64,000 nucleotides of DNA from contig MU004241.1 of NCBI GenBank assembly GCA_010405405.1, positions 124,001-188,000 on the forward strand, given 5' to 3'. Within the stretch, counting starts at the first letter, position 1. Each line of letters begins with the position of its first letter. Source of the DNA: Microthyrium microscopicum (taxonomy: Eukaryota). Of this stretch, positions 1 to 64,000 are shown piece after piece. The notes under the pieces are model-generated. The model was not told where the DNA came from, searched no databases, and was given only the letters and a program-made list of their open reading frames with translations. The position numbers were made by a program, and so were the translations under genes.

Positions 1-384
1 GATACAGACAGTTGTGTGCTTTGAAATTTGCGGGGGGCATGATTTTTGTTGGCGTGTTTTCATATGCATTTGAACGGAAAGCGATGATTCTACGTGAAGC
101 CTTGGGTTATGATAGACGTCAAATTGACCTTGATAAGCTCGTGGCATCCTTCGGGCACATGGGCTCAAAGAGGTTTTACAAAAGCATAATGTATGAGCGG
201 TTCCGATATCCCTTTCGTTTTGTGTTGCGGTTTGGGTTTAGATATGTATATATATTAACAAGCTGTATAGATGCCCACCAGCAACTTCTAACAACGATCA
301 ATCCGCTAGTATTGCCATGCTGGAATCATGATTTGTTCACGATGCGCATACTCTATACATGTGTCAGTAATGTTCCAAACATAA

Positions 385-1897
385 TTACAAACTCAACGCA
401 GCCATCTCATCCGTTGTCTTCTCCACAGTTCTAGACTCCGATGTCTCCTTACCAGCTTCAGGTATCTTAGTCGGCGGTGCGCTCTCCTTCTGCTTTTCCT
501 CCCAAGTCTTGAGCTCTGCCAGCTTGCGCGCCGTCTCCGCCTCTTCCTTCTGGCGCCGCTCTGCTTCTTTTGCAGCGTTCTCTGCCTCTTTCGCAGCGTT
601 CTCCGTCTTCTCTTGCTCCTTGACCAGCGCCTCGAACTCCTCATCCACCTCGCCTTCGTCTACCGCTCCCCCTTCGTTCAGCACGTTACTGATCTCTTCG
701 ACATCAACCATTTGCTCGTCCAACCTATCCTTGACCTTTTCGACGCCCTCCACGCCGCCGACTTGTGCATTGAGGTCTTTGAGTACCCCAGCACTAGCAT
801 CCATAGCGCGCACGAGCGCTACATTGTCCGCCGCGGCGTCGATTGAATCCAGCGTGCTTTGTAACGTGAAGACTTGCTCCCGCCGCCGCTCCAAGGCTGT
901 TTCGACAGCTTTCTTGCGTTTCAATGCTGCGCGTGCAGCAGGCGTGTTATGCGCGGCTACAGCGGTGCGCGCTTGATTCGAGAGATGGGCGATGGAGGTC
1001 TCGAGGATATTTATAGGGGATGATATGGAGTCGAGGACAGTACGGAGCGTGGCTATGGTGGTGTCGGTTTGTGAGATAGGTGCGGCACCCAGTTTGAGTA
1101 GGATGTCGCCGTCCGGTAGAGTGGCGGTAGTAATGTGGGGGCGGTCGCGCGTGAGGTATGTGAGCAGGAGGGAGAGGTCTGCATCACTGAAGGGGACGGG
1201 AAGCGCGGCGCGCAAGGAGGAGAGTGTATGGATTTGGGATGTGGCGCTGGTCGATGTCGAGCGGAGATGTTTGAGGAGGAGGGTGGAGGCGGCTTCGAGG
1301 TTGGCTGGGATGACCCACTGGCCCTTGGGCAGACTATCTTGAGATCCGAACCCAATTTGTTTCCAGCCCCATATAAGAATGTCGCTGAGGGACGGTATGG
1401 TGGGAAGCCAGCGGCGCTGGTAGATGCTAGTGGGGGAGGTTATAAAGTCGTGTAATTCGATAAATTCGCGTGACTTTACTGCGTCTTCCTGTTCCAAGGC
1501 GTCAGTAGTCGGCTTAGTCCAAGGATTTCGAAGCGGAGAAACACACCACAACTTTTCCTAGAGCTACAGGTATTCCGAACTGTCTCATCTCCAAAGCGTG
1601 GAGCAGATGGTTGCCCGTCTCGAGCACAAATCGACTATCATCATATTCCTTGTGCTTTGGGTCCGCGGGTATTATACCCTCTCGGGCAGCAGATATTAGC
1701 CCCAGCCGCCATTCGTCTAGGTTCGCGCGGTAACCTTCTGGATTCGAGTGTTCGTAAGTCGCAAAGTCGCCGTACAGAGAGTTGAGTCGTCGAGTGCTGT
1801 TGTGGCGTTAGCGACACTTCAAGGGATATGAAAGCGGTGGAATGTACTCTTGAAAAGCTTCGCGTGTACTAGTCAAATAACGCAGCAGATCAGACAT
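385..1897 (-). CDS. CHM7: ESCRT-II/III hybrid protein CHMP7/Cmp7 (N-terminal winged-helix region + C-terminal Snf7 domain); 3 exons 1897-1848, 1796-1547, 1488-385, ~467 aa
   Basis: Spliced N-terminus MSDLLRYLTSTREAFQDTRRLNSLYGDFATYEHSNPEGYRANL; Snf7 helical region (ARAALKRKK...DNVALVRAMDASAGVLKDLNAQVGGVEGVE...DEGEVDEEFEAL). GT-AG introns 1847-1797 and 1546-1489 with CTRAC branch sites keep frame. Confidence 0.85.
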
Positions 1898-2192
1898 TTT
1901 AAACGGGTCAGAAGGCGGATAGCCGAAGTGGTGTTGCGATGATGGCGGCGATAAACAAGTAGAGTCGACGCCTAGCAACGTCATGAGACCAATCAGGTGG
2001 AGTTTCAGCCTTGGGTCCAGCCTTTTACCTCACTTCCTCGCACTTCACTTCTACTCGAGTTAGATATTCTTTATGAACTCCGATAACAGAAATGCAACCC
2101 TGCAAGGAGATAAAACAAGCTTTGGAGTGTATATTTTTAGCTTACGCTCATCTATGGCATAAAGCATGTCCAAACACCAATTGTCAACACTT

Positions 2193-2837
2193 CTATTTTT
2201 TGTCCAGCTCAAGGGTCATAACAACTCCGCCTCTGGATGTAAAGGCTTCAGGCAATTCACCTTCCGGGATCATATCTGAGTCTCCATTTGCTATCAATGC
2301 TTCAGCAAGCGTGCAGAGCCCAGCACTCTTGAAGCCCATAGACTCATACATTTTCAGTGGTGCAACGTTTTGTCGCTTTACCATGATTCGTACTCGCACT
2401 TTCTTAGGCTGTCCCTCTTGAACCTCCAGATAGTTAAAAGCTTCTTGACAAATTTTCTTGGCAATACCATGACCACGATGCTCGGGAAGCGTATACAACC
2501 CCAGCATCTGCCACTTTTCTTCCTCCTCGTCTGGTAAGGCAGGCGGCTGACCAGACTCCTCAGGTAGGTCATATATTGAGGTGGTTATGGGGCCGAGGAC
2601 GGTAACTTGAGCAACCCATTCTCCAGTTGATCTTGCAGCAACGACGAAGGTTTCTTTGCTGGGCTCGCTTAGACGGGCAATCCATGTATCGAGGGAGAAC
2701 CTGGATTCGGTTTCATATGTTGATGAGAAAGAGGTTGGAGATTGTTGCAGTGCGGCTAGTCGAAGATCTCGATACTTTGCTGCTTGGGTGGCTATGTTGG
2801 AGCCGTAGCGATCAATGTGGATATATTGGTATTCCAT
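2193..2837 (-). CDS. GNAT family N-acetyltransferase, ~214 aa
   Basis: Acetyl-CoA binding motif GLYTLPEHRGHGIAKK and N..A...YESMGF-like motif; fungal-type start YRDLRLAALQQSPTSFSSTYETE; ATG at 2837. Confidence 0.85.
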   Translation of the reverse strand: MEYQYIHIDRYGSNIATQAAKYRDLRLAALQQSPTSFSSTYETESRFSLDTWIARLSEPSKETFVVAARSTGEWVAQVTVLGPITTSIYDLPEESGQPPALPDEEEEKWQMLGLYTLPEHRGHGIAKKICQEAFNYLEVQEGQPKKVRVRIMVKRQNVAPLKMYESMGFKSAGLCTLAEALIANGDSDMIPEGELPEAFTSRGGVVMTLELDKK

Positions 2838-3321
2838 TGGTAATAATTTGACATCAGGGTATGACTTTGGGACTTGATGAAGATGTTTGAACAATGCAAT
2901 ATGCACTGAAAATGGAAATGCTCTTGCTTCAGTATGAGAGTAAGCTGCAGAAACATGGACATTGGAAGGCATTATTTTACAATGAGTCACAGGTCAATAT
3001 CGCAACGTTTTTGGTGGATACGATTACTGATCATGTAACAAACAGAACAAAAAAATGGCTGATAGAGAAATCTGAATAAAGATGGAAAGCCATTCCTCCC
3101 AAGAATAAGACTCCGCTTTGAGAAATTGAATAGCACGCCTCATTGGAACAATCTGATCCCAGTTTGTTTTGTTGGGAGTTTATTTGCAGATCTTGCAAAA
3201 GAACAGGAAAATGATTAATTGGCGCATTGGAGTTTGGAGGTTTGAGAAAGCAAGAAATAAAATAGTAAACAAATCACGGATATGTACGATTATGAGGCAA
3301 TAATTGTTCCAATCTTTTGGT

Positions 3322-3423
3322 GCCCGGCTGGCACAATTGGCTAGCGCGTCAGACTTTTATCGTCTCCCAGTTTAACTGGATTGCTAAATCTGAAGGTTGT
3401 GAGTTCAAGCCTCACGCTGGGCG
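3322..3423 (+). tRNA. tRNA-Lys(UUU) with a 28-nt intron (3360-3387)
   Basis: Acceptor stem GCCCGGC/GCTGGGC, anticodon arm TCAGA-CT-TTT-A[intron]A-TCTGA, T-arm GTGAG-TTCAAGC-CTCAC, discriminator G, T7 Pol III terminator at ~3427-3433. Confidence 0.92.
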
Positions 3424-3680
3424 TCCTTTTTTTGTACTCTTGGGCCATGAAAACAGAATCTCAGAACTATATTTTTGGATATATAGCTGGTATAACTTTT
3501 TTTCATCATTATGCAACTCGAGTGTATTTATGCATTGTTTGACGCTTTGACCAGGTGATTTGAGCCTCAAATTGTGCAAGTCATCTTTGATGCATCTCCA
3601 AGTTCCAACAAAACATCCCTCTCGGAACAATCGCCAGGGGGAAGAGTCATCGCAAAGCGGGAGTCAGCGCCGACTATTTC

Positions 3681-6487
3681 ATGAGGTGCTGCGCCTGGCA
3701 ATCAAAGCTCCCAAAGCTGGGCAGAATCTTGATACCACCACTTCCACTGCATCCCGCCAGAGTGTGCCTAAACTTCTATTCGCAACAAACCTTTCGGCCA
3801 GCACCGTCGCGCAGACTCGTCATGGCCTCTATCGTCCTTGATGAAGTCGAAAAGACTTTTCGCACATTACTCCTGGACGTGGTCAAATTTATCGAAGAAA
3901 CACCTAATATCGAGTCTTCCAATGTCTCGCTGCCCGAAAAGCTTGCCAAAGCACCACTCACTATTCGTTGGACAGGAGGATGGGTTCGCGACAAGTTGAT
4001 CCATGTACCAAGCAAAGATATTGATGTTGCCATCAACAAAATGACAGGATATCAATTTGCTATGTGCATCAAGAACTTCCTGGAGCTGCCGCATGTTTCT
4101 GAGAAATATGGCAAAAAGCCTCTGAAGCTTCATAAGATCGAGGCCAATCCTGACAAGTCCAAGCACCTAGAGACCACAACCATCCGACTTTTCGATCTCG
4201 ATATAGATTTTGTAAATCTGCGCAAAGAGACGTACACAGAGGAGTCACGAAATCCTCAAGTCGAATTTGGTACCCCTGAAGAAGACGCTCTAAGGCGTGA
4301 TGCCACTATCAACGCAATGTTTTACAACATCCACACCTCATCTGTCGAAGACTTTACCAACCGTGGGCTTGAAGATTTGAAAAACGGAATTATACGAACT
4401 CCGTTGGACCCTCGCACAACATTCTTAGACGACCCTCTCCGTGTATTGCGCTTGATCCGATTTGCGACACGTTATGGCTACGAAATCGACGAAGACTCAC
4501 GCAAATCTATGGCCAGCAAAGACATTAAGAAAGCCCTTATGGCCAAGATCACTCGCGAACGCGTCTGGACGGAGCTGGAAAAAATGTTGAGAGGGCCTGA
4601 TCCAAAAGCAGCTTTGAAATATGTCCATGATCTGGGACTTTATGAGGTGGTTTTTGTTGATCCTTCAAATCCGGATTTTTACCACCCCGATCTGGTAAAT
4701 TGGTCTACTGTCTACAGTCTAGTCGATGAAATCATTCACGAGACCTCCATTTCAACACAAACAATCAAGGCCATCGCCGTTCACGACAAAGAGAGCGAGT
4801 TTATTGCTTGGATGATTGCTTCGTTAGTGCCTTGGACAGATGCACCTGAGGCACCTCCTTTGAAATCTGGTCGCGCGGCTCCACCAATGATTGCTACAGT
4901 GGCCAAAGAAGGACTGAAGACCACAAGCAAGCTCTGGGACTTGTATACGCTAAGCGTGCAGCATATGGAAGCAATTCGAACTTTCAAGAGTAAGAGCAGC
5001 CTGGCGCGGGACTCCCTTGGTATGGCCATTCGGAAATGGGGACCAACTTGGACGCAACAAGTATTGTTTTCCATGGTTCATGAGGTTATGGAGGAGCCTG
5101 ACAAGAAGATGGGTAATACACGAGAGCACTTCATGAAGCTACCAAAGCGCTAACCTTTTCAGGGATCCTCAAAGCATACTCTGAATTTTTGAACAAATGC
5201 AAGGCAATGAACTTACTCGAAGCGTACTCATTCAAGCCGCTTCTTGATGGAAAACAGCTTGCTGCGGCCTTATCTACAAAACCAGGTGTTTGGATGAAAA
5301 CTGCATTGGACGTAGTCATGGCCTGGCAATTGCGTAATCCAGAGAACACAGACAAAGATGCTGTTCTAGAGCAAGTCCGGACTTGGAAAGAGACCTACCA
5401 ACCAGAACCAGAACCTCCAAAGAAGAAGCAAAAAAAGCAGGGTGAGCTGACTTCCGATCTAACTACCCATTTTCTTCGGCTCACTCTTCGTCCTCTTTTC
5501 TCGCAGACACCACGACCCCATGATCTCACTGAAGCCGGGCGACGAAACATAAACGCCAGTGTACTTCGAAAGGATATTTCAGGGGTGTTTGACGAAGACA
5601 TTCGACCGTGGAAAACAAAAGATTCTTGGGCCCTCGACTTATTATTGTGGGTATGCAAGAGCCTTGATCATGAGTGTGTTGAGCGTGAATGGGGCGTTTT
5701 AATCCCACCCGTTCTGACTGTTCTTGACGACACGGATGTTGAAATCAAAACTCGAGGCTGCCAACTTTTACAGAACTTGTTATTAAACACACCATCCGAT
5801 CTTCTCAAGCGAACAGGCCTGGTCCCCGTCTTTGAAGAATCCCTCCTCTCCTGCACCTCTTATTTACCTACACTCACTCCCGAAAAAGAGTCTATCACCA
5901 TCCTCAATGCAGCATTTCCTGCTCTCATTGCTTTAGCCGACGCTGCATATCCAATAAGCCCCGAACAGACACATTCCCCTCCCAAAGTCAAATTCCTTCT
6001 CAAAGTCCTTCGTCAGGCTTTCTTTGCCGGCTACAAACATGCCGGTGAAAACATTCGTGTTGCAGAGACATTACTTATAAACCTAGTACCGTTACTAAGA
6101 GCACTTGGTATTGACTCCGTGATCCACTTGAAGGACCTTGTTCCTATTCTGTCAGATCTTCTGGATGATCCCTTTGGACCTGCATCACCTGCCCTGATGA
6201 CTGCGGGATTGAAAGCTTCGGCAGAGCTGATCCAGGTGGCACGCCCTCGCATAGGCTACTATCGCGGCAGCATACTCAAAGGTCTTACCGGACTCTGGCT
6301 GAGGCTGGATGAAGATAAAGGGCTTGAGCAGTCTGAAACAGACTCTCTGCGAGAGCGATTGAGAGATGTGTTCGCGGCACTTGATGACGCCGTGAAGAGC
6401 GAGAATGAATGGAACAAGGACTGGGCCAAGGAACGGAAAAGTTTGACTGATGCAGATGAGCGCTTGAGCAAGCTTTTTGCTTCCTAG
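3681..6487 (+). CDS. CCA1: CCA tRNA nucleotidyltransferase fused in frame to a C-terminal Tti2-like domain; exons 3681-5112 and 5163-6487, ~918 aa
   Basis: Class II nucleotidyltransferase motifs GGWVRDKL, DIDVA, DFVNLRKETY, EDALRRDATINA, DDPLRVLRLIRFA. Intron 5113-5162 (GTAATA..GCTAAC..CAG) joins in frame to KPLLDGKQL. From ~5441 the sequence reads as fungal Tti2 (LRPLFS, PWK, LIPPVLTVLDD, TGLVPVFEE, YLPTLTPEKES). Confidence 0.88.
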
Positions 6488-6574
6488 CCTGGCAGTGTAG
6501 ATCTGTCTATCTGTGGTAATTACAAAATCTGGTGTGAAATCTGGTCTTGTGAGTGCATCCTTATGCTTCTGATA

Positions 6575-7627
6575 CTATTTCTCTGGTCCAAGCAAGCCTT
6601 TGACAATGATATTCTGCTGTGCTTCACCTGCCAGGAATCTTTGCACGTTCTCAGTTAGCATTCGGGTGAGATTGAGTCTTGTCAGTTCCGAGAACCATGC
6701 AACATGTGGGCTTGCCACGAAGTTCGCATCATCTGCCAAGTCCCTGAGAAGAGGAGTGTCGTTTTGATCCGATGGTTCCACGTCAAAGACGTCGGTCGCA
6801 TAGCCTGCGATCTGCTTCTCGTTCAAGGCCTTTGTCATAGCCGCCTCGTCCACAATTCCTCCCCGCGAAACATTAACCACCAACGCATTTCTCCGCATTG
6901 CCTGCAATTCTTCTGTCGATATCAAGTTCAACGTTTCAGTCGTCTTCGGACACACCACCACCAATGTCGTCGCGACCTTTAACAGCTTTCCAAAGCTCAC
7001 TCTCTTCGGATTCTTCAGATCCACGCTCTCAATCTCGTCACTCTCCCCTTCCACCACCACGCCCTTCCGCCCTGATACAATAACCTGCATTCCCAACGCC
7101 TTCATTAACTCCGCCACTCGCTTTCCAATCGCGCCATATCCCACAATCCCACAGACCTCCTCCCGTAATGTTATCGGCCAGACACCATCCGCATCCCTCA
7201 TATATCTCGTCAAACTCTTACTAGCTTTCCACTCGCCCGCCATCGTTCGATTATGCATTTGCGGCACACTTTTTCTTGCCGCAAAGTATAGCGCGATCAC
7301 ATGTTCTGCTACAGCATCCGTATTTGCGCCTGGTGTATTACTAACTCCAATGCCACGTTCCTCACATGCCTTCAAGTCGATATTATCAGTGCCGACGCCT
7401 AGCGTGGCGATGAAGCGCAGTTTAGGTGTGATTGAGGGTGATAGAATCTCAGCGGTGAAGTTTATAGTTGGCATGCCAATTATGATCGTGGCGTCGAGGA
7501 TGCGTTCGCGTAAGTCGGCGGCGGAGGTGGTCGGGTACGAGGTTTGCGTTGCTGTATGTGGAGCGGGGATAGGGAAGGTCGGGATTGGCATATGGATGCC
7601 CTCGAGGACGACGATGTGGTGATGCAT
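6575..7627 (-). CDS. D-isomer-specific 2-hydroxyacid dehydrogenase (glycerate dehydrogenase/hydroxypyruvate reductase-like)
   Basis: GVGTDNID, VAEH, Rossmann GIVGYGAIG, catalytic NVSRGGIVDE, DVFDVEP, SPHVAW; intronless 350 aa ORF. Confidence 0.92.
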   Translation of the reverse strand: MHHHIVVLEGIHMPIPTFPIPAPHTATQTSYPTTSAADLRERILDATIIIGMPTINFTAEILSPSITPKLRFIATLGVGTDNIDLKACEERGIGVSNTPGANTDAVAEHVIALYFAARKSVPQMHNRTMAGEWKASKSLTRYMRDADGVWPITLREEVCGIVGYGAIGKRVAELMKALGMQVIVSGRKGVVVEGESDEIESVDLKNPKRVSFGKLLKVATTLVVVCPKTTETLNLISTEELQAMRRNALVVNVSRGGIVDEAAMTKALNEKQIAGYATDVFDVEPSDQNDTPLLRDLADDANFVASPHVAWFSELTRLNLTRMLTENVQRFLAGEAQQNIIVKGLLGPEK

Positions 7628-8969
7628 TGCTGCGGTATGGACTGTATGAGGCAGCTTGCGAGATTGGATCTCAAGGTGGTTGAGTGGGAGAAGCGGATTA
7701 TATGGTCATGGTGGATCTGAGTCTGACGCCCTAGGGATTACATGTGTGGATGATATCCGAAGTGGGCGATTACCTGTAGTGAGCCGTGGAAATAACGGTG
7801 GTGCTGACATGTCAGCGTCCCAAGTGAAGATTGCAGAAGACGCTGAAATAGACTGTATACATATCGCATGCTAGTACTTTAATACACTCTACCAAGCTGT
7901 ATGTGCTAATCGAGAAGGACACGCACATATAGCCACTCGATACAGCATGACAACCTTCCAGTCTTGAGAACTCGTATTCTGAGGTTGAACCATCTCAGTA
8001 TCATTCTTGGATTCTAGCCGAGACTTATGGCCATGTATTTACCATCAAATGTTCAAAGGCGCTTATTGATCTCTCCACCGTGTAACATATCGAAGCAATG
8101 TCAAGATGGAGTTATGCACAAGTAAATAATCGAATATCTCGGCTATTGGCGGCACTCTGAAACATAATTTTTGATCCCACGTTACTCGACATGCACTAAC
8201 AGCGACTGGGGCCAGGGGCTACGGAGTACAGAGGATTAGCCGCCCGCCACTAAGATTCTGGCTTGGCTGTATACGGTTAGCTCAGCCTCATAGGAATCCT
8301 TCCTTCCCTTTATCAAAGCTTGACTTTCCATTGGATTTGAGTTACTTACTGTGCCGCTGGAATCATGTTGCCCTCTCCCTTAGAGCTTTCTTTAGAAACA
8401 CGAGCTTTGGATCGGTCTAAAGGACACTGGTTTTGAAATCCCCAACCAATTCCGTTGAAATTTGTGCTTAGGCCAGTCAGTCAGAGTCAGATGTCAAATT
8501 GGGTTTTCATGATTTTGCTCAATCTCAGCGGCGCAGTAACGATCAATAAGTTTGTCGAATCTCAGTCAAATGCAATCTTCGGAAGTGCAAGCCAGGTCTT
8601 GGCGACTGGAATATCTAGGGCGCTATAGGCTGTTTGGAATTCTCCAATTCTGCTGGTTGTCAAGAAGGTCAAGTACACAAGCCTCCACGACCAGTCGCTC
8701 CAGCTGCTGCTCCAAGATTGGAAGCGTCAGAGACGTTGGCTAAAGCACGGCTTCCCGGTTCCTATTCTCAATAAGTATTGACCAATCCCCAGGATCTTGA
8801 TTTGGTATCTTGTTTCTTGGCTCTCATATTCTGTCAAACCGTTCTGGGAAACTGCCTGCTCTCCATGCTCCATGATACCCAACTTTTCACGTATATGACG
8901 ACCAGCCCTGGCCGTCTATGATCATTTGTCAATACTAGCTCACGTCTGTGAAAGTCATTGATTTATAGG

Positions 8970-10138
8970 ATGTCGACACAACCATCCAGCGCGCTGCCAG
9001 CGCCGACGGCGAGTGCTGCTCCAACAACAGTCAAAATAAGTAGCTCTCAGGACAAGCAAACGACTACTTTGTTTATAGATCATTCAAGATTTTCCAGCGC
9101 ACCTTCCGACGCTCCAGCAGTTCTCACAGTGTGGACTCCTGTCAAGGATTGTTTTTCAAACGGATTTTATTACGGCTCTGATTTCGGAACCACGACCTCA
9201 GGCTTCACTCCTACTTTGGTCTTATTTCCCACGCAGGTAACTGGACGTCAATCCATGTCAGGAGCCTGGTGTTTCCCTTATCAAAATACTGGACAATTCT
9301 ACTCTCCAGCTGTATGTCCCTCAGGTTATACAACTGCAACCGCTCAAGTTATGATTGACACACTGCTTGGTTCAACCCAATATATAGCTACGTGCTGCCC
9401 CTCGTAAGACTGAGTAGGCCATACATCTTGGGATCAGGGCTAAATTTTCATAGATCATTAACTTTAAGCCAGCAAGGTTGCACCGGTATGACAGATAGAA
9501 CCAGTATATTGTCATGGTATCCTAGCTACACTGTACCCCTCTCACCCTTTTCAAGAACCACACCATATATCACCGAAATTTGGCTTGATTTATTCGTCAG
9601 CTCTCCAGTCACGGTGGGATTAAGCGCACCTGCCTTCATCGCATATTGGCAGAATACCGACGTGCAGATCATGCGATTATTGAACATAACCAGCTCGAGC
9701 AGCACAACTATAACTCGTAGCCAGAGCTCACCACTGGTGAGTTCCACACCAAAAGCCTCGTTTGGGGATCAAGCGGGCCCAATTGCCGGAGTCGTTGTTG
9801 GCGCTTTGGCAATCCTAGCGGCTGTATGTGGCCTTGTATGGGTCCTGCTTTTCTACAGAAGACGTCGAAAGAATCCCAGATCCCCAACGTCGAATGAGGA
9901 GTCGGATGGCTGGGGCAAGGCTGAGCTTGGCGGAGAGGATGTTTCACGCTTCGAAAAAGACGCAGCCTCATATCACGAATTTCCAGGGCCGGCGATTCCA
10001 CCAACAGAACTGCTTGGGTCGGTCCCTGAGCCTCAAGAGCTGGGGAATCATGGCAGAGCTTCATTAGATCAGGCTCGATCTGCCACCACGTCGCTACCAG
10101 TTGAAGAAACAGATAACACAATTCATATTGTCAGATAA
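8970..10138 (+). CDS. Fungal single-pass membrane protein with YSPxxCPxGY...CCP domain, Ser/Thr stalk, TM helix and ELxG-repeat tail; exons 8970-9403, 9454-10138
   Basis: FYSPAVCPSGYTTA...ATCCPS; 50-nt GTAAGA..GCTAAA..TAG intron keeps frame; TM IAGVVVGALAILAAVCGLVWVLLFY followed by RRRRK. Confidence 0.8.
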
Positions 10139-10979
10139 CACGATGAAGGTCACATATGGGCCATCATCCATCAAATATTGTCAGAACCACCATGTATTCT
10201 GCACAAGTGAAAGGTTAATTTACAAAACAGGCCACATTCCTAGAGCAGTAGTCCTGGATTTCCATTTTGATACGTATGAACCCCCATAATCGAGGTTGTT
10301 TCTCAAGAATTGAATACGGACTGACTTCTTGGGTATCGTGCTTGCCAAGAAGCTCTGATGTCTCTAACCCAATATCTGGAACTTTTACTACAACAGTCCC
10401 AAATGGCCAAGTAGGGACACACTCTTGCGTTCATCCGTCAAGCAAATGACAGATTGGATGTCCTTCGGGTCTCGTCGAACAGTTTAGTTGAAAGTTTTTG
10501 GCTCCTAAAGATATCGGAATTACCAGCAGCCGGTTTTTTAACAGCGGATGAAAGCCCTTTCGAACCCAGCAACGCTGTAGGAATAGGCAGGTGTGACGGA
10601 AGCAGGCTCCATATGTTAGTAGCTGAGGACAACGAAGAGATCAACGTATGCTGCTGACAATAAGCCAAGTGAAGCCAACTCATATTTTCATTCACTCAGT
10701 AATGACCTTCACTTGCTGGGTAATGACGATGAAAGCACAATGTATCTCATTCTGACCTGGTACCACAGGACTTGCGCAATAGACTACCCTCACATACCTG
10801 GAGCTTTACATAATGAGTCGTTGTCCCTTTTTATGACGATTTGAAATCCAATGGTCATAAGCTGAACTCGAATATCTGCCATGCAAAAGCCATTTTTACG
10901 GAGCTGTTGTTCTGAGCCTACTCTATAGTATCGGATATGCGTGATTGTGTGAAATTCTACATATAAGGTCCATTCCTCT

Positions 10980-11700
10980 TCATGTTATTTTTTGCTTATA
11001 TCAGTTACTTAGGTAGATATCTACTTGGGTAAATTAGGTGTTTAATACTAAAGACAGGTAAAGCAGGTCGCCACATGGCAAATTAAACGGCATACTCGTA
11101 CTAACACCTATTGCTAGAGTACTATTCGCTACCTGTATAGAGAGTTTGCTCTTTACTATTTGATTTTACACATTATAGAAATTACCTATAAGGTAGAAGA
11201 GTAGGTACTTAATTAGAGCTTTAGCTAATAATAAATAATAATATAGTTTAGGGAAATAGTCTATTAACCTTACTATTTCGCTCGTAGGCTCCCTCTATGC
11301 CGTAAAACACTAGAGTAGGATTTTATATATAATAGTAACGATAAATAAGTGTTTATTCTTTCTAATAGGTATTTAGGTATAACTATATTTATTAACTTTA
11401 AACCTGATTTAAGCCTATCTAGTAGACTTATTTATTCCTTTATCCTATTTTTAAATAGTAGAATATTAAGGAAGTATTTATATAATAAACTCGTTTAAGG
11501 TATATAGCTTTAGCTACCTAGTACCTAGATAAAGATTTTGCGTGTTAATACGTGTATGGACTTAGAGGATACTATACCATTACTATACTTCTAAAGAGGG
11601 AACTTTTTAATAGGATAGGGTACTAAAATGTTATCAATTTGTACTAATGTATCCTGTGTCTCTATTGTAGTGCCTAGCCCTCTCAAAAATGTCACTAATA
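10980..11700. repeat. Small AT-rich, RIP-like degenerate island of unknown origin
   Basis: Abrupt rise in TpA and loss of CpA/TpG, no ORFs; boundaries approximate. Confidence 0.6.
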
Positions 11701-11747
11701 GCCAGATTTCGCAAGTTGATTGTTGATTCGCCGTATGCTAATTCATT

Positions 11748-12678
11748 TCATAGGCATATAGCATTAATGCGCCCCTGAATCGTGTCTAGCTTGGATCGAT
11801 CCATTTGGGACCACTCGCTTTTGAGAACCTTCTGGCAACAAAGATTGAAGATGGCATCCCATACCTCACGGCTGGGACCGTAATGGCTCTTGAGTCGGGA
11901 TTCGGAGTAGACAATGCACCAGAAGGCACCGCATTTGTGCTGGAGAAATCGAAGTTTGTTCTCGACCTTCCCGCGTGGCATTTGTTTAATGCAGTAGGCA
12001 AGAAAGCGGCATACCCGGGGGAGAAAGAGTTCGGGATTCCAGATTTCGCTGCTGTTCATTTGCTGGCCTAGTGTTAAAGGTAATTAGTTCTCCGGTCACC
12101 AAACGTGGGTACAAGTAGCTTGTAAAGAAGGGAGACGTACCTCGAAGAGCTCGGACAAACACTTCGAAATCATCTCTCACGTTCCGGCCGAAGGTACGGC
12201 CAGTGGGACTGACGATACGAGTCAATCGACTAGGACCGGCTTGGGAGCGAGAAGTAGAAGCATGAACAACAGGTCTTGCGCCCGTAGTTTGAGGTAGATC
12301 CTGAGCCGCATTCTGGGAGCCTGGAATTTGTTCGTTGCTGTCCTGGTTCACTGGCGGAAGTGAGACTGAATTTGGTGGCAGAAACAACTGCTCAGCTTGA
12401 GCCAAAGTCAGACGGCCATTGGACTTGCTCGCTGCTGCTGGCTGCAGGCCATTCGTGGTAGCCTGATTGAGAGGAATAGTAGGACGGATAGCTATAATGG
12501 GAGCAGATGTTTGAGTATCGACCATTTGACTGTCCGAGTCTCTAACTACCTGACGCTTCAGTGCTGATGTTTTGCGCTGTCGGTGGGCTCGCGGACGGTA
12601 CTCAGCTGACATGAAAGCTTCCTTCATGTATGGCGTCGCTGCCCGTCTGTACTTGCGAAAGACTTTCTTTGCGGCCAT
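11748..12678 (-). CDS. Hypothetical protein, 2 exons (12678-12141, 12067-11748), ~285 aa; basic N-terminus, disordered middle
   Basis: 73-nt intron GTACGT...ACTAAT...TAG (12140-12068) joins ORF 11986-12678 exactly in frame to ORF 11748-12059 (ALRG|QQMNSSEIW). Confidence 0.65.
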
Positions 12679-13466
12679 GTTGATGTTGGTCTGGATGTAG
12701 GATATAGATGTTGATAACTGTACTAATCGGGCAAAACAAGTTCTCTTTCCACCCTTTCGAAAGGTGGGAGGACTGAGAATGTAGCTTGGTGGAAGAGATA
12801 TGAAGAGCCTTGGGTGATATAAATAGGAGATGGCTACCTACCTAGTAAGTTGTTGAATGCTCAAAATAATACAAACTCAACATTGAAAGTTCAGCGCTGA
12901 ATAGAATTGGGTTCGAAAATACCCCTTTGAGCTTTCAAATTCTCAGAGCCGGTTTACCTGCCATAGCTACACGTTGAGAGTAGAATTTCGATCGACCCTT
13001 CCTGAAAAGCTGCTCCATGGTTCAAGTGTCTCACAACGATTGGTTTATCCAGTTTACCTGATCGACTATGATTGATAGGATCCTGGTTTATTTAGTTTGC
13101 AACATCTAGAGCTCCAAGCAGTTGGCAGGCATCGCATAATTATGGTTTCATTCGAGCATCGCTATAACATGACTTTGTATATTTAGTAGTACTGGTCATT
13201 CATCTATATACGTACCTAAGATATCTATAGTTCCAACGCCAAGTACCAAAAGTGTTAAGAGTAGAAAGAAATAATTAGGAAGTTTTAAGTTCTTGGAGTC
13301 CATAATGCTAATGAAGCAAGTCAGAATTGTTAAGGTTTTACAGAACTAATCTATACTCAATTTTGAGGGTTTGCTAGAACAGTATAAATATACTACTTAG
13401 CTATAGCCAACTTCGTGTTACATTGGAGCATAATGCTTTCTTTAGTGTGTAAAATTTTGGTTACTA

Positions 13467-14610
13467 CTATCTTCTGTCTCTCCTAGCCACAGGTGGACGA
13501 CGAAATATGTCTCCATCTCTATGTCTTTGAGCTATAGGAGTTGTGCTACAAATCTCAGTAGGTGGTGTAGTAGCGTCCAGCTCGTAAACTTCCGAGTTAG
13601 AAAGCTCTGATGGAGAAGTTTCCAGCTGTTTTCCATCCAATTCCGATTTATGCCACAATATGTCTTTCGAATCACCTGGATGGTCTTCCAGTTGAACTTC
13701 TTCCACGTGCTCTTTCCTTCTCTTGTGCCTTCTGCGAAAGACAAACGCTATCAACAGAAGTATAAGTGTGACGAATATTGTAGCTATCGATACTATTACA
13801 ATCTCAGCTGGTGAGATCCCGGATGATGAAGGTATTGGTTGATCTGTTGAGGCGGATGTTGGTGAGGTTGTGACAGAGTTGTTGAACGTTGGTTGGGCTG
13901 TTCTAGGAAAGAGTGTCAAGTCTTGTGATTTCCAAGCGACGGCATAGGCATCAACGGCCATCACACCTGTCAGGAGTGTAGTTCTGCCGTAAACTAAGGA
14001 TTTTGTCGCTCCGGTGGCAATTACTGGCACTGCCGCATTGGTGACCAGCTTGGCCCATACTGGGGTCGCTGCAGGCACATTGAAGGTTGACCAGCACGAT
14101 TCGCCTTGTACTGGTCCAGCGCCGTTTCTTGGGTATAATAGCTCATAGCCACTAGTTCACTGTCAGTCAGCTAGTTTGTTCAGATTCAGAATGGCAAATT
14201 TCTGACCTCGGGCAGCATACTGCAAAGTTGTGTTGCTCCTTCGTGAGCCAAGAGTTGAAGACAGTAGAGTACCGATCCGGACAAATTCCAGGACTGAATA
14301 TCACCATACTCAAGCCATCATATGTCTTCCCGCCCTGAGTCGCTGACGCTCCAGGTTGTGGATATGGATTGCAGTCGCCAGGCAAATCTCCTCCGGGTCG
14401 ATTATAGCCCACTTTATCAGAGAAGCCTCGAGCAACCCAAGGCAAAGGCGTTGGCTGTGCACCTCTTATAGATTCTGCGGGTGGAGGATCTGTTATGCCG
14501 TGATAGAACCATGAAGTCGCGCATGATTCTGGCTCTGAGTAAACGGTCGTGAGAGGAGTAGTAAAGAGGCCAGCTCGTGAGGGTGAAGGCGCAGTAGTGC
14601 TAGATGGCAT
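13467..14610 (-). CDS. Fungal single-pass membrane protein, paralog of 8970-10138; exons 14610-14207, 14151-13467
   Basis: TPLTTVYSEPESC, IFSPGICPDRYST...AVCCPS|GY; 55-nt intron GTCAGA..CTGAC..TAG; TM IVIVSIATIFVTLILLLIAFVF then RRRHKRRK; tail SELDG/SELS/YELDA. Confidence 0.8.
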
Positions 14611-15453
14611 GCTTGACGCGGGGCTGCCAATGAGGATGTGAAGAGTCTTCGCGTAGCAGTCGATGCAACGTTGTCTCTAACCAGCATGCCTATCTCGAAA
14701 GAGACTTGGTGTTACTCGATGGCTATCTCTTGGTAGTGAAGTGCTTCCATCGTGGCTATTGACAGCTGTGCCGCAACTCTTCGCCAGTGGCGAGTCATTT
14801 TAATTATGGAATGAATCCTACGGGCAGGCCCGAATAGGATGTTGATATATTAACTTTGAGGAGGAATCGATAAATAACCATGGTGCCCTCGCATCTGCAA
14901 ACGGCAAATGCGCCTGACCAATCAGAGCGAAGAGCAAAATATATTCACCACACACAAACGCAACAACAAAAGAATTTGAGTTGTCAATTCTCAATCGAGT
15001 AGAGTATTTAGGTCATGGCAATAATGGAAATATTGAACTGGTTAATCTTTCACTTTTCTCATAGACCAAGACTAGTCATTGTGCGGTTTCGAAGTCAAAT
15101 TTCAACAGTGGACTTCGTCAATATATCCTATGATTTGCCAATCAGAAGATGAGTGGTATACTGTATACAATCATCGTCAGCTGAATAATGCGCCTGCGCT
15201 CATGATTCTTTTTGATATGATGAGAAACACACATCTTGCGACCAGAGTTTGAAGTCGAAGATCTCAATCCTAGCTAAAATTTCAAAGTCTAATGGTGTTG
15301 ACTCGCCGAGCCGCAACCGCAAGCGGTACCGGCCACCAGCCAATAGCCTTGGTAAACAACAGCTATCTTGCCTAGGTTTATCTGATATTTCTTGAGGAGG
15401 CTCTGCAACTTGCTTTTCGCACTATTTCCGGAAATAAAACTTGACGCACAACT

Positions 15454-17279
15454 ATGGAGAAGGGCAGTGAGCTTGACGCCGAATTGGGCCACAAGGTACC
15501 AACCTCGGTGCCATCCATTGGATCGGATAAATCAGAAACCCACAAGATGAAGAAGAGCTTTGAGGAAAAGAATGAGTTTGAGAAAGAACGGGAGCCTCCA
15601 GAACAGCTTGAGATAGAAAATCTGTCGGACGATATCGAGGCTCAGGGCGACCAAGAGAAACGCTCATATGAAGTCGACCGCGACCCATATCTGGTATCAT
15701 GGGAAGGACCAGACGATCCGAAAAATCCACGAAACTGGACCTTTGGAAGAAAATGGGCCGCAGTATTTGTTGTCAGCTCGTTTACATTCATATCACCGGT
15801 TTCGTCGTCAATTGTTGCACCAGCATTGCCCAAATTGAGTGCGGACCTAGGCATCAAATCGGAATTCGAGTCCCAAATGGTGCTGTCGATATTTATCTTG
15901 AGCTACGCGATTGGGCCGCTTATTTTTGGGCCACTGTCTGAAGTTTATGGACGCGTTCGCGTACTACAGACAAGCAATTTGCTATATTTGATCTTCAACC
16001 TGGCTTGTGGCTTTGCGAAGAGTGGTAGTCAGATGTTGGCTTTTCGGTTCCTAGCTGGATTTGGTGGTAGTGCTATGTTGGCTCTTGGTGGTGGGATATT
16101 GGCAGATTGCTTTGCTGCTGTGAGCTTGAACAATTCGGCGTTCATAGGTCTAAGACTGACAGGCGTATAGGAACAAAGAGGTCAAGCAATTGGTCTCTAT
16201 ATGCTGGGTCCACTGTTAGGACCAGCAGTTGGTAAGTGAACTCCGTTGTCTCTGGATAAAACTCATGCGTTGATTAGGTCCTATTGCCGGCGGTTTCATA
16301 ACTCAGTCGGTGACATGGCGGTGGTGCTTTTGGGCAACCACAGTTTTATGCGCATTGGTTCAGCTGTCAGGATTGCTCTTTCTACAAGGTCAGATATATT
16401 ACCAAGGTGGAACTTACGAGTTTTAACAGGCCAATAGAAACTTATGCACCCATCTTGCTTCAACGTAAAGTCATGAAGCTGAGAAAGGAGGAAGGAGATC
16501 AAAGATACCACTCTGGGCATGATGAAGACAAGAAGCTGCTTCCTCTTTTGGGAACAGCATTGATGCGACCATTCCGTCTATTGATGCAGCCAATTATTCA
16601 AGTCCTCGCGAGTAAGTGGTAGTCGACTCAACCGTACTTCTGAATCTAATAATTGCCAGTTTGGAACTTGTACAACTATGGCCTGATGTATCTGATCCTT
16701 TCCACCTTCCCAACGTTGTGGACGGAGAGATACGGAGAGAGTATTGGCATAGCTGGCCTCAACTATATCAGTCTCGGCCTAGGATTCTGGATTTCCGGCC
16801 AAATAACAGCGCCATTGAATGACAAAATTTATCGAAGCCTCAAGCGTAAGAACGGAGGTGTGGGCAAACCAGAATTTCGAACACCATTGATGTTCATTGG
16901 TGCCGGGTTACTGCCAATCGGTATTTTCATCTATGGCTGGACGGCCCAAGAGCGGGTACACTGGATTGCACCAAATATTGGAGCTGCATTGTTTGCGGCT
17001 GGAAACATCATCATCCATCAATGCAGTCAGACATATATCCTTGATTGCTATACGCGATATGCAGCAAGCGGGACTGCAGCTGTCGTTGTTCTGCGCAGTC
17101 TGGCGGGATTTGGATTCCCACTCTTTGCACCGTATCTCTACCAAAAGCTGGATTACGGGTGGGGAAATAGTCTTCTAGGCTTTATTGCGGTTTTCATTGG
17201 AATTCCGGCGCCTTTCTTGTTCTGGAAGTTTGGAGAAAGATTACGTGCCAGAAGTCAGTTCGCGGCAGGAGGTTCATAG
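15454..17279 (+). CDS. MFS multidrug transporter, DHA1 family (about 5 exons)
   Basis: WEGPDDPKNPRNW, GPLSEVYGRVRV, LAFRFLAGFG, GPLLGPAVGP, ETYAPILL, KPEFRTP, GWGNSLLGF; introns at ~16120-16170, 16232-16277, ~16389-16437, ~16612-16659. Confidence 0.92.
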
Positions 17280-17762
17280 CGCGTGTTGTAGTAGTTTGAG
17301 GATGGCATCTCTTATCGCCAAAAGTCGGCATATCTGGATAATGAACATAATAGACCCACTAGAGTGACGCTAGATCAAGATCTCAAGTTCCGGAAGTTCC
17401 AAACGAAGTCGACGATGTTGATGTTGATGTTGACTTTGAGATGGAAGTTGAAATTCAGGGCGCGAGTTAGTTCGTGTAAGGCACCAAGGCCTTCCAAGAT
17501 CACAGTCAGGCCAAAACCGCGGCCCTTTTCCGATGACATCCATCAATTCTCTTCATTAAACATTCACAAAGCACAGTAACAACCTAATCCTTCAATCTTT
17601 CACGTTCCGAGAATCACCCAGATCCTGCTGAACGGCAGCTTCCCTTTCCCGCGTCGTCGTATTCACCAGTCGCCCACCTATTACTCTTCCAACCATTCTA
17701 CACATCCATGAATATCTCCACCTCCTTAATCCCTTACGCTCGACCCGTGCCTTGGTCATAAT

Positions 17763-20163
17763 ATGCCAACCCCAAGTAGCCCACCGGCAACCCTCCGCAA
17801 GCCAGCATACACCGATACTGGCGGGTCCCTCGTTCTCCCCAAGCAAAGGCCACAGTCTCCGAGCGCTTCCATATCATCACTTCCCTTTCGATCGAATCCC
17901 TCAATATCCTCTCTCTACGCTTCTACATCTCTTGCCGGCTCAATCAGAAGTTCTGGAGCATCGACGCCTACCACCGATACTATCCCTGGCGGGTCTACCC
18001 TCTACTCTGATGGCAAATCCGGTTCTACGGTAGCAAACGGGACGGCAGGGTCGCCAGAAGTCCGAACTCTCATAGCCCGCGCCTTTGCGCCTCATGTTGG
18101 CGTGGTATCATCTACAGACACTGAGGCTTTGTTACGAGAGAGGGGGTTTAGTGGAGGGTTGTTGGAACTCATAAGACCATATGGGGAATCGGTCTCTGGA
18201 AGAGTCACTGTTCGCGACAGCATAGGAGCAAGTCGCACGTGGGACGACTTTGGGATACGATTTGTTGGTCTCAAAGATGGACTCAGCAGTCCCCGGCTGC
18301 CGGGGAGTAGTCGGCCCAGTCTTGAATCAAGGTCTAGTGGCGCAAATGGTAGTGTTGGGTCTGGAAGGTCAAAACAATCTGTTGATGTGCCGCGGCTTGG
18401 AGGTGATGTCAGCCAGATCGAAGAAGTGGTGGATAGACATTTGAATTTCGCTGAATTACGGCCTTCGAACCCCGACTACTTGTCAGAGTCACAACCTGAC
18501 CTCCAGGCAGACTCGGCGAAAACCTCGACGGATATTCCTCTCCGAACTGTCTCCCCTTTCTATACACTTTATCTCCGTAGATTACTTTCAGGACTACCTC
18601 TAACACCACACGAAACCTTTTCACATCCAGTCGCTTGCGTGATAGCAACAAGTTCTCGGAATCCAGCGCCAATAGAAGAGTTTAAGAGGCTCTATACGGC
18701 CACGAATACCGGTGATGATCGGCTTCCCCAATGGGTCAATAATGAGTACCTACGTTATTACGTTCTAATACATGATGAAGACAATGATGATATACAAAAG
18801 TCGGTTGCTTTGTATGAACAGATGAAACGTCATTTCGGGTTACATTGTCATCTTCTGAGACTAAGATCGAGTCAATGCGTACCTTCAGATGATGATAGCA
18901 CTAGGTTGCCAATAAGTGAATGGATGACGGCTGGCGAAGAGCTTGCCGCAATTCATCAAAGAGGTAAGTACCCACAATCTAGCATGTATTTCTCTCTGAC
19001 ATAAATTAGAAACATCGCACGATCTCGAAGACCCAACGCCATGCCTTTTTGAATCTGATGCTGCCGCAATTAGGACATTCGTCCGCGAACTCGTCACCCA
19101 GTCCATCGTCCCTGGCATGGAGCGCCTCTGCGCGCAATGGAACGAACAAGTCGCCACACGCCGCAAAGGCCTGTCCGGCCGCCTCCTATCAGTCGGCAAA
19201 CGCTGGGGTTTTGGCCTCAGTCGCAACTCATCCACCCCCGTCCCTTCTGTTGGCTCAAGCAGCTACGACTCCCTCCAAGGCTTCTACCGGCCCGACACAC
19301 CGGAAGCCCTCATGCGTAAACTTGCTGATTATGCATTCATGCTTCGCGACTTCAAGCTCGCCCAACAAACCTACGACGTTCTCCGCTCTGATTTCGAGCA
19401 CGACAAAGCCTGGAAATACTATGCTGGTGCTAATGAAATGTATCTAGTCTCTACCATGCTCAACACTCCACAACCCATCAATAAACGCCTCGAGTCCATC
19501 GAGCGGTGGCTCGAAGCCGCTGTACACTCATATGTCCACCGGTGTGATGCACCTTTCTACGCCCTACGAACTCTCCTCCTAGCCTTTGAGGCCGCTAAAG
19601 CCCGTGGCAGCCTCAGTGTTGATGACGCAGCCAAGTGGCCCGCACGCGTGCTCGCCATGTCTCTTACGGGACCAATCGGTCGCGCCCTCGTCATGGAGCG
19701 CATTGCTAGCTGCTATGGGCAACATCGAAGACCGGGCGCGAGAAGGCGTAAGCGAGCGCTGTGGAGTCTAATGGCCGCAGACGCATGGGCAGAGCGCGGT
19801 AAAACAGTACAAGCTGAACAAGCTCTCGCAGATGCAAAGATGGCATATGGGGTCGTGCAGCAGGTACCACCGGAGTTGTCGTTCATGATACCGGTGCTGC
19901 AGTCGCTTCAGGAACGCATAGTGAGTGGCCGGCTGGATGCGTTGGGGCATGATGAGCAGGTTGATGAACATGTGCTTGAGGATGAGATGCCAGTGGATCC
20001 CATCGAGGAGGTGGTTGTTAGCGAGGAGTTGGGCGGAATGCGGCAGCCAAGACGGGGATTGCTGGCGACCGAGGGAGGTGGATCGGGAGAGATGGAGGGT
20101 GTGCCACTGTCGCCAGTGAGGACGAGGAGTACAGACGCGATGGGCGATGAAGGCTTTGTGTAG
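17763..20163 (+). CDS. TRS85: TRAPPIII-specific subunit Trs85 (TRAPPC8); exons 17763-18963, 19010-20163, ~784 aa
   Basis: YLRRLLSGLPLTPHETFSHPVACVIA, LRYYVLIHDED, MKRHFGLHCHLLRLRS, WNEQVATRRKG, RKLADYAFMLRDF, DKAWKYYAGANEM; 46-nt GTAAGT..CTGAC..TAG intron. Confidence 0.92.
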
Positions 20164-21032
20164 TAGGCGGTAGCATGAGTGAAGCTTTATACAGTTGCAT
20201 AGCGTGTCGGCGTGCTGATTATTTAGATGGACTTCGGTATGCATTATTTTCAAAACGATTTTGCCACGCCACTTTAATCCCCTCTTGACTTCGTGCGATT
20301 TATGGCGGATTGGCTCAAGTCAAAGGAGTCATGTCTACTGTCGTTAAGACACTTGAAGAGAGTCTTTACAGCGCTAAATCTTTTACACAGACTCCGTTGA
20401 AAACTCGTTAAAGGTAATCATTTTACATATCTTATCACAACCTAGTAGCGACTAGCAGCAATCGCGCTGATGAAAAAGGTTTGTTCATTGGCATCTAATA
20501 CTAATCGTATATCTCAGTATACTTCAGTTGTTTGAGATTCTACATGTTAGTGGCTTAAATTCGGTGTGTGTCAATCGCAAGTTAGCAATTAATTTCACAA
20601 ATGCTCTACTTTTTCTCGAGCCTCGGTGTTCTATTCATCGCACCAGTTCTTGCGATGATAGTCCATGGTGAAACTCAGACACTGAACACATATCTGCGTT
20701 CCTGCCATTTTCAGTAGAGTCAGGATCTGAAATGCCCAGGAGCTGAGTTTACTCACAACGTACACAGGTATATACTGTAAGTAGATATGGGGCCTTTCAC
20801 ATTTCATACAACCTTCCTTAAACGGAAGAGTGTTGGGTATTTGTGAACATTTCTCAAACATTGATTTCCTTCCTGAACTTTCAAATTCTCATCTCTGAGT
20901 TTATAAGAGCCATGCTGTGCCAAAATTTATAACTTAACTTCCTATTAAATCATTTTTATCCTCATTCTACTGCAAGCAAAACTTATAATTACATGTTCTA
21001 GGTTGCAGCCATCCGAGCTATCATCTCTCGTC

Positions 21033-21914
21033 ATGGCCCAGACCGATCGACCGCGTCGACCGGCGCCAAAGCGGACATACAACGTAGATGACCTTGCCGA
21101 TCAGCAAGACAACGGAAAGCACTACGACCCGGAAGACCTTGTGGAGTGGCGCGGTAATGGTCGTGGCTCCAAGAGAAAAGTCGCCAGAGAATCCGGAAAC
21201 AAGAGCACTGATGAATACGAGTGTCAATCTGAGAGCGACGGTGATCTCTGCGAGATTTCAGAATCGGAATTCTCTGTCCACCAGAAATCGGTCTCTCCAG
21301 AACAAGAATTGCCGGACCACGAAGCTCAAGTCCTCCAGGAGAAGCTCCGCCTCGAGATACTCAGCTTCAAGAAAAGCCGCCCTGGCAAGAAAGCCCGCCC
21401 TATGCAGCTGCCACCCAACACCTGGTCTTCTTCAAGCTCAGATAGAATCAAGGGCGTACCCAATTCATCGTCAGCGCCGTCAGCACGCAGCACCAGCAGT
21501 CGTTTGTCTTCTTTTGCACCTGAAGCTAGTACTACAGCCACTCCCATTGAACCATCTGCAGCCTCTTCTCCTGCGCCGTTAGTGCCAGTCACATTCAGAG
21601 TGGAAGGCTGGGCTCGTTCTGGGCCGAATGTACTCGTATGTCACCCCGATGACCCGATGAAGGATCACTGGTCATACAAACGCGAGTTCGAAAAGTTCGT
21701 TGAGAAAATTGACGGTCAGTTTTTCCCTACCAGAGTTCTTTACCTTATCTATTCCAGAATCAGAGCAGAACTAAACATGGCCCAGCCAACATTCCAGATT
21801 GGACAATCAATCGTGTATGGTCTCGACGATCAGTTCGCGGTCACCTGGAAGGTTTCCTCACTCATTGTGCCTCTCAAGGCCCAGAGCACCCTCAAGAAAA
21901 GTATGAGTACCTGA
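21033..21914 (+). CDS. Hypothetical protein, ~293 aa (charged/Ser-rich N-terminus, short folded-looking C-terminus)
   Basis: Long GC-balanced ORF with ATG at 21033; no recognised motif. Confidence 0.55.
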   Translation: MAQTDRPRRPAPKRTYNVDDLADQQDNGKHYDPEDLVEWRGNGRGSKRKVARESGNKSTDEYECQSESDGDLCEISESEFSVHQKSVSPEQELPDHEAQVLQEKLRLEILSFKKSRPGKKARPMQLPPNTWSSSSSDRIKGVPNSSSAPSARSTSSRLSSFAPEASTTATPIEPSAASSPAPLVPVTFRVEGWARSGPNVLVCHPDDPMKDHWSYKREFEKFVEKIDGQFFPTRVLYLIYSRIRAELNMAQPTFQIGQSIVYGLDDQFAVTWKVSSLIVPLKAQSTLKKSMST

Positions 21915-23336
21915 AGCACTGGGCGCAAGAGATTGGTTTGTGGCATCGTGCTTCGTTTGTTCCTGATGAGCCTATCTCCTTTGACGAGTGGGAATTGGAT
22001 GCTACCCTGATCTGCCTCAAGTTGAAGAACCAGAAGCACCCGAAAATTGAAAAACCTTGATGCAAAATGAAACAATCGAGCTAGCATCCGTTTCTTGTAC
22101 TGGACTTCGTGAGAATGGATAATGTACACTGGCCCAGGTACTTAAAACATATCTTCAAACAACCACAATCACCTGCCTTCGCCCACTCTTACTTTTGTAG
22201 CGATTAAAATTAAGAGCTTTATAGTATAGCTGTATCTATAAGATTCTAGCGACGGACTTCAATATGGCTTATACAGTCTGATACGGCGTCTGATTGCGAC
22301 TGAAGTCTTCTTCCAATGCGATAGATGGCACGAATTTGTTGCTTATATGCTGCTTGTAAAGGCAATCAATAGTATCGATCCAGAAAACGGATCGATGACT
22401 CGACAAAATAAATGGCACGCTCCTATCAAGTTTGATATGTACTACCGCAATTTGTAGATAGGATACTTCGCATATTACTGTATTCAATACTCTACGGCCT
22501 CTTTTCCGTAGTCAATAGAAACACGGCTAGTTGATAATAGATTGTTTCGAATAAGAGCGAATGAAGCTAATAGAGAGCACTTCATCTCTTTTGTCCTTCG
22601 CTTGTGTTGACTGACATCGTCCCACGGCCCTATTTGAAGTTATGGATAGCCAGAGAAGTAAACCACCTATCAAGTCGTCTACCAGGCGATGGTATAGAAA
22701 AAGCTGCAGAGCTGCTGGCGATATCTCAACCATTGGAGCAATTCTCAGCGTGCTTCCTTATACAAATCTTGACAAGGGCGAAATTGTCTATCAATATCGA
22801 ACAAAAGAAATCCTCGCAGCCTACAAATATATGTTACTTGATCTACTGTTATATGTACCTCACAAGATGCGGAAAAAACTTCAAGTCCTAAACGATATGC
22901 AGCGATCTGTTGGCGTAAGTCCTGAAAGCTCGAAGTAATATTCCTATCTTCCGTCGAAGAAAGAACTTTTGAGATATCATGTACCAGTAAGGCTAGCACA
23001 AGTCTCACATCGATCAATTTTAAGATGATATAATAGGATGAAAAGTGACACATAATGGTAAGAACGCTCACGCCAGACTGTTACAACACGCTACTATATG
23101 GTTCGAAGCCGAAGCTGAAGTGTTGCGCTTTCTTCGAGAAACTAGTTCAAAGTGTGGATCTCATATATATTTATAAAAAGGCTATGGCGTTCAATCAATC
23201 TACTAAGAATAGAACAGCTTGCTGATTAGTATAGCGATAATATCCTGAGAACATTTGAGAATCGTCGAGGCACATTGGAACCAGCGTTCGCGAAGTACGA
23301 TTGGGATTTGTCCTTTTCTTTGCACTGTATTCCAGG

Positions 23337-24035
23337 ATGCCGGAAACAATTCCTCGCCTTCGACTAAACCATACAGCCCCTGTCAAGGGTAAATTCGCCA
23401 TGTTTGGTATTTTTGATACGAAGAGACTGCAAGTTGAGTACAAGATAGACCTGGAGGATCTAGAATGTATCGCGCTTCGCGCTTATGGTGCGATGCAAGA
23501 AACGTGGCCTGGTGCGCTGAACCATCTCAAACCTCGTGCCATGACAGCCATGCTAGTCGACAGCAAACTCTATCTGTGTTCCTCCATCAAGGGCGGTCCG
23601 CCTTCCTTCATAGACCTCTTGGACCCTGAATCGAAAGAACGTATTCTTCTAGCCAATCATCTTCAGAACTCTCAATTGATCGCCAGTGCTTATGAGTCGG
23701 CTATAGATCACACCAACGGGGGAAATTGTGGCGAGCTTCATGCTCTGTACCGCTGGATTCAGGATAATCCAGGACATTCATTTCCAAATACCCCAGATAT
23801 GCTGATCACAACCGCGAAATCTGGAGGCCAGATTATGAGCCCATGCGGTAGAGAGGCCGAGGAGTCAAGCACACTGCCTCGAGGATGCTTCTCGTTGATG
23901 AAGTTTCTGTGTCTGCGAGCTTCTAGTAAAAGAAGGGTTGTAGATCACTTCGATCGCTACAAGCGCACTTCCACGATGATTGGGTTATTGAGGCCATTGA
24001 CCGGTAGCCCGATGCTTCCAGACTCTGTCGAGTAG
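23337..24035 (+). CDS. Putative Zn-dependent deaminase-fold protein (H-x5-CGE ... PC-x13-C)
   Basis: HTNGGNCGE at 23709-23735, PCG at 23841-23849 and GC at 23883-23888, preceded by TAMLVDSKLYLCSSIKG; start codon uncertain. Confidence 0.55.
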   Translation: MPETIPRLRLNHTAPVKGKFAMFGIFDTKRLQVEYKIDLEDLECIALRAYGAMQETWPGALNHLKPRAMTAMLVDSKLYLCSSIKGGPPSFIDLLDPESKERILLANHLQNSQLIASAYESAIDHTNGGNCGELHALYRWIQDNPGHSFPNTPDMLITTAKSGGQIMSPCGREAEESSTLPRGCFSLMKFLCLRASSKRRVVDHFDRYKRTSTMIGLLRPLTGSPMLPDSVE

Positions 24036-24172
24036 CAAGATGAAGTACAGTCAGAGACTAAGAAGGAGAACGAGAAATAATTGTGACTGTCCACGAAGCC
24101 GCGAAGATACCATGGCACCAGCGTCACTTTGACGGATACTTCTGCTATTCATAAAGCGTAGCTCATCTAAAA

Positions 24173-25578
24173 TCATATTACAAGCCCAAATATATCCTTA
24201 TCCTGTTCCCCATCTTCATATCTAAACAAGATTTCCTTCGGCCCCTCCAGCAGTTGCTGAATGACCTTATCATAAGCATGGTATCTTTCCAGATACAAAC
24301 ACGTTGCCTGTCCTTCAAGTAATGCGCGTCTCCTTAGCCACCAATCACCCTTCCGCAATCTCGAATACCAAAATGCCATGAGCAGAAGCGCTCTCGGATC
24401 CTTCTTACTCACTAACCGACCAAACTCACCCTTTATGTTCTCCGAAAACTGGAAAAACACCCACCTCGTGCGCTCAGGTCTTGGTTCCGCAGTGATCAGT
24501 CCATGTATCGTAAGAGCCGGTATATAATATGCATTATCCTCACGCAGTCTCGAGTCCAGTTCAAATAATTTGATAAACACAGGCCAAACTTCCTCGAGTG
24601 GCGTGTCAGCGAACGATGTGACGGGAAATATTTTGTCCATGTGTTCGAACAGGAAGCGCCATATGCTATCTGGCCTGTCTGGCTGGACTAGTGACCAAAT
24701 CGCATGTTTACCGTGACTCATTGTTAGCCACTCCGGCTCGGCAGCCATGAAACCTTGAAGTGGCCAGGATTCTTCAGGACTCGATCCTTCGACTGAGGCC
24801 ATCATTATGACAATGAGAACACTGGCTGCGCCCCAGATGGCGTCGCGGTCGGCTGGGTTGATGTTGCTGGAGAGTTTTTGATTAAAGAGGGAAATTCCTT
24901 TGGTCCAGTGGTAGATTTCTTCGGCTGTACGGCGACCTGGTTTTGAGGATCTGATGTGAACGGTTAAATAGGTGTCTTTAAACTGTGGACAAGGCAGTAT
25001 GATGCGAAAACATTAAACATACAGATATCGATTGTGAATGAAGGTCACACTCTGAGCGACGTGTCTCAAAAACATATGCTGGAAGATCGTTAGAGCATTA
25101 GCTTGTAAGCATGTAGGCGTGAAATACTTTGAGTATTAATTGGTGAAATTGGATGTTGTTATCGACCCGATCCATGCTTGGCATCAAAGTAATCATAGTT
25201 CGAATTTGAAAGATTTCCAAACTCTCTACATCTTTCAAGGTAAATTCCAGAGTAGGTGCTTGACCGGAATGCATCCAAGTATTATAACTTTGAACTTTTC
25301 CATTCAAGCTTTGGCTCATAGCATAGCGCGGCTGAAGATCTGGAATAGTCGAATCATAATTACAACAAACCCCCAAGCCTAGGCACTTGTTACACTCGGG
25401 CTTGCCTTCGTCACACTATTTCAGTCAGAGAGGTTTTTCGGAATTTCTTTGGTTTGTGCTTATTGGGTGGGAGACATGCCTTTACTCGCCGGAGTTTGCA
25501 GTTACCACAACCGGCTCTAGACTTTTTGTGGGTACGTCGTTTCCGAATATTGGCCCCCTGCATTACAATATCTTGCAT
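24173..25578 (-). CDS. Zn(II)2Cys6 transcription factor with UPC2-like C-terminal domain (4 exons)
   Basis: RRTHKKSRAGCGNCKLRRVK|CDEGKPECNKCLGLGVCCNY after removing intron 25479-25416; later exons give HWTKGISLFNQKL, DRDAIWGAA, KDPRALLLMAFWY, WWLRRRALLEG. Confidence 0.88.
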
Positions 25579-26399
25579 TACGTTCAATAAAAGTCGTTCA
25601 ACTGTTGGTTAATGTCTGAGCGCCTTTCATAAAGTGGAATAGTATGAATGTTGGACTGAAGTTGACCATCAGGAAAAGGAAGGCCCGCATACGAAGCAGA
25701 GCTAGGTAGGATGTCTTATCGTATTTGGCGTCGGAAAGCTTTACTGGAAATAATGTAAGGAATTATCAAGTGAAGTAGGCAAATGTTTAAACGATAATTA
25801 GATAGGTTATCTTAGTTTCTCAGACGTAGCAAGCTGCTTTAAAAATAGGTCGCCTTTGGCTCCCTACTTAGTTAGAGAGCTTTTAGCTCTTGCTAACTAA
25901 GTATCCCTAGCTATCCTATATAGAATCTAGCTTGCCCTTAGCTAATTAAATATTTTAGGACGTACGTAATTTTAAAGTAGCTTATTATATCTAAGTAACT
26001 CTTATTCTATTTTAGTATATACTTACTTAATATTTATTAGTAGAAGTAATTATTTTTAAACTATATTATCTCTATAACTACTTATATTATTATATTAATT
26101 TTTATATTAGTTTAATTACCTTATTCTCCTTTTTAATTTATATTTATTATATTAATATAAAAGTATTACGCTAAATCTAAATATTTAGCCTAGAATAACC
26201 TAGTTAGTAGGGGTTTAATTATAACCCTAATATAATAATAGAAATAGCCTATCCTACTAAAATAATAATTTTAATTAGAAAGATAGTCTTTTTACCTTCT
26301 TAGGCCTATATTACCTTTTACTTTACTACTAAATTTTCTAATACTCTAGTTTTTTAGTTTATTACTTATCTATACTCTTTCTTCTACGTAGTTATAAAG

Positions 26400-29300
26400 T
26401 TAATATAGTAGTAATATAAAAGAGAATGAAGAAGAAGAAGATGTAGATAAGGAAGAATATAAAGAAGATAAAGAATAGGAAGAGTATAAAAAAGAGGAAG
26501 AATATAATAAAGAGAATAAATATAAAGAACTACGTAATATCTCTAGTACTTGCTTCTCTTTAGTATCCCTTATTCTTTCTTTTATTACTATACGTAGTAA
26601 TAAAATAATAAATAATAAGAAGCTAGATTTAGTACTTATATATCTTAACTCTATTAATTAGTTATTTACTAAGTTTCTTAATATATAGATTAAAATAAAG
26701 GAATACGATTAAAAGCTTACTATATAATATTAACTATATTAGTTAGTAGAATAACGTTAACTCACCTTAGACTCTCTACTTAGGTTTTACTATTTAATAA
26801 ATCTTATTAAGAGTAAGGAGTATTTATAAAGCTTCGTTAATAAATTATAAAACCTCTTAGATATACCTTAGTTTAGTTAGTTTAATTTTAAAGTAGCTCT
26901 AAGTTCTATTAACTTTATTACGAATATTAAGTAGTTATAGTTAGTAGCTCCTTAATAGGTAGCTTTTTATTATAATATAATATAGTATAATTAGAGTAAG
27001 TATAGTTTATATAAAGCTAGATTTTTAGGTATAGATAATCTATATATTTTTCTTATTACTACTATAATATATAGCTATTAAAATTATTAGAAGTTTAATC
27101 TTTTATATTTATATTTAGGTATATATCTTTATCATACTAGTATTAAAAAGAGAGTTATATAGACATTAGGTACGTTTAGTATTTATTATAAGTATTACTA
27201 TATTATATAGACTATAAATTAAATTACTAGCTATTTAAGAGTAAGATTGCCCTTTTTAGTAGTATTTTATTCCTTATTCTTACTTATTATTTATTATATA
27301 TTATTATAATAACCTTCTAGTGTTTCTCTTATAGCAAGATATAGACGTTAGAATACTTACGTAAGTATCTCTATATATTCTATATTTATCCTTACTACTC
27401 CTTACTAGCCCTTATTCGTTATAAGGCCTTTTAATATCTATATTCTATAGACTATAAATATTAAAAGGCTTACGTAAGTATCTCTATATCTCTTATAATT
27501 ATCTTTACTAGCCTTAAATATTCTAGAGTTAATTTATAACTTTACGTTAATATATTTATAGTAAAAGCTTACTATATTTGCCTCTAATCCTTATATAGGC
27601 TTTATTTATAATAACTTTAACTATAAGGATTAAATTTAGAATAAGAGAGTTAGCTATAGTTATATTATAAGAAATCTAACTATAGCTACTATAGTTAAAT
27701 ATCCTTATTATCTACCTAGTAGGTTAACTTAAGATATATATAATCTAATATATAAATTATCTCTATGCTTAATTATAAATTCCCCTCTTTATAAAGGGTA
27801 CTTAATTAGTAAACCTATAGCTAATACTATTAAGAAAGTCTTAATATATATAAGTTTTAAAGAAACCTTTAAGACTAAACTTAAGAATAGGTTTACTAAT
27901 AATAAAGATAAAAAGAAGGAACTAGTATAACTATAGCTTAATTAACTTCCCTTAATTAAAACTAAATATTAATAGCTTACTAGTATATTTAAAAATAAAG
28001 GTATTATAAATAGTATATATAATATATATTACAAAATCTTTATAGACGTACTTAAGTTTCTAAAATATAGTTTAGATAAAGTAAGTATATTAAGTATAAA
28101 CTTCTTATTAATATTTATAGCTAACTAACTTATTAATAGGCAAACCTTATATCTTTACCTATTAATTATTTCTTATATATAAAAATTAACTTAGTATAAA
28201 GAATAATCGTACTATAAAATCTAAGTAATCTTATTTATCTTAGGCCTTTAATTAAAAGGAGTAGCTTTATCTAATTATTAAGTAGTTTTATACTTAAAAG
28301 TATCTTAAAGAGAGCATTATTAAGAGCTATTAGGAACCTATTAACTACTATAAGTATGCTTTATATTCTATTAAGCATAATATTACTACTTAGGGTCGCT
28401 TAAAGAATAAAATATACTAGTCTATCTAGTTATATAAGCTAGAACCTATTTTATAATAAGTATTTAATACTTAAAACCTAGCCTTATTTAAGCTTACTTT
28501 ACGCTATTATAGATACTACTCTTTAAATATAACTTCTAATATACTAGTAAATAATATAATTATAGAAGATATTATTAAGATATTAATAGTAAATTAGGTA
28601 GTTAAAATTATTTAGAATATTTAAACTCTTATATATTAGGTAGAAGGTTAAACTAGTTTATATAAGAATAAAGAAGGTAGTATAATAGTACTAGAGGACG
28701 TTAATATTTAGTTCTAAACGTTATATTAATATATATAAGAGATCTACTTATTATTAATACTAAAGCATATTATTAAATATATAGATATTAGTTTACTTTA
28801 CTAGCTAATTAATCTTATAATATATTAGTTCTATAGGTCTAGTTCTAATAATTATAGTAATAAAATAATATAGCTTAAGTAGAATATACTAAATACTATT
28901 AATAAATTAGAGTTATAACGCGCTATACTAGCTTCTAGCCTAGTTAACTAGCTTAGTAAACTATATACTTATAAGGCTATAAATTTAGGCTTAGAATATA
29001 TAAATAGTAGTATAAAACTAGATATAAAGGCTTAAAAGAATTTAACCTATAATATTTATACTACTTTTAATTACATATACCTTATAAATAGTTTTAGTAA
29101 AGAGTTAAAAGCTACGCTAAAGGGTTTATTTAGTAAATATATATTTAGTATAAGGAGTATTACTATTATAAAGCATAACATTAATATAATATATAATACT
29201 TTAATTTAAGGTAATTTTATAAAGCATTAGTCTCTAAAGGCTATCTAGATTAGAAGAAATAATTATAACTCTTAAAATATATAGATACTTAAAGCCTTAA

Positions 29301-29540
29301 TGCTTACTAATAAGGTAAAGGCGTTTAATAAAAAGTATATAGTAATTCTAAGTTAAGCGCGTATAATACTTAAGAATAGTAGAGACGTTAAGCTAAAATT
29401 TAATACTAGTATAGTAATAGATTATACTTAAGCTTAAGATACTAAAAAAGAAGATAAGTTTAGTAACTTTAGAAATATTAATAGATTTTAACCTAAGTTT
29501 TTAAGTTAGTTTAATTATATATATTATAATAAAAAGGCTT
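26400..29540 (+). pseudogene. RIP-inactivated DUF6589-type putative transposase
   Basis: Read directly: GFIYNNFNYKD (27598-27630), RAILASSLVN* (28919-28951), KAINLGLEYIN (28973-29005). Reversing C>T/G>A gives YDNFxYKD, FExEGTxDG, HGDQL (~28178-28192), GWFH (~28280), K(H/Y)xDIGLL, NYGxEM, LVNWLG, KAIDLGLEHxN, KNSTHD. Confidence 0.75.
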
Positions 29541-29821
29541 AACTTATTAAATTTACTTACTTATTAGTAAAGAGTTATTTAGGAGCCTATTAGGCTAACT
29601 AGGTATTAGTAGATATAGTTAGTAATTTAGTATTTTTAGTTTATAACTTAGGAATTATCTTAACTTCTAAAGAGCTCTTATAATTTATACTACTTTACTT
29701 ATAACTACTTTTACTCTTCCTATTTATAAACCTATCCTAATCTAATTAGTTTTAAAGGTTTATTTATTTATAAGTAATATAGATATAGTACTATAGTAGA
29801 TACTAATTTTGTTTCTCTTAT

Positions 29822-29980
29822 TAACCTATAGGCTAATCTAAGCCTAGTCTTACTAAGCCTAAATATAATATTTAAGTCTCTTTTACTAACCTTTAGGCTA
29901 ATCTAAGTAACTCCTTGCTAAGCCTAAATATAATATCTAAGTCTCTCTTACTAACCTTTAGGCTAATTTAAGTAACTCCT
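29822..29980 (+). repeat. 65-bp tandem repeat, ~2.5 copies
   Basis: taacct(a/t)taggctaat(c/t)taag recurs at 29822, 29887, 29952. Confidence 0.8.
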
Positions 29981-32440
29981 TATATATTTCTATTATATTA
30001 GGTATTATCCTTTATAAGAAGTATTATAATATTAATAATATAGTAGATAAGATCTATTACTTTCCTCCTAATCTACTTACCTTTAGTATAATTAGCTATA
30101 AGTATTATAATACTAACTACGTTATAATACTAGTATCTATCTAATTATTCTAAACTTACTTATATTTAGTATTATTAATAATAAGTATTACAATGCTAAC
30201 TAAGTTATAAACTATAACTATCTTATTACTCTAAACTTACTTATTATTAATATTATATCTTATAACTAGGATACGCTAAAGTCCTTACTCTATATTATAC
30301 TAAAGGAAAGTAGTTAAAGTTTAAGTACTTATTAGATATCTAGCTACCTTACTACTAATTCTTTTACTATATATAATATTAAGTAAGACTACTATACTAT
30401 AATCTTTTACTTAGCGCTATATCTTCTTAGCTTTAACTAGTTTATTAGTTACTCTAGCTATAGATTCTTAGAGTTCTAAAATTTTATTTATATATTAGTT
30501 ACCTAAGTACTAGTTTTTAATACTAATAGTTCTATAAACCTTAAATAATATACTTATATATTAAATTTCTTTTGTATATATATTACTAATAATAAGCATT
30601 AAACTCTCTATAATAGCTACTCTTATCTTAATAATAATAAGATTCTATAGATAACTAACTAGAAGTTAACTTACGTAAGTAGTATTAAAAGCTTATATAT
30701 TTTTATTACCTAAGTTATTTATAATTATTTATATTAGCTATTTCTATTAGTTAGAATATATAAGAAAATATATAGAAAGACTTACTTCTATAAATAGTTT
30801 ATTAAATGCTACTCTTATATTAGAAGCTCTTATCTAATCTAGAAGGGGAGAGTTTAAGTACTAAATAGTAATAATAATACTAATAGCTTATATACTTACT
30901 AACTTTATATTATACTAAATAAAAGTAGTTAGAGTTTAAGTACTTTTATCTAATCTAGAAAGGGAGGGTTTAAGTACTAAATAGTAATAATAATACTAAT
31001 AACCTACTAAAGCCTAAATAAGACGCTTTTATAGTACTTAATACTCTTTATATTATTATAGATATAATTTTGACTATTAATAGTAATAATAATTAGTTAG
31101 CTAAAGTCCTTACTCTATACCGCACTAGAGGAAGATAGTTAGAGTTTAAGTACTTAAGCCTTATCTAAGAGGTAAGATTTTAATATCTAATCTATTCTAT
31201 AATACGCTAATTTATTAGTTTACCCTACTATAGCATGTATAGGCTAATTATAGACGAAGTAAAAGGAAGCAACCTTATAAGATTAGAACGCTCTTTATAT
31301 ATATCTTAAAGCAACTTAATAATAAGTATAGAATTAAGCATAGTAAAGTTTACCTAAGAATAAGTAGTATTATAAGTTACGCTAATATACTAGTATTAAT
31401 AAACGCGTAAATTTCTATAAGCCTTCTAGGTAATAGGATTATCTAGATACTAAGTTAGCTATCTTACTTAGAAGGGTTAATTTACTAGAGATACCTTCTA
31501 ATCGTAGTAAGGCTTTAATTAAAAACGAGTAGTATTATAAGTTATACTAGCGTATAGAAATTAATAAGTATATAAGTTAACTATCTTACTTAAAAGAGTA
31601 GATTTATAAAGGATACCTTCTTAATACTATACGTTGTAATAGTTATTAATAACTATTAGGGGTTCTATAAGCCTTTTAGACGCTAAGAATATCTAGGCAC
31701 TAAATTAGCTATCTTACTTAGAAGAACGAGCTTACTATACTATTTTATAAGTCTTTTTATTACTAGTAGCTACTCTTAGCTTTTTAAAATAAATAATAAC
31801 CTCTATTATAAGTAACGTAAGTAATATTTACTATCGTTTTAATTAAATACCTTAGTAGCAGCTCCTTCTATTTATAACCTATATATTAGGATATATATAG
31901 ATATATAGGTATTAATAGATTTTAGTAGGTATTAATAGGTTCTAGTAGATATACCTACGTAAGTAGTATTATTAGTAATAAGAATAACTCCCTAGTTAAA
32001 ATAGAAGCTTACGTTCTATAAAACTATAGATTTAAGAATACCTAATTAAAATAGAAGCTTACATTCTATTAAGATAGTAGATTTAAGAACTATAACTACC
32101 TAGTTAAAATAAAAGCTTATATTTTATAAGATAGTAGATTTAATACTATAATATAAGTACTCTAGCTATAAAGCATATAAAGAATGCTATATTAATTAGA
32201 AAATTAGTAATAAGAGTATAGTAATCCTTAGAAAGAATATAAAGAATAAGTTTTCTTAGTAAGTCTAGGTACTTTACTATCTTAAGCTTTAGCTCTACTA
32301 AATTAGGATAAAAGATTAGTAATAAGGATATAGTAATTCTTAGAAAGAATATACTAAATTAGTTAGAAGATTAATAATAAGGATATAATAATTCTTTAAC
32401 TCTTCCTCTTTTTCCTTTTCTTCTTTCTTTCTTTTTTAGT

Positions 32441-32770
32441 ACGCTAATAGCCTTAATATTAATAGTAAAGCACGCCTAGCAATACTTCTTACTACTTTTA
32501 GTTACTATCTAGTTTTTTAGTCTTTAATAGTTCTTTTACTACTATTACTTCCTTAAATTTAAGAACTTAACTACCCTAGTACGCTAATAGCCTTAGTATT
32601 AGTAGTAAAGCATACTAGTAATACTTTTTACTACTTTTAGTTACTATCTAGTCTTCTAGTCTTTAATAGTTCTTTTACTACTATTGCTTCCTTAAATTTA
32701 AGGACTTAACTACTCTAATATACTAATAGCTCTAATATTAGTAGTACTAAAGCATACTAATAGCCTTAGT
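32441..32770 (+). repeat. ~140-bp tandem repeat, ~2.3 copies
   Basis: acgctaatagcctt at 32441 and 32581, degenerate third start at ~32720. Confidence 0.8.
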
Positions 32771-32994
32771 ATTTTAGCCTAAGCTTAGTATATTAATAGT
32801 AGTAATATCTCTTAAAAGTCTATTATAAGCATATTCTAGCTACTTTCTAAAGAGACTAATACTATCCTCGTAATATTAGATTTAAACTTACTTAAAGAAG
32901 AATTCTTAAGGGTCTATAGAGTATAAATATCTTTCTTCCCTTATTTATCTTCCTCTTCTTCTTTTTCCTCTATATTATTTACTTATAGTACCTT

Positions 32995-33325
32995 TACTAA
33001 AGTATAAATAAGCTCTATAAAACTATAATTACTCTATTTTACTAAAATAATAATATAAAGTCTACTACCTACTTTAGGCTAATACTAGAGTATAAATAAG
33101 CTCTATAGAACTATAATTACTCTATCCTACTAAACTAATAGTATAAAGTCTACTACCTACTTTAGGCTAACGCTAGAGTATAAACTAGCTCTATAAAACT
33201 ATAATTACTCTATCTTGCTAAACTAATAGTATAAAGTTTACTACTTACTTTAGGCTAACGCTAGAGCATAAACTAGCTTAATAGAACTATAATTACTCTA
33301 TCCTACTAAATTAATAATATAAAAA
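32995..33325 (+). repeat. 88-bp tandem repeat, ~3.7 copies (extra single copy at ~40426-40518)
   Basis: ag(t/c)ataaa..agct..ata(a/g)aactataattactctat starts at 33001, 33089, 33177, 33265. Confidence 0.88.
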
Positions 33326-33450
33326 CCTATATAAGTTTAGAAGCACCTACTATAATATTATGCGCGCTTCTCTATAGCTCCTAATACTTAAGATTAATAC
33401 CCTTAAGGTAAGCTAGCTTACTTTGCTACTTTTAATAATACCTTTACTAC

Positions 33451-33690
33451 AGCTTTAGTTATAGCCTATTTAGGTATAGCTATTATAAAGAAGGTGCTTA
33501 TACTAGTAACTATAATAGCTTTAGTTATAGCCTATCTAGGTATAGCTATTATAAAGAAGGTACTTATACTAGTAACTATAATAGCTTTAGTTATAGCCTA
33601 TCTAGGTATAGCTATTATAGAAAAGGTACTTATACTAGCGACTATAATAGCTTTAATTATAGCCTATCTAGGTATAGCTATTATAAATAA
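33451..33690 (+). repeat. 66-bp tandem repeat, ~3.6 copies
   Basis: agcttta(g/a)ttatagcctat(c/t)taggtatagctattata at 33451, 33517, 33583, 33649. Confidence 0.9.
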
Positions 33691-36600
33691 GAAAAGAGCT
33701 ACTAGAAGTATTAATTAGTTAATTATATTAGTATTAGGCAACTACTAGATTAGCTTAACGTATCTATTATATTTAGTAGCTATAATTATTCTTAAAGCTT
33801 ATATTATAGAACTAGATATTAATCTAGTCTTTTATAATACTTAGAATATAACCTTCTTCTCTTTCTCTCCTTTTTATTAATTTAGTAGACTTATTCTTAT
33901 ATTTAACCTATAAGGAAGCACAAAACGAAGTAGTTAATATTAAGTACCTACTACTATATACCTTATTTAGCTTTAAATAGAAAGATATATAAGCATAATT
34001 ATTAGCTATTTATTATAAAAGGGTCATTATAAGATAATTAAAATTAGAAGTAAGTCTTTAATCTTTTATTATAGTATTAAAAGTAGACGTAATAAATAGA
34101 TACTTTCTTCTAAACTTATAGTAGTAAATAAGATCTTATAGACTTAGTTAATAAAACTAGCGTCTTAAATATAAAAGTCTATATTAATATTAATATTAAC
34201 TTAACTTCCTTATATTATTCTTTTATATTATTAGTATAGCTTAATATATATAGTATTAATCTTCTTTACTTAGGGTAGTATTATAGATATTGCTTTAGAT
34301 TAACGTAATAGATAAATAAAGTAGTAGAAGGTTAGGCTTTAATTAGTATATTCTAGTATAGTTTTATAATATATATTTAACTACTTAAGATAATAGTTAG
34401 ATAGTATTACGTTTAAGATAAGCTATTAGATAAATAAGTAGAGTAGTAATAAGGTAAATAATAGTAGTATATTATAGTATAGGTTAGTAATTAAGATATA
34501 TAAGTTAAACTAAATCTCTATACTAAAGTATATATATATTATATAAGATTATATTATTTAAGAAATATATAAATAGAATATAATTCTAAATAGTAGTAGT
34601 ATATAAACTAGTATAAGTAAACTTTAAATAATAATTAGCTATAGTATAAGTAAGAATATAATAGAATAAGTAGGTATACTTATATTATATTTATATATAG
34701 TTAGTTATTCTATTAGTTTGTAGCTCTAAAAAATGCTCTATTTTAAATATTTACTAAATATATAGTAGTTAAAGTATAAATTATATTAACTTAATTTAAC
34801 TTACGTTTTCTTTACTTCCTATTGTTAAATTGTTAGGCTTATTTTATAGACGTATTCTTTACTTATTATATTAAGATTTATTTACTTAATCTAATTAATA
34901 TCTTTATTCCTTTATAGCGACTTAAGATAGCGCTACTCTATTATTTTACGTTAATATTTAGTAACTAACCTTTATATTTTAACTAATAGAGAGCTTAAGA
35001 ACTATATTATAGTAATCTATATAATATCTTCTAATTTTTATTAAATAATATATACGTAGCCTATTAATTATAGATAGGTAGCCTAAGTATCTTAATACTA
35101 TATTTAAGAAACTATTTAAACTTAACCTTTTCTTTAATATTATAAACTTATATAATTATTAATATAAACTAAGTACTACTTATAGAGTAACCTTATTTAG
35201 TAGATAGCTACTTAGTATATAATTAAGTATATAAACTAGTAATAGCTTACTAAGTTGCTTATAACTCTTTATTTTATTAGTAGATAATATATAGCTATCC
35301 TAATATAAGTAGAAAGGCCTTATTTAGAATATATAGCGTATTTAGGCTATATTCTATACCTACTTATTATAAACTAATAATTCCTTAAGTAGAATTTATA
35401 AAGAGCTAATAATTAAACTTTAAGTATCTATAATCTTAGTAAATAACGTTTAATATAGGCTAACCCTAAAAAGATTAATTATAAAGTATTTAGCTATATT
35501 TAGGCAAGGTAAGGCATATATAGGTAAGGTAGAGCAAAGTAAGTATACTTATATTATTATAATCTAACTATAATCTCTAATATTCTATAATAAAATCTCT
35601 AAATTACTTAACTCTCTATATTCTAAACTTTACTAACTACTAATATTTACTACTATCTACTACTTTAAGCCTAATTCCTATAACTTTATATAGTTAGCTT
35701 ACCTAAAATCCTACTATTAATTATAATAAGCTTATTAAGCTTTAGGATAGTAGAGAAATATTAATTAAAATACTTATTAGCTATAATAACTAGATTTGCG
35801 TACTAATATTTTATTTTAGTAATAAATATCTCCTCTTATACTCTAAAGATAAGACTATTTATTACTAGGATATTTTATAAAAAGATACGTTATTCCTATA
35901 GCTTATTAGAAATAGCCTATATAGATAAATATAATACTAGTAGATAAGACTTAAGAATAATAGGTATAAGCTAAAATAATTTTAGCCTTATCCTAAGTAA
36001 ATATTTACTTACTAACTTAGTATTAATTAATATATTTTGCTAATTATATAATTACTTTGTCTTAATCCTAAAACCTTATTAAAAAAGGCGTAATTCTAAT
36101 TAATAAATATAAGAACTTTACTTTTATAATCCTAGTTAAGTAGAAGGCCTTAAACTTATAAGTCTCTAATATAAGTAGCTACTTAGGTCCTATATAGCTT
36201 AAAAGTTATCTAATAAAGCTATCTAAAAATACTATAACGTTTAAATACTAAACGTAGTAATAATATTTAATTAATATATATTAATATCTATAAGAACTCT
36301 ATAGTACTATATATTTATAGACTTTACTACGTTTAGAACCTAACAATTATACTATAAAGTATTTATAGTCTAATAAATATTTACTAGCTACGTATAGTAA
36401 ATATTTACTATTATCTTAAAGATTATTTAGTTATAGACTTTAAAGTTAACGTTACTAATAATAACTTAATAACCTAAGTTAATATTAGTATCTTTTACTA
36501 AAAACTCTTTTGCTTTTTAAGAACTATATAGTTTAGCTCTTTTGCTCCTTAAGAACTATATAGTCTAATCTTTCTACTTTTTAAGAACTATAATAGTCTA

Positions 36601-36744
36601 GTTTAATTATAGAGTTTATATACTATAGTCTAGTAGTAAAAGTATATACCTTAATTAAGCCTTTATAAAGTACTTAAAGGATTATAATATTTATATTTTA
36701 ATACTTATTATAAGTACTTATAGAATATAAACTTATCTTATTCT

Positions 36745-36950
36745 GCCTATCTCTTAGCCTTATATTATTCTAGGCTATTTTATTTATTAGTAATAACATA
36801 TATTCTTTTAGCCTAGATATTTATATCTACTATTATTACTAAACTATTTTGCCTATTTCTTAGCCTTATATTATTCTAGGCTATCTTATTTATTAGTAAT
36901 AATATATATTCTTTTAGCCTAGACATTTATACCTACTATTATTACTAAAT
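36745..36950 (+). repeat. 106-bp tandem duplication
   Basis: gcctat(c/t)tcttagccttatattattctaggctat at 36745 and 36851. Confidence 0.85.
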
Positions 36951-37934
36951 AGTAGAACTAATTATTACTAGCTAGGCATAGCTAAAATATTACTATATAG
37001 ATATAATATAGTAGATTACTCTCTAGCGTTAAACTATATACTATATATATTTACGCTAATTTAGTTATTACTTACTACTACGTTAAGGGTAATAATACTT
37101 ACTATAACTTTACGCTTTTACTATTAAGTTACCTTCTTAGTTTCTCTATTAATTAAACTAATAACTATTCCCTAATAATTTAGCGTTCTTATCCTTTCAT
37201 TTAATAATATAGCCTAAATATATATAGCAAAAGCTAATATATGCGTATATTAGTAAGTATAATAGTAAAGGTAGTTTCTATTTAACATAGCCTATTAAAA
37301 GCTAATATTAAAGCTAAAAAAGGATACAAGCTATCTATTGCTATTCTCTAAATACCTTTAGAGAATAAAGTAGATAGCGTTCTAATATTAGTAGAGCTAT
37401 AGTTAATAAGAACGTAGGTTTTAGTAGCAAGATAAATAAATAAACTAAAGATAACATAATATAGTAGCTTAATATACTAAGATAATTATTAGATTAAGAG
37501 AATAAGGTAGAAGATAGTATAGCGGATTAAGTTAATAGATTAGATTATTAGCTTATAGGTTTATATTATTTTAATCGTAAGAGTATAGTAATAATAACTA
37601 GTTCTAAAATTAATATCCTTTAAGATTCTTAATATTACCTAATTATCCCTAGATATCTTATATCTTACTAAATATACCCTTCTAATACCTAACTAGTTAT
37701 AAAGTTTAATAAAATACTAGACTACTTATTTTAGGCTAGTATATTCTATAGTTCTATAAGGTATATATTAGCTATATAGATATTATATATTTTCTAACTT
37801 TACTTATTTATAACTAACTATTTACTAATATTAATATTTATATTATAACGTATATAATAGATAATAAGACGATAAGAACGATATTATTAATATACCTAAT
37901 ATAATTAATTTAAATAACTATAATATATTACTAT

Positions 37935-38160
37935 ATACTTATAATGCTTATAACGTACGCCTTATAGGATACTTATAGCTTTTAGAGTAACTCCTACTTA
38001 CTTCTTATAGAACCTAATTAAATAATATAATTATAAAGATATTAAAGAATACTAAATATACCTATAACCTTATAATATACGCCTTATAAGATACCTATAA
38101 CTTTTAGAGTAATTCCTACTTACTTCTTATAAGACTTAATTAAATAATATAATTATAAAG
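37935..38160 (+). repeat. ~122-bp tandem duplication
   Basis: gccttata(g/a)gatac(t/c)tata(g/a)cttttagagtaa at 37959 and 38081. Confidence 0.8.
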
Positions 38161-41117
38161 AAAGCATAAGATATTAAACGCTTAAGTAGTTATCGTTATT
38201 ATAAGAAGTATATATTAATATATTATTCTATACTAACTACCTACTCTAAACTACTACTCTCTAAACCTTTGTCTTCTAACTAGTCTATAAACTAAATAAT
38301 TTACTTAGAGTCTTATACTCTATAACTTTACCCTTAGATTTATAATAATTATCTCTAAAGGTATAGTTCTTAAAAAATATAATATAATAGGCATAATAAC
38401 TTCTAGGATTCTTCTACGTATCTTTTACTTTCTACGTAAATTACTAATATTTTTATCTATGCTTAATATATACTAAATATATAGTAGTATCTAGTACACA
38501 TTTATTAAAAGTTATCTTTATTATATAGCTAATATTACTATATAGTTTTTTTTTTAGAATATTAAGATATTTTACTTCTTAGTAGTCTAAGACTACTATT
38601 TATTAAGTATAGTAAGATGCCTTACGTCTAGACTTAGCTTCGTTACTATAAAATACGGCTAGCTAAGGTTAATTCTAGCTATTAAGCTAGAGTTAAATTT
38701 TTATATAAGCACGTTATGCTTAGCCTTAGTAAGAATAGGGGCAGAAAGAAAGAGAGGGTTAAAATTAATAAGAGTCTTATCGTCTTCTTTGTCTTTATTA
38801 TCATTATTATTATTATTATCGTTATTATTATCGTCTATTAACTCATTATTACTAAAATTAAAGGGCAAACCTAAAAAAAAAGATAGCTTAGGCAAGCTAG
38901 ATATAAGAGAATCTAGAATAAAAAGAGGATTCTCTTCTTACTTAATAAGCGTAGCTAAATAAGCTTAATAAATAGCCTAGTAAGTATTAAACTTAACTTA
39001 CTAACTATAATTATTATTACTAATATCTATAAGTAATATATTAAAACTTATAAATTATTAAAGTTATAACGCTTTATAATATAACTAAAAATTCTATCCT
39101 CTAAATAAGTATATTTATCTTTTTAGCGTAGTATACTATAAGAAATTAACTTTACTTCCTTAATAAGCTAAGACAATAAAAGACTATTAAATAGCTAATA
39201 AGTAAAGATAATATATATATTAGGCATAGGATAGTATTAAGAGTATATCTTTCTTTTAAGGGTAGTAAAAGACGTAAATATATAAAGTTATAAAGTTAAG
39301 AAGTTAAAGTTTAAAAACTAAGAGGCATAAAGGCTTTAAAAAGACTATAATATAGTAGTTTTGCTATTTTAAATACTTAGTCTAATTAAGAGTATTAGCT
39401 ATTAAATAGTTATAATTACTTAATTTAGCAATACCTAGTTAGCCTATTATATCCTTATAAGGCTCTTATTTAATAAAAGAGATAGGATAGAATTAGTTAG
39501 TATATAAAGAGTATTAATAGCCTAAAAATTATATTAAAAGGGTATAATAAAGACCTAAGGCTATACTTCCTTAAAAGTAGTCTAGTTAAGTATAAAGAGA
39601 ACTACTTAAAAGAAGACCTAAAGGTATATAAAAATAAAGAAGAAAAGAGGATATATTTAGTATAGTAAGAAATATACTATTTAGGTAGTAGATATAATAG
39701 GTAGCACTTTATAAAGTTCTTACTACTACTTAATTAAGATAATAAAATTATAATATTAGTAGCCTTAATTAATTATAAAGAGTTATAAATAGTTAAATAT
39801 ATAATAAGAGTTACTATATAGTTTATACTTATTATATATATATTGTTTAGTTATAAAGTATAACTAGAATAGTAACAAGTAGAAAGTATATTATATCTAA
39901 TAAAAAGATTTATTAGGCATATTCTACTAGTATATTAATTACCTAAAGAAGAATATCTAGGCTTACTATATTATTTCTACCTAACCTAACCTCTACCTAG
40001 ACTAATAAAATAGATATATTATATAGTATTTTATTTATTAATACGTTATAAAACGCTAATATAGATTTATATAGTATTATTTCTTAGACTAAATACTATA
40101 CTAAAATTATAATCCCTATAACTTTAAATAACTATTAGCTTAAAGACTAACTCTCTACGTTAATAATATATACTATTCTTATATAACTTAATAGTTTTAA
40201 TCTAAATAGATATATTACTTTTAAAGAGAGTCTAGTAAAACTCCTCTCTATCCTTATAATAAAGATTTAGTAAAGTAATAACGATATTAAGAAAATATAT
40301 ATAGGAAAGGTTCTTAATAAAGAACTACTATAATATAATAAGTTACTAATAATAGAAGATAATAGGCTACTTAGCTATCTATATTATATTTCTTCTAATA
40401 TTCCCTAATAAGCATTAGAGTAACTAAGTTTACTACCTACTTTAAGCTAATGCTAGAGTATAAACTAGCTTTATAGAACTATAATTATTCTATCCTACTA
40501 AATTAATAGCATAGAGTCTTATAAAAGTTTATTAATATTATAATAATTTATAAGAAAGTCTTTATTAAAGAGTAAGATATACTACTAAAGAATAAAATAG
40601 ATAATAAAGATACTTACTACTAGTACTTTTTAATATATAGTACTATTAGCGCGCTTAATAGTATTAATATGCCTAATAGTTAATCTATTAAAGTTTAGCA
40701 TAGATTTAATACTACTAGTAATACTAACTCTATATTCTAAACTATATTATTCTTTAAGTAGTATCTTAACTATAGCTATATCTCCTAATATAGCTTAATT
40801 ACTATTTTTATAACTAAGAATAATTAATAGTCTCTTAAAGGCTAGCATATAAACTATACCTTTTAAGTAATTAAATAGTAAGACACTAAATATTCCTTAA
40901 TGCTAATTTTTAGCAAACCTGCTTAATTCTACGTTTCTACCTATAATATTAAAAAGTAAAGTACTTAAGCTACTAATAATTAGCTATATTAGCTTTATAC
41001 ACGAGGGATTAAAGTATAAGCCTTAGCTAAGTAAGGTTTACTTACTATTAGATTTTCTAATATTTAGTTCTTATTATAGTGTCTAGTTTCTATTACTTAA
41101 CAAAACTAGTAAGTAGG

Positions 41118-41290
41118 TAATACTAAGCAACGTAGAGAGGTAGAGCGTTATAGTAATACTAAGCGACGTAGAGAAGCGGAGCATCGTAGTAATATTAAGT
41201 AACGTAGAGAAGCTAAGCGTCATAGCGATACTAAGCAACGTAGAGAAGCTAAGCGTTATTATAATACTAAGTAATATAGAGAAGTTAAGT
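41118..41290 (+). repeat. 36-bp tandem repeat, ~5 copies
   Basis: Units start at 41118, 41154, 41190, 41226, 41262 ((t/c)(a/g)ata(c/t)taag(c/t)(a/g)acgtagagaag..); copies differ mostly by C/T and G/A. Confidence 0.9.
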
Positions 41291-41999
41291 ACTAAAATAG
41301 CTTTCTTACCTAAAAATATATATATTATATTTAAATAGATCTAAGTTAGGATACTATCTAGGTTTTACTAATACTTATAGTAATATTCTATTACGTCTTA
41401 GGAATACTTTAATATACTTACTAATCTTATATAAACTAGTAAATTTGTCTTTATTATTATACTTATAAAGAGCCTTCTTTATAATATATATTATAATATA
41501 TAGGCTTCGCAATAGGGCTTAATACTTAGATATCTATTTACTAAAGATATTATAATAATAACGAATAGGTAAAGTAGTTATAATAGACTAATAAATATAA
41601 TATACTATAAATATATATAGAAGAATATAACGCCTATAATAGATAAGAACCCTAAATACTAATATTTATAAACTTCTAAACTAAAAATATAAAATATAGT
41701 ACTTATATAACTATACTTACCTACTTCTTAGAATCCTATATAATTCTATATAGTTCCTTATAATACCTAAGCAAATAAAATAGTTAGAAAACTAAATATT
41801 TAGAATTATATATTAGGTTTAGCCTACTCTAATATTAGACGTAATATCTTTTTACTTATCTTTAATTCTCTTCTTATTAGTTAAGGAAAATACTCCTTTA
41901 TACTCTTTCTTATAGTCTTCTTAATAGTAATAGTTAAACTATTTTTCTCTAAAGTTATAGGTAAGGACTATCTTATACTAGCCTTAATTTAGTAATAAC

Positions 42000-44800
42000 G
42001 TAGTATTAACTAGCTTAATAAGTCTTAACTTAATAAATAACTCTTTTATTAAGCATAAGTTAAGTAATAAGTATAAAGAGTAGCAACTAGAATAATACTA
42101 TCTTTATTTAATATAGGTATTAGCTAATTAAATAGATTATTGTCTATATCTCCTTTATTATCTTTAGAATTAGTATCTATAAATCTCCTATATTTATCTA
42201 GGATATTACTATTATCTAAATCTATAACATTCTACTAATACTTAGTAAATAGTAAGGTTAGAATATTTATTAACGTAGAACCTCTAAATAAACTAATAAG
42301 AGTAAATATATATTTAATTAGCTAACTTATAAATAAATGAACCCTTTTATCTTCCTCTTATACTTTATAAGCCCTTTTTTATATTAACTTATTATCTATT
42401 AGTTTCTTAAGAACCTAGCGCTAAAGATTACTAGTTTAAGATAATATAAGTAGCTACGACTAAGACTTTAACTATAACACTATAACCTATATTTTCTTTA
42501 AGAGCTTTACTTTCTTAGCTATAAGGCGTGCTAAATAGTTAGCCTTATAAGTATCCTTATATAATTACTTAATAATAGTTTCTAGTTTTTAAAGGATAAA
42601 TAATAGTTTTCTCTCTAATATAATAGTATTAGTCTAATTAACTAAATTAAGAATATATATATATAATTTATCCTAAGTAGAATACTAAGTATTAAAAAGG
42701 AATTTAGTAGTATAGAAATAGGCTAGCTACCTAATTAAATTATTATCTAGTAACTAGTCCTTACCTTAAGGATATTTACTCTTATAATTATCCTCTATAT
42801 ATATAGCCTCTTCTATTACTAAAGACTAAACTTATAACTACGTTCTTATAATAGCTTTATAACTATTCTTATTTAAAGCCTACTTACGTAGTAGAAACGC
42901 TAACTAAACTAATTTATAAAACTTATCTAGATAGTATTTATTATAATATCTTAAAATTAGTATAGGATTATAATCTATTATCTAGAGTAAGAATTTACCT
43001 AGCTTATAGAGAATAGCTTCCTAGAAATAGTCTAAATAATTTATAATAACAAACTATTTATATAGGACTCTACTATAGGTTTTAACCTTAGCTTTAGACT
43101 AGAATAGAGGAATTAAACTAGGTATACTATTTAGTAGTATATTAGCTTCTTATATATTTATAACTAATACTTAAGAAGTAATAGACGTAATAGTAGATAC
43201 TTATAAGGTAGTGCTAGCTTTGCTTTTAATATCGCTATTATTAAATAGTAATTTAAGCTATAATATACTTAGACTAGCCCTATCCTAAATATAGAGTTAT
43301 TAATATTAAAGTAGCGTATAATTTTAAATCCTATATAAAGAGAATATAATCTAGATAGATTAAATAATTAGTAAACTTACCTAAATACCTTTCTATAAAT
43401 TAAGTTATTCTTATCTAAACATATTAAATATCTAATATAGAAGAAATACTATAGTAGTACTAAATAACTTATAACTATATCTACTATAATCTATACGCTA
43501 CTATAGATCTATAAGACTATATAGTATTAAGAACTCCTAAATAATAATTAATATAATATCTAATATATTAATACTAAGTCTTAGGCTTATAGTTATAATT
43601 ATAATTTAATAAAGTAAACCTAGAAGCTTAAATTCTTAGTACTAAACTATCTTATTATAGCTAAAGATAGTAGAAGTAATTTCTTAAATAAGGTTATAAA
43701 TATAATATACGCTATCCTTATTAAAGTAAGTATACTACTAGTTCTCTAAAAAGTCCTTAGTTAAACTAACTAAAGTAGCCTAAAAGTATTTTAATACTAT
43801 ATAGATCTTTAACTTGCTATTAATATATATAATAGTCTTTTTAATTAACTTAGAGGTAGCCTTCCTAGCCTTAGAGTTAACTATAGTATCTAAGATCTAA
43901 TAGAGTTTATTAAAAAATACTAACCTTTACTTAAGTATAAGCTTAAACTAGATTATAATATCCTAATAGTTAATAGAGGAGCGCATAATAATAGTTTATT
44001 ATTTATATAGTCCCTCTTCTTAGAATCTACTATAATAAAGAATAAACTATTATATAAGTAAACTTAAGGTGCTAGTATAACTAAACTATATAACGTCTTA
44101 GTATAGTATTATATAAAACTTATAAATTATAGTAAACTAAGACCTAAAATCCTACTATTATTTAACTAGGTAGTATTTATTAATAGCAACTATTCTAATT
44201 CTATTCTAGAAAATAGAATTACCTAATATACTATAAAAGAGCCTACTAGACATAGTCTTTAGTAAAATTAATATATAGATATACTAACTAGATATAATAT
44301 TAGTAGTAATATTCTTTAACTAGGTTATTATCTTACTATAAATAATAATAGGCTTAGACTTAGAGATAGCTAAGATACTATTAAATTATTTATCTTCTAA
44401 TTAGTTTATAGGAATTAACTATAAAGTAATCTTTCCTATTAATATAGAAAAGTTATATAGTATTAAACTCTTACTCTATTTAGTATAAGTAATAAGTAAA
44501 ATATTATAGCCTCTATATATTAGAAACCTTAAGGCCCTAACCTGTCTAAAATAAGGATTATAGCTAGTTAACTTCTATAAGTATAACTATAATATATACT
44601 CTTATATTTTAGCTAATAGCTAGATTTAAATAAATTATATAAGGGCGTAAATAGTATTAATTAATCCTAGTTATAAAGTAGTATATATAACTTTAAGTAA
44701 CCTCTTAGATTTCTAAAGGAGATAAGGTTTAGGTAATTATAAAAGTAAGTAATTAAGCTAGTTTTATTGTGGTAATTATAAGTACTAAGATTATAGTAGT
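42000..44800 (-). pseudogene. RIP-inactivated RecQ-like superfamily 2 helicase
   Basis: Minus-strand reading after reversing C>T/G>A: QVRALRFL, motif I AxTGWGKS (44490-44467), GKITLQLIP, YTHILISPE, motif II VAIDECH (44190-44170), QWxDFR, WFGCTSTL, motif V ATVSLGLGxD and VI DLWQRxGRGGR (~43600-43480), Zn-binding CYRK...CCNKCHP (~43050-42925). Ends approximate. Confidence 0.8.
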
Positions 44801-45046
44801 CTTAGTCTTAGTTTTAAAGTTTAGAGGTATTAGCTTATTTAGTTCTTCCTTTTACTTATAATACTATAAAAATAATATTAGTATTATTATTAAGGTATAC
44901 TATATAATAACCTATATCTAACTATTATACTTACTAACTTATAAATAATACTTACTAGTTAAGAAAGGAGTATATAGAACGGCTAAGGGTATATAAAGGT
45001 TTTATTAAGTTACGTAAGGATACTTACGTAAGCTAGATACTAATAA

Positions 45047-45257
45047 TACTAAAGGTATTAGAATACTAATAGTATTAGAATACTAATAGTATTAGAATAC
45101 TAAAGGCATTAGAATACTAATAGCATTAGAATACTAATAGTATTAGAATACTAAAGGCATTAAAATACTAATAGTATTAGAATACTAATAGCATTAGAAT
45201 ACTAATAGTATTGAAATACTAATAGTATTAGAATATTAATAGTATTAGAATACTAAA
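45047..45257 (+). repeat. 17-bp minisatellite, 12 copies plus a partial copy
   Basis: Unit tactaa(ta/ag)g(t/c)attagaa with exact 17-bp period from 45047 to 45251. Confidence 0.93.
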
Positions 45258-46684
45258 GCTAAGTCTAAAAGACGAAGTAAGGAGGATAAAGGCTATGCCT
45301 TTAAGCTTGTAAGATTTCTTAGCTATAATAAAACTACTATAGTAACCTACTTAATAAAATTAAGTAACGTAGAAACTAGTAAAGATATTACTAATACTTT
45401 TATATAGTTATTTAGTACTAAAGTATTAAAGACGTTAGAATAATAGAGCTACTTAAATACTAGAGCTTGCTCTTTTTTATAAGACTCTCCTAGTCCCTTA
45501 TCTACCCTTCGCTAGAGCTACTAATTTACTACAAAGAGTAGGTAAGAGACTAGAAGGGTCTTATAGGAATACTTATATAAGCCTAGTATATAGCTAAAGG
45601 TATAAAAATAATAAAGAAGAATACTACTAAATATATAAAGAGTAATAAAAGGTGAATATAGGCTATTTAGGGACTTATAGGGACTTATAAGGATGCTTAT
45701 ATAAGTAAAATAAAGATAGTAATAAGAAGTCTTAGTAAAAAAAAGGCTTAGTCTAACTAAATATAAAATTAACTAAAAGATAAATAGGAATCTATAACTA
45801 TACTATTTAATAACAAAAATAAATATATAAAGTAATAAAGTAGCTAATTATAAAGCACTACGTAGTATTTTAAAGTAATTAAATTATATCATTGTTATGT
45901 AGTAAATAGCTAATAAAGGAGGATAAATATTAAGCAAGTTAGTATTTTTTTAGGTTATATAGGAATTATATTACTAGAATAATTAGAAGGAGTAGTAACT
46001 TAAAAATATATTTATTTAAAAGCGTAGTTAATTCTGTACAATTTCTTTTTAGTAGATTTAGTAATTTATATACCTATTTAGCTAAAGACGTCGTAATAGG
46101 TAAATTAAGCAAAAATATTAAGCGGCTTGCTAATAAATAGGAATAAGAGTCTCTTAGACTACACAGCAAAAAGCTAGAGGGAGTAGAATAAGCTCTGATT
46201 GGCTAGAATCTACCCCTGCACGTTAGTAGACGCCATATTTTTGCTGCTAGTCTAACTAAGTGAGATAATGGATAGGTTCATATGACGATCCGGATAATCG
46301 ACGCTAACCTCATGTCGTATTCGAGGAATAAGAGAGTAACCACGTGCGGCCTAGCGTATGAGCTTATTCGCATGGCATGTTGTGCTTCTTTCTCCAAAAC
46401 ACAGGTCAAGGGAGGGTATTCGCAGCTTGACCCGACTGTTCGTTCTTGGTTCAACTTCAATGACGGGCACATCGATGTCAAAGCGTATCCATGTCTTCAT
46501 ATCTCCGCTTTCGAGTTGCGCCGAGCGGCGTGATCAGTCGGCCATTGTATTGCACAAGTCCGACTGCTGTGATAAAGCCATGAGACTACTACGGTGTACT
46601 TAAACAGCTGAACGACAGCCATGGCAACTCAAATCCACCTCTCGTCTCCGACCTTCCTCAAGCTTTGCTTCAGTACATTAAAAA

Positions 46685-47827
46685 ATGGTCCAACTCGAAA
46701 TCGTAACCGCGTCTAATGCCGCCCTTTTCAGCAGACCCATCACCGCCGTCTTCGTAGGCGGCGCGACAGGCATAGGCCATCTCGCAGTTCGCGCCTTTGC
46801 TGCTGCCCACGGCACCACCGGCCAGGGACTTAACCTCTATCTCGTAGGACGTAACGAGGTCGCGGCCAATGAGATCATCAACGACTGCCAGAAAGTCTGC
46901 CCTGCCGCTGAATTCACCTTCATCCCCGGCGGCGACCTCACGCTACTTGCATCCGTCTCTAAGCTTTGCACCACCATAATAGAGACCATTACGAAAGACT
47001 CGAATGGCGCAAAACCGCACATTGACCTGCTTGTCATGACCCAAGGCACGCTCTATTTCGATGGACGCCGCGGTACGCACTCTTCCCCACCCATAACACA
47101 TCCCACAAAATACTAACACCGCGTAGAAACATCCGAAGGTCTCGACCAACTAATGACCCTCCTCTACTACTCCCGCATGCTGCTAACAACCAACCTTGCT
47201 CCCCTCCTGACCTCCGGCCCAGCTCCCGGGCACGTAGTCTCCGTCTATGCGCCAAATCGCGATACCATGGGCGGTGCAACTTTCAAGACTGCCGACATTT
47301 CCCTCCGCGATCCCAAAAACTACGGCTTCGGAGCCATGGGCGCACACGTCGCGTATATGACGACATTCTTCTTCGAACGGCTGGCCGCGGATCATGCAGG
47401 TAGATTGAGTTTGTGCCACTATTTTCCTGGGCTCGTGGAAGGACCTGGATTTGATAATGAAGGGATACCAAAGTGGGTGAGGGTGGCGGCGAAGGTGGTG
47501 TTGCCGCTGGTGAGGAGGTGGGCGTGTGTGCCGAATGGAGAGAGTGGGCAGCGGGTCGTGTTTCATGCGACTGATACCATGTTCCCCGCCAGCGGGGCGA
47601 ACGCAGCCACAAAGAAAAAGAGTGGTGTGTATGAAGAGTTAAAGATTGCGAAGGCGTCGGATGGGGTCGTGGGTGGTGGTGCATATCGATGTAATTGGAA
47701 TAATGAGATTATAGAGACTCCAAAGTCGTATGTGAAGTTGAGGGCCGATGGAGTTGCGGACAAGGTCTGGGAGCATACGAATCAAGTATTCAAGGATATT
47801 GCGCAGAAGGGAAAGACTGAGGTATGA
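46685..47827 (+). CDS. Short-chain dehydrogenase/reductase (atypical fungal SDR); exons 46685-47072, 47127-47827
   Basis: AVFVGGATGIG, YLVGRN, DLTLLASV, IDLLVMTQG, ETSEGLD, LLYYSRM, HYFPGLV, ESGQR; 54-nt GTACGC..ACTAAC..TAG intron. Confidence 0.9.
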
Positions 47828-48609
47828 TTGATTCATAGTATAATGAATCGTACCGTAGTGGTTGTAATGATGCTGTAATAGTAATGTAGTTCAATTAGAT
47901 ATAGCCTGTTAGGTACATGCGCTTCCATTGTCGATTCAACGGTCTCGTACGACTGTGATTAGAAAGGTCGTATTTAATTAGTGCAGATAACTGCTTGTTC
48001 ATTATTCACCGCTAAAACTAAGGTATGCAACGCTACTAGGGTATAATGAGTATCGTCCAACATACCAGCGCCAACGCTGGAACCAGTACACAACATGATG
48101 TGGGTTCATCAAGTATCGGCGACGATCGGACGATGCATGGTAAAGATATAAAAGCGGCCGCGCCAGCATCGCTAACAGTACACAGTCGAGGAGCCTCACG
48201 CTTTATGGCTCGCTAAAGCACCGAGTTGTAGAAAACTAAATCTACGTAGGCATTGGTCCACGCTGGAATGATCCGTGGAATCCGGAAAACTCGTTCGAAG
48301 TGTTTGGGTGCTGAAAGGTCGGGGACGGTTTGCGGGGACTTTGAGGGAATCTTCGAGCTGGGGGAGACATCTTTCCTACAGTTGTGACTTGTTTCACCTC
48401 AATAGGACTAATCGTTCCAGTGGCCTGTAGGGGGTTAAGTCAATGGGAACGCTGATAAGGGATAACAGTACTTGGGGACTTACGCGATCAAATTCCCAAC
48501 TATGTCCGGTATGGTCCCAGACAATGCGAGGAATTTCGGTACTTTCTGTCAATAGAGTCACCCGTCTCACGGGAGTATTAGGATAGGTATGCGACATAAA
48601 CATGGATAC

Positions 48610-49686
48610 TTACCTGGTATATTCAGAAATGACAGGCGAGGGGATGGCAGCAGGCGAGCCAAGTAAATTGCCAAAGGCAGGGCGGAAAAAGACAGCTGGC
48701 AAAGGACGAGAGTAGGTTTTGGCGCCTGTATAGAGGTTGCGAGATCCTAGAATTTCAATGTCACTGAAGGCATTATCATATCCAGCGGTTGCAAGATCAT
48801 CAAAGTCATCGGGTTCGTCGCCCTCATCGTCAAGGATAATGACCTCCGTTTCCTTCTCTTCAAGGTCATACTCTTCGTCTTCCCCGCGCCACTTGAGAAG
48901 GATCTTCAAACACTTGCCGGCGATGCTGTGTCGAGCTTCGGACCAAGCTTGCTTGTTCTTTAGGCGCTCGTCATAGTCGGTATGAACATGGCGAATATGG
49001 GCAATTACCGCGAGCTGGATACGGCGAACATAGGACAAGTCAGCAGCTTGACCAACACGTCCTCTCTTTTTTCCGGGCGCAATCCCTTTCTCAAAAGCAT
49101 GTCCTACTATGGGCGCAATTGTGTTCTCTGGGATGTTGGGAAACAAATCCTTGATCATATCGGTCAAGTTTTCCACGGTTTCCTGTTCTGGCTGTGGGTC
49201 TGCACGGCACAGAGGGTTTCTCAGGCTGTCGATTTCAACGTTGGACTTGAGGCTGAACGCTTTGAAAGCGGCCAAAAGCACTTCGTTGGGAAAATGCCAG
49301 CCGTGGCGAAACATGTTCTGTGGGATGCTATGGCCCGGCGCGGGGGGCTTCTTCTGTGGATAGATATGGACGACATAGTACTTCTTTTCCTGCTTGATGC
49401 ACAGCTCTTTGGCGAACTCTTTGATCTTTCGAAAACCTATGGGTAAGTAGGAATAGCCCACTGGCGCATTTTCATCGTAAGAATCGATGTACGTCTCCCT
49501 CTTCTTCTTAACAGCCACAGTCTGAATAACCGTTTTGTGTCTGCCAACTCCGGGTTTCACGGTGCGGGCACGACGCTGCGGAGTGTCAAGCTCCGATGTG
49601 CTGGAATATCCAGAGAATGCATCGTGATGTGTTCTCTTGACTGCTCCTCCCCAGCGTGCTGCTTGGGGAGCCACTATAGCGGTCAT
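48610..49686 (-). CDS. DUF2293 domain protein (main exon; probably continues in further exons toward ~48000)
   Basis: IKDLFPNIP...HAFEKG...GRVG...RIQLAVIAHIRHVHTDYD...WRGE; the ORF ends at an AG|GTAAGT donor. Confidence 0.8.
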   Translation of the reverse strand: MTAIVAPQAARWGGAVKRTHHDAFSGYSSTSELDTPQRRARTVKPGVGRHKTVIQTVAVKKKRETYIDSYDENAPVGYSYLPIGFRKIKEFAKELCIKQEKKYYVVHIYPQKKPPAPGHSIPQNMFRHGWHFPNEVLLAAFKAFSLKSNVEIDSLRNPLCRADPQPEQETVENLTDMIKDLFPNIPENTIAPIVGHAFEKGIAPGKKRGRVGQAADLSYVRRIQLAVIAHIRHVHTDYDERLKNKQAWSEARHSIAGKCLKILLKWRGEDEEYDLEEKETEVIILDDEGDEPDDFDDLATAGYDNAFSDIEILGSRNLYTGAKTYSRPLPAVFFRPAFGNLLGSPAAIPSPVISEYTR

Positions 49687-50104
49687 AATCCAACTCTTTT
49701 CGCCGCGTCAAAGGCGGCGCAAGAGCTTGGACAGGCACAAGATGAGATAATACAGGAGTGCGATTCCAATGGGATCGCTTGGTTGTTGGTTTTAGCAGTG
49801 TATCCTGGCTCAAAGAAAATTCAACAATGCAATGGTGATGGAGGAAAGGAGAGCGCTTAAAGAGTCGAGGTGAAGAAAACTTAAAAGCTCGGTCCACTAT
49901 CTTGGCGCCTTCAGAAGTTGACCCGAAGCAGCCAGCATTGTAGCCGAGCCTATTATGCAGGCTTCATCCTTGCACTTTATCGTAGGTCACTATTTTCTTA
50001 TTTTTGGATTCAAACTTAAAACAGCACATCGATTTTCATTCCAGAGTCTCCATCATAAACTATCCAGTTATTCCCATGTTTCAAGCTCAAATGTCTCGAA
50101 CTGT

Positions 50105-51031
50105 CTAGTGACCAGAGAACAGTCGAGATAGCCAGTCGATCACAAAGTCACGTCCAACCTCTCGCTCTAAAATTGGCTGGCGAGGCTGGCGCTCAATCTC
50201 CCAACGTCGTAGAGCTGACGAAGACCTGTACGTCTTATCAAAAGACTCATGCTGTTTCTCACTCCACGGGGCTAGTTCTTGTTGTAAACCAGGATGCTTA
50301 AAGTCGGGATCTTGCGATTCAACTACACGCTTCCTTGTGGCATCGCGAACCCAATCTTCCCCGCTCAACACCTTTGTCGAGTAGTTTTTCGAAAGCTTTT
50401 GAAGGTGTTCGATATTGGCCACGCAGTATTCCTTCACCTGATCGCGAACTGGGCGATAGTTGAACATTATGCACAAGGAATTATCTTTCTCGTTCCTCAG
50501 ATATAGGTTCCCTTCCTTGTATGTTTTCATCCAGCTTGCGAATTCGATGAAATAGGTGTGTCTCAATGTGCTTTGAACGCACTCCACGAGTCCACCCAAA
50601 AACTCTCGTGATTTACTAGTTCGTCGCCAAGCATTCTCCATGAGCTGAAGATCTGATACTCCCTTTAAGGAGATGCCGAAACTAGTGGATAGAACGTGTG
50701 AAGCGTTTCGCACGTCGAAGAAGACTTTGGAGCTGGTCTCATCGCAAAGAATGTCTTTTAATGTCCTCTTGCTGGTACCAGGGGTGTTGAAGGCTTTTGC
50801 GCCCAGCGTTTTGACGTCGATGATAAAGCATCTAGTAGTATCAAATAGCAGGCAGCGGCCGAGTAGCACGGTTAGAAACGACACCGGGACTGTCGGATGG
50901 AGCTTCACGCCCATGGTGGACATGTACAGTTGAGGTATTTGGACGTTGCGTTGAAGAAGCTTTTGGTAATCTTCCAACTCGCCAATCAACTTGGCGATTT
51001 GTTCAGGCTCGTCAAGCAATACCGGTTTCAT
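50105..51031 (-). CDS. DEDD 3'-5' exonuclease-like (EXD1-type fungal family) protein, catalytic residues apparently lost
   Basis: IDVKTLGAKAF, TLKDIL, KVFFDVRN, GVSDLQLMENA, FNYRP..EYCV; ExoI motif reads LYMSTMG. Confidence 0.8.
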   Translation of the reverse strand: MKPVLLDEPEQIAKLIGELEDYQKLLQRNVQIPQLYMSTMGVKLHPTVPVSFLTVLLGRCLLFDTTRCFIIDVKTLGAKAFNTPGTSKRTLKDILCDETSSKVFFDVRNASHVLSTSFGISLKGVSDLQLMENAWRRTSKSREFLGGLVECVQSTLRHTYFIEFASWMKTYKEGNLYLRNEKDNSLCIMFNYRPVRDQVKEYCVANIEHLQKLSKNYSTKVLSGEDWVRDATRKRVVESQDPDFKHPGLQQELAPWSEKQHESFDKTYRSSSALRRWEIERQPRQPILEREVGRDFVIDWLSRLFSGH

Positions 51032-51597
51032 TGTTTTGGCGATGTGTTGTATGTTGCTATTATAGTTGGTATAGGTTGTCTCAGCGGTTAATTTGAATGG
51101 AGTTCAATCGCCAGAAAGAACAGTCTGTCCTCCCGACCTTTTTATATCCTGTTGCTGAGTATCATGGTACATTTCGCCCAGGTAACTACGGTACAAATAT
51201 TGAAAGCAAACAATTTAACCAGAGTTGGAAGTTAATCGCTAGACGTTAGCGTACCATGTTGGTTTGCGCAGCATACGCAAGTGAACTAACTTTAGTAGTC
51301 TAACTTTTGGATATGTTTATCTCCAATACTTTGGAATTGTTATCCCGTTCACTTCCATTGTGGCTACCATTCGATGATAGTCTTGCGCGAATCTGATTTC
51401 AGCCTTATGGGTATTAAATTGGCCAATCAAGCTTTACTCTGGGCAGGGAATCCCCTAGTTCAGCTGCGGCTCCACCAACGTCACAGTCAACAATCATCAG
51501 CTTCCCCTGAGCACAACACCTTCACTCACATCCTTCTCTGGGGTATAAAATTCCAGAAGCAAGCAGCTCAGATCCTTTAAATCATCTCTTATACAAT

Positions 51598-52259
51598 ATG
51601 CATCCCATGCGCGCGCTCCCTGGCACTGTGCTGCTACTTGTCAGCACAGTTCTAGCTCATGTTGGCCATCAAGTCCCCATAGCTCCCAAAGACGCTGACT
51701 GGGCTACCCAACATATGGCTGGTAAGAAAAAACTGCATAATCACTGTGATATACTGATTTGTATTTAGAGGAACACCATCTCAACGGCTTTGATCCGCAA
51801 ACCCTCTTCGTAATGCACGATTTCAAGTCAGCCGGATTCTGGTCCACCACCGATATCCGCCGCATGTACGGCCTACTAGACAAGTCCGCGAAAGATATAC
51901 CCGAAGATAAGAAGGAAAGCGCAGCTCAGCACATACTAAAGCTATTCGACACAGACAAGGATGGGTCTGTGAGCAACAAGGAATTTCTGGATGGTTGGAG
52001 TCAAGGCGTACGACTACCAGACTTGGGCTTTGGCCCAGGACATCACGGAGACGATGAATACGAGTATGAGATCCATCATTGGGAAAAGTACCACAACGAT
52101 GATACCACGGCGGAAGAACTCACTCACCCTGAAGATATTGAGCACTTTAAACATCACGAAGAAGAGGATAGACTAGCAGAGGAAGAAGAAAAGCTAATGG
52201 AGGGCTCAGGGGTCATTGAAACGAATATTCCCCGGAAATACTTGCGGACTGAACTCTAG
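51598..52259 (+). CDS. SSP120: Secretory pathway EF-hand protein Ssp120; exons 51598-51721, 51769-52259
   Basis: Signal peptide, DWATQHMAEEHH, EF-hand DTDKDGSVSNKEF, LPDLGFGPGHHGDDEYEYEIHHWEKYH, LTHPEDIEHF, NIPRKY. Confidence 0.9.
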
Positions 52260-52266
52260 CTACGAC

Positions 52267-53706
52267 TTATGAACGGCGTGGATTTGGCGGTATGTAGATA
52301 TTCAGCACGCAATGCATAATTCCCGGCGCGTATGTTTTCACGCGCTCAACATGCTCGAGCTCCAGCATTGTCGTCTGTCCTCCCTGGTGATCGCGCTGGA
52401 CATCCAGAACTGCCTGGCATATCGACAGCACATGGCGCGCTCTGGTATCGATTTTCTCGATTTTGATGTTTTCATGCAAGTGAGCCCATCCTCCCAACTC
52501 CTCGTCAACCAAAGACAGCGCTGTACCCCAACTGGCCTTGGACGTTGGCAGCAACCCACAATTTACGTGTCTCACGGCCGGTATCTTTTGCGATAGCTGC
52601 CCAACGACTACCTCAGCATGCTTATTATCCATCTGGAACAAGATCATCTGCTTGCCCTGCACATTCTCCTTTATATTGTCGCGCTCTTCGTGGACCTCCA
52701 CAGTCCACCCATTCATTTCTGCGCCTCGCCGACATCCTTCGACGCTCCATGGATTCATCTCAAAGCCTACAACTGTACTCATACCAGCGCGCATATATGA
52801 AAAAGCAAAATACCCAATGCCAGAGTACAAGTCTACCGCGGTGTATCCCGCAGCCTCACGAACGCTTGGTAGCGCGAGTATCCGTGCTTTTTCTTTGATG
52901 TTGCCGCGCGAGAACATGGTGTGTCGTGGCGCCCATGTTTGTGAAATGCCGTTTTGGCGCGCCGAAACCCAGAACGCTGCATCAAGATCTGTTTGCGTGG
53001 GCGACGCGATTGGGCTTGGTGGACCAAAGTCGCCGTGCAATGGGACGAGGTTTACTGGTGAACGGAGCGTGTTTGGGGAGTCTAATGTGCTGGGCGGAAT
53101 AGGCGCGTTGATGGCGACGTGAGTGAGGGACATGATATTGGCGATTGTGCGGTAGAGAGCAGCGCATTGGTCGATGGATAGTGTGGGTAGAAGAGCAGAC
53201 CAGGCCGGCGTAGTGAATGTTGAAGGTGGTAGAAGCAGCATGGGCAGATATATTGAGTAGCCGCTTCGTAGTTCTTGGGGAAGCGCCATTGCTTGTTCGT
53301 CGGTGATGGTACCTTTGGGAAGCGAGGTTATCCATGTTTGGACAGCGCGCCGGAGGGGAGTCGTGAACTCGGTTTCGCGAGGGTCTTTGGTTGTTAGTAT
53401 GTGAGCGTCGACCACCAAGTCTTCGATTCCAAGTTCTTTCAGATGGTGTTCCATATCTCCAGTAAAACTTTCCCACTCAACGAACGTAGTACTGATTAGA
53501 CAGCACTCGTCGTTATTGTTTGAGCTGGTCCAGAACGGAGTGATTTTTCTTGATCGATTCAGAAGACATCGGTCTTCTAAAACGGTCTTGACGGTTTTTA
53601 CATCCTGCTTTTTTACTACCAGCACCCATTGGACAGAACTGGCATCTACAGCAGAAGATATGTCATCGCCCATATTGCTTGCCAGTGGCCACTCTTGATA
53701 GCGCAT
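52267..53706 (-). CDS. TYW2: tRNA wybutosine-synthesizing protein 2 (Tyw2/Trm12)
   Basis: QNGISQTWAPRHTMFSRGNIKEKAR, AVDLYSGIGYF, EMNPWSVEG, HVNCGLLPTS, HLHEN, VKTYAPGIMHCV; start at ATG 53706 or 53673. Confidence 0.92.
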   Translation of the reverse strand: MRYQEWPLASNMGDDISSAVDASSVQWVLVVKKQDVKTVKTVLEDRCLLNRSRKITPFWTSSNNNDECCLISTTFVEWESFTGDMEHHLKELGIEDLVVDAHILTTKDPRETEFTTPLRRAVQTWITSLPKGTITDEQAMALPQELRSGYSIYLPMLLLPPSTFTTPAWSALLPTLSIDQCAALYRTIANIMSLTHVAINAPIPPSTLDSPNTLRSPVNLVPLHGDFGPPSPIASPTQTDLDAAFWVSARQNGISQTWAPRHTMFSRGNIKEKARILALPSVREAAGYTAVDLYSGIGYFAFSYMRAGMSTVVGFEMNPWSVEGCRRGAEMNGWTVEVHEERDNIKENVQGKQMILFQMDNKHAEVVVGQLSQKIPAVRHVNCGLLPTSKASWGTALSLVDEELGGWAHLHENIKIEKIDTRARHVLSICQAVLDVQRDHQGGQTTMLELEHVERVKTYAPGIMHCVLNIYIPPNPRRS

Positions 53707-54165
53707 GATAGTTTGTCGGAGAGAAGTAAAGATTGGCCTGCCATTGGCTTGCCCAATCCCGCGACTACGCCGTCTGAATAATTCAATCAACTTTCAGTGC
53801 CCGATATGTTGAATGGTTTGAAGAAACGACCAGGCCACCGCCTGATGGATAGAGTACTGTAATGTTCAGCACGCTAAGAAAATACCAAGTGGTCCGTGCG
53901 CACTTTTATTTTCAATCAAAATAGCGTGATCAAGCGTATCATTAAAAAGTCCAACTCCGTCTCAAAAGAAATCTGAATTAGAGGCTCACATGTTTTAAGC
54001 CGATCTGAACGTGCAGAATCAAAATCGGCGTATGTCAAAGCCACCGTTAACGAACCCTGAGCTCCGACAGCCCTATACCATTCCAGACTTCGAATTAAAT
54101 ATCCAACTTCGACGCGTCCTTTCATCACCAGTAAAGCGTTGAATCACCTGTCAAGCGCTTTCATC

Positions 54166-55641
54166 ATGCAGAACTTAGGCCTAACATCACCAACACATTC
54201 TCAGATTCACGATCCCGAGGAATCCCATGTGCCATTCAACTTCCACATCAATCAAACACATGGTAGTCGAACCCTGCGATCAAAATCGAAATTCCATTTC
54301 TTTTTGCAACTTCCAATTGAATTGCAACTATGCATCCTCGAAGACTATTGCGATCATCAAACTCTCTTCCGGCTCATGCATACCTCGACTCAAATGCGAG
54401 CGGTAGCGAAGCATGTTTTCTGGTCCCACCCAGATGTATGGTACTACGCCTCTGCTCAGGAAGTTATGCGACCTTTGATGAAACGTCATCGACCGTCTCA
54501 TTCTTTTCACCGGGATCCCGTTTTCACATCACAGATCCAGCAGGTCGAGCTTTTCATGGACCGAGGCACATGGTGTTGGCCAAGCCGAATTGCTACACCT
54601 AGTGAGCTGAAACGTTTTGCACGATCATGGCCAGACTACCTCGTCAAGGAAAATGTAGAGAAATTCATCCTTGAGTTTTTGCGCCTCTATCCTAATGTCA
54701 GGCGAGTAGTTCTCACCGACGAGTCCGGAGAGCTCTGGGAAAGAATCTCGGAAGGCTGGAAAGTAGAATGCGCTGCCTTGGCAACTTTATTCCCAGCGCA
54801 TATAAATGTCTTCCTTAGCGACAAGCAGTCAGGGACGTGGGACAACTATCCTGACTGCTTTTCTTGTACTCGCACTCTTTTCAGGATTGATTCGCCCGCC
54901 AAGACGCTGGTAATGGTAACAACAACATGGAGCAAGCAGCGGCTTGTACCTCCTCGCTTGCCCGTCAAAGGAATAGTTGGCGCATTCTTGCAGACCGGCA
55001 CGCCTAGAAGAAAGGAAATCACAAGCCGAAGACGTGCTTTAGCAATCCTTCGCCTCGAAGCCATCGAAAGACACTATTTCGATCGCAATCACCCGGTACC
55101 CATTCTATGTCCACACCCAGAGTGTGAACAGAAGTTTGAGCAAATTGGAGCGTTCTCTAGCCATGTTGCTACTAATCTTGATCACGACGGCTGGAAACGT
55201 AGACTGTGCCGAAAAAAGCCAAAGTTCCTTTCGCTTTTGCCTGAACGAGTTGAGAGTCTCTTCTCACAAGCTGGCCGAGAGGTTCTAGACATGCAACAAC
55301 AATATCAAGACAACTTGGATCAAGTACGCGAAGCTTGGGGCCAACCCAGTTCTGTCGAGAGAATCGAATACTATGAGGAGTTTATGGAGCAATTGCATAC
55401 AGATCCTGATCTGCGCAATCCGCAACTCATTAATCTTGATGAACATGAGCTTTGGCGCCGTCTCAGACGTGTGCAAGACAAGTACTGGGAAATTGAAAAA
55501 GATGACGATTCAGATGCCACCGCATACACAGAATCGGAGATTTCAGAAGATTCTGTGTCAGATGGTGATGGCTCGGAAGAATCAGATGATGAAGATTCCG
55601 ATACCAGTATGGAAATGTCCAGTGTCCCTTTCACTGACTGA
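54166..55641 (+). CDS. F-box-like domain protein with C2H2-like finger and acidic tail
   Basis: FLQLPIELQLCILEDYCDHQTLFRLMHTS (F-box-like), CPHPECEQKF...FSSHV..H, D/E/S-rich C-terminus. Confidence 0.7.
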   Translation: MQNLGLTSPTHSQIHDPEESHVPFNFHINQTHGSRTLRSKSKFHFFLQLPIELQLCILEDYCDHQTLFRLMHTSTQMRAVAKHVFWSHPDVWYYASAQEVMRPLMKRHRPSHSFHRDPVFTSQIQQVELFMDRGTWCWPSRIATPSELKRFARSWPDYLVKENVEKFILEFLRLYPNVRRVVLTDESGELWERISEGWKVECAALATLFPAHINVFLSDKQSGTWDNYPDCFSCTRTLFRIDSPAKTLVMVTTTWSKQRLVPPRLPVKGIVGAFLQTGTPRRKEITSRRRALAILRLEAIERHYFDRNHPVPILCPHPECEQKFEQIGAFSSHVATNLDHDGWKRRLCRKKPKFLSLLPERVESLFSQAGREVLDMQQQYQDNLDQVREAWGQPSSVERIEYYEEFMEQLHTDPDLRNPQLINLDEHELWRRLRRVQDKYWEIEKDDDSDATAYTESEISEDSVSDGDGSEESDDEDSDTSMEMSSVPFTD

Positions 55642-56848
55642 GGAATGTCTTGAACATGAAATATAAGATTGGAACAGAGAACAAACTGAGAGAGATAATT
55701 CTGTACCAGTTGGCTCAAGGAGCAGGTCATTTGAAAGGTCTTGAGTGACCTCAAAAATATACACTAGGTGGTATTCTTCTCCAGAAACCTTGGATTTCAG
55801 TGTCCAGTCATTTCCAGCTCCACTACCAGCACTACGGTTGCAAGGTTCCAGCGGGAAGACCTCCTTAGCAGGATCAACATCAAGAAACAAGTCATCTCAC
55901 CGCGATTGTAAATCCTTTGAGGTCCCCCATAAGACGTTAGTTTCTGGTATGCCACATATTGTGTTGCCGGCATTGCTATGTGAGTTGTCTACATCCTAAG
56001 CATTGAATTGACATATTACTCGACTCCGTAGTCTTGTCACTTGTAGCACTTACTACTTTGTCTGGATCAGACTTCCTCCAGAACTAAACAACTACGAGTG
56101 GCATCAGGCCATACTCGAATTAGATGACGGTGCTATGGCACATAAGCTGATAAAGGCCCCAAAGACTGATGTTGCTTTATGGGATTCAGAGCACGATGTG
56201 ACTAGTCGCCTGTTCCATCGTCGAGGCCACACAGATGGAAGGAAGGAAGGAATCGTGGCTTCTACAGGAAAGACCTGAGATGCCGTGTACGGTTGATTGG
56301 ACATTGATGCAAGAATCATTTCTGCCTCTTTTAGAAAGATTCGAATCAGTAAATGGAGTCTATTGCCGAGCGTTGAAGTGACCTTTCCTTGACATTGCTT
56401 CATGCACTGCGACGAGGAGGATTCAATTGATGCTCAGCCTCATTGCATCAAAGAGTCATCTCCAGAAGGCCGTCACTGATTGTTGTCAGTACTTTGACTT
56501 GCACTTGATTCGCTGCCTGCTCGACTGTTTGAGTCCCTGCCAATTGTTCTGACTTCCAATTGACTCTATGTTACAAAGCAGTTGAAGTACGAGGCTTCGC
56601 CGAACAAAGGAATATGAAAATACCATATGGTATGATCGTATCTCCGGAGCAATTAGCGTTCCCCTGAACTTAATTCCGACATTCATTTATAAGCACTTGG
56701 CAACCAATGAATGCACTGCCCCAGTGTTGACATGTATGCTAGCTCCTTTGTATGACGGGGTGGGTCAGCCTTAGATGAGGCTATCAAAACTGCATTCGTA
56801 AAAGCATTTAAGTTGTCCTAAGCACTCTCAACTAAGCACACAACAACC

Positions 56849-57946
56849 ATGGCATCAATCGTAAAAACCATCGTAGCCACAGGTGCTTCCTCTGGGCTAG
56901 TGAGTAACTAATTTTCACGCACTATCAGCTAGTCAAAACTCACACAAAATAGGGATTTGAAGCTGTCAAGCAGCTGCTCAACCAGACTCAACCATACAAA
57001 TTTCTCCTGGGATGTAGCAACACCAATACGGCTCAAACGGCTTATGACGAACTCAAATATGACAGCAAAAAGCACTCAGTCACTGTCTTGCCGCTTGATC
57101 TCAGCGACCTGAGAACCGTCAAGAAATTTGCAGCACAAACGCTGAAACAGATTGGGAGTGATAAACTTGACTTCCTGTTTCTAAATGCTGCAACTGTCAA
57201 AGTGGCCAATGAGCCAGGTGTCAATGGTTCCAAATGGAGTGAGCCATATGTTGTCAATCATTTGTGTAAGTAATATTCGCTGATCATGGTTTTTTGATAC
57301 GATGATTGACATGCTCTAAGCCCAACACTACCTCATTCACTTGCTACGTGAGAAGTTGGTTGAATCGAAATCTCGACTAGTCATCACATCTTCCGGTGCT
57401 GCCACAAGTGTAAAGGATCCTAGCAACTTTGACAAGATCTTCAAGGCTCAATCTGGAGCCGATTTCTTTGAACTCTACGGCCCGACCAAGTTTGCCCTGC
57501 TACTTAGTACGCATTGGTGGAGACGTCAGCTTAAAGGTGACTGCGATGTTCTTGCAGTCTCTCCAGGTTAGTTCATTGTTTTTGTTCTGGGGGTTTTTTT
57601 TAGACACTGACTCTATTCCAAGGCTTTATCCCAGATACTGGTTTGGCACGCAATAGCCAGTTTGAGTTTCCGCCAGAGGTTCTCAAGGATGCGAAAACAG
57701 TTGAAACTGGTGATTACATTGTCTCAATCCCGGATAGATTCGATCGTCTAACATCTTCTAGGTGCTCAATCACTCCTTGCGGCCTTTACAAGGGATGACT
57801 TCCCCGAAGATACTGACCAAGTATTCTTGACGAGTTGGGGTGAATGGTGGCCCAAGGAACAGATTAAGCTCACGTTGGACAAAGATCTGCAGGATAAGTG
57901 GTCACCAAGCAAAGATCAAATTGAGAAGGAGGAGCTTGTAGATTGA
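56849..57946 (+). CDS. Short-chain dehydrogenase/reductase (about 5 exons)
   Basis: TIVATGASSGL|GFEAVKQL, PLDLSDL, LFLNAA, YVVNHL, YGPTK, AVSPG; introns start at 56900, ~57266, ~57567, ~57710; stop TGA 57944-57946. Confidence 0.88.
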
Positions 57947-58566
57947 GCAGAGAGATTGGAGGCGTTCAATACAATTCCAACTCATTAGACTATCTCCTAA
58001 GCCTACGGAACGAAAAGAAGGTCGTTCTTAGCTACTAACTAATAGCAGCCTCATGGCCTTATCTACTGCAAATCAAGCTTCCTGCCAATTGTAGATAGGC
58101 CAATTTTATTACATCATTCGGATGTTATGTTCGCTTTGTACATGATACCACAACACCTCTTGTGCCATCTTGCAATCCGTTTGCAAGTCCATGAGACGGG
58201 TGATTTTCCCTGTAAAAAGTATTCAAAACGTCGATTCAAGACTTTGTCGAATTGCCCAGGAACTCAAGTCTCCTATCAGCGAAAATCAACAATAATCCAC
58301 AAAAAAGATACAACAAGCTCGGTATGAAGATGGCCTGGGTGTGGTCATCCGAATATACCGCATTTGCTGAAATCTAATTGGCTCAAAAACCCTTGAGCTC
58401 CTTTGATTGGACCAGGTGATATATCGCTTCTCTGCGCAGAGTTTATTCCTCGTCTTGCCTTTGACTTCATCTCTATCACTACCTGTTCACTCTTTCGATT
58501 GTTCAATCGCGAACAAGCTGCGACATATTATAGTCAGTCAACTGTTGAGTACTCTCCGTAGCTTCA

Positions 58567-59548
58567 ATGTTCTGGAAAACGTCACCATCAATCAACTTCG
58601 ACCCTGACCAGGATATTGGTGATCTCAAAGGCAAGGTCATTATAGTGACTGGCGGTTTGTTCCATCCTTCTCAGCTTCTCGATCTCGAAGATAGGCTAAG
58701 TCATCACCGCAGGAAACGACGGTCTAGGTAAAGAGACAGTTCTACGACTGGCAAAGCACAATCCTGAATGCATATTTTTATGCTCACGCTCTGTTGAGAA
58801 GGGCGAAACTGCCGTCAAGGAGATCGAAACTGCCGTTCCTGGAGCAAACATCAGACTGCTTAAACTTGACTTGGGCTCTCTAGCTTCTGTCTCGGCAGCT
58901 GTCTCAACTTTCAGGGAACAATATGACAAGCTAGACATCCTCATCAACAATGCCGGAATTGCCAACTTGCCACCGGGTAAAACCGTAGAAGGTTATGAAC
59001 AACAATTTGGAGTCAACCACATTGGGCATGCTCTTTTGATCAAATTACTGCTTCCAACAATGCTGAAGACAGCCGAAATCGAGACTCCAGGATCAGTGCG
59101 GATAGTCAGCGTGAGCTCTGAGGCTCATGAACACATAAAACCCCCAGGCATAAACTTTGACGACCTCGAAAAAGCAGGCCATCCTTGGTTGCTGTATGCG
59201 CAATCCAAATTGGCCAACCTTCTGTATGCCAAAGCGCTCGCAAAACAGTATCCCAGCATCGTCAGTGTTTCTTTGCATCCAGGTACAGCAAAAACAGGCA
59301 TATTCGTCAAGATGGACACTGCATGGATCAACATGCTGATGTTTCTTCTCGGATGGACCATCATGGGAACGATAGAGCAAACAGCCAAAAATCAGCTTTG
59401 GGCAGCAACCGCAATTGAAGTACAAAGTGGTGCCTACTATACTCCAGTAGGAGTGAAGAATGCAGGCACCGCGCTTTCAAATGATGAAGAGCTCGAAAAC
59501 AAGCTATGGGGCTGGACGCAGGGTGAGCTTAAGAAGCAGAATTATTAG
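58567..59548 (+). CDS. Short-chain dehydrogenase/reductase (retinol dehydrogenase/WWOX-like); intron 58655-58712
   Basis: DLKGKVIIVTGG|NDGLG, LDILINNAG, QFGVNHIGH, RIVSVSS, catalytic YAQSK, LHPG. Confidence 0.92.
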
Positions 59549-59805
59549 AGCGTAAGTAGTGGGCAACTTCTCTACTCATACTTGATTCGAACATATTTTT
59601 GGCACTGACTTGGAGGCTGGATCTATGCTAGAATGAGGAAGCCAGTTAGATGATTGCAACGTTCAGCATTGGGCATATTGAACGCTTTTAATCATACATC
59701 GAAACTCAAGATCCGAGATTGCAAGTAACAGTGGAATAATTCTCTATTCACCACCGCATTCCCGACTCCGGCTAATCTTACAACGACCTAGAAATGTCGG
59801 ATCAA

Positions 59806-61626
59806 CTATTTGCCTTCAATGATAGAATTCGCCGCGACATAAGCAAAGGTCAAGCCTGGCCCCAATGTAGCTCCTGGCCCAGCATACGTTCTTCCCATCA
59901 CACTCGCAGAAGAATTACCAACCGCATAGAGACCCTTGATAACCTCATTACCACCTCCGCTCTTTTCTCTCAATGCTCTGGCATGTTCATCAGTCAAGAC
60001 TCCGCCTTTAGTACCCAAATCCCCAGGCCATATCTTCATAGCGTAATAGGGGCCTTGGTTGATTGTCCCCAGACTCGGATTGGGCTTCTGTTTTGGGTCG
60101 CCGAGGAATTTATCATAGGGGCTGTAGCCTCTGTTGAAATCGTCGTCCACTCCTTTGTCTGCAAAGCCGTTGAATCTTTGGACCGTGTCATTGAGACTTG
60201 AGGCATTGAGGCCGATCTTCTGAGCAAGCTCTTGTACTGTCTCGCCTTTGAAAATGAATCCAGAATCGATGGCTGACTGGGGCGTATTTCCAGGCATGAA
60301 TTTCCCACTAAGGACGTACTTGTTTCGATGTTGAGAATCTATAATGAGATAAGACGGGATTGCTGGATTCTCCTTGTGTCTGTTCCATAATGAAGTACCC
60401 ATAGAGTTGTAGTTCTGTGACTCATTGGTGAAACGCTTTGCTGACTGGTCGACAATGATTGAATGAGGAAGAACACGATCATACAAGCACCAATACCGAG
60501 TGCCTGTAGCTGGATCCATTTGGCTTGCTCCCCACCACGCCGAATCTAATAGTGCTGTGGCTGCCCCAGCTTTCATCGCTGCGGTTATGGCATCACCCTG
60601 ATCGCCTTCGCTGGCGGAGGACCAATCTGCTGTAATGGCTGGAGCTTGATATTTCTTGCGCATTTCATCGTTTCTTGCAAAGCCTCCAGCGGCCAGTATG
60701 ACACCTTTGGAAGCCTCGACGGTAATCTTCTTTCCGTCTCGCTCGATAATTGCACCTGTGACTTGGCCATTCTCCATAACGAGCTCTTTCAGTGGAGAAT
60801 TGGTCCAGACTGGCGTGCCCAATTGTAAGTTGAAGTAAAGTAGTTGGCTGACCATGGAAACTCCCAGTGTCACAGGCATTCGGCCAAGTAGTTCTTGTGG
60901 CCATTTGCGTATACCGTACACTTTTGCTGCCATCATCTTTCCTTCCCACGAGACTTTCGCCCGAACCATTTTTGATAACTCGTAAGAATGAACTGGAAAT
61001 GGTGCCCGAACAGGATTGTAGTTGAGCTTCTCCCTCCATGGCCCAACTTTGAACAGATCAAACATCCCGGGCTCAACCGACCGTCCTCCTTCTGGCTTTC
61101 CACCCGGGTCCAATGGAAAGTAGTCTGGATATCCAAGTGTTGGAATCCAGCTCATGCCCTGCGTTTCTAGCCACTTGATCATTTTCGGTCCATTTTCCAG
61201 GAAAGCAATCATGCGCTCTTTCGTTGACGCGGGTCCTGCATCGCCAACAATACCTTCCAAGTATTCAAGTGCCACCTCGTGACTGTCCTGGACGCCTACA
61301 GCTTGTTGGAGATGTGTGTTGGGAATCCATAGTCCTCCTCCAGAATACATAGAAGTGCCCCCTATTTTCTCGTTCTTCTCGACAATGAGTGGTAGCAAGC
61401 CAGCAGATCTGAGACGTAGAGCAGCGACCAGGGCGGCTCCACCAGAGCCAATGATCAGCACGTCGCACTTGATATTTCCATTGCTGGCAACTGGAAGTGG
61501 TGTGGTGTCCAAAGATTTGATACGGCTGCCGGATGATGCAAGTCGGGTTGCAATGAGAACAGCTCCAGTCCCCGCGGCGAGATATAGTGGTATTCGAACA
61601 GCCTTCCTACGTAATAAATGTGCCAT
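59806..61626 (-). CDS. 3-ketosteroid delta-1-dehydrogenase (KstD)-like FAD oxidoreductase, intronless, 606 aa
   Basis: DVLIIGSGGA, GGTSMYSGGGLWIPN, YPDY, GVILAAGGF, RFTNESQNY, PGDLGTKGG, GLYAVGN, TYAGPGATLG. Confidence 0.85.
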   Translation of the reverse strand: MAHLLRRKAVRIPLYLAAGTGAVLIATRLASSGSRIKSLDTTPLPVASNGNIKCDVLIIGSGGAALVAALRLRSAGLLPLIVEKNEKIGGTSMYSGGGLWIPNTHLQQAVGVQDSHEVALEYLEGIVGDAGPASTKERMIAFLENGPKMIKWLETQGMSWIPTLGYPDYFPLDPGGKPEGGRSVEPGMFDLFKVGPWREKLNYNPVRAPFPVHSYELSKMVRAKVSWEGKMMAAKVYGIRKWPQELLGRMPVTLGVSMVSQLLYFNLQLGTPVWTNSPLKELVMENGQVTGAIIERDGKKITVEASKGVILAAGGFARNDEMRKKYQAPAITADWSSASEGDQGDAITAAMKAGAATALLDSAWWGASQMDPATGTRYWCLYDRVLPHSIIVDQSAKRFTNESQNYNSMGTSLWNRHKENPAIPSYLIIDSQHRNKYVLSGKFMPGNTPQSAIDSGFIFKGETVQELAQKIGLNASSLNDTVQRFNGFADKGVDDDFNRGYSPYDKFLGDPKQKPNPSLGTINQGPYYAMKIWPGDLGTKGGVLTDEHARALREKSGGGNEVIKGLYAVGNSSASVMGRTYAGPGATLGPGLTFAYVAANSIIEGK

Positions 61627-62139
61627 TGAAGTTCCTGTCCAGACTTTAAATCAAAAAGCTGATTGGGTAACGCCGATGCCTCGTGGAACTGTACTACTTT
61701 TGGATAATGCGAATAAGGCAGCCTTCGATTTCGACTCCTTTTGACTACGCAGGCTTTTTCTGTTCTCCGAAATTCTGCTTTGGAAAGGCAAAAGTCGAAG
61801 TATGTCAAGTCTCTAGAAGGAGCGAAACACCAAAATATATAAATACATGTTTTCGCTTGCTTGTATATAAGTTAAGGTCGTGGCGGTGGCTTAAGGAAAA
61901 ATATAACCGCACGTGTAATTTGATATTGCACTTCAACAAAAGATTTGACAACCACTTCCTCAACGAAAAGTAAACCAAGGTGTTGATACTACTTTAGAAT
62001 CAATATTGCACCGAAACTGGTTGCAAAAGCTTTATTACGTCGGTATCTTAGTGGACTTCATATTGTATCCTCTCCGCGTTCTTTCATTCTCTTCAAGACT
62101 TTTCGTTCCAACATGAACATTTGATTCAGCGCTCTTTGA

Positions 62140-62700
62140 CTCTAGCCGACATCCGGCCCAGACACCTTTCAGACTTGAATAGATTGATAGGCTGAAGCCA
62201 CATTGGAAGATGAACGGCATAGCGGCACAGCCATATTGTATGTATCGTTTCCATGTCTTGTTTCTGGGCCCAGTCCCGGAGTCTTATTTCCCCAGATCTA
62301 CCCCAGGAACTTCAACACCCCACAAGCACTAGTTCGCCTAGTGAATAGATCAAGGATGCATGGGATAAGGACTCAGCGCGCTATCACCCACGGCATAAAG
62401 TAGTCTGCATCGACCAGCTTGTATATCTTACCTTGGAGTGTTTTTGTCAGCTAATCTCACACAGCTTCACCCTTTGACAATGACAACTACCAAAAACGAA
62501 ACCGCCCACTATTACTTCCTATTCGTCTACCCAGCGACTTGTAATGTCGCTATGTCGTGTCATCTGGAGACAAAGACCTCATAGGCCTTGTCATCTCAGT
62601 GTAAAATCTTGAGCAGCACAGAATCCTAAGTCGATCTAGCTATAGCGGCCCCAACAATCACTATATCAGCCTCATGGTGGTTCGTGCGAAGCTTTCCCCA
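62140..62700 (-). pseudogene. Possible highly degraded squalene epoxidase (ERG1-like) relic
   Basis: 62691-62641 translates LRTNHHEADIVIVGAAI, flanked by stops with no ATG; only weak similarity further downstream. Confidence 0.35.
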
Positions 62701-64000
62701 ACTGTCTGATTTAATGGCGTGGTGGATTCTGGATGTTTCTTCCTAGGCTATGTTGATGCTTTTCTCTTTATGCTTGCACATGAGTCCACTGGCGATCAAA
62801 TTTAGCCAACCAAACACGAAGCTGTCCAGACAAAATTTCCTGCTGCTGGTTGTAACAGGAAATACTGAGATGTGATTTCATAGGATCAAGCAACACAATC
62901 ATGAATCTTCTATGAGAGCAGAAGAATTTTGTAGTTCGATTGGTGTCTTTTTGTTTCTTGAGGGAAGTGATGAATTTGAAGACGAAGAGGCCGACGAAGT
63001 ACAGGTGGATGAGCCTCCACGCATGCTATGAGATGTCTTTGGCTCGATTTGCATGCCATTGACTCGACTTCTCGACAGGCTTTGATTATCTGTGAGAGTT
63101 AGCGGTCATATATGCTGCTCACGGCATGGTAGTCGCTTACTAGAGTTGGATTCCTTTGTATTTCTTAGAAGTTTGGAGATTAGGGCAGCAATATCAAACT
63201 GTGATCTATGGTGTGGTGGCCCGATATGGTGTCCAGGTTTCATGGTAAGAATGATGTATAACCATTACTATGATAGCTGATTTTGAAACTTTGTACTGGG
63301 CTCTGTATATTAATCAAGAATACAGTTTGAGCAAAACCAGACAATTTGGAAAGATATTGACACGGAAACTAACTTGATGTGATGAATAGCCACAAGGTAC
63401 CCCGTAATTATATATACTTCATTCCATCCCACTGTACCTACGAAAGGCGATAACTCAGGCAAGGCAATGTCTTGAAAGCGCTGCTCGTCGTTCCCGTCGC
63501 TCGCTCACGTCGACACGTAAACATCATGATATTACCCCTTCAGAGTATAGAGGTGAACAGGGATAGGATGGTTTGAGCAAAATGGTGCAAAGCCGTGATC
63601 ATTACTGGACCAGACTATACTTACCTGTGGCATACCCACGGACTCGGCAGAGAAGAGCATAATTCCAGTCGTTCCTCGCAAATCTCAGCCCCAGAGGCAG
63701 AGAAATTTTCAAGAAGATCCAGATCAAGTAGTATCTGCGCACTTCAGGTTGGTAGAAGTGATAGGACAGAGCGGCATGCAGCGCCGACGACTCAAAATAA
63801 GACAGCTAGATCCGAACTCGTGCTTTGATATATGCATTTCCCTGTTCGTCGTTTGTGTCGCATGCACGTTGATGAACCCTGCATGTTAAGTTGTTACATT
63901 TGTTATGGGGAACTATAATCTGGTTTTTTCTGTTCTCTTAAGTATCCGAGGATGCTGTTCCATTATGCTGTTCCACCATGATAAACACAGAATCAGAATC

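Follow-up and report, generated by a model that had tools for sequence, protein, structure and literature searches.

A conserved 65-nt intron at the CCA1-Tti2 boundary of a Microthyrium microscopicum gene probably selects between a CCA-adding enzyme alone and a fused protein

We conclude that the locus at 3681..6487 on the plus strand of the window (the whole 64,000-nt stretch of M. microscopicum DNA analysed here) is probably one gene with two products. A 65-nt intron, conserved and placed where the two domains meet, would select either the CCA-adding enzyme CCA1 alone or a CCA1-Tti2 fusion. A single transcriptome contig skips both 5113..5162 and 5442..5506, each bounded by GT..AG, and the second of these segments (joint 5440>5506, cut +1), an intron within coding sequence or exitron, lies entirely within the open frame 5117..6487. 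Because 65 is not a multiple of three, removal of the segment changes the frame, and translation stops after five further codons, leaving CCA1 as the only product; it follows directly from the reading frame that an mRNA keeping the 65 nt would encode the fusion. In yeasts, CCA1 and TTI2 are separate essential genes. The CCA1-Tti2 architecture is already catalogued in public gene models, and what is new here is the removal of a second GT..AG intron exactly at the joint.

Gene layout and the CCA-adding enzyme

The gene is made up of two ORFs in different frames, bridged by the 50-nt intron 5113..5162. ORF 3681..5153 holds the CCA1 body, and ORF 5117..6487 continues from the CCA1 tail (KPLLDG...WQLRNP) via PEPEPPKKKQKKQ into ~350 more residues with no intervening stop, which bears out the initial annotation in its claim of an in-frame CCA1-Tti2 product that continues past the normal CCA1 C-terminus. 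That annotation was silent on intron 1, and its conclusion is unaffected. The features are as follows.

3681..3821, plus strand: leader of 47 residues that a start at the first ATG would add to the N-terminus (optional); basic, with zero acidic residues (ORF list)
3822..5112, plus strand: exon 1 from the second ATG (MASIVL...), the CCA-adding enzyme body and the start of the public 871-residue model
~3969-4397, plus strand: PolyA_pol head (Pfam)
~4476-4655, plus strand: PolyA_pol_RNAbd (Pfam)
5113..5162, plus strand: intron 1, 50 nt, GTAATA...CTAAC...CAG, GT..AG, skipped in the RNA contig (joint 5111>5162, cut +1)
5163..5341, plus strand: C-terminal CCA1 tail (…KPLLDGKQL…PGVWMKTALDVVMAWQLRNP), kept in stand-alone CCA1 of other classes
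5342..5440, plus strand: variable-length linker ending in PEPEPPKKKQKKQ (alignment of fused proteins)
5442..5506, plus strand: exitron, 65 nt, donor G/GTGAGC (slash at the cut), acceptor CAG, skipped in the RNA contig; its bases encode (G)ELTSDLTTHFLRLTLRPLFSQ
5480..5484, plus strand: branch-point-like CTCAC, its A 24 nt upstream of the acceptor (putative branch role)
5521..5523, plus strand: TGA used by the spliced mRNA (frame-shifted translation)
5441..6484, plus strand: truncated Tti2 module, an all-helical solenoid (Pfam match ~5444-6184; structure model)
6485..6487, plus strand: stop codon of the fused frame (ORF list)

With the 65 nt kept, the joined product has 871 residues (ATG 3822) or 918 residues; the former is the length of the public M. 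microscopicum model P0001, and over the Tti2 part this model and the window agree at 100%. The frame is open across the joint in all nine related metagenome loci that span it, and two of these are uninterrupted single ORFs of 991 and 998 residues, each with PolyA_pol and Tti2. An assembly or sequencing error at the joint was ruled out by these nine independent loci with the same frame, and also by the RNA contig, which has no differing letters over 3554..6900; the initial annotation had named an assembly error there as a way in which its reading could fail. The linker that leads into the Tti2 module measures 15-62 residues among relatives (median 22) and is modelled with low confidence (pLDDT 55-68).

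Exon 1 and the tail encode a complete CCA-adding enzyme with predicted activity. Pfam returned PF01743 (PolyA_pol) at 94.6 bits against a gathering cut-off of 23, over residues 97-239 of the translated segment 3681-5111, and PF12627 (PolyA_pol_RNAbd, the neck adjoining the head) in exon 1 at 37.4 bits against a cut-off of 22. The GGWVRD, DIDV and EEDALRRD blocks (G52, G53, W54, R56 and D57; D66, I67 and D68; R158, R159 and D160) are invariant among 14 aligned fused proteins, and contain the motifs GGxVRD, DxD and RRD, which we take to be the catalytic blocks of CCA-adding enzymes. Head, RNA-binding domain, catalytic blocks and conserved C-terminal tail are all shared with yeast Cca1, a class II tRNA nucleotidyltransferase, and so is the presence of two in-frame starts, the first of which here adds a presequence-like leader. 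Yeast CCA1 uses alternative starts for sorting, and this, together with the composition of the leader at 3681..3821, which resembles a mitochondrial presequence, suggests a targeting role. The RNA contig begins at 3554, so the ATG at 3681 is transcribed. Unlike in yeast Cca1, there is no genomic stop after the tail; a stop arises only when the 65 nt are removed.

The exitron at the joint

The RNA evidence consists of one assembled contig from one run, whose label as RNA was guessed, though the contig also lacks intron 1; such an assembled contig drops minor variants, and a single transcript across both halves is not demonstrable from it. The spliced product ends in …KKKQKKQ-D-TTTP and has 528 residues from the ATG at 3822 or 575 from the ATG at 3681. 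The exact spliced C-termini predicted for ten DNAs gave no match among the proteins searched. The same 65 nt encode the first helix of the Tti2 module (helix 94-113 of the structure model), which is conserved and confidently modelled. Segment 5442..5506 had at one stage been regarded as merely intron-like and discounted on account of this conserved peptide, a view that the RNA contig overturned. We infer that both mRNA forms are made, the fused protein from its conservation; the spliced form is the only one seen in the RNA.

The splice signals are conserved, also at synonymous sites. The donor GTGAGC is present in 10 of 10 DNAs, with an acceptor AG 65 nt on in nine of them and 62 nt on in the other, a length that is always 2 mod 3. 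CTYAC stands at the same place in all ten, 24 nt before the acceptor (21 nt in L002), and the last 30 nt of the exitron are 67-83% pyrimidine, as compared to a background of 45-52%. Among 75 columns in which a degenerate residue is invariant in all ten DNAs, only two also have an invariant codon, and these are the GGT and GAG of the donor; in overall codon usage, GGT and GAG account for 33% and 49%, respectively. Synonymous sites outside the exitron are near saturation (pS 0.55-0.81), whereas those of the exitron codons, in the four closest pairs, show a pS of 0.06-0.22 with a pN of 0.00-0.08. On this pattern, the exitron is under both protein-coding and splice-signal constraint. In all ten DNAs, the shifted frame meets a stop within 1-11 codons. 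A quick stop of this kind is fairly often expected by chance and is weak evidence alone.

Among 153 anchored fused-type proteins, 145 carry G, S, R or C directly ahead of E-L, and these are the four amino acids that an NGT codon can encode; the other eight of the 153 are without the G/S-E-L tripeptide. A further 44 of the 197 fused-type proteins had no anchor and were left out of this count. The same tripeptide is unconserved in stand-alone Tti2. At the acceptor, the residue K/Q is not clade-specific, K being also the commonest in stand-alone Tti2, and it was not counted as evidence alone.

Public gene models meet the same joint in different ways. Both PF01743 and PF10521 were found in 18 of 19 long homologues and in many further named Dothideomycete models among the matches listed (120 of 126), the fusion being modelled in public records of Alternaria, Zymoseptoria, Venturia and other Dothideomycetes; the fused model of Elsinoe fawcettii carries the name 'Tti2-like protein'. 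A search of the openly accessible literature found no paper on the fusion or its splice arrangement. Thirteen CCA1-only models or ORFs were each compared with the nearest fused relative; in all 13 the similarity breaks off -3 to +1 residues from the tripeptide, and the protein stops 0-20 residues past that point. For Ascochyta lentis, models of 552 and 905 residues are both present and are identical over 551 of 552 residues, and in Verruconis gallopava a record named 'variant' ends at the tripeptide point. If the intron does select between two products, the disagreement among annotations (fused, CCA1-only and in-frame-deleted models) would be due to the choice of splicing at the exitron. Some models show other splice choices at the joint (Elsinoe P0250; the t1 and t2 transcripts of NU459).

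The Tti2 module

The second half of the gene belongs to the Tti2 family. The Pfam scan proposed by the initial annotation returned, besides PolyA_pol, a genuine match of exon 2 to PF10521 (244.6 bits against a cut-off of 25.2; E 1.8e-72; profile positions 36-279 of 279). A profile that includes the module matches residues 198-432 of human TTI2 among PDB sequences (E 1e-12), the individual matches being 9wjy_B (1e-12), 7ole_J (8.6e-12) and 7f4u_C (7.1e-11). The module is modelled as a helical solenoid with a pLDDT of 90. With this model, Foldseek gave zero matches at E<=0.001, and VIA-align gave importin-like HEAT proteins (Z 12.6-19.1), with no TTI2 chain among the best 50 rows. The module shares with human TTI2 and Tti2 (PF10521; PDB 7OLE, 7F4U and 9WJY) its Pfam family, profile homology and a helical solenoid model, and it differs from stand-alone Tti2 in lacking the N-terminal region, in having no start codon of its own and in being attached to CCA1; in the window, the first in-frame Met 3' of the CCA1 tail sits deep inside the module. 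Residues common with stand-alone Tti2 are kept along its whole length in the alignment. As judged from substitution rates (dN/dS 0.08-0.15 in the three closest locus pairs), the Tti2 part is under strong purifying selection, as in stand-alone relatives.

What the module lacks had been anticipated by the initial annotation, and both the alignment gap and the start of the match at profile position 36 agree with it: the fused Tti2 is without ~190 N-terminal residues of stand-alone fungal Tti2 and keeps the C-terminal two thirds of the protein. Stand-alone Tti2 proteins cover the profile from 1/2 to 278/279 and have 140-160 residues ahead of the match. An HMM built on this region of stand-alone Tti2 gave no hit in a six-frame translation of the window (best E 4.3), and a search of the ESM Atlas with residues 1-190 of the stand-alone protein P0094 yielded nothing beyond Tti2 clusters and HEAT proteins of no relation (0.81-0.85, below the 0.9 level for a lead); a diverged separate gene for the missing half may still exist. 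The named tables of the protein searches contained, among the matches listed, no second protein of Microthyrium, and the near-length protein search gave no other Tti2 from a named Dothideomycete. In one report, residues 1-193 of human TTI2 pulled down TTI1 in human cells, while residues 194-508 were insoluble and did not pull it down (PMC8278493). Because the half that, on that account, binds TTI1 in humans is missing, membership of the fused module in the Tel2-Tti1-Tti2 complex is not assured.

Function, rival explanations and origin

Retention of the exitron would supply these fungi with the Tti2 function of Tel2-Tti1-Tti2, the co-chaperone of PIKK kinases. We look to the retained form as the source of Tti2 because this part of the gene lacks a start codon of its own, evolves under strong purifying selection and has its first helix encoded by the intron. 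Splicing efficiency would then set the ratio of an abundant CCA1 to a scarce Tti2. The physical link between tRNA maturation and PIKK assembly proposed by the initial annotation holds with a restriction: in the spliced mRNA, translation ends after CCA1, so that the two halves are not always made together. More tentatively, and with a good deal less confidence than in the splice choice itself, we suggest that in Dothideomycetes and Arthoniomycetes the intron-retaining CCA1 mRNA may be the only source of Tti2, so that exitron splicing would set the dose of Tel2-Tti1-Tti2 and hence the levels of TOR, ATR/ATM-type kinase and Tra1. The complex would carry a CCA-adding enzyme in place of the N-terminal half of Tti2, and tRNA maturation would be coupled to the maturation that growth and checkpoint kinases undergo during their translation.

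An unlikely alternative, though the one that we take most seriously, is that the fusion is never made and that Tti2 comes from a shorter mRNA starting inside the CCA1 gene, with transcripts from the CCA1 promoter always spliced. In-frame Met codons are indeed present in the tail (5207, 5294 or 5318; ORF 5207..6487) and would give proteins of ~390-426 residues comprising tail, linker and Tti2; the assembled path of the RNA contig is the spliced form, and a strong housekeeping CCA1 promoter might over-produce Tti2. However, fungi with separate genes conserve the same Met codons within CCA1, so that these are uninformative either way; retention of the exitron in some RNAs would still be required; and an internal start accounts no better than the fusion for a frame that stays open through a variable linker in 10 of 10 DNAs. 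Somewhat less probable again is that the Tti2-like module has left the Tel2-Tti1-Tti2 complex and serves CCA1, e.g., as a HEAT-repeat platform for contacts with tRNA, ribosome or transport factors, its old function being dispensable or carried elsewhere. The generic, importin-like character of the fold matches would suit such a role, and so would the loss of ~190 N-terminal residues, given the human fragments in PMC8278493 (1-193 pulling down TTI1, 194-508 insoluble and not doing so). Against this, the match to the Tti2 profile is strong at 244.6 bits, the residues shared with stand-alone Tti2 are kept throughout under purifying selection like that of stand-alone relatives, and no other Tti2 of a named Dothideomycete appeared in the near-length search.

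The two remaining alternatives concern the joint itself. One would have the fusion made constitutively, with the splicing event as noise or as a contig-assembly artefact, and it has in its favor the public models of many species, which treat the 65 nt as coding; yet the contig removes a segment with exact GT..AG bounds, the splice signals are conserved at synonymous sites along with the branch and pyrimidine features, and thirteen CCA1-only models end at the joint, and we consider this reading highly improbable. For an open frame created by assembly or sequencing error, no support was found, and the nine concordant loci and the matching RNA contig over 3554..6900 reduce its probability to almost nil. 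We therefore retain, as the probable explanation, one gene whose intron selects CCA1 alone or the fusion.

The probable ancestor of this arrangement is a pair of genes, CCA1 and TTI2, in tandem. In the Aspergillus indologenus group, Helicocarpus griseus and Teloschistes chrysophthalmus, CCA1 is followed by Tti2 in the same order and on the same strand, and in Teloschistes one annotation gives neighbouring tags (a 525-residue CCA1 and a 532-residue Tti2) where another gives a single 1070-residue model. These tandem or merged species differ in that Tti2 is complete (profile 1-279), its own Met is kept and the G-E-L donor motif is absent, and the merged models are putative. The CCA1 stop, the spacer and the N-terminal half of Tti2 would have been lost before the split between Dothideomycetes and Arthoniomycetes.

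Genes that yield two proteins through a retained intron or exitron include yeast PTC7, SKI7/HBS1 in some yeasts and the peroxisomal isoforms that fungi make by alternative splicing. As in those cases, an intron in coding sequence would here be either translated or removed to give two products. Unlike in those cases, the two essential functions that the choice would join or separate are unrelated, and the first protein owes its stop codon to the frame shift that comes with removal of the intron.

Across a very large fungal class, with major crop pathogens and black yeasts among its members, one gene combines two functions that yeasts keep in separate essential genes. The finding raises the questions of whether Tti2 function is possible without the half that binds Tti1 in humans, and of whether there is a functional reason to link a tRNA enzyme with the chaperone responsible for maturing kinases of the TOR and ATR types as they are translated. 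If the splice switch is true, one intron would do three jobs: supplying a stop codon, coding for a helix and setting the ratio of two unrelated proteins.

Organization of the fusion gene and its 65-nt exitron

The fusion gene joins a CCA-adding enzyme (CCA1) to Tti2, a subunit of the Tel2-Tti1-Tti2 co-chaperone for PIKK kinases, and lies in the following arrangement.

Features of the fusion gene and its neighbours
2193..2972, minus strand, GNAT acetyltransferase gene, neighbour of the fusion gene
3681..5153, plus strand, ORF with the CCA1 body, start ATG 3681 (ORF scan)
5113..5162, plus strand, intron 1 (50 nt, GTAATA...CTAAC...CAG), read from the sequence and skipped in the RNA contig
5117..6487, plus strand, second ORF, open and in a different frame from the first (ORF scan)
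6575..7627, minus strand, D-2-hydroxyacid dehydrogenase gene, neighbour converging on the fusion gene

Removal of intron 1 makes the two ORF frames one. The CCA1 tail (…KPLLDG…VVMAWQLRNP) reads on into Tti2 with no stop, as the initial annotation had claimed. Its proposal of a Tti2-like domain downstream of CCA1 was confirmed by a Pfam scan, in which exon 2 matched Tti2 (PF10521) at 244.6 bits against a cut-off of 25.2 (E 1.8e-72, profile 36-279 of 279) and exon 1 matched PolyA_pol (94.6 bits, cut-off 23) and PolyA_pol_RNAbd (37.4 bits, cut-off 22). A linker ending in PEPEPPKKKQKKQ directly precedes the Tti2 match. From the second ATG (3822, MASIVL…) the fused product has 871 residues, as does a public protein (P0001) of Microthyrium microscopicum, a Dothideomycete, which is 100% identical over the Tti2 part. 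The first ATG (3681) is transcribed, as the RNA contig begins at 3554, and a start there adds 47 basic residues; this extension looks like a mitochondrial leader and, by analogy with yeast CCA1 biology, may have a sorting role. An 83-codon ORF in another frame (3590..3841, plus strand, ATG 3590) lies inside the RNA contig, overlaps both CCA1 starts, and could act as an upstream ORF affecting the choice of start codon.

The single sequencing run found (X1; its RNA label is presumed) is stored as contigs, one of which (4404 nt) spans window 3554-6900, the end of the compared stretch, with no differing letters and two GT..AG joints that skip 5113..5162 (intron 1) and 5442..5506 (65 nt). Because intron 1 is absent, this contig must come from RNA; it is one contig from one run, and contigs hide minor forms, transcript ends, and levels. 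The 65 nt begin within the Gly codon opening the Tti2 module (CAG G/GTGAGC…) and end in …TCGCAG. Loss of 65 nt, a length not divisible by three, shifts the frame of the message, which then reads …KKKQKKQ-D-TTTP and stops at 5521-5523; by these coordinates its product is CCA1 alone, with 528 or 575 residues. In the open frame, these 65 nt are translated as (G)ELTSDLTTHFLRLTLRPLFSQ, a peptide conserved in each of the 14 aligned fused proteins. The Pfam Tti2 match starts there, and in a model of the Tti2 module (pLDDT 90, pTM 0.86, 67-sequence alignment) the peptide is predicted with confidence to be the first helix (residues 94-113) of a solenoid made up wholly of helices. The stretch is thus both intron and coding sequence, an exitron.

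Just 5' of the exitron donor is a basic run, PPKKKQKK (window 5417..5440), which resembles a nuclear localization signal in its sequence and would be kept by both products; in the alignment, KKQKK occurs at the matching place in Venturia, Tothia, and some unnamed relatives and is absent from several others (e.g., Aureobasidium, Aaosphaeria, and Polychaeton). The stop codons of the fusion and D-2-hydroxyacid dehydrogenase genes are 87 nt apart (6488..6574), and because one RNA contig spans both genes, their 3' ends probably overlap. Farther along the window, an AT-rich stretch at 11001..11500 has a GC content of 0.29 (elsewhere 0.39-0.59).

Distribution and origin of the fusion

The CCA1-Tti2 fusion is real and old. 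Nineteen proteins were long homologues of the Tti2 part (624-2000 residues; among them Venturia, Tothia, Zopfia, Aaosphaeria, Aureobasidium, Polychaeton, and Lentithecium), and 18 of these carried both PF01743 (PolyA_pol) and PF10521. A search with the CCA1 tail gave 126 matches; among the 120 listed, most were fused models from named Dothideomycetes (Alternaria, Pyrenophora, Bipolaris, Zymoseptoria tritici, Cercospora, Pseudocercospora, Dothistroma, Phyllosticta, Diplodia, Macrophomina, Hortaea, Cladosporium, and Elsinoe). The truncated-type fusion, also present in a Chrysothrix model (Arthoniomycetes), is common to Dothideomycetes and at least one Arthoniomycete. No gene models are needed for the metagenome loci that span the joint: a single frame is open from WQLRNP into Tti2 in all nine, and two hold uninterrupted ORFs with both domains (991 and 998 residues). 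In the representative search (843 matches at E≤0.001, 150 listed), the best apparently stand-alone matches of 390-490 residues began with the CCA1 tail in 12 of 12 inspected among the matches listed, so these matches are pieces of the fused frame produced by the ORF caller.

Three records call for comment. P0324 (955 residues), filed in nr under Quercus suber, is a Dothideomycete-type fusion with GEL at the opening of the Tti2 module and is probably a fungal sequence within a plant assembly. P0328, a Pseudocercospora fuligena fusion, is named 'Nucleotidyltransferase lcsQ', a name that looks transferred and ill-suited to a CCA1-Tti2 protein. P0329 (916 residues; Pycnora praestabilis, Candelariomycetes) has the CCA1 tail joined to a Tti2 domain; it lacks the G-E-L motif and is either a true fusion or a merged prediction.

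Models of CCA1 joined to a complete Tti2 (profile 1-279, with its own Met) were found in Helicocarpus griseus, in Teloschistes chrysophthalmus, and in four Aspergillus species that belong to a single cluster, and another Teloschistes annotation gives neighbouring locus tags to a 525-residue CCA1 and a 532-residue Tti2. Because of these joined or adjacent models, a tandem CCA1-TTI2 pair probably preceded the truncated fusion.

The domain combination is already in public protein records, where most entries are called either 'poly A polymerase C-terminal region-like' or 'tRNA nucleotidyltransferase'. In literature searches that lay outside subscription journals, we found no paper on Tti2 together with CCA1 or with tRNA nucleotidyltransferase, Tti2 was in none of the best matches of broader searches, and no title among the best matches on fungal exitrons concerned this locus. 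PTC7, SKI7/HBS1, and plant or animal exitrons are comparison systems.

Conservation of the splice signals

The window was compared with nine related DNAs, the ten including three groups of closer relatives. The donor hexamer GTGAGC was present in all ten, an AG acceptor followed 65 nt on in nine and 62 nt on in one (always 2 mod 3), and the shifted frame met a stop within 1-11 codons in every case. Likewise, all ten had a CTYAC motif whose A was 24 nt upstream of the acceptor (21 nt in locus L002), and the final 30 nt before the exitron end were 67-83% pyrimidine against a background of 45-52%. The codon alignment of the ten ORFs held 75 columns with an identical degenerate amino acid throughout, and only two had an invariant codon, the donor's GGT and GAG (overall, 33% of Gly and 49% of Glu codons, respectively). 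With a Tti2-part pS of 0.55-0.81, closest pairs included, silent sites in the ten sequences are in effect independent of one another; pS over the 22 exitron codons was only 0.06-0.22 (four closest pairs).

The tripeptide opening the Tti2 module, whose first codon overlaps the donor, was surveyed in 197 proteins with a CCA1 tail and at least 150 further residues. An anchor pattern placed the site in 153, and G, S, R, or C preceded E-L in 145 of them (GEL 121; SEL 11, plus 11 whose readout was shifted by one position; REL 1; CEL 1). NGT codons exist for precisely these four residues, so the restriction matches the demand of a GT donor, at the protein level for S, R, and C. The 44 proteins that did not fit the pattern were left out of the count; by eye, 27 of the 36 printed had GEL or SEL, all Alternaria-type proteins included. 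Stand-alone Tti2 shows no conservation at these positions: GEL occurred in 2 of 63 proteins lacking the CCA1 tail, both fused-clade sequences whose tail the pattern missed. The K/Q at the acceptor was discounted as splice evidence because it is ancestral to Tti2.

Annotations from other species bear on the same site. Among the matches listed, the CCA1-tail search also returned CCA1-only proteins of Dothideomycete-like source; in 13 of 13, similarity to the nearest fused relative stopped -3 to +1 residues from the tripeptide, and the protein ended 0-20 residues past that point. The 552- and 905-residue models of Ascochyta lentis are identical at 551 of 552 residues before the short one stops, P0291 and the fused protein of Alternaria arbusti share 99% identity as far as the tripeptide point, and a Verruconis gallopava record named 'variant' finishes KKQKK-GQS. 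Read at the protein level, such endings fit splicing at the exitron donor. In loci L001 and L003-L009, another AG follows about 78 nt downstream of the donor (0 mod 3), and its use would remove an in-frame stretch of 26 residues; model P0250 of Elsinoe fawcettii ('...VHG/VTAHGRK') looks like such a case, and within the range scanned the window has no AG at about 78 nt.

The Tti2 module and the proposed splice switch

Stand-alone fungal Tti2 proteins (520-590 residues) contain the whole Pfam profile and 140-160 residues upstream of the profile match, in place of which the fused proteins have only a 15-62-residue linker; the initial annotation was thus right that the N-terminal region is missing. 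A profile combining fused and stand-alone sequences matches three PDB entries of human TTI2, with a best E of 1e-12, over human residues 198-432, and fold searches of the module gave generic HEAT/ARM matches only. The pull-down passages of Pal et al. (2021, PMC8278493) report that TTI1 was pulled down by GST-TTI2(1-193) but not by TTI2(194-508), most of which was insoluble; by the shared region, the fused module corresponds to the half without TTI1 binding in that human experiment. The relevant passage of a 2023 review (PMC10178989) has the Tti1 C-terminus binding Tti2 and states nothing further. CCA1 may act as a soluble N-terminal partner, the fungal Tti1 contact may differ, or the N half may be encoded elsewhere; nothing similar to it was found in the 64-kb window. 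Purifying selection acts on the module, as dN/dS is 0.08-0.15 for the three closest pairs. That the module no longer belongs to the Tel2-Tti1-Tti2 complex and works for CCA1 instead seems to us quite improbable. The main rival, in which Tti2 is translated from a Met in the CCA1 tail on an internal transcript, has a somewhat better chance and is still unlikely.

The locus has a fused frame, a spliced RNA form, and 65 nt in which coding content and splice signals are both conserved. By the sequence, removal of the 65 nt would leave CCA1 alone and retention would give CCA1-Tti2. We consider it likely that the exitron is a splice switch as a whole: both forms would be present in the cell, the fusion would supply Tti2 function, and splicing efficiency would set the ratio of CCA1 to fusion.

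Follow-up and report, generated by a model that had tools for sequence, protein, structure and literature searches.

The gene at positions 3681–6487 of the window (the whole 64,000-nucleotide stretch of Microthyrium microscopicum DNA analysed here) encodes a class II CCA-adding enzyme (PF01743) followed by Tti2 (PF10521), both domains being clear members of their families (Table 1). The junction between them lies in a 65-nt segment which an initial annotation had put forward as a possible frame-shifting exitron. The motif coordinates given there (GTGAGC following a G at 5442, CTAAC at 5459, GCTCAC at 5479, the first AG at 5505–5506 and TGA at 5521–5523) are all correct, and translation confirms that removal of the 65 nt gives ...KKQ-DTTTP-stop. 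If the segment is retained, the product is a CCA-Tti2 fusion of 871 aa (from ATG 3822) or 918 aa (from ATG 3681); if it is spliced, the product is a complete CCA-adding enzyme of 528 aa or 575 aa from the same two starts, consisting in the shorter version of residues 1–523 plus five shifted-frame residues and ending DTTTP-stop. The lengths of 575 and 918 aa proposed at first thus apply to the upstream ATG only. The leader opened by this ATG is a probable mitochondrial targeting extension; an RNA contig from run X1 begins at 3554, before the upstream ATG, and N-terminal extensions are also present in transcripts of relatives.

Table 1. Features of the CCA-Tti2 gene, in window positions
Feature	Position	Strand	Evidence
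Upstream ATG and 47-codon leader, Arg-rich and acid-free	3681..3821	+	ORF reading
Exon 1: class II CCA-adding enzyme head, neck and body	3822..5112	+	Pfam PF01743 (head) E 5.9e-27, PF12627 (RNA-binding)
Ordinary 50-nt intron, internal control	5113..5162	+	spliced in X1
Exon 2: CCA tail domain and basic linker (about 5396–5440)	5163..5441	+	
65-nt frame-shifting exitron; if retained, encodes first helix of Tti2 domain (residues 524–545)	5442..5506	+	
5' splice site GTGAGC, spelled by G/S-E-L codons	5442..5447	+	16/16 loci, third positions invariant
Weak branch-like site CTCAC, within L-T codons	5480..5484	+	CTTAC in 14/16 loci
3' splice site CAG, a Q/K codon	5504..5506	+	AAG in 10/16, CAG in 6/16 fused loci
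Shifted-frame tail and TGA stop (5521–5523) of spliced CCA-only mRNA	5507..5523	+	
Tti2 (PF10521) HEAT-solenoid part, intronless, stop TAG 6485–6487	5444..6487	+	profile 36–279 of 279, E 2e-72

The Pfam match to Tti2 begins inside the exitron, and the source annotation of this gene (P0001, 871 aa) is 100% identical to the fusion, with the exitron annotated as exon. A genome search returned one match to PF10521 and one to PF01743, both at this locus; Tel2 and Tti1 were found elsewhere in the genome. Since the sole Tti2 match is at this locus and the domain begins inside the intron, retention is the only apparent way to Tti2, and we infer that the fusion is its only apparent source in this genome.

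Contigs of X1 establish the segment 5442–5506 as a real intron that is spliced in M. microscopicum. The run behaves as RNA, since six introns are missing from its contigs over 10.2 kb, and at this locus a joint at 5440->5506, with 255 letters on its shorter side, skips exactly 65 letters bounded by GT..AG, hence a real intron. The contig carrying this joint spans 3554–8072 and also lacks the ordinary intron 5113–5162. Splicing thus occurs precisely at the junction proposed, both here and in a pair of transcript contigs from relatives (L010 and L013). The retained form was not found among the five X1 contigs, contigs being apt to drop rare variants, and the arithmetic of the bin depth (305.9 = 377.9 x 276/341) indicates that the interior of the intron is covered by no X1 contig. 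What was assembled in X1 is the spliced path, and the CCA-only mRNA appears to be the main form, the fusion a minor one. Of the switch between CCA1 alone and CCA1-Tti2 suggested initially, the splicing and the reliance on a single gene for both activities are therefore upheld, but it is the spliced form, not the fusion, that looks to be the main mRNA.

A first metagenome scan with a single protein query gave no relative among 592 candidate stretches. An alignment-based scan gave 80 loci. The fused junction is present in full, as DNA, in 15 of these (and truncated in one more), making 16 with the Microthyrium locus. The donor x-GTGAGC, a length of exactly 65 nt and an AG acceptor are present in 16/16 fused loci, and in every one the frame after splicing runs through a tail of 1–29 residues to a stop, so that donor, acceptor and early shifted-frame stop, whose conservation had been suggested as a check, are all kept. 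Because the loci were selected on their amino acids, codon choice provides a separate test. In 15 fused loci (one near copy dropped) there are 132 columns with a residue conserved in 60% or more, and the third base is invariant in three of these, namely the two donor codons and the acceptor codon, compared to 0/117 outside the intron. Given background codon use (GGT 0.20, AGT 0.10, GAG 0.53, AAG 0.56, CAG 0.54), the summed log10 probability of the frozen splice codons is -19.8, which is an overstatement as the loci are related; the column control is independent of that sum. At the protein level, 101 of 121 long homologues were parsed (the other 20, together with two further proteins, were left out). 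Position 0 of the exitron is S in 68, G in 32 and C in 1, all of which can be encoded as x-GT; position 21 is Q in 75, K in 21 and another residue in 5, these 5 carrying insertions; and LT is found at the branch-like site in 93/101.

The signals of the exitron are canonical (GT..AG in 16/16), with a branch site and acceptor weaker than those of the control intron. Using a protein-guided intron finder on 14 loci (there was no call for L032, and L023 was dropped as a near copy), CTRAY was found in 0/14 exitrons compared to 13/14 control introns, and YAG in 5/14 compared to 12/14; such weakness would fit partial retention. The branch site initially seen in CTAAC at 5459 is kept in 1/16 loci and must be abandoned in favour of the second candidate, within GCTCAC at 5479, whose position is conserved. 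The initial caveat that Leu, Phe and Ser codons can mimic a pyrimidine tract is justified for the tract itself, where third positions vary and no selection is seen beyond Leu/Pro/Phe codons, but does not extend to the donor and acceptor.

The frame through the 65-nt segment is open in 16/16 fused loci, with L, H, L, P and F invariant, synonymous codons mixed and no stop. Longer versions of the exitron differ by whole codons (offsets 22–24; among nine pairs compared, the offset was unique in three, and three had no compatible offset, two being misparsed and one cross-strain). Identity is 0.69 in the exitron compared to 0.53 in the control intron, which ranges from 47 to 58 nt (n=14). Conserved residues, free synonymous codons and length changes in whole codons together argue that the intron is also translated. 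On this comparative evidence the exitron-containing mRNA appears to be read as protein, and in at least two fungal classes the same 65 bases would have to satisfy two codes at once. It could be supposed instead that the intron is constitutive, with Tti2 made by reinitiation or ribosomal frameshifting, or that a -1 frameshift makes the CCA-only protein: an in-frame slippery heptamer, A-AAA-AAG (5431–5437), lies just before the donor, and a -1 shift there would give KKAG-stop. However, the heptamer is present in 1/16 loci and the first in-frame ATG after the acceptor varies in position from 15 to 230 codons, on which grounds -1 frameshifting and reinitiation were rejected, and a constitutive intron is at odds with conservation of its amino acids, which requires translation. 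We consider this whole set of explanations scarcely credible.

Both mRNA forms are present in relatives. L010, which matches the gene in L012 at 97–99%, lacks the ordinary intron and exactly the 65 nt, as does the transcript contig L013. A further 47 environmental proteins come from gene callers that do not splice, so that those without the ordinary intron can be taken as transcript-derived: 13 terminate within the ordinary intron; another 13, every one a fusion, continue through it; and the 21 without it comprise 17 CCA-only and 4 fused proteins (P0046, P0100, P0161, P0175). CCA-only proteins are thus 17/21 of the transcript-derived but 0/13 of those reading through the ordinary intron (Fisher p 5e-6, for rows that are not independent, several representing one species). 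The clusters of P0161 and P0175 hold DNA-derived members that enter the ordinary intron; this intron therefore exists in those species, and their fused contigs derive from transcripts in which the 65 nt had not been removed. The 4 contigs with retention might come from incompletely spliced nuclear RNA or be mosaics created by assembly. Both isoforms are annotated under consecutive accessions in Verruconis gallopava (KIV99591.1/KIV99592.1) and Ascochyta lentis (XPS76761.1/XPS76762.1), and a Cladosporium halotolerans model ends KKHGQTG, as predicted for the tails of L005, L006 and L023.

We consider it very probable that the fusion-junction intron acts as a switch between the CCA enzyme and CCA-Tti2, mostly spliced and retained in a minority of transcripts, the minority retention being deduced from conservation and the transcripts of relatives. 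Under this model a 65-nt (3n+2) spliceosomal intron spans the CCA/Tti2 junction; in most transcripts its removal would shift the frame into a stop within a few codons and yield a stand-alone CCA-adding enzyme, the form seen here at the RNA level, while a minority would keep the weak-signal intron and supply CCA-Tti2 to the Tel2-Tti1-Tti2 chaperone. Splicing efficiency would then set a high-CCA, low-Tti2 ratio from one promoter. According to the text of PMC4889661, yeast lives on very low Tti2, so a minor isoform would suffice.

A structural model of the fusion (mean pLDDT 90.8, pTM 0.82) places the exitron-coded helix, residues 525–543, in the Tti2 solenoid (pLDDT about 88–96). Residues 1–506 of the model match full CCA enzymes (Z 27.6 to 9kma), and residues 1–505 align with the full-length human enzyme 4x4w over 382 positions (Z 24.6, rmsd 5.5); the spliced product is accordingly modelled with the whole head-neck-body-tail CCA fold and is a predicted CCA-adding enzyme. 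It keeps the basic linker, as had been noted for this sequence, but the linker is lineage-specific and is absent in about half of 39 fusions. The fusion might alternatively be a bifunctional protein serving both roles, with the CCA-only form unimportant and splicing a tolerated noise or an NMD-linked damper. Most genome annotations of fused loci give only the fusion, and non-3n exitrons are described in PMC4484396 as often feeding NMD, which would suit such a protein. We nevertheless regard this as very improbable, since the spliced path is the one assembled in X1 and among most transcript-derived proteins, the splice-site codons are frozen across orders, and the cut falls directly after the complete CCA fold.

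The Tti2 part of the fusion matches human TTI2 chains with E 0.005–0.03; TTI2 chains were listed by neither VIA nor Foldseek for the two-domain model. HEAT-repeat matches begin at model residues 454–458, inside the CCA tail, a hint from the model that the shortened Tti2 solenoid is probably capped by helices of that tail. The predicted pair Tti1(590–1030) with fusion(425–871) scored 0.70, compared to 0.00 for the best control (partner pLDDT 79), with runs agreeing in 96% or more of contacts; the score mark is reached by 39/65 solved eukaryotic pairs without a like older complex and 2/126 unrelated pairs, and among microbial proteins by 51/78 solved and 2/108 mismatched pairs. The contact is predicted between fusion residues 701–862 and the Tti1 C-terminus, so the Tti2 part of the fusion is predicted to bind there, although the human TTT complex has been solved and the predictor may therefore be reproducing it. 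This interface in the C-terminal part of Tti2 is contrary to the pull-down described in the text of PMC8278493, in which human TTI2 1–193 retrieved TTI1. The full N-terminal region of stand-alone Tti2 (about 190 residues) is missing from the fusion, and N-terminal truncations of yeast Tti2 are stated in PMC4889661 not to be viable.

The start of the HEAT matches within the CCA tail also bears on a different source of Tti2. An internal promoter could give a shorter, intron-retaining transcript whose translation starts at a CCA-tail Met within a conserved W-M or V-M-A-W motif, the fusion itself being incidental. M475 is invariant and M483 nearly so, and the piece 425–871 is enough for the predicted Tti1 contact. 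However, both methionines are also found in unfused CCA enzymes, so that CCA structure explains them; the four fused transcript-derived proteins have CCA and Tti2 in one frame; and the same intron must still be retained. We therefore think an internal promoter improbable and prefer retention in the full-length transcript.

Among unfused fungi, CCA1 is followed by TTI2 in a same-strand tandem at ten loci (L015, L016, L018, L025, L026, L030, L033, L039, L043, L044), and at L041 the two are convergent neighbours. The tandem arrangement makes it probable that the exitron arose at the gene-fusion junction, in Dothideomycetes/Arthoniomycetes. Unfused CCA enzymes often end E-L-x-x-stop, where the fusion has G/S-E-L. 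The GTGAG donor is absent at the matching place of Tti2 in the 8 unfused loci aligned in register, and unfused Tti2 has other residues in place of L-T and carries introns absent from the fused genes. Stand-alone Tti2s (520–580 aa) have about 190 more N-terminal residues than fused Tti2. We propose that these genes, tandem neighbours in many Pezizomycotina, would have been fused by a deletion in the ancestor of Dothideomycetes and Arthoniomycetes which took out the stop codon of CCA, the sequence between the genes and the first 190 or so codons of Tti2, and that the donor would have been recruited from the last CCA codons (x-E-L), the branch site and acceptor from Tti2 codons (L-T ... K/Q). Splicing leaves an mRNA whose 3' UTR, at about 1 kb, might attract NMD; loss of the downstream introns could protect it from the junction-dependent form of this decay.

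Fusions with a named source span many Dothideomycete orders and the Arthoniomycetes (Chrysothrix, Coniocarpon) and also occur in Xylona and Candelina; named stand-alone Tti2s come from genera which we take to belong to the Eurotio-, Sordario-, Leotio-, Lecanoro- and Pezizomycetes. In a quick tree of 67 rows (P0240 and P0250 skipped), 29/32 fused rows fall together (SH-aLRT 98), with the Xylona and Candelina fused rows apart from these 29 (93), a pattern compatible with one origin of the fusion or with several. Two Candelina fusion models (P0033, P0166) lack the G/S-E-L and K/Q residues, possibly reflecting another junction logic or a gene-model artefact. Two further models, P0270 (Helicocarpus griseus, 1236 aa) and P0321 (1090 aa), seem to join CCA to full-length Tti2 complete with its N-terminal region, and may represent neighbouring genes that were merged or else a read-through precursor of the fusion.

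The closest logic is that of vertebrate MOCS1A/MOCS1AB, where one splice form of a single locus gives the upstream enzyme alone and the downstream activity is made solely as a fusion, by another splice form. In MOCS1, however, the A and B activities belong to the same pathway and the fusion arises when a stop is spliced out, whereas here the functions are unrelated and it is retention that gives the fusion, the roles of splicing and retention being swapped. The downstream ORF here has no other Tti2 gene in the genome and no conserved downstream ATG to fall back on. The programmed frameshifts of dnaX (tau/gamma) and copA/CopZ likewise produce long and short N-coterminal products in a set ratio from one gene, but these are translational and bacterial and make products of one machine, and there is no conserved slippery site here. 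Yeast, human and the remaining Pezizomycotina classes encountered here have one gene for CCA and another for Tti2, in contrast to the fusion with its Tti2 shorter by about 190 residues.

By the defining features set out in the main text of Marquez et al. 2015 (PMC4484396), the segment 5442–5506 is an exitron of the frame-shifting class. Like the non-3n exitrons described there, such as that of FOSB/deltaFOSB, it is a stop-free coding segment with weak canonical signals whose removal gives a frame-shifted short C-terminus. It differs from those described in that main text in three respects: there the exitron-containing isoform is the major one in most cases, whereas here the spliced form seems to dominate, as judged from contigs without levels; origin there is by intron loss, here probably by gene fusion; and the exitron here lies where two genes were joined and selects between essential proteins of unrelated function. 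The terms 'fungi' and 'gene fusion' are absent from the same main text. In the openly licensed literature we found no description of the CCA-Tti2 locus and no paper pairing 'tRNA nucleotidyltransferase' with 'Tti2', although supplements of genome-wide intron-retention studies could list the event.

The locus shows how a lineage can live with, and fix, the fusion of two essential genes of unrelated function: an intron newly made from coding letters of both partners restores the upstream enzyme and would meter the downstream one. Most annotations in these fungi would list the minor isoform only, and knock-outs of 'CCA1' or 'TTI2' would hit both functions. A broader and distinctly speculative reading, which we think rather unlikely in its entirety, is that the exitron is a conserved, regulated switch linking the maturation of tRNA 3' ends to the amounts of TOR, Mec1/ATR and Tra1 kinases available in Dothideomyceta, and that the CCA enzyme is also a structural part of TTT, its tail replacing the lost Tti2 N-terminus, possibly with tRNA sensing for PIKK assembly. 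The locus offers a clean two-allele test (locked spliced/locked retained) of a link between tRNA maturation and TOR/ATR chaperoning.

The contig spanning 3554–8072 joins the CCA-Tti2 gene to a convergent 2-hydroxyacid dehydrogenase gene (minus-strand frame 6575–7705), which suggests that the two have overlapping 3' ends. A 48-letter stretch with GC..AG ends is skipped at 8744–8793 and is a possible non-canonical intron. Minus-strand neighbours on the other side are a Snf7-domain gene (385–1807), spliced at two introns, and a GNAT acetyltransferase (2193–2993). Further along the window, an AT-rich block at 26001–46000 (GC about 0.22, TpA/ApT 1.69, (CpA+TpG)/(ApC+GpT) 0.10) bears the signature of repeat-induced point mutation.

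Follow-up and report, generated by a model that had tools for sequence, protein, structure and literature searches.

AcademH is reportedly the helicase-encoding lineage of the Academ superfamily of DNA transposons. Starships, giant transposons that carry cargo in Pezizomycotina, rely on a tyrosine recombinase (DUF3435), and Kolobok elements have a target-site duplication (TSD) of 4 bp. We know of no RecQ-like helicase partner in the KDZ, hAT or P superfamilies. RIP is recognized by a TA/AT ratio well above 0.89, a (CA+TG)/(AC+GT) ratio well below 1.03, and AT enrichment restricted to repeated DNA. Among published descriptions, each available here as an excerpt, AcademH TSDs are given as 9 or 10 bp (PMC10045372, citing Kojima 2020) and AcademH is placed in fungi including Ascomycota (PMC10799480); KolobokH is described as a lineage of Kolobok in fungi that encodes a RecQ helicase (PMC9587614); 8-bp TSDs are said to typify Zisupton, Dileera and hAT (PMC12730594); and telomere-linked RecQ helicase (TLH) genes are presented as repeated, AT-rich genes for a RecQ-like helicase of ~1000 aa (PMC4522978), RecQ-like genes of this repeated, AT-rich kind being placed near fungal telomeres (PMC4522978; PMC10989895).

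The locus described here lies in a 64,000-nucleotide stretch of Microthyrium microscopicum DNA (GCA_010405405.1 MU004241.1:124001-188000), referred to as the window, with positions counted from its first letter. We consider it roughly 85% probable that positions 25807-46268 are occupied by one copy, now dead, of a large AcademH-like DNA transposon, a cut-and-paste element within the Academ superfamily. Like AcademH, it is a long, low-copy fungal element that joins a DDE transposase and a separate SF2 helicase gene within one pair of TIRs, and its transposase core has four motifs, and the spacing, of the Academ RNase-H HMM. It differs from AcademH in its 8-bp TSD, found in the window and in all ten complete relatives, and in being a 20.5 kb copy dead from RIP. 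The present family also has a third conserved Cys-rich ORF, AcademH being compared by description only.

A preliminary description had proposed an ORF-free AT block in the window, and the block is real. GC content is 0.22 over 25750-46250, compared to 0.47 in either flank, and no stop-to-stop ORF within the block exceeds 105 aa. The RIP indices are extreme, with TA/AT at 1.69 (0.75 and 0.68 in the flanks) and (CA+TG)/(AC+GT) at 0.107 (1.28 and 1.31 in the flanks). C>T/G>A changes bearing a strong signature of RIP have wrecked all genes of the element. The block 25807-46268, flanked by ordinary genes, combines the indices of a RIP-mutated repeat with the presence of further copies in the same organism. 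Five contigs from that organism begin to match exactly at 25807, the left end, and have unlike flanks; the element was therefore multicopy, as had been supposed. Summed contig depth over 25824-26024 is ~6x the flank value, and the listed differences in contigs of the other copies are mostly transitions.

The whole element measures 20,462 bp. Its left terminus (25807..25826, plus strand) starts TTATCTTA and is the same TTATCTCA terminus that begins the ten complete relatives, all of which end in TGAGATAA; its right terminus (46249..46268, minus strand), placed by motif and TSD, ends TGAGATAA as well. The two are inverted-repeat partners, identical at 14 of 20 positions and RIP-compatible at 16. 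The family termini, 5'-TTATCT(C/T)A...TGAGATAA-3', bound the element along with an 8-bp target duplication, TAGATAGG at 25799..25806 and TGGATAGG at 46269..46276, the left copy departing from the right by a single G>A change in TpG context. Termini and TSD fall on both composition breakpoints, and such a pair appears in 3 of 5000 local shuffles; when the whole window is shuffled, 79 of 300 shuffles contain a terminus-plus-TSD configuration at some position, and the window contains a second one, at 37566-44554. A generic inverted-repeat search at the block edges was negative (26.5, null 26.1+-3.5).

The ordered motifs of a DUF6589-type protein that had been read at 26.4-29.5 kb on the plus strand are present as RIPped remnants. 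A RIP-aware aligner maps the whole DUF6589 gene to 26506-29344 (plus strand), in two frames. The first, the N-terminal part (26506..28086, plus strand), aligns to residues 42-459 of protein P0001 with a score of 192, where unrelated frames give 40-48, and has 417 pairs, 85 of them raw-identical and 191 RIP-compatible. An insertion or intron of ~103 codons lies in the gene near 27.2-27.5 kb. The second frame (28148..29344, plus strand), supported by Pfam, phmmer and RIP-aware alignment, is the putative DUF6589/Academ catalytic core, and scores 518.5 against P0001 residues 617-1004 (388 pairs, 100 raw-identical, 223 RIP-compatible). The X-read plus-strand frame matches Pfam model DUF6589 (PF20231) over nt 28727-29021 with an E-value of 5e-6 and 25.9 bits, slightly below the cutoff of 27, and finds 111 proteins by phmmer at E<=1e-3, the best at 4.7e-32; DUF6589 was confirmed in 19 of 19 phmmer matches tested (E 1e-49 to 1e-72). 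Remnants are recognizable of the first catalytic motif (IYNNFNY, 27604-27624), GDQ (LIYKNXLS, 28172-28195), W..P..FH (KXFYTXKY, 28280-28303), the stretch RAILASSLVNX (28919-28951) and D...E (AINLGLEYIN, 28976-29005), and the D/D/H/D/E columns are near-invariant among DUF6589 relatives. For the protein folded for structure comparison, P0008, which is without the first catalytic strand, VIA-align ranks the P element transposase first (6p5a_A; Z 7.4, 255 aligned, rmsd 5.4), followed by Hermes (8edg_A; Z 6.4) and ISCth4 (Z 5.9) and then by integrases, Transib, RAG1 and Tn5, where a Z below 8 is middling according to VIA's own note. Foldseek returned no significant structure for the DUF6589 fold (best E 0.17). 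The D/D/E-type motifs, the likeness in fold, and the TIRs and TSDs around intact relatives support the earlier proposal that DUF6589 is a transposase, with an RNase-H-like fold.

The RecQ-like helicase gene placed at 44.8-42 kb on the minus strand is likewise real, but the procedure by which it was first noticed is no better than chance. Raw translation of the region gives no match in Pfam or PDB, and naive motif matching after reversal of C>T/G>A finds A.TG.GKS, for example, 4 times, against 3.9 in shuffles. Log-odds RIP-aware alignment places residues 17-165 of E. coli RecQ at 44580-44125 with a score of 73.8 (null 33.0+-3.7, maximum 43.6, n=100; z 10.9) and residues 288-339 at 43608-43444 with a score of 46.0 (null 28.8+-3.5; z 4.9), while residues 340-520 and 520-609 give z of -0.1 and -0.7 against the window. 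Partner helicases from three DUF6589 loci, L012, L020 and L017, score 577, 489 and 346 (null 45.0+-3.6), the first with 587 pairs, 137 raw-identical and 313 RIP-compatible. Because these alignments are highly significant and naive matching is at chance level, the motifs are real and the original finding method is insufficient alone. The RecQ-family SF2 core, delimited by these same alignments at 42712..44580 (minus strand), retains remnants of motif I (TYTKXSKS, 44467-44490), DExH..DFR (44134-44184), motif VI (43474-43503) and CC..C (42928-42954), and is assigned to the RecQ family, which is defined by an SF2 core with motif 0, DExH with a ..DFR.. extension, and motifs V-VI, and by RecQ enzymes as closest kin. 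It is a specific relative of the partner helicases, which have DEAD and Helicase_C domains and whose best 37 PDB matches all belong to WRN/RecQ/RECQ1/5/4/BLM (E 2e-20 to 8e-9). Of the zinc-binding/winged-helix (RQC) and HRDC domains at the RecQ C terminus, no Pfam match was found at E<=0.01 in three intact relatives; the conserved CC..C stretch is present.

That the two genes converge within one element, as first described, is borne out by a sample of 63 metagenome loci encoding DUF6589 relatives. The helicase occurs in 27, always downstream of the DUF6589 gene and on the opposite strand, so that intact homologous pairs recur across many metagenomes; where at least 5.5 kb of downstream sequence is available, it is present in 18 of 23 loci and absent from 5. 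The similarity to DUF6589 and RecQ and the co-location of the genes elsewhere both agree with the preliminary description. Relatives include two families with TIRs, each with ~90% identity among its members, and the TSDs of the ten complete relatives are exact in seven and show one or two transitions in three. A single TIR/TSD pair encloses both genes in those ten and in the window. A small Cys-rich ORF, ORF3, is found in 37 of the 63 loci, 36 of which have it on the minus strand, and is a third conserved gene of the family beyond the two reported earlier. Its remnant in the window (38384..38668, minus strand) scores 76.8 with a RIP-aware profile, where other frames reach 38-48 and the null is 52.3+-5.7 (maximum 68.1, n=40); single references give z of 3.7, 2.2, 0.1 and 0.7, weak with three of the four. 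The window follows the gene order and orientation of the family: transposase (plus), ORF3 (minus), helicase (minus).

In the mechanism we propose, the transposase would cut at the inverted termini and integrate with an 8-bp stagger, with the helicase and ORF3 as accessory factors. The helicase would probably unwind or remodel transposon-end or gap-repair DNA, and ORF3 would probably be a zinc-binding, DNA-binding protein. After the element became multicopy, RIP would have struck every copy in the course of sexual cycles and may have leaked ~200 bp into both flanks.

The element had also been called unusually large and possibly cargo-carrying. The size is confirmed, at 20.5 kb compared to 8.6-12.3 kb in the ten complete relatives, but the cargo is not. 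About half of the element is without recognized content, an unexplained interior of ~9-10 kb; the region 29345..38383 extends for ~9 kb where relatives have ~1 kb. TRF identifies tandem arrays with units of 65 nt (29814-29982), 139 nt (32437-32797), 88 nt (32996-33323), 66 nt (33451-33691), 106 nt (36739-36949) and 122 nt (37933-38161), and a 17-nt array of 12.5 copies (45045..45256) separates the right terminus from the 5' end of the helicase; the arrays total only ~3 kb. A lone copy of the 88-nt unit (family D2) from the array at 33.0-33.3 kb is found at 40426..40531, with 97-100% identity over 94-106 nt in a C>T/G>A-collapsed alphabet. Six X-read frames over 29.7-41.2 kb show no Pfam domain, including reverse transcriptase, integrase or another transposase domain, in a scan that is insensitive, since the same kind of scan missed the helicase. 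No LTR-like or nested TIR pair was found in the interior with the RIP-collapsed alphabet.

Most likely, later insertions or internal expansion, not functional cargo, account for the ~9-10 kb by which the stretch from the transposase gene to ORF3 is enlarged. The chances are about even that one or more unrelated transposons inserted into the AcademH-like element before or during RIP. RIP-affected AT blocks of ascomycetes are commonly mosaics, relative L047 has a 2.16 kb insertion compared to its sister copies, and the lone 88-nt unit fits an array that insertion has split or rearranged, but neither mobile-element domains nor an LTR or TIR pair mark such a nest, and with ORF3 lying between them, the two 88-nt sites are not explained by one simple insertion. 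Genuine cargo, meaning host-derived or accessory DNA mobilized with the element, is improbable. The excess length, the small total of the arrays and the lack of nested termini would fit it, against which stand six frames without a protein domain, insensitive as that scan is, and the mere ~1 kb that corresponds in relatives. Starships resemble the element in large size and possible interior load; the present element differs in having a DDE transposase together with TIRs and 8-bp TSDs, and it has yielded no cargo gene.

For family assignment, the RNase_H_Academ HMM (Muszewska et al. 2017, after Yuan and Wessler 2011) was read by eye, unscored, over 5 of the ~19 parts of its text, with four anchors from parts 1, 8, 9 and 18. 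Academ f-D-N-w corresponds to DUF6589 Y-D-N-F/M, g-d-q to G-D-Q, w-l-v-p-f-l-g-f-F-H to W-x-L-P-x-P-A-x-F-H, and D-e-a-l-E to D-L-x-x-E. Spacing from D2 to H is 32 states in the HMM and a median of 35 residues in DUF6589, from D2 to E 263 and 259, and from D1 to D2 188 and 163. Past the first D-N the motifs diverge, to D-i-k-P in Academ and N/E-F in DUF6589, and HMM states 101-126 have by eye nothing in common with DUF6589. The four motifs and their spacing, together with the P/hAT-like fold, support an Academ-type transposase in what would be an AcademH-like element. The original label of AcademH-like therefore agrees with the motifs and with the SF2 helicase in the element; it disagrees with the TSD, 8 bp instead of the reported 9-10 bp, and by inspection of the relatives' flanks, end shifts of 1-2 bp never yield a TSD of 9-10 bp.

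We regard as still less probable than cargo that the transposase belongs not to Academ but to another superfamily, whether Zisupton or Dileera of KDZ, hAT, P or KolobokH. The 8-bp TSD fits Zisupton, Dileera (Kyakuja has 7 bp), hAT and P, the P element and Hermes transposases give the best, if middling, fold matches, and KDZ, hAT and P have, like the element, a DDE core of RNase-H fold in which a long insertion precedes the catalytic E; however, none of 41 DUF6589 proteins matches a Pfam family of KDZ, hAT, P or any other transposase at E<=1, the C/DxxH signature is absent, and the four Academ motifs are matched, including the G at H-3. KolobokH resembles the element in being fungal and in pairing a DDE transposase with a RecQ-type helicase, and in the excerpted account the helicase of Kolobok-1_CCri is likewise on the complementary strand. 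It differs in that the same account sets the helicase of KolobokH downstream from the transposase domain, and in that Kolobok has the C/DxxH signature and a TSD of 4 bp, not 8. Membership in KolobokH was rejected: the H-3 residue is A/G/S in 37 of 40 DUF6589 sequences (C in 2), and the TSDs are 8 bp.

By far the least credible reading is that two unrelated relics are adjacent, a DUF6589 gene or transposon and an independently RIPped, repeated TLH-type helicase gene: TLH genes are similarly repeated, AT-rich and RecQ-like, but the closest kin of the window's helicase are the partners in the recurrent convergent pair, and it lies with a transposase inside one TIR/TSD-bounded element, between ordinary genes.

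With corrections to the preliminary description, the evidence supports reading the AT-rich block at 25807-46268 as a transposon copy of unusual length, killed by RIP, from an AcademH-like lineage whose target-site duplications (TSDs) are 8 bp long. From 26 to 46 kb, GC content is 0.19-0.26 in each 1-kb window, versus about 0.47 outside. Over 25750-46250, TA/AT is 1.69 and (CA+TG)/(AC+GT) is 0.107, while the same two indices are 0.75 and 1.28 in one flank and 0.68 and 1.31 in the other. No stop-to-stop reading frame inside the block exceeds 105 amino acids, so its characterization as RIP-mutated and free of usable reading frames holds. Lighter RIP extends about 200 bp outwards at both edges. 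The flanking genes are ordinary, encoding TRAPP Trs85, a short-chain dehydrogenase (a weak match), DUF2293, a 3'-5' exonuclease, and TRM5/TYW2. GC content falls to 0.357 in the flank at 11000-12000, compared to 0.44-0.53 in the rest of it.

When stops are read as X, one plus-strand frame matches Pfam family DUF6589 at 28727-29021 (E 5e-6; 25.9 bits, with a cutoff of 27). A word-indexed protein search with this frame found no match. Exhaustive phmmer returned 111 proteins at E<=1e-3, 44 of them at E<=1e-10, led by a 1062-residue DUF6589 protein from Microthyrium microscopicum (E 4.7e-32); DUF6589 was found in all 19 matches tested. A RIP-aware aligner, which gives each window codon a log-odds score from its probability given the reference residue, with an explicit C>T/G>A step, places residues 617-1004 of the 1062-residue protein at 28148-29344 with a score of 518.5 (388 pairs, 100 identical as read, 223 RIP-compatible). 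Residues 42-459 align in a different frame at 26506-28086 with a score of 192, versus 40-48 in unrelated frames. Introns or insertions probably account for the frame change at 28086-28148 and for about 103 extra codons near 27.2-27.5 kb. Pfam, phmmer, and the RIP-aware alignment over 26506-29344 therefore agree with the DUF6589-type gene first proposed at 26.4-29.5 kb on the plus strand.

An alignment of 41 DUF6589 members conserves the motifs Y-D-N, G-D-Q, W..P..(A/G).F-H, and D-L-x-x-E-H-x-N, in which the D, D, H, D, and E residues are found in 22/23, 39/41, 40/41, 41/41, and 40/41 sequences, respectively. One member without the first catalytic strand, P0008, was folded by AlphaFold with pLDDT 85.4 and pTM 0.86. 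Foldseek found no match to the DUF6589 model in PDB at E<=1e-3. An all-against-representatives structure search with the same model gave middling Z scores to P element transposase (7.4), Hermes (6.4), and ISCth4 (5.9), and the next neighbors are almost only integrases, Transib, RAG1, Tn5, and Argonaute PIWI domains. A loose Pfam scan of the 41-member alignment showed no second family, and no KDZ, hAT, P, or other transposase Pfam match; hmmsearch against PDB sequences returned only three designed proteins (E 0.13-0.6). A profile search for longer, fused DUF6589 forms of 1860-5000 residues found none, and a search at near length gave 12 matches, all with DUF6589 only, so the XPG fusion gives no information for or against Academ.

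States 1-23, 101-126, 178-228, and 433-457 of the RNase_H_Academ HMM (Muszewska et al. 2017, PMC5751038 supplement) were compared with DUF6589. These segments carry f-D-N-w at 2-5, g-d-q at 190-192, w-l-v-p-f-l-g-f-F-H at 214-223, and D-e-a-l-E at 450-454, and by eye, in an unscored comparison, all four motifs occur also in DUF6589. Spacings in DUF6589 residues versus HMM states are 163 and 188 from D1 to D2, a median of 35 and 32 from D2 to H, and 259 and 263 from D2 to E. The position of G-D-Q in the HMM was predicted from the DUF6589 spacing before that region of the HMM was read. States 101-126 have nothing in common with DUF6589, and the residues directly after D-N also differ. From this by-eye agreement of motifs and spacing, we conclude that DUF6589 is probably an Academ-type transposase core. 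The conserved acidic motifs, the P element/Hermes-like fold, and the Academ motifs in the HMM segments compared thus support the earlier designation of the DUF6589 protein as the transposase. Atlas structure neighbors include DUF6589-fold clusters in Basidiomycota, Mucoromycota, Mollusca, Arthropoda, and Cnidaria; Academ is reported from fungi plus animals. The Pfam family would gain a function, as the catalytic core of Academ-type DDE transposases, and DUF6589 expansions in fungal and animal genomes would call for a different interpretation. The one paper that a full-text search found to mention the domain, a preprint (bioRxiv 10.1101/2025.10.24.684071), counts it as a possible virulence factor or epigenetic regulator; the present evidence points to a transposase core instead.

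The helicase gene required a different approach from motif matching. With stops read as X, its frames had no match in Pfam, and the correct frame had none in PDB by phmmer. Degenerate matching of motifs to any possible pre-RIP ancestor performed no better than with shuffles, so the reversed-RIP motifs from which this gene had been proposed, at 44.8-42 kb on the minus strand, are not evidence by themselves. A score taken from the best possible ancestor is positive on expectation and came to about 830 in every frame; because it does not discriminate, the log-odds model was used instead. By that model the gene itself stands. E. coli RecQ scores 74.5 in one minus frame and 39-47 in the other five, with 42.5+-4.0 for 60 shuffled references. 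RecQ residues 17-165, with motifs 0, I, Ia, and II and its DFR extension, align to 44580-44125 (73.8 vs 33.0+-3.7), and residues 288-339, with motifs V-VI, to 43608-43444 (46.0 vs 28.8+-3.5). The zinc/winged-helix and HRDC parts of RecQ gave no significant RIP-aware alignment in the window. Three helicases from metagenome loci that encode DUF6589 relatives, L012, L020, and L017, score 577, 489, and 346 in the same minus frame, while 30 shuffles give 45.0+-3.6 and other frames 40-57. Residues 114-701 of the L012 helicase align to 44556-42712 in 587 pairs, 137 identical as read and 313 RIP-compatible. The log-odds aligner thus recovers genes from relics of 21% GC where Pfam and phmmer fail.

Those relatives come from a locus scan of JGI metagenome contigs, which found no conserved stretch when seeded with the 41-sequence alignment, and 63 loci when seeded with eight closer DUF6589 proteins. 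Probing with E. coli RecQ detected a helicase in five of the 63. Intact helicase reading frames span 963 (L012), 992 (L020), and at least 779 (L017) residues, and all three have DEAD and Helicase_C domains; for L012, all 37 best matches among PDB sequences are RecQ-family enzymes. With these three as probes, a helicase appears in 27 of the 63 loci, in every case downstream of the DUF6589 gene on the opposite strand. Where at least 5.5 kb of downstream sequence is available, 18 of 23 loci have it, those without being L029, L040, L043, L048, and L057. This co-location bears out the proposal that transposase and helicase belong to one element and are convergent.

Between the two genes, 37 of the 63 loci encode a Cys-rich domain of about 120 residues, carried by a third gene, ORF3; in 36 of the 37 it shares the strand of the helicase. 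ORF3 lies, for example, on the minus strand at L006:7698-8642, L009:4850-5386, L015:2509-3267, and L018:4497-5093. Its conserved C-terminal domain has six spaced cysteines, with the consensus ...CTACQA.GEECWVYSKKG.QQVSRPGDTCARCRVAAR.GGCSL; it matches no Pfam family, showing only faint similarity to DUF3716/Zn_clus (E 0.08). In one minus frame of the window, a RIP-aware ORF3 profile reaches 76.8 at 38386, compared with 38-48 elsewhere; 40 column-permuted profiles give 52.3+-5.7 with a maximum of 68.1. Single ORF3 references score more weakly than the profile. Because the helicase and ORF3 alignments match the layout of the relatives, the genes in the window follow the family in order and orientation. 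Helicase and ORF3 may both be parts of the transposition machinery. The intact copies L012 and L020 provide material for testing the role of a RecQ-like helicase in cut-and-paste transposition, and the helicase-bearing DDE lineage is common in soil fungal metagenomes.

One metagenome contains two families of decayed copies, the first of about 10.0 kb with terminal inverted repeats of about 225 bp (L034, L045, L047), the second of about 8.6 kb (L021, L023, L024, L027, L028, L031, L032). L047 has a 2.16-kb insertion, relative to its sister copies, within the transposase region (L047:1744-3907). Both families end in 5'-TTATCTCA...TGAGATAA-3', and all ten complete copies have an 8-bp TSD (seven exact, one with one transition, two with two). 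Exact termini, the TSD, and the three-gene order give this helicase-bearing lineage a defined anatomy. At L028, a 2.5-kb inverted duplication of 87% identity (764-3252 and 6974-9462) lies directly upstream of the element, and a further 772-bp inverted pair occupies 1-772 and 18071-18842.

In the window, TTATCTTA at 25807 and TGAGATAA at 46261-46268 have TAGATAGG and TGGATAGG as their flanks. Compared over their first 20 nt, the two ends are identical at 14 positions and RIP-compatible at 16. Of 300 local shuffles, 79 contain a terminus pair with a TSD (at most one mismatch) somewhere in the window; when the pair has to fall within 400 nt of the two composition breakpoints, 3 of 5000 do. A second terminus-like pair within the block, at 37566-44554 with a one-mismatch 8-bp flank (GGTTTATA/GGATTATA), is presumably due to chance, since such pairs are frequent in AT-rich shuffles. 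A Smith-Waterman inverted-repeat search at the block edges did not rise above its null. The same organism is also represented by contigs of a sequencing run, possibly that of the source sample; in five of them the match extends inwards from exactly 25807, and the sequence to its left is dissimilar (consensus agreement 0.56), which confirms the left end and the expectation that the element was multicopy in this genome. Over 25824-26024, contig depth sums to about six times that of the flank, and the listed differences are mostly transitions. The contigs confirm the left end only; the right end, 46268, is placed by terminus motif and TSD. The reconstructed empty site has no reading frame of at least 60 residues across the junction. 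Matches to a relative, X5, cover 3 of 30 bins, none of which is at the junction.

The length of 20.5 kb agrees with the preliminary description of an unusually large element. The stretches from the transposase gene to ORF3 (about 9 kb) and from ORF3 to the helicase (about 3 kb) contain as recognized features only short tandem arrays and one dispersed 88-nt unit. A six-frame Pfam scan over 29.7-41.2 kb found no match; scans with stops read as X covered plus frames at 25.8-29.7 kb and minus frames at 41.2-46.3 kb. When reading frames from the relatives' interiors were compared with the window interior, ORF3 alone recurred. High scores at 33.4-33.7 kb lie inside a tandem array and were treated as low-complexity artefacts. 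The extra interior most likely represents nested insertions that are now unrecognizable. Cargo, as earlier suggested, is possible but unsupported, with no Pfam domain in the interior scans. That this copy is a cargo-carrying giant of an undescribed Academ sublineage, having the 8-bp TSD, TTATCTCA termini, transposase, RecQ-like helicase, and Cys-rich ORF3, we consider improbable; if it were, helicase-assisted DDE transposons in Pezizomycotina would mobilize some 10 kb of extra DNA, a second large-cargo route beside Starships.

AcademH, the nearest known system, shares its transposase type and helicase with the present lineage. Passages in citing papers describe AcademH as helicase-encoding Academ elements with 9-10-bp TSDs (PMC10045372), occurring in Basidiomycota, Ascomycota, and Mucoromycota (PMC10799480). 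By those descriptions, the present lineage differs in its 8-bp TSDs and in its third conserved reading frame. The supplements of PMC10799480 do not mention DUF6589, PF20231, or Academ. KolobokH, described in PMC9587614, also pairs a fungal DDE transposase with a RecQ helicase, and fails as an identity for this lineage on both signature and TSD. Zisupton/Dileera and hAT resemble it in TSD length alone, and telomere-linked RecQ genes account for neither the synteny nor the ends.

Among four copies of about 10 kb from one metagenome (L034:651-10646, L045:734-10740, L039:392-10330, L046:8953-18041), 1140 of 1141 singleton differences are transitions, and C>T changes occur most often at CpA (155 of 371), with CpG sites frequent also. 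This excess and these contexts indicate that a RIP-like or methylation-linked process acted on the relatives within their own host. In the left flank of the window, 21050-21270 and 22400-22450 show extra same-organism contig matches, a joint that goes back 91, loose ends, and summed depth raised 2-4 fold, which suggests small repeated sequences outside the element.
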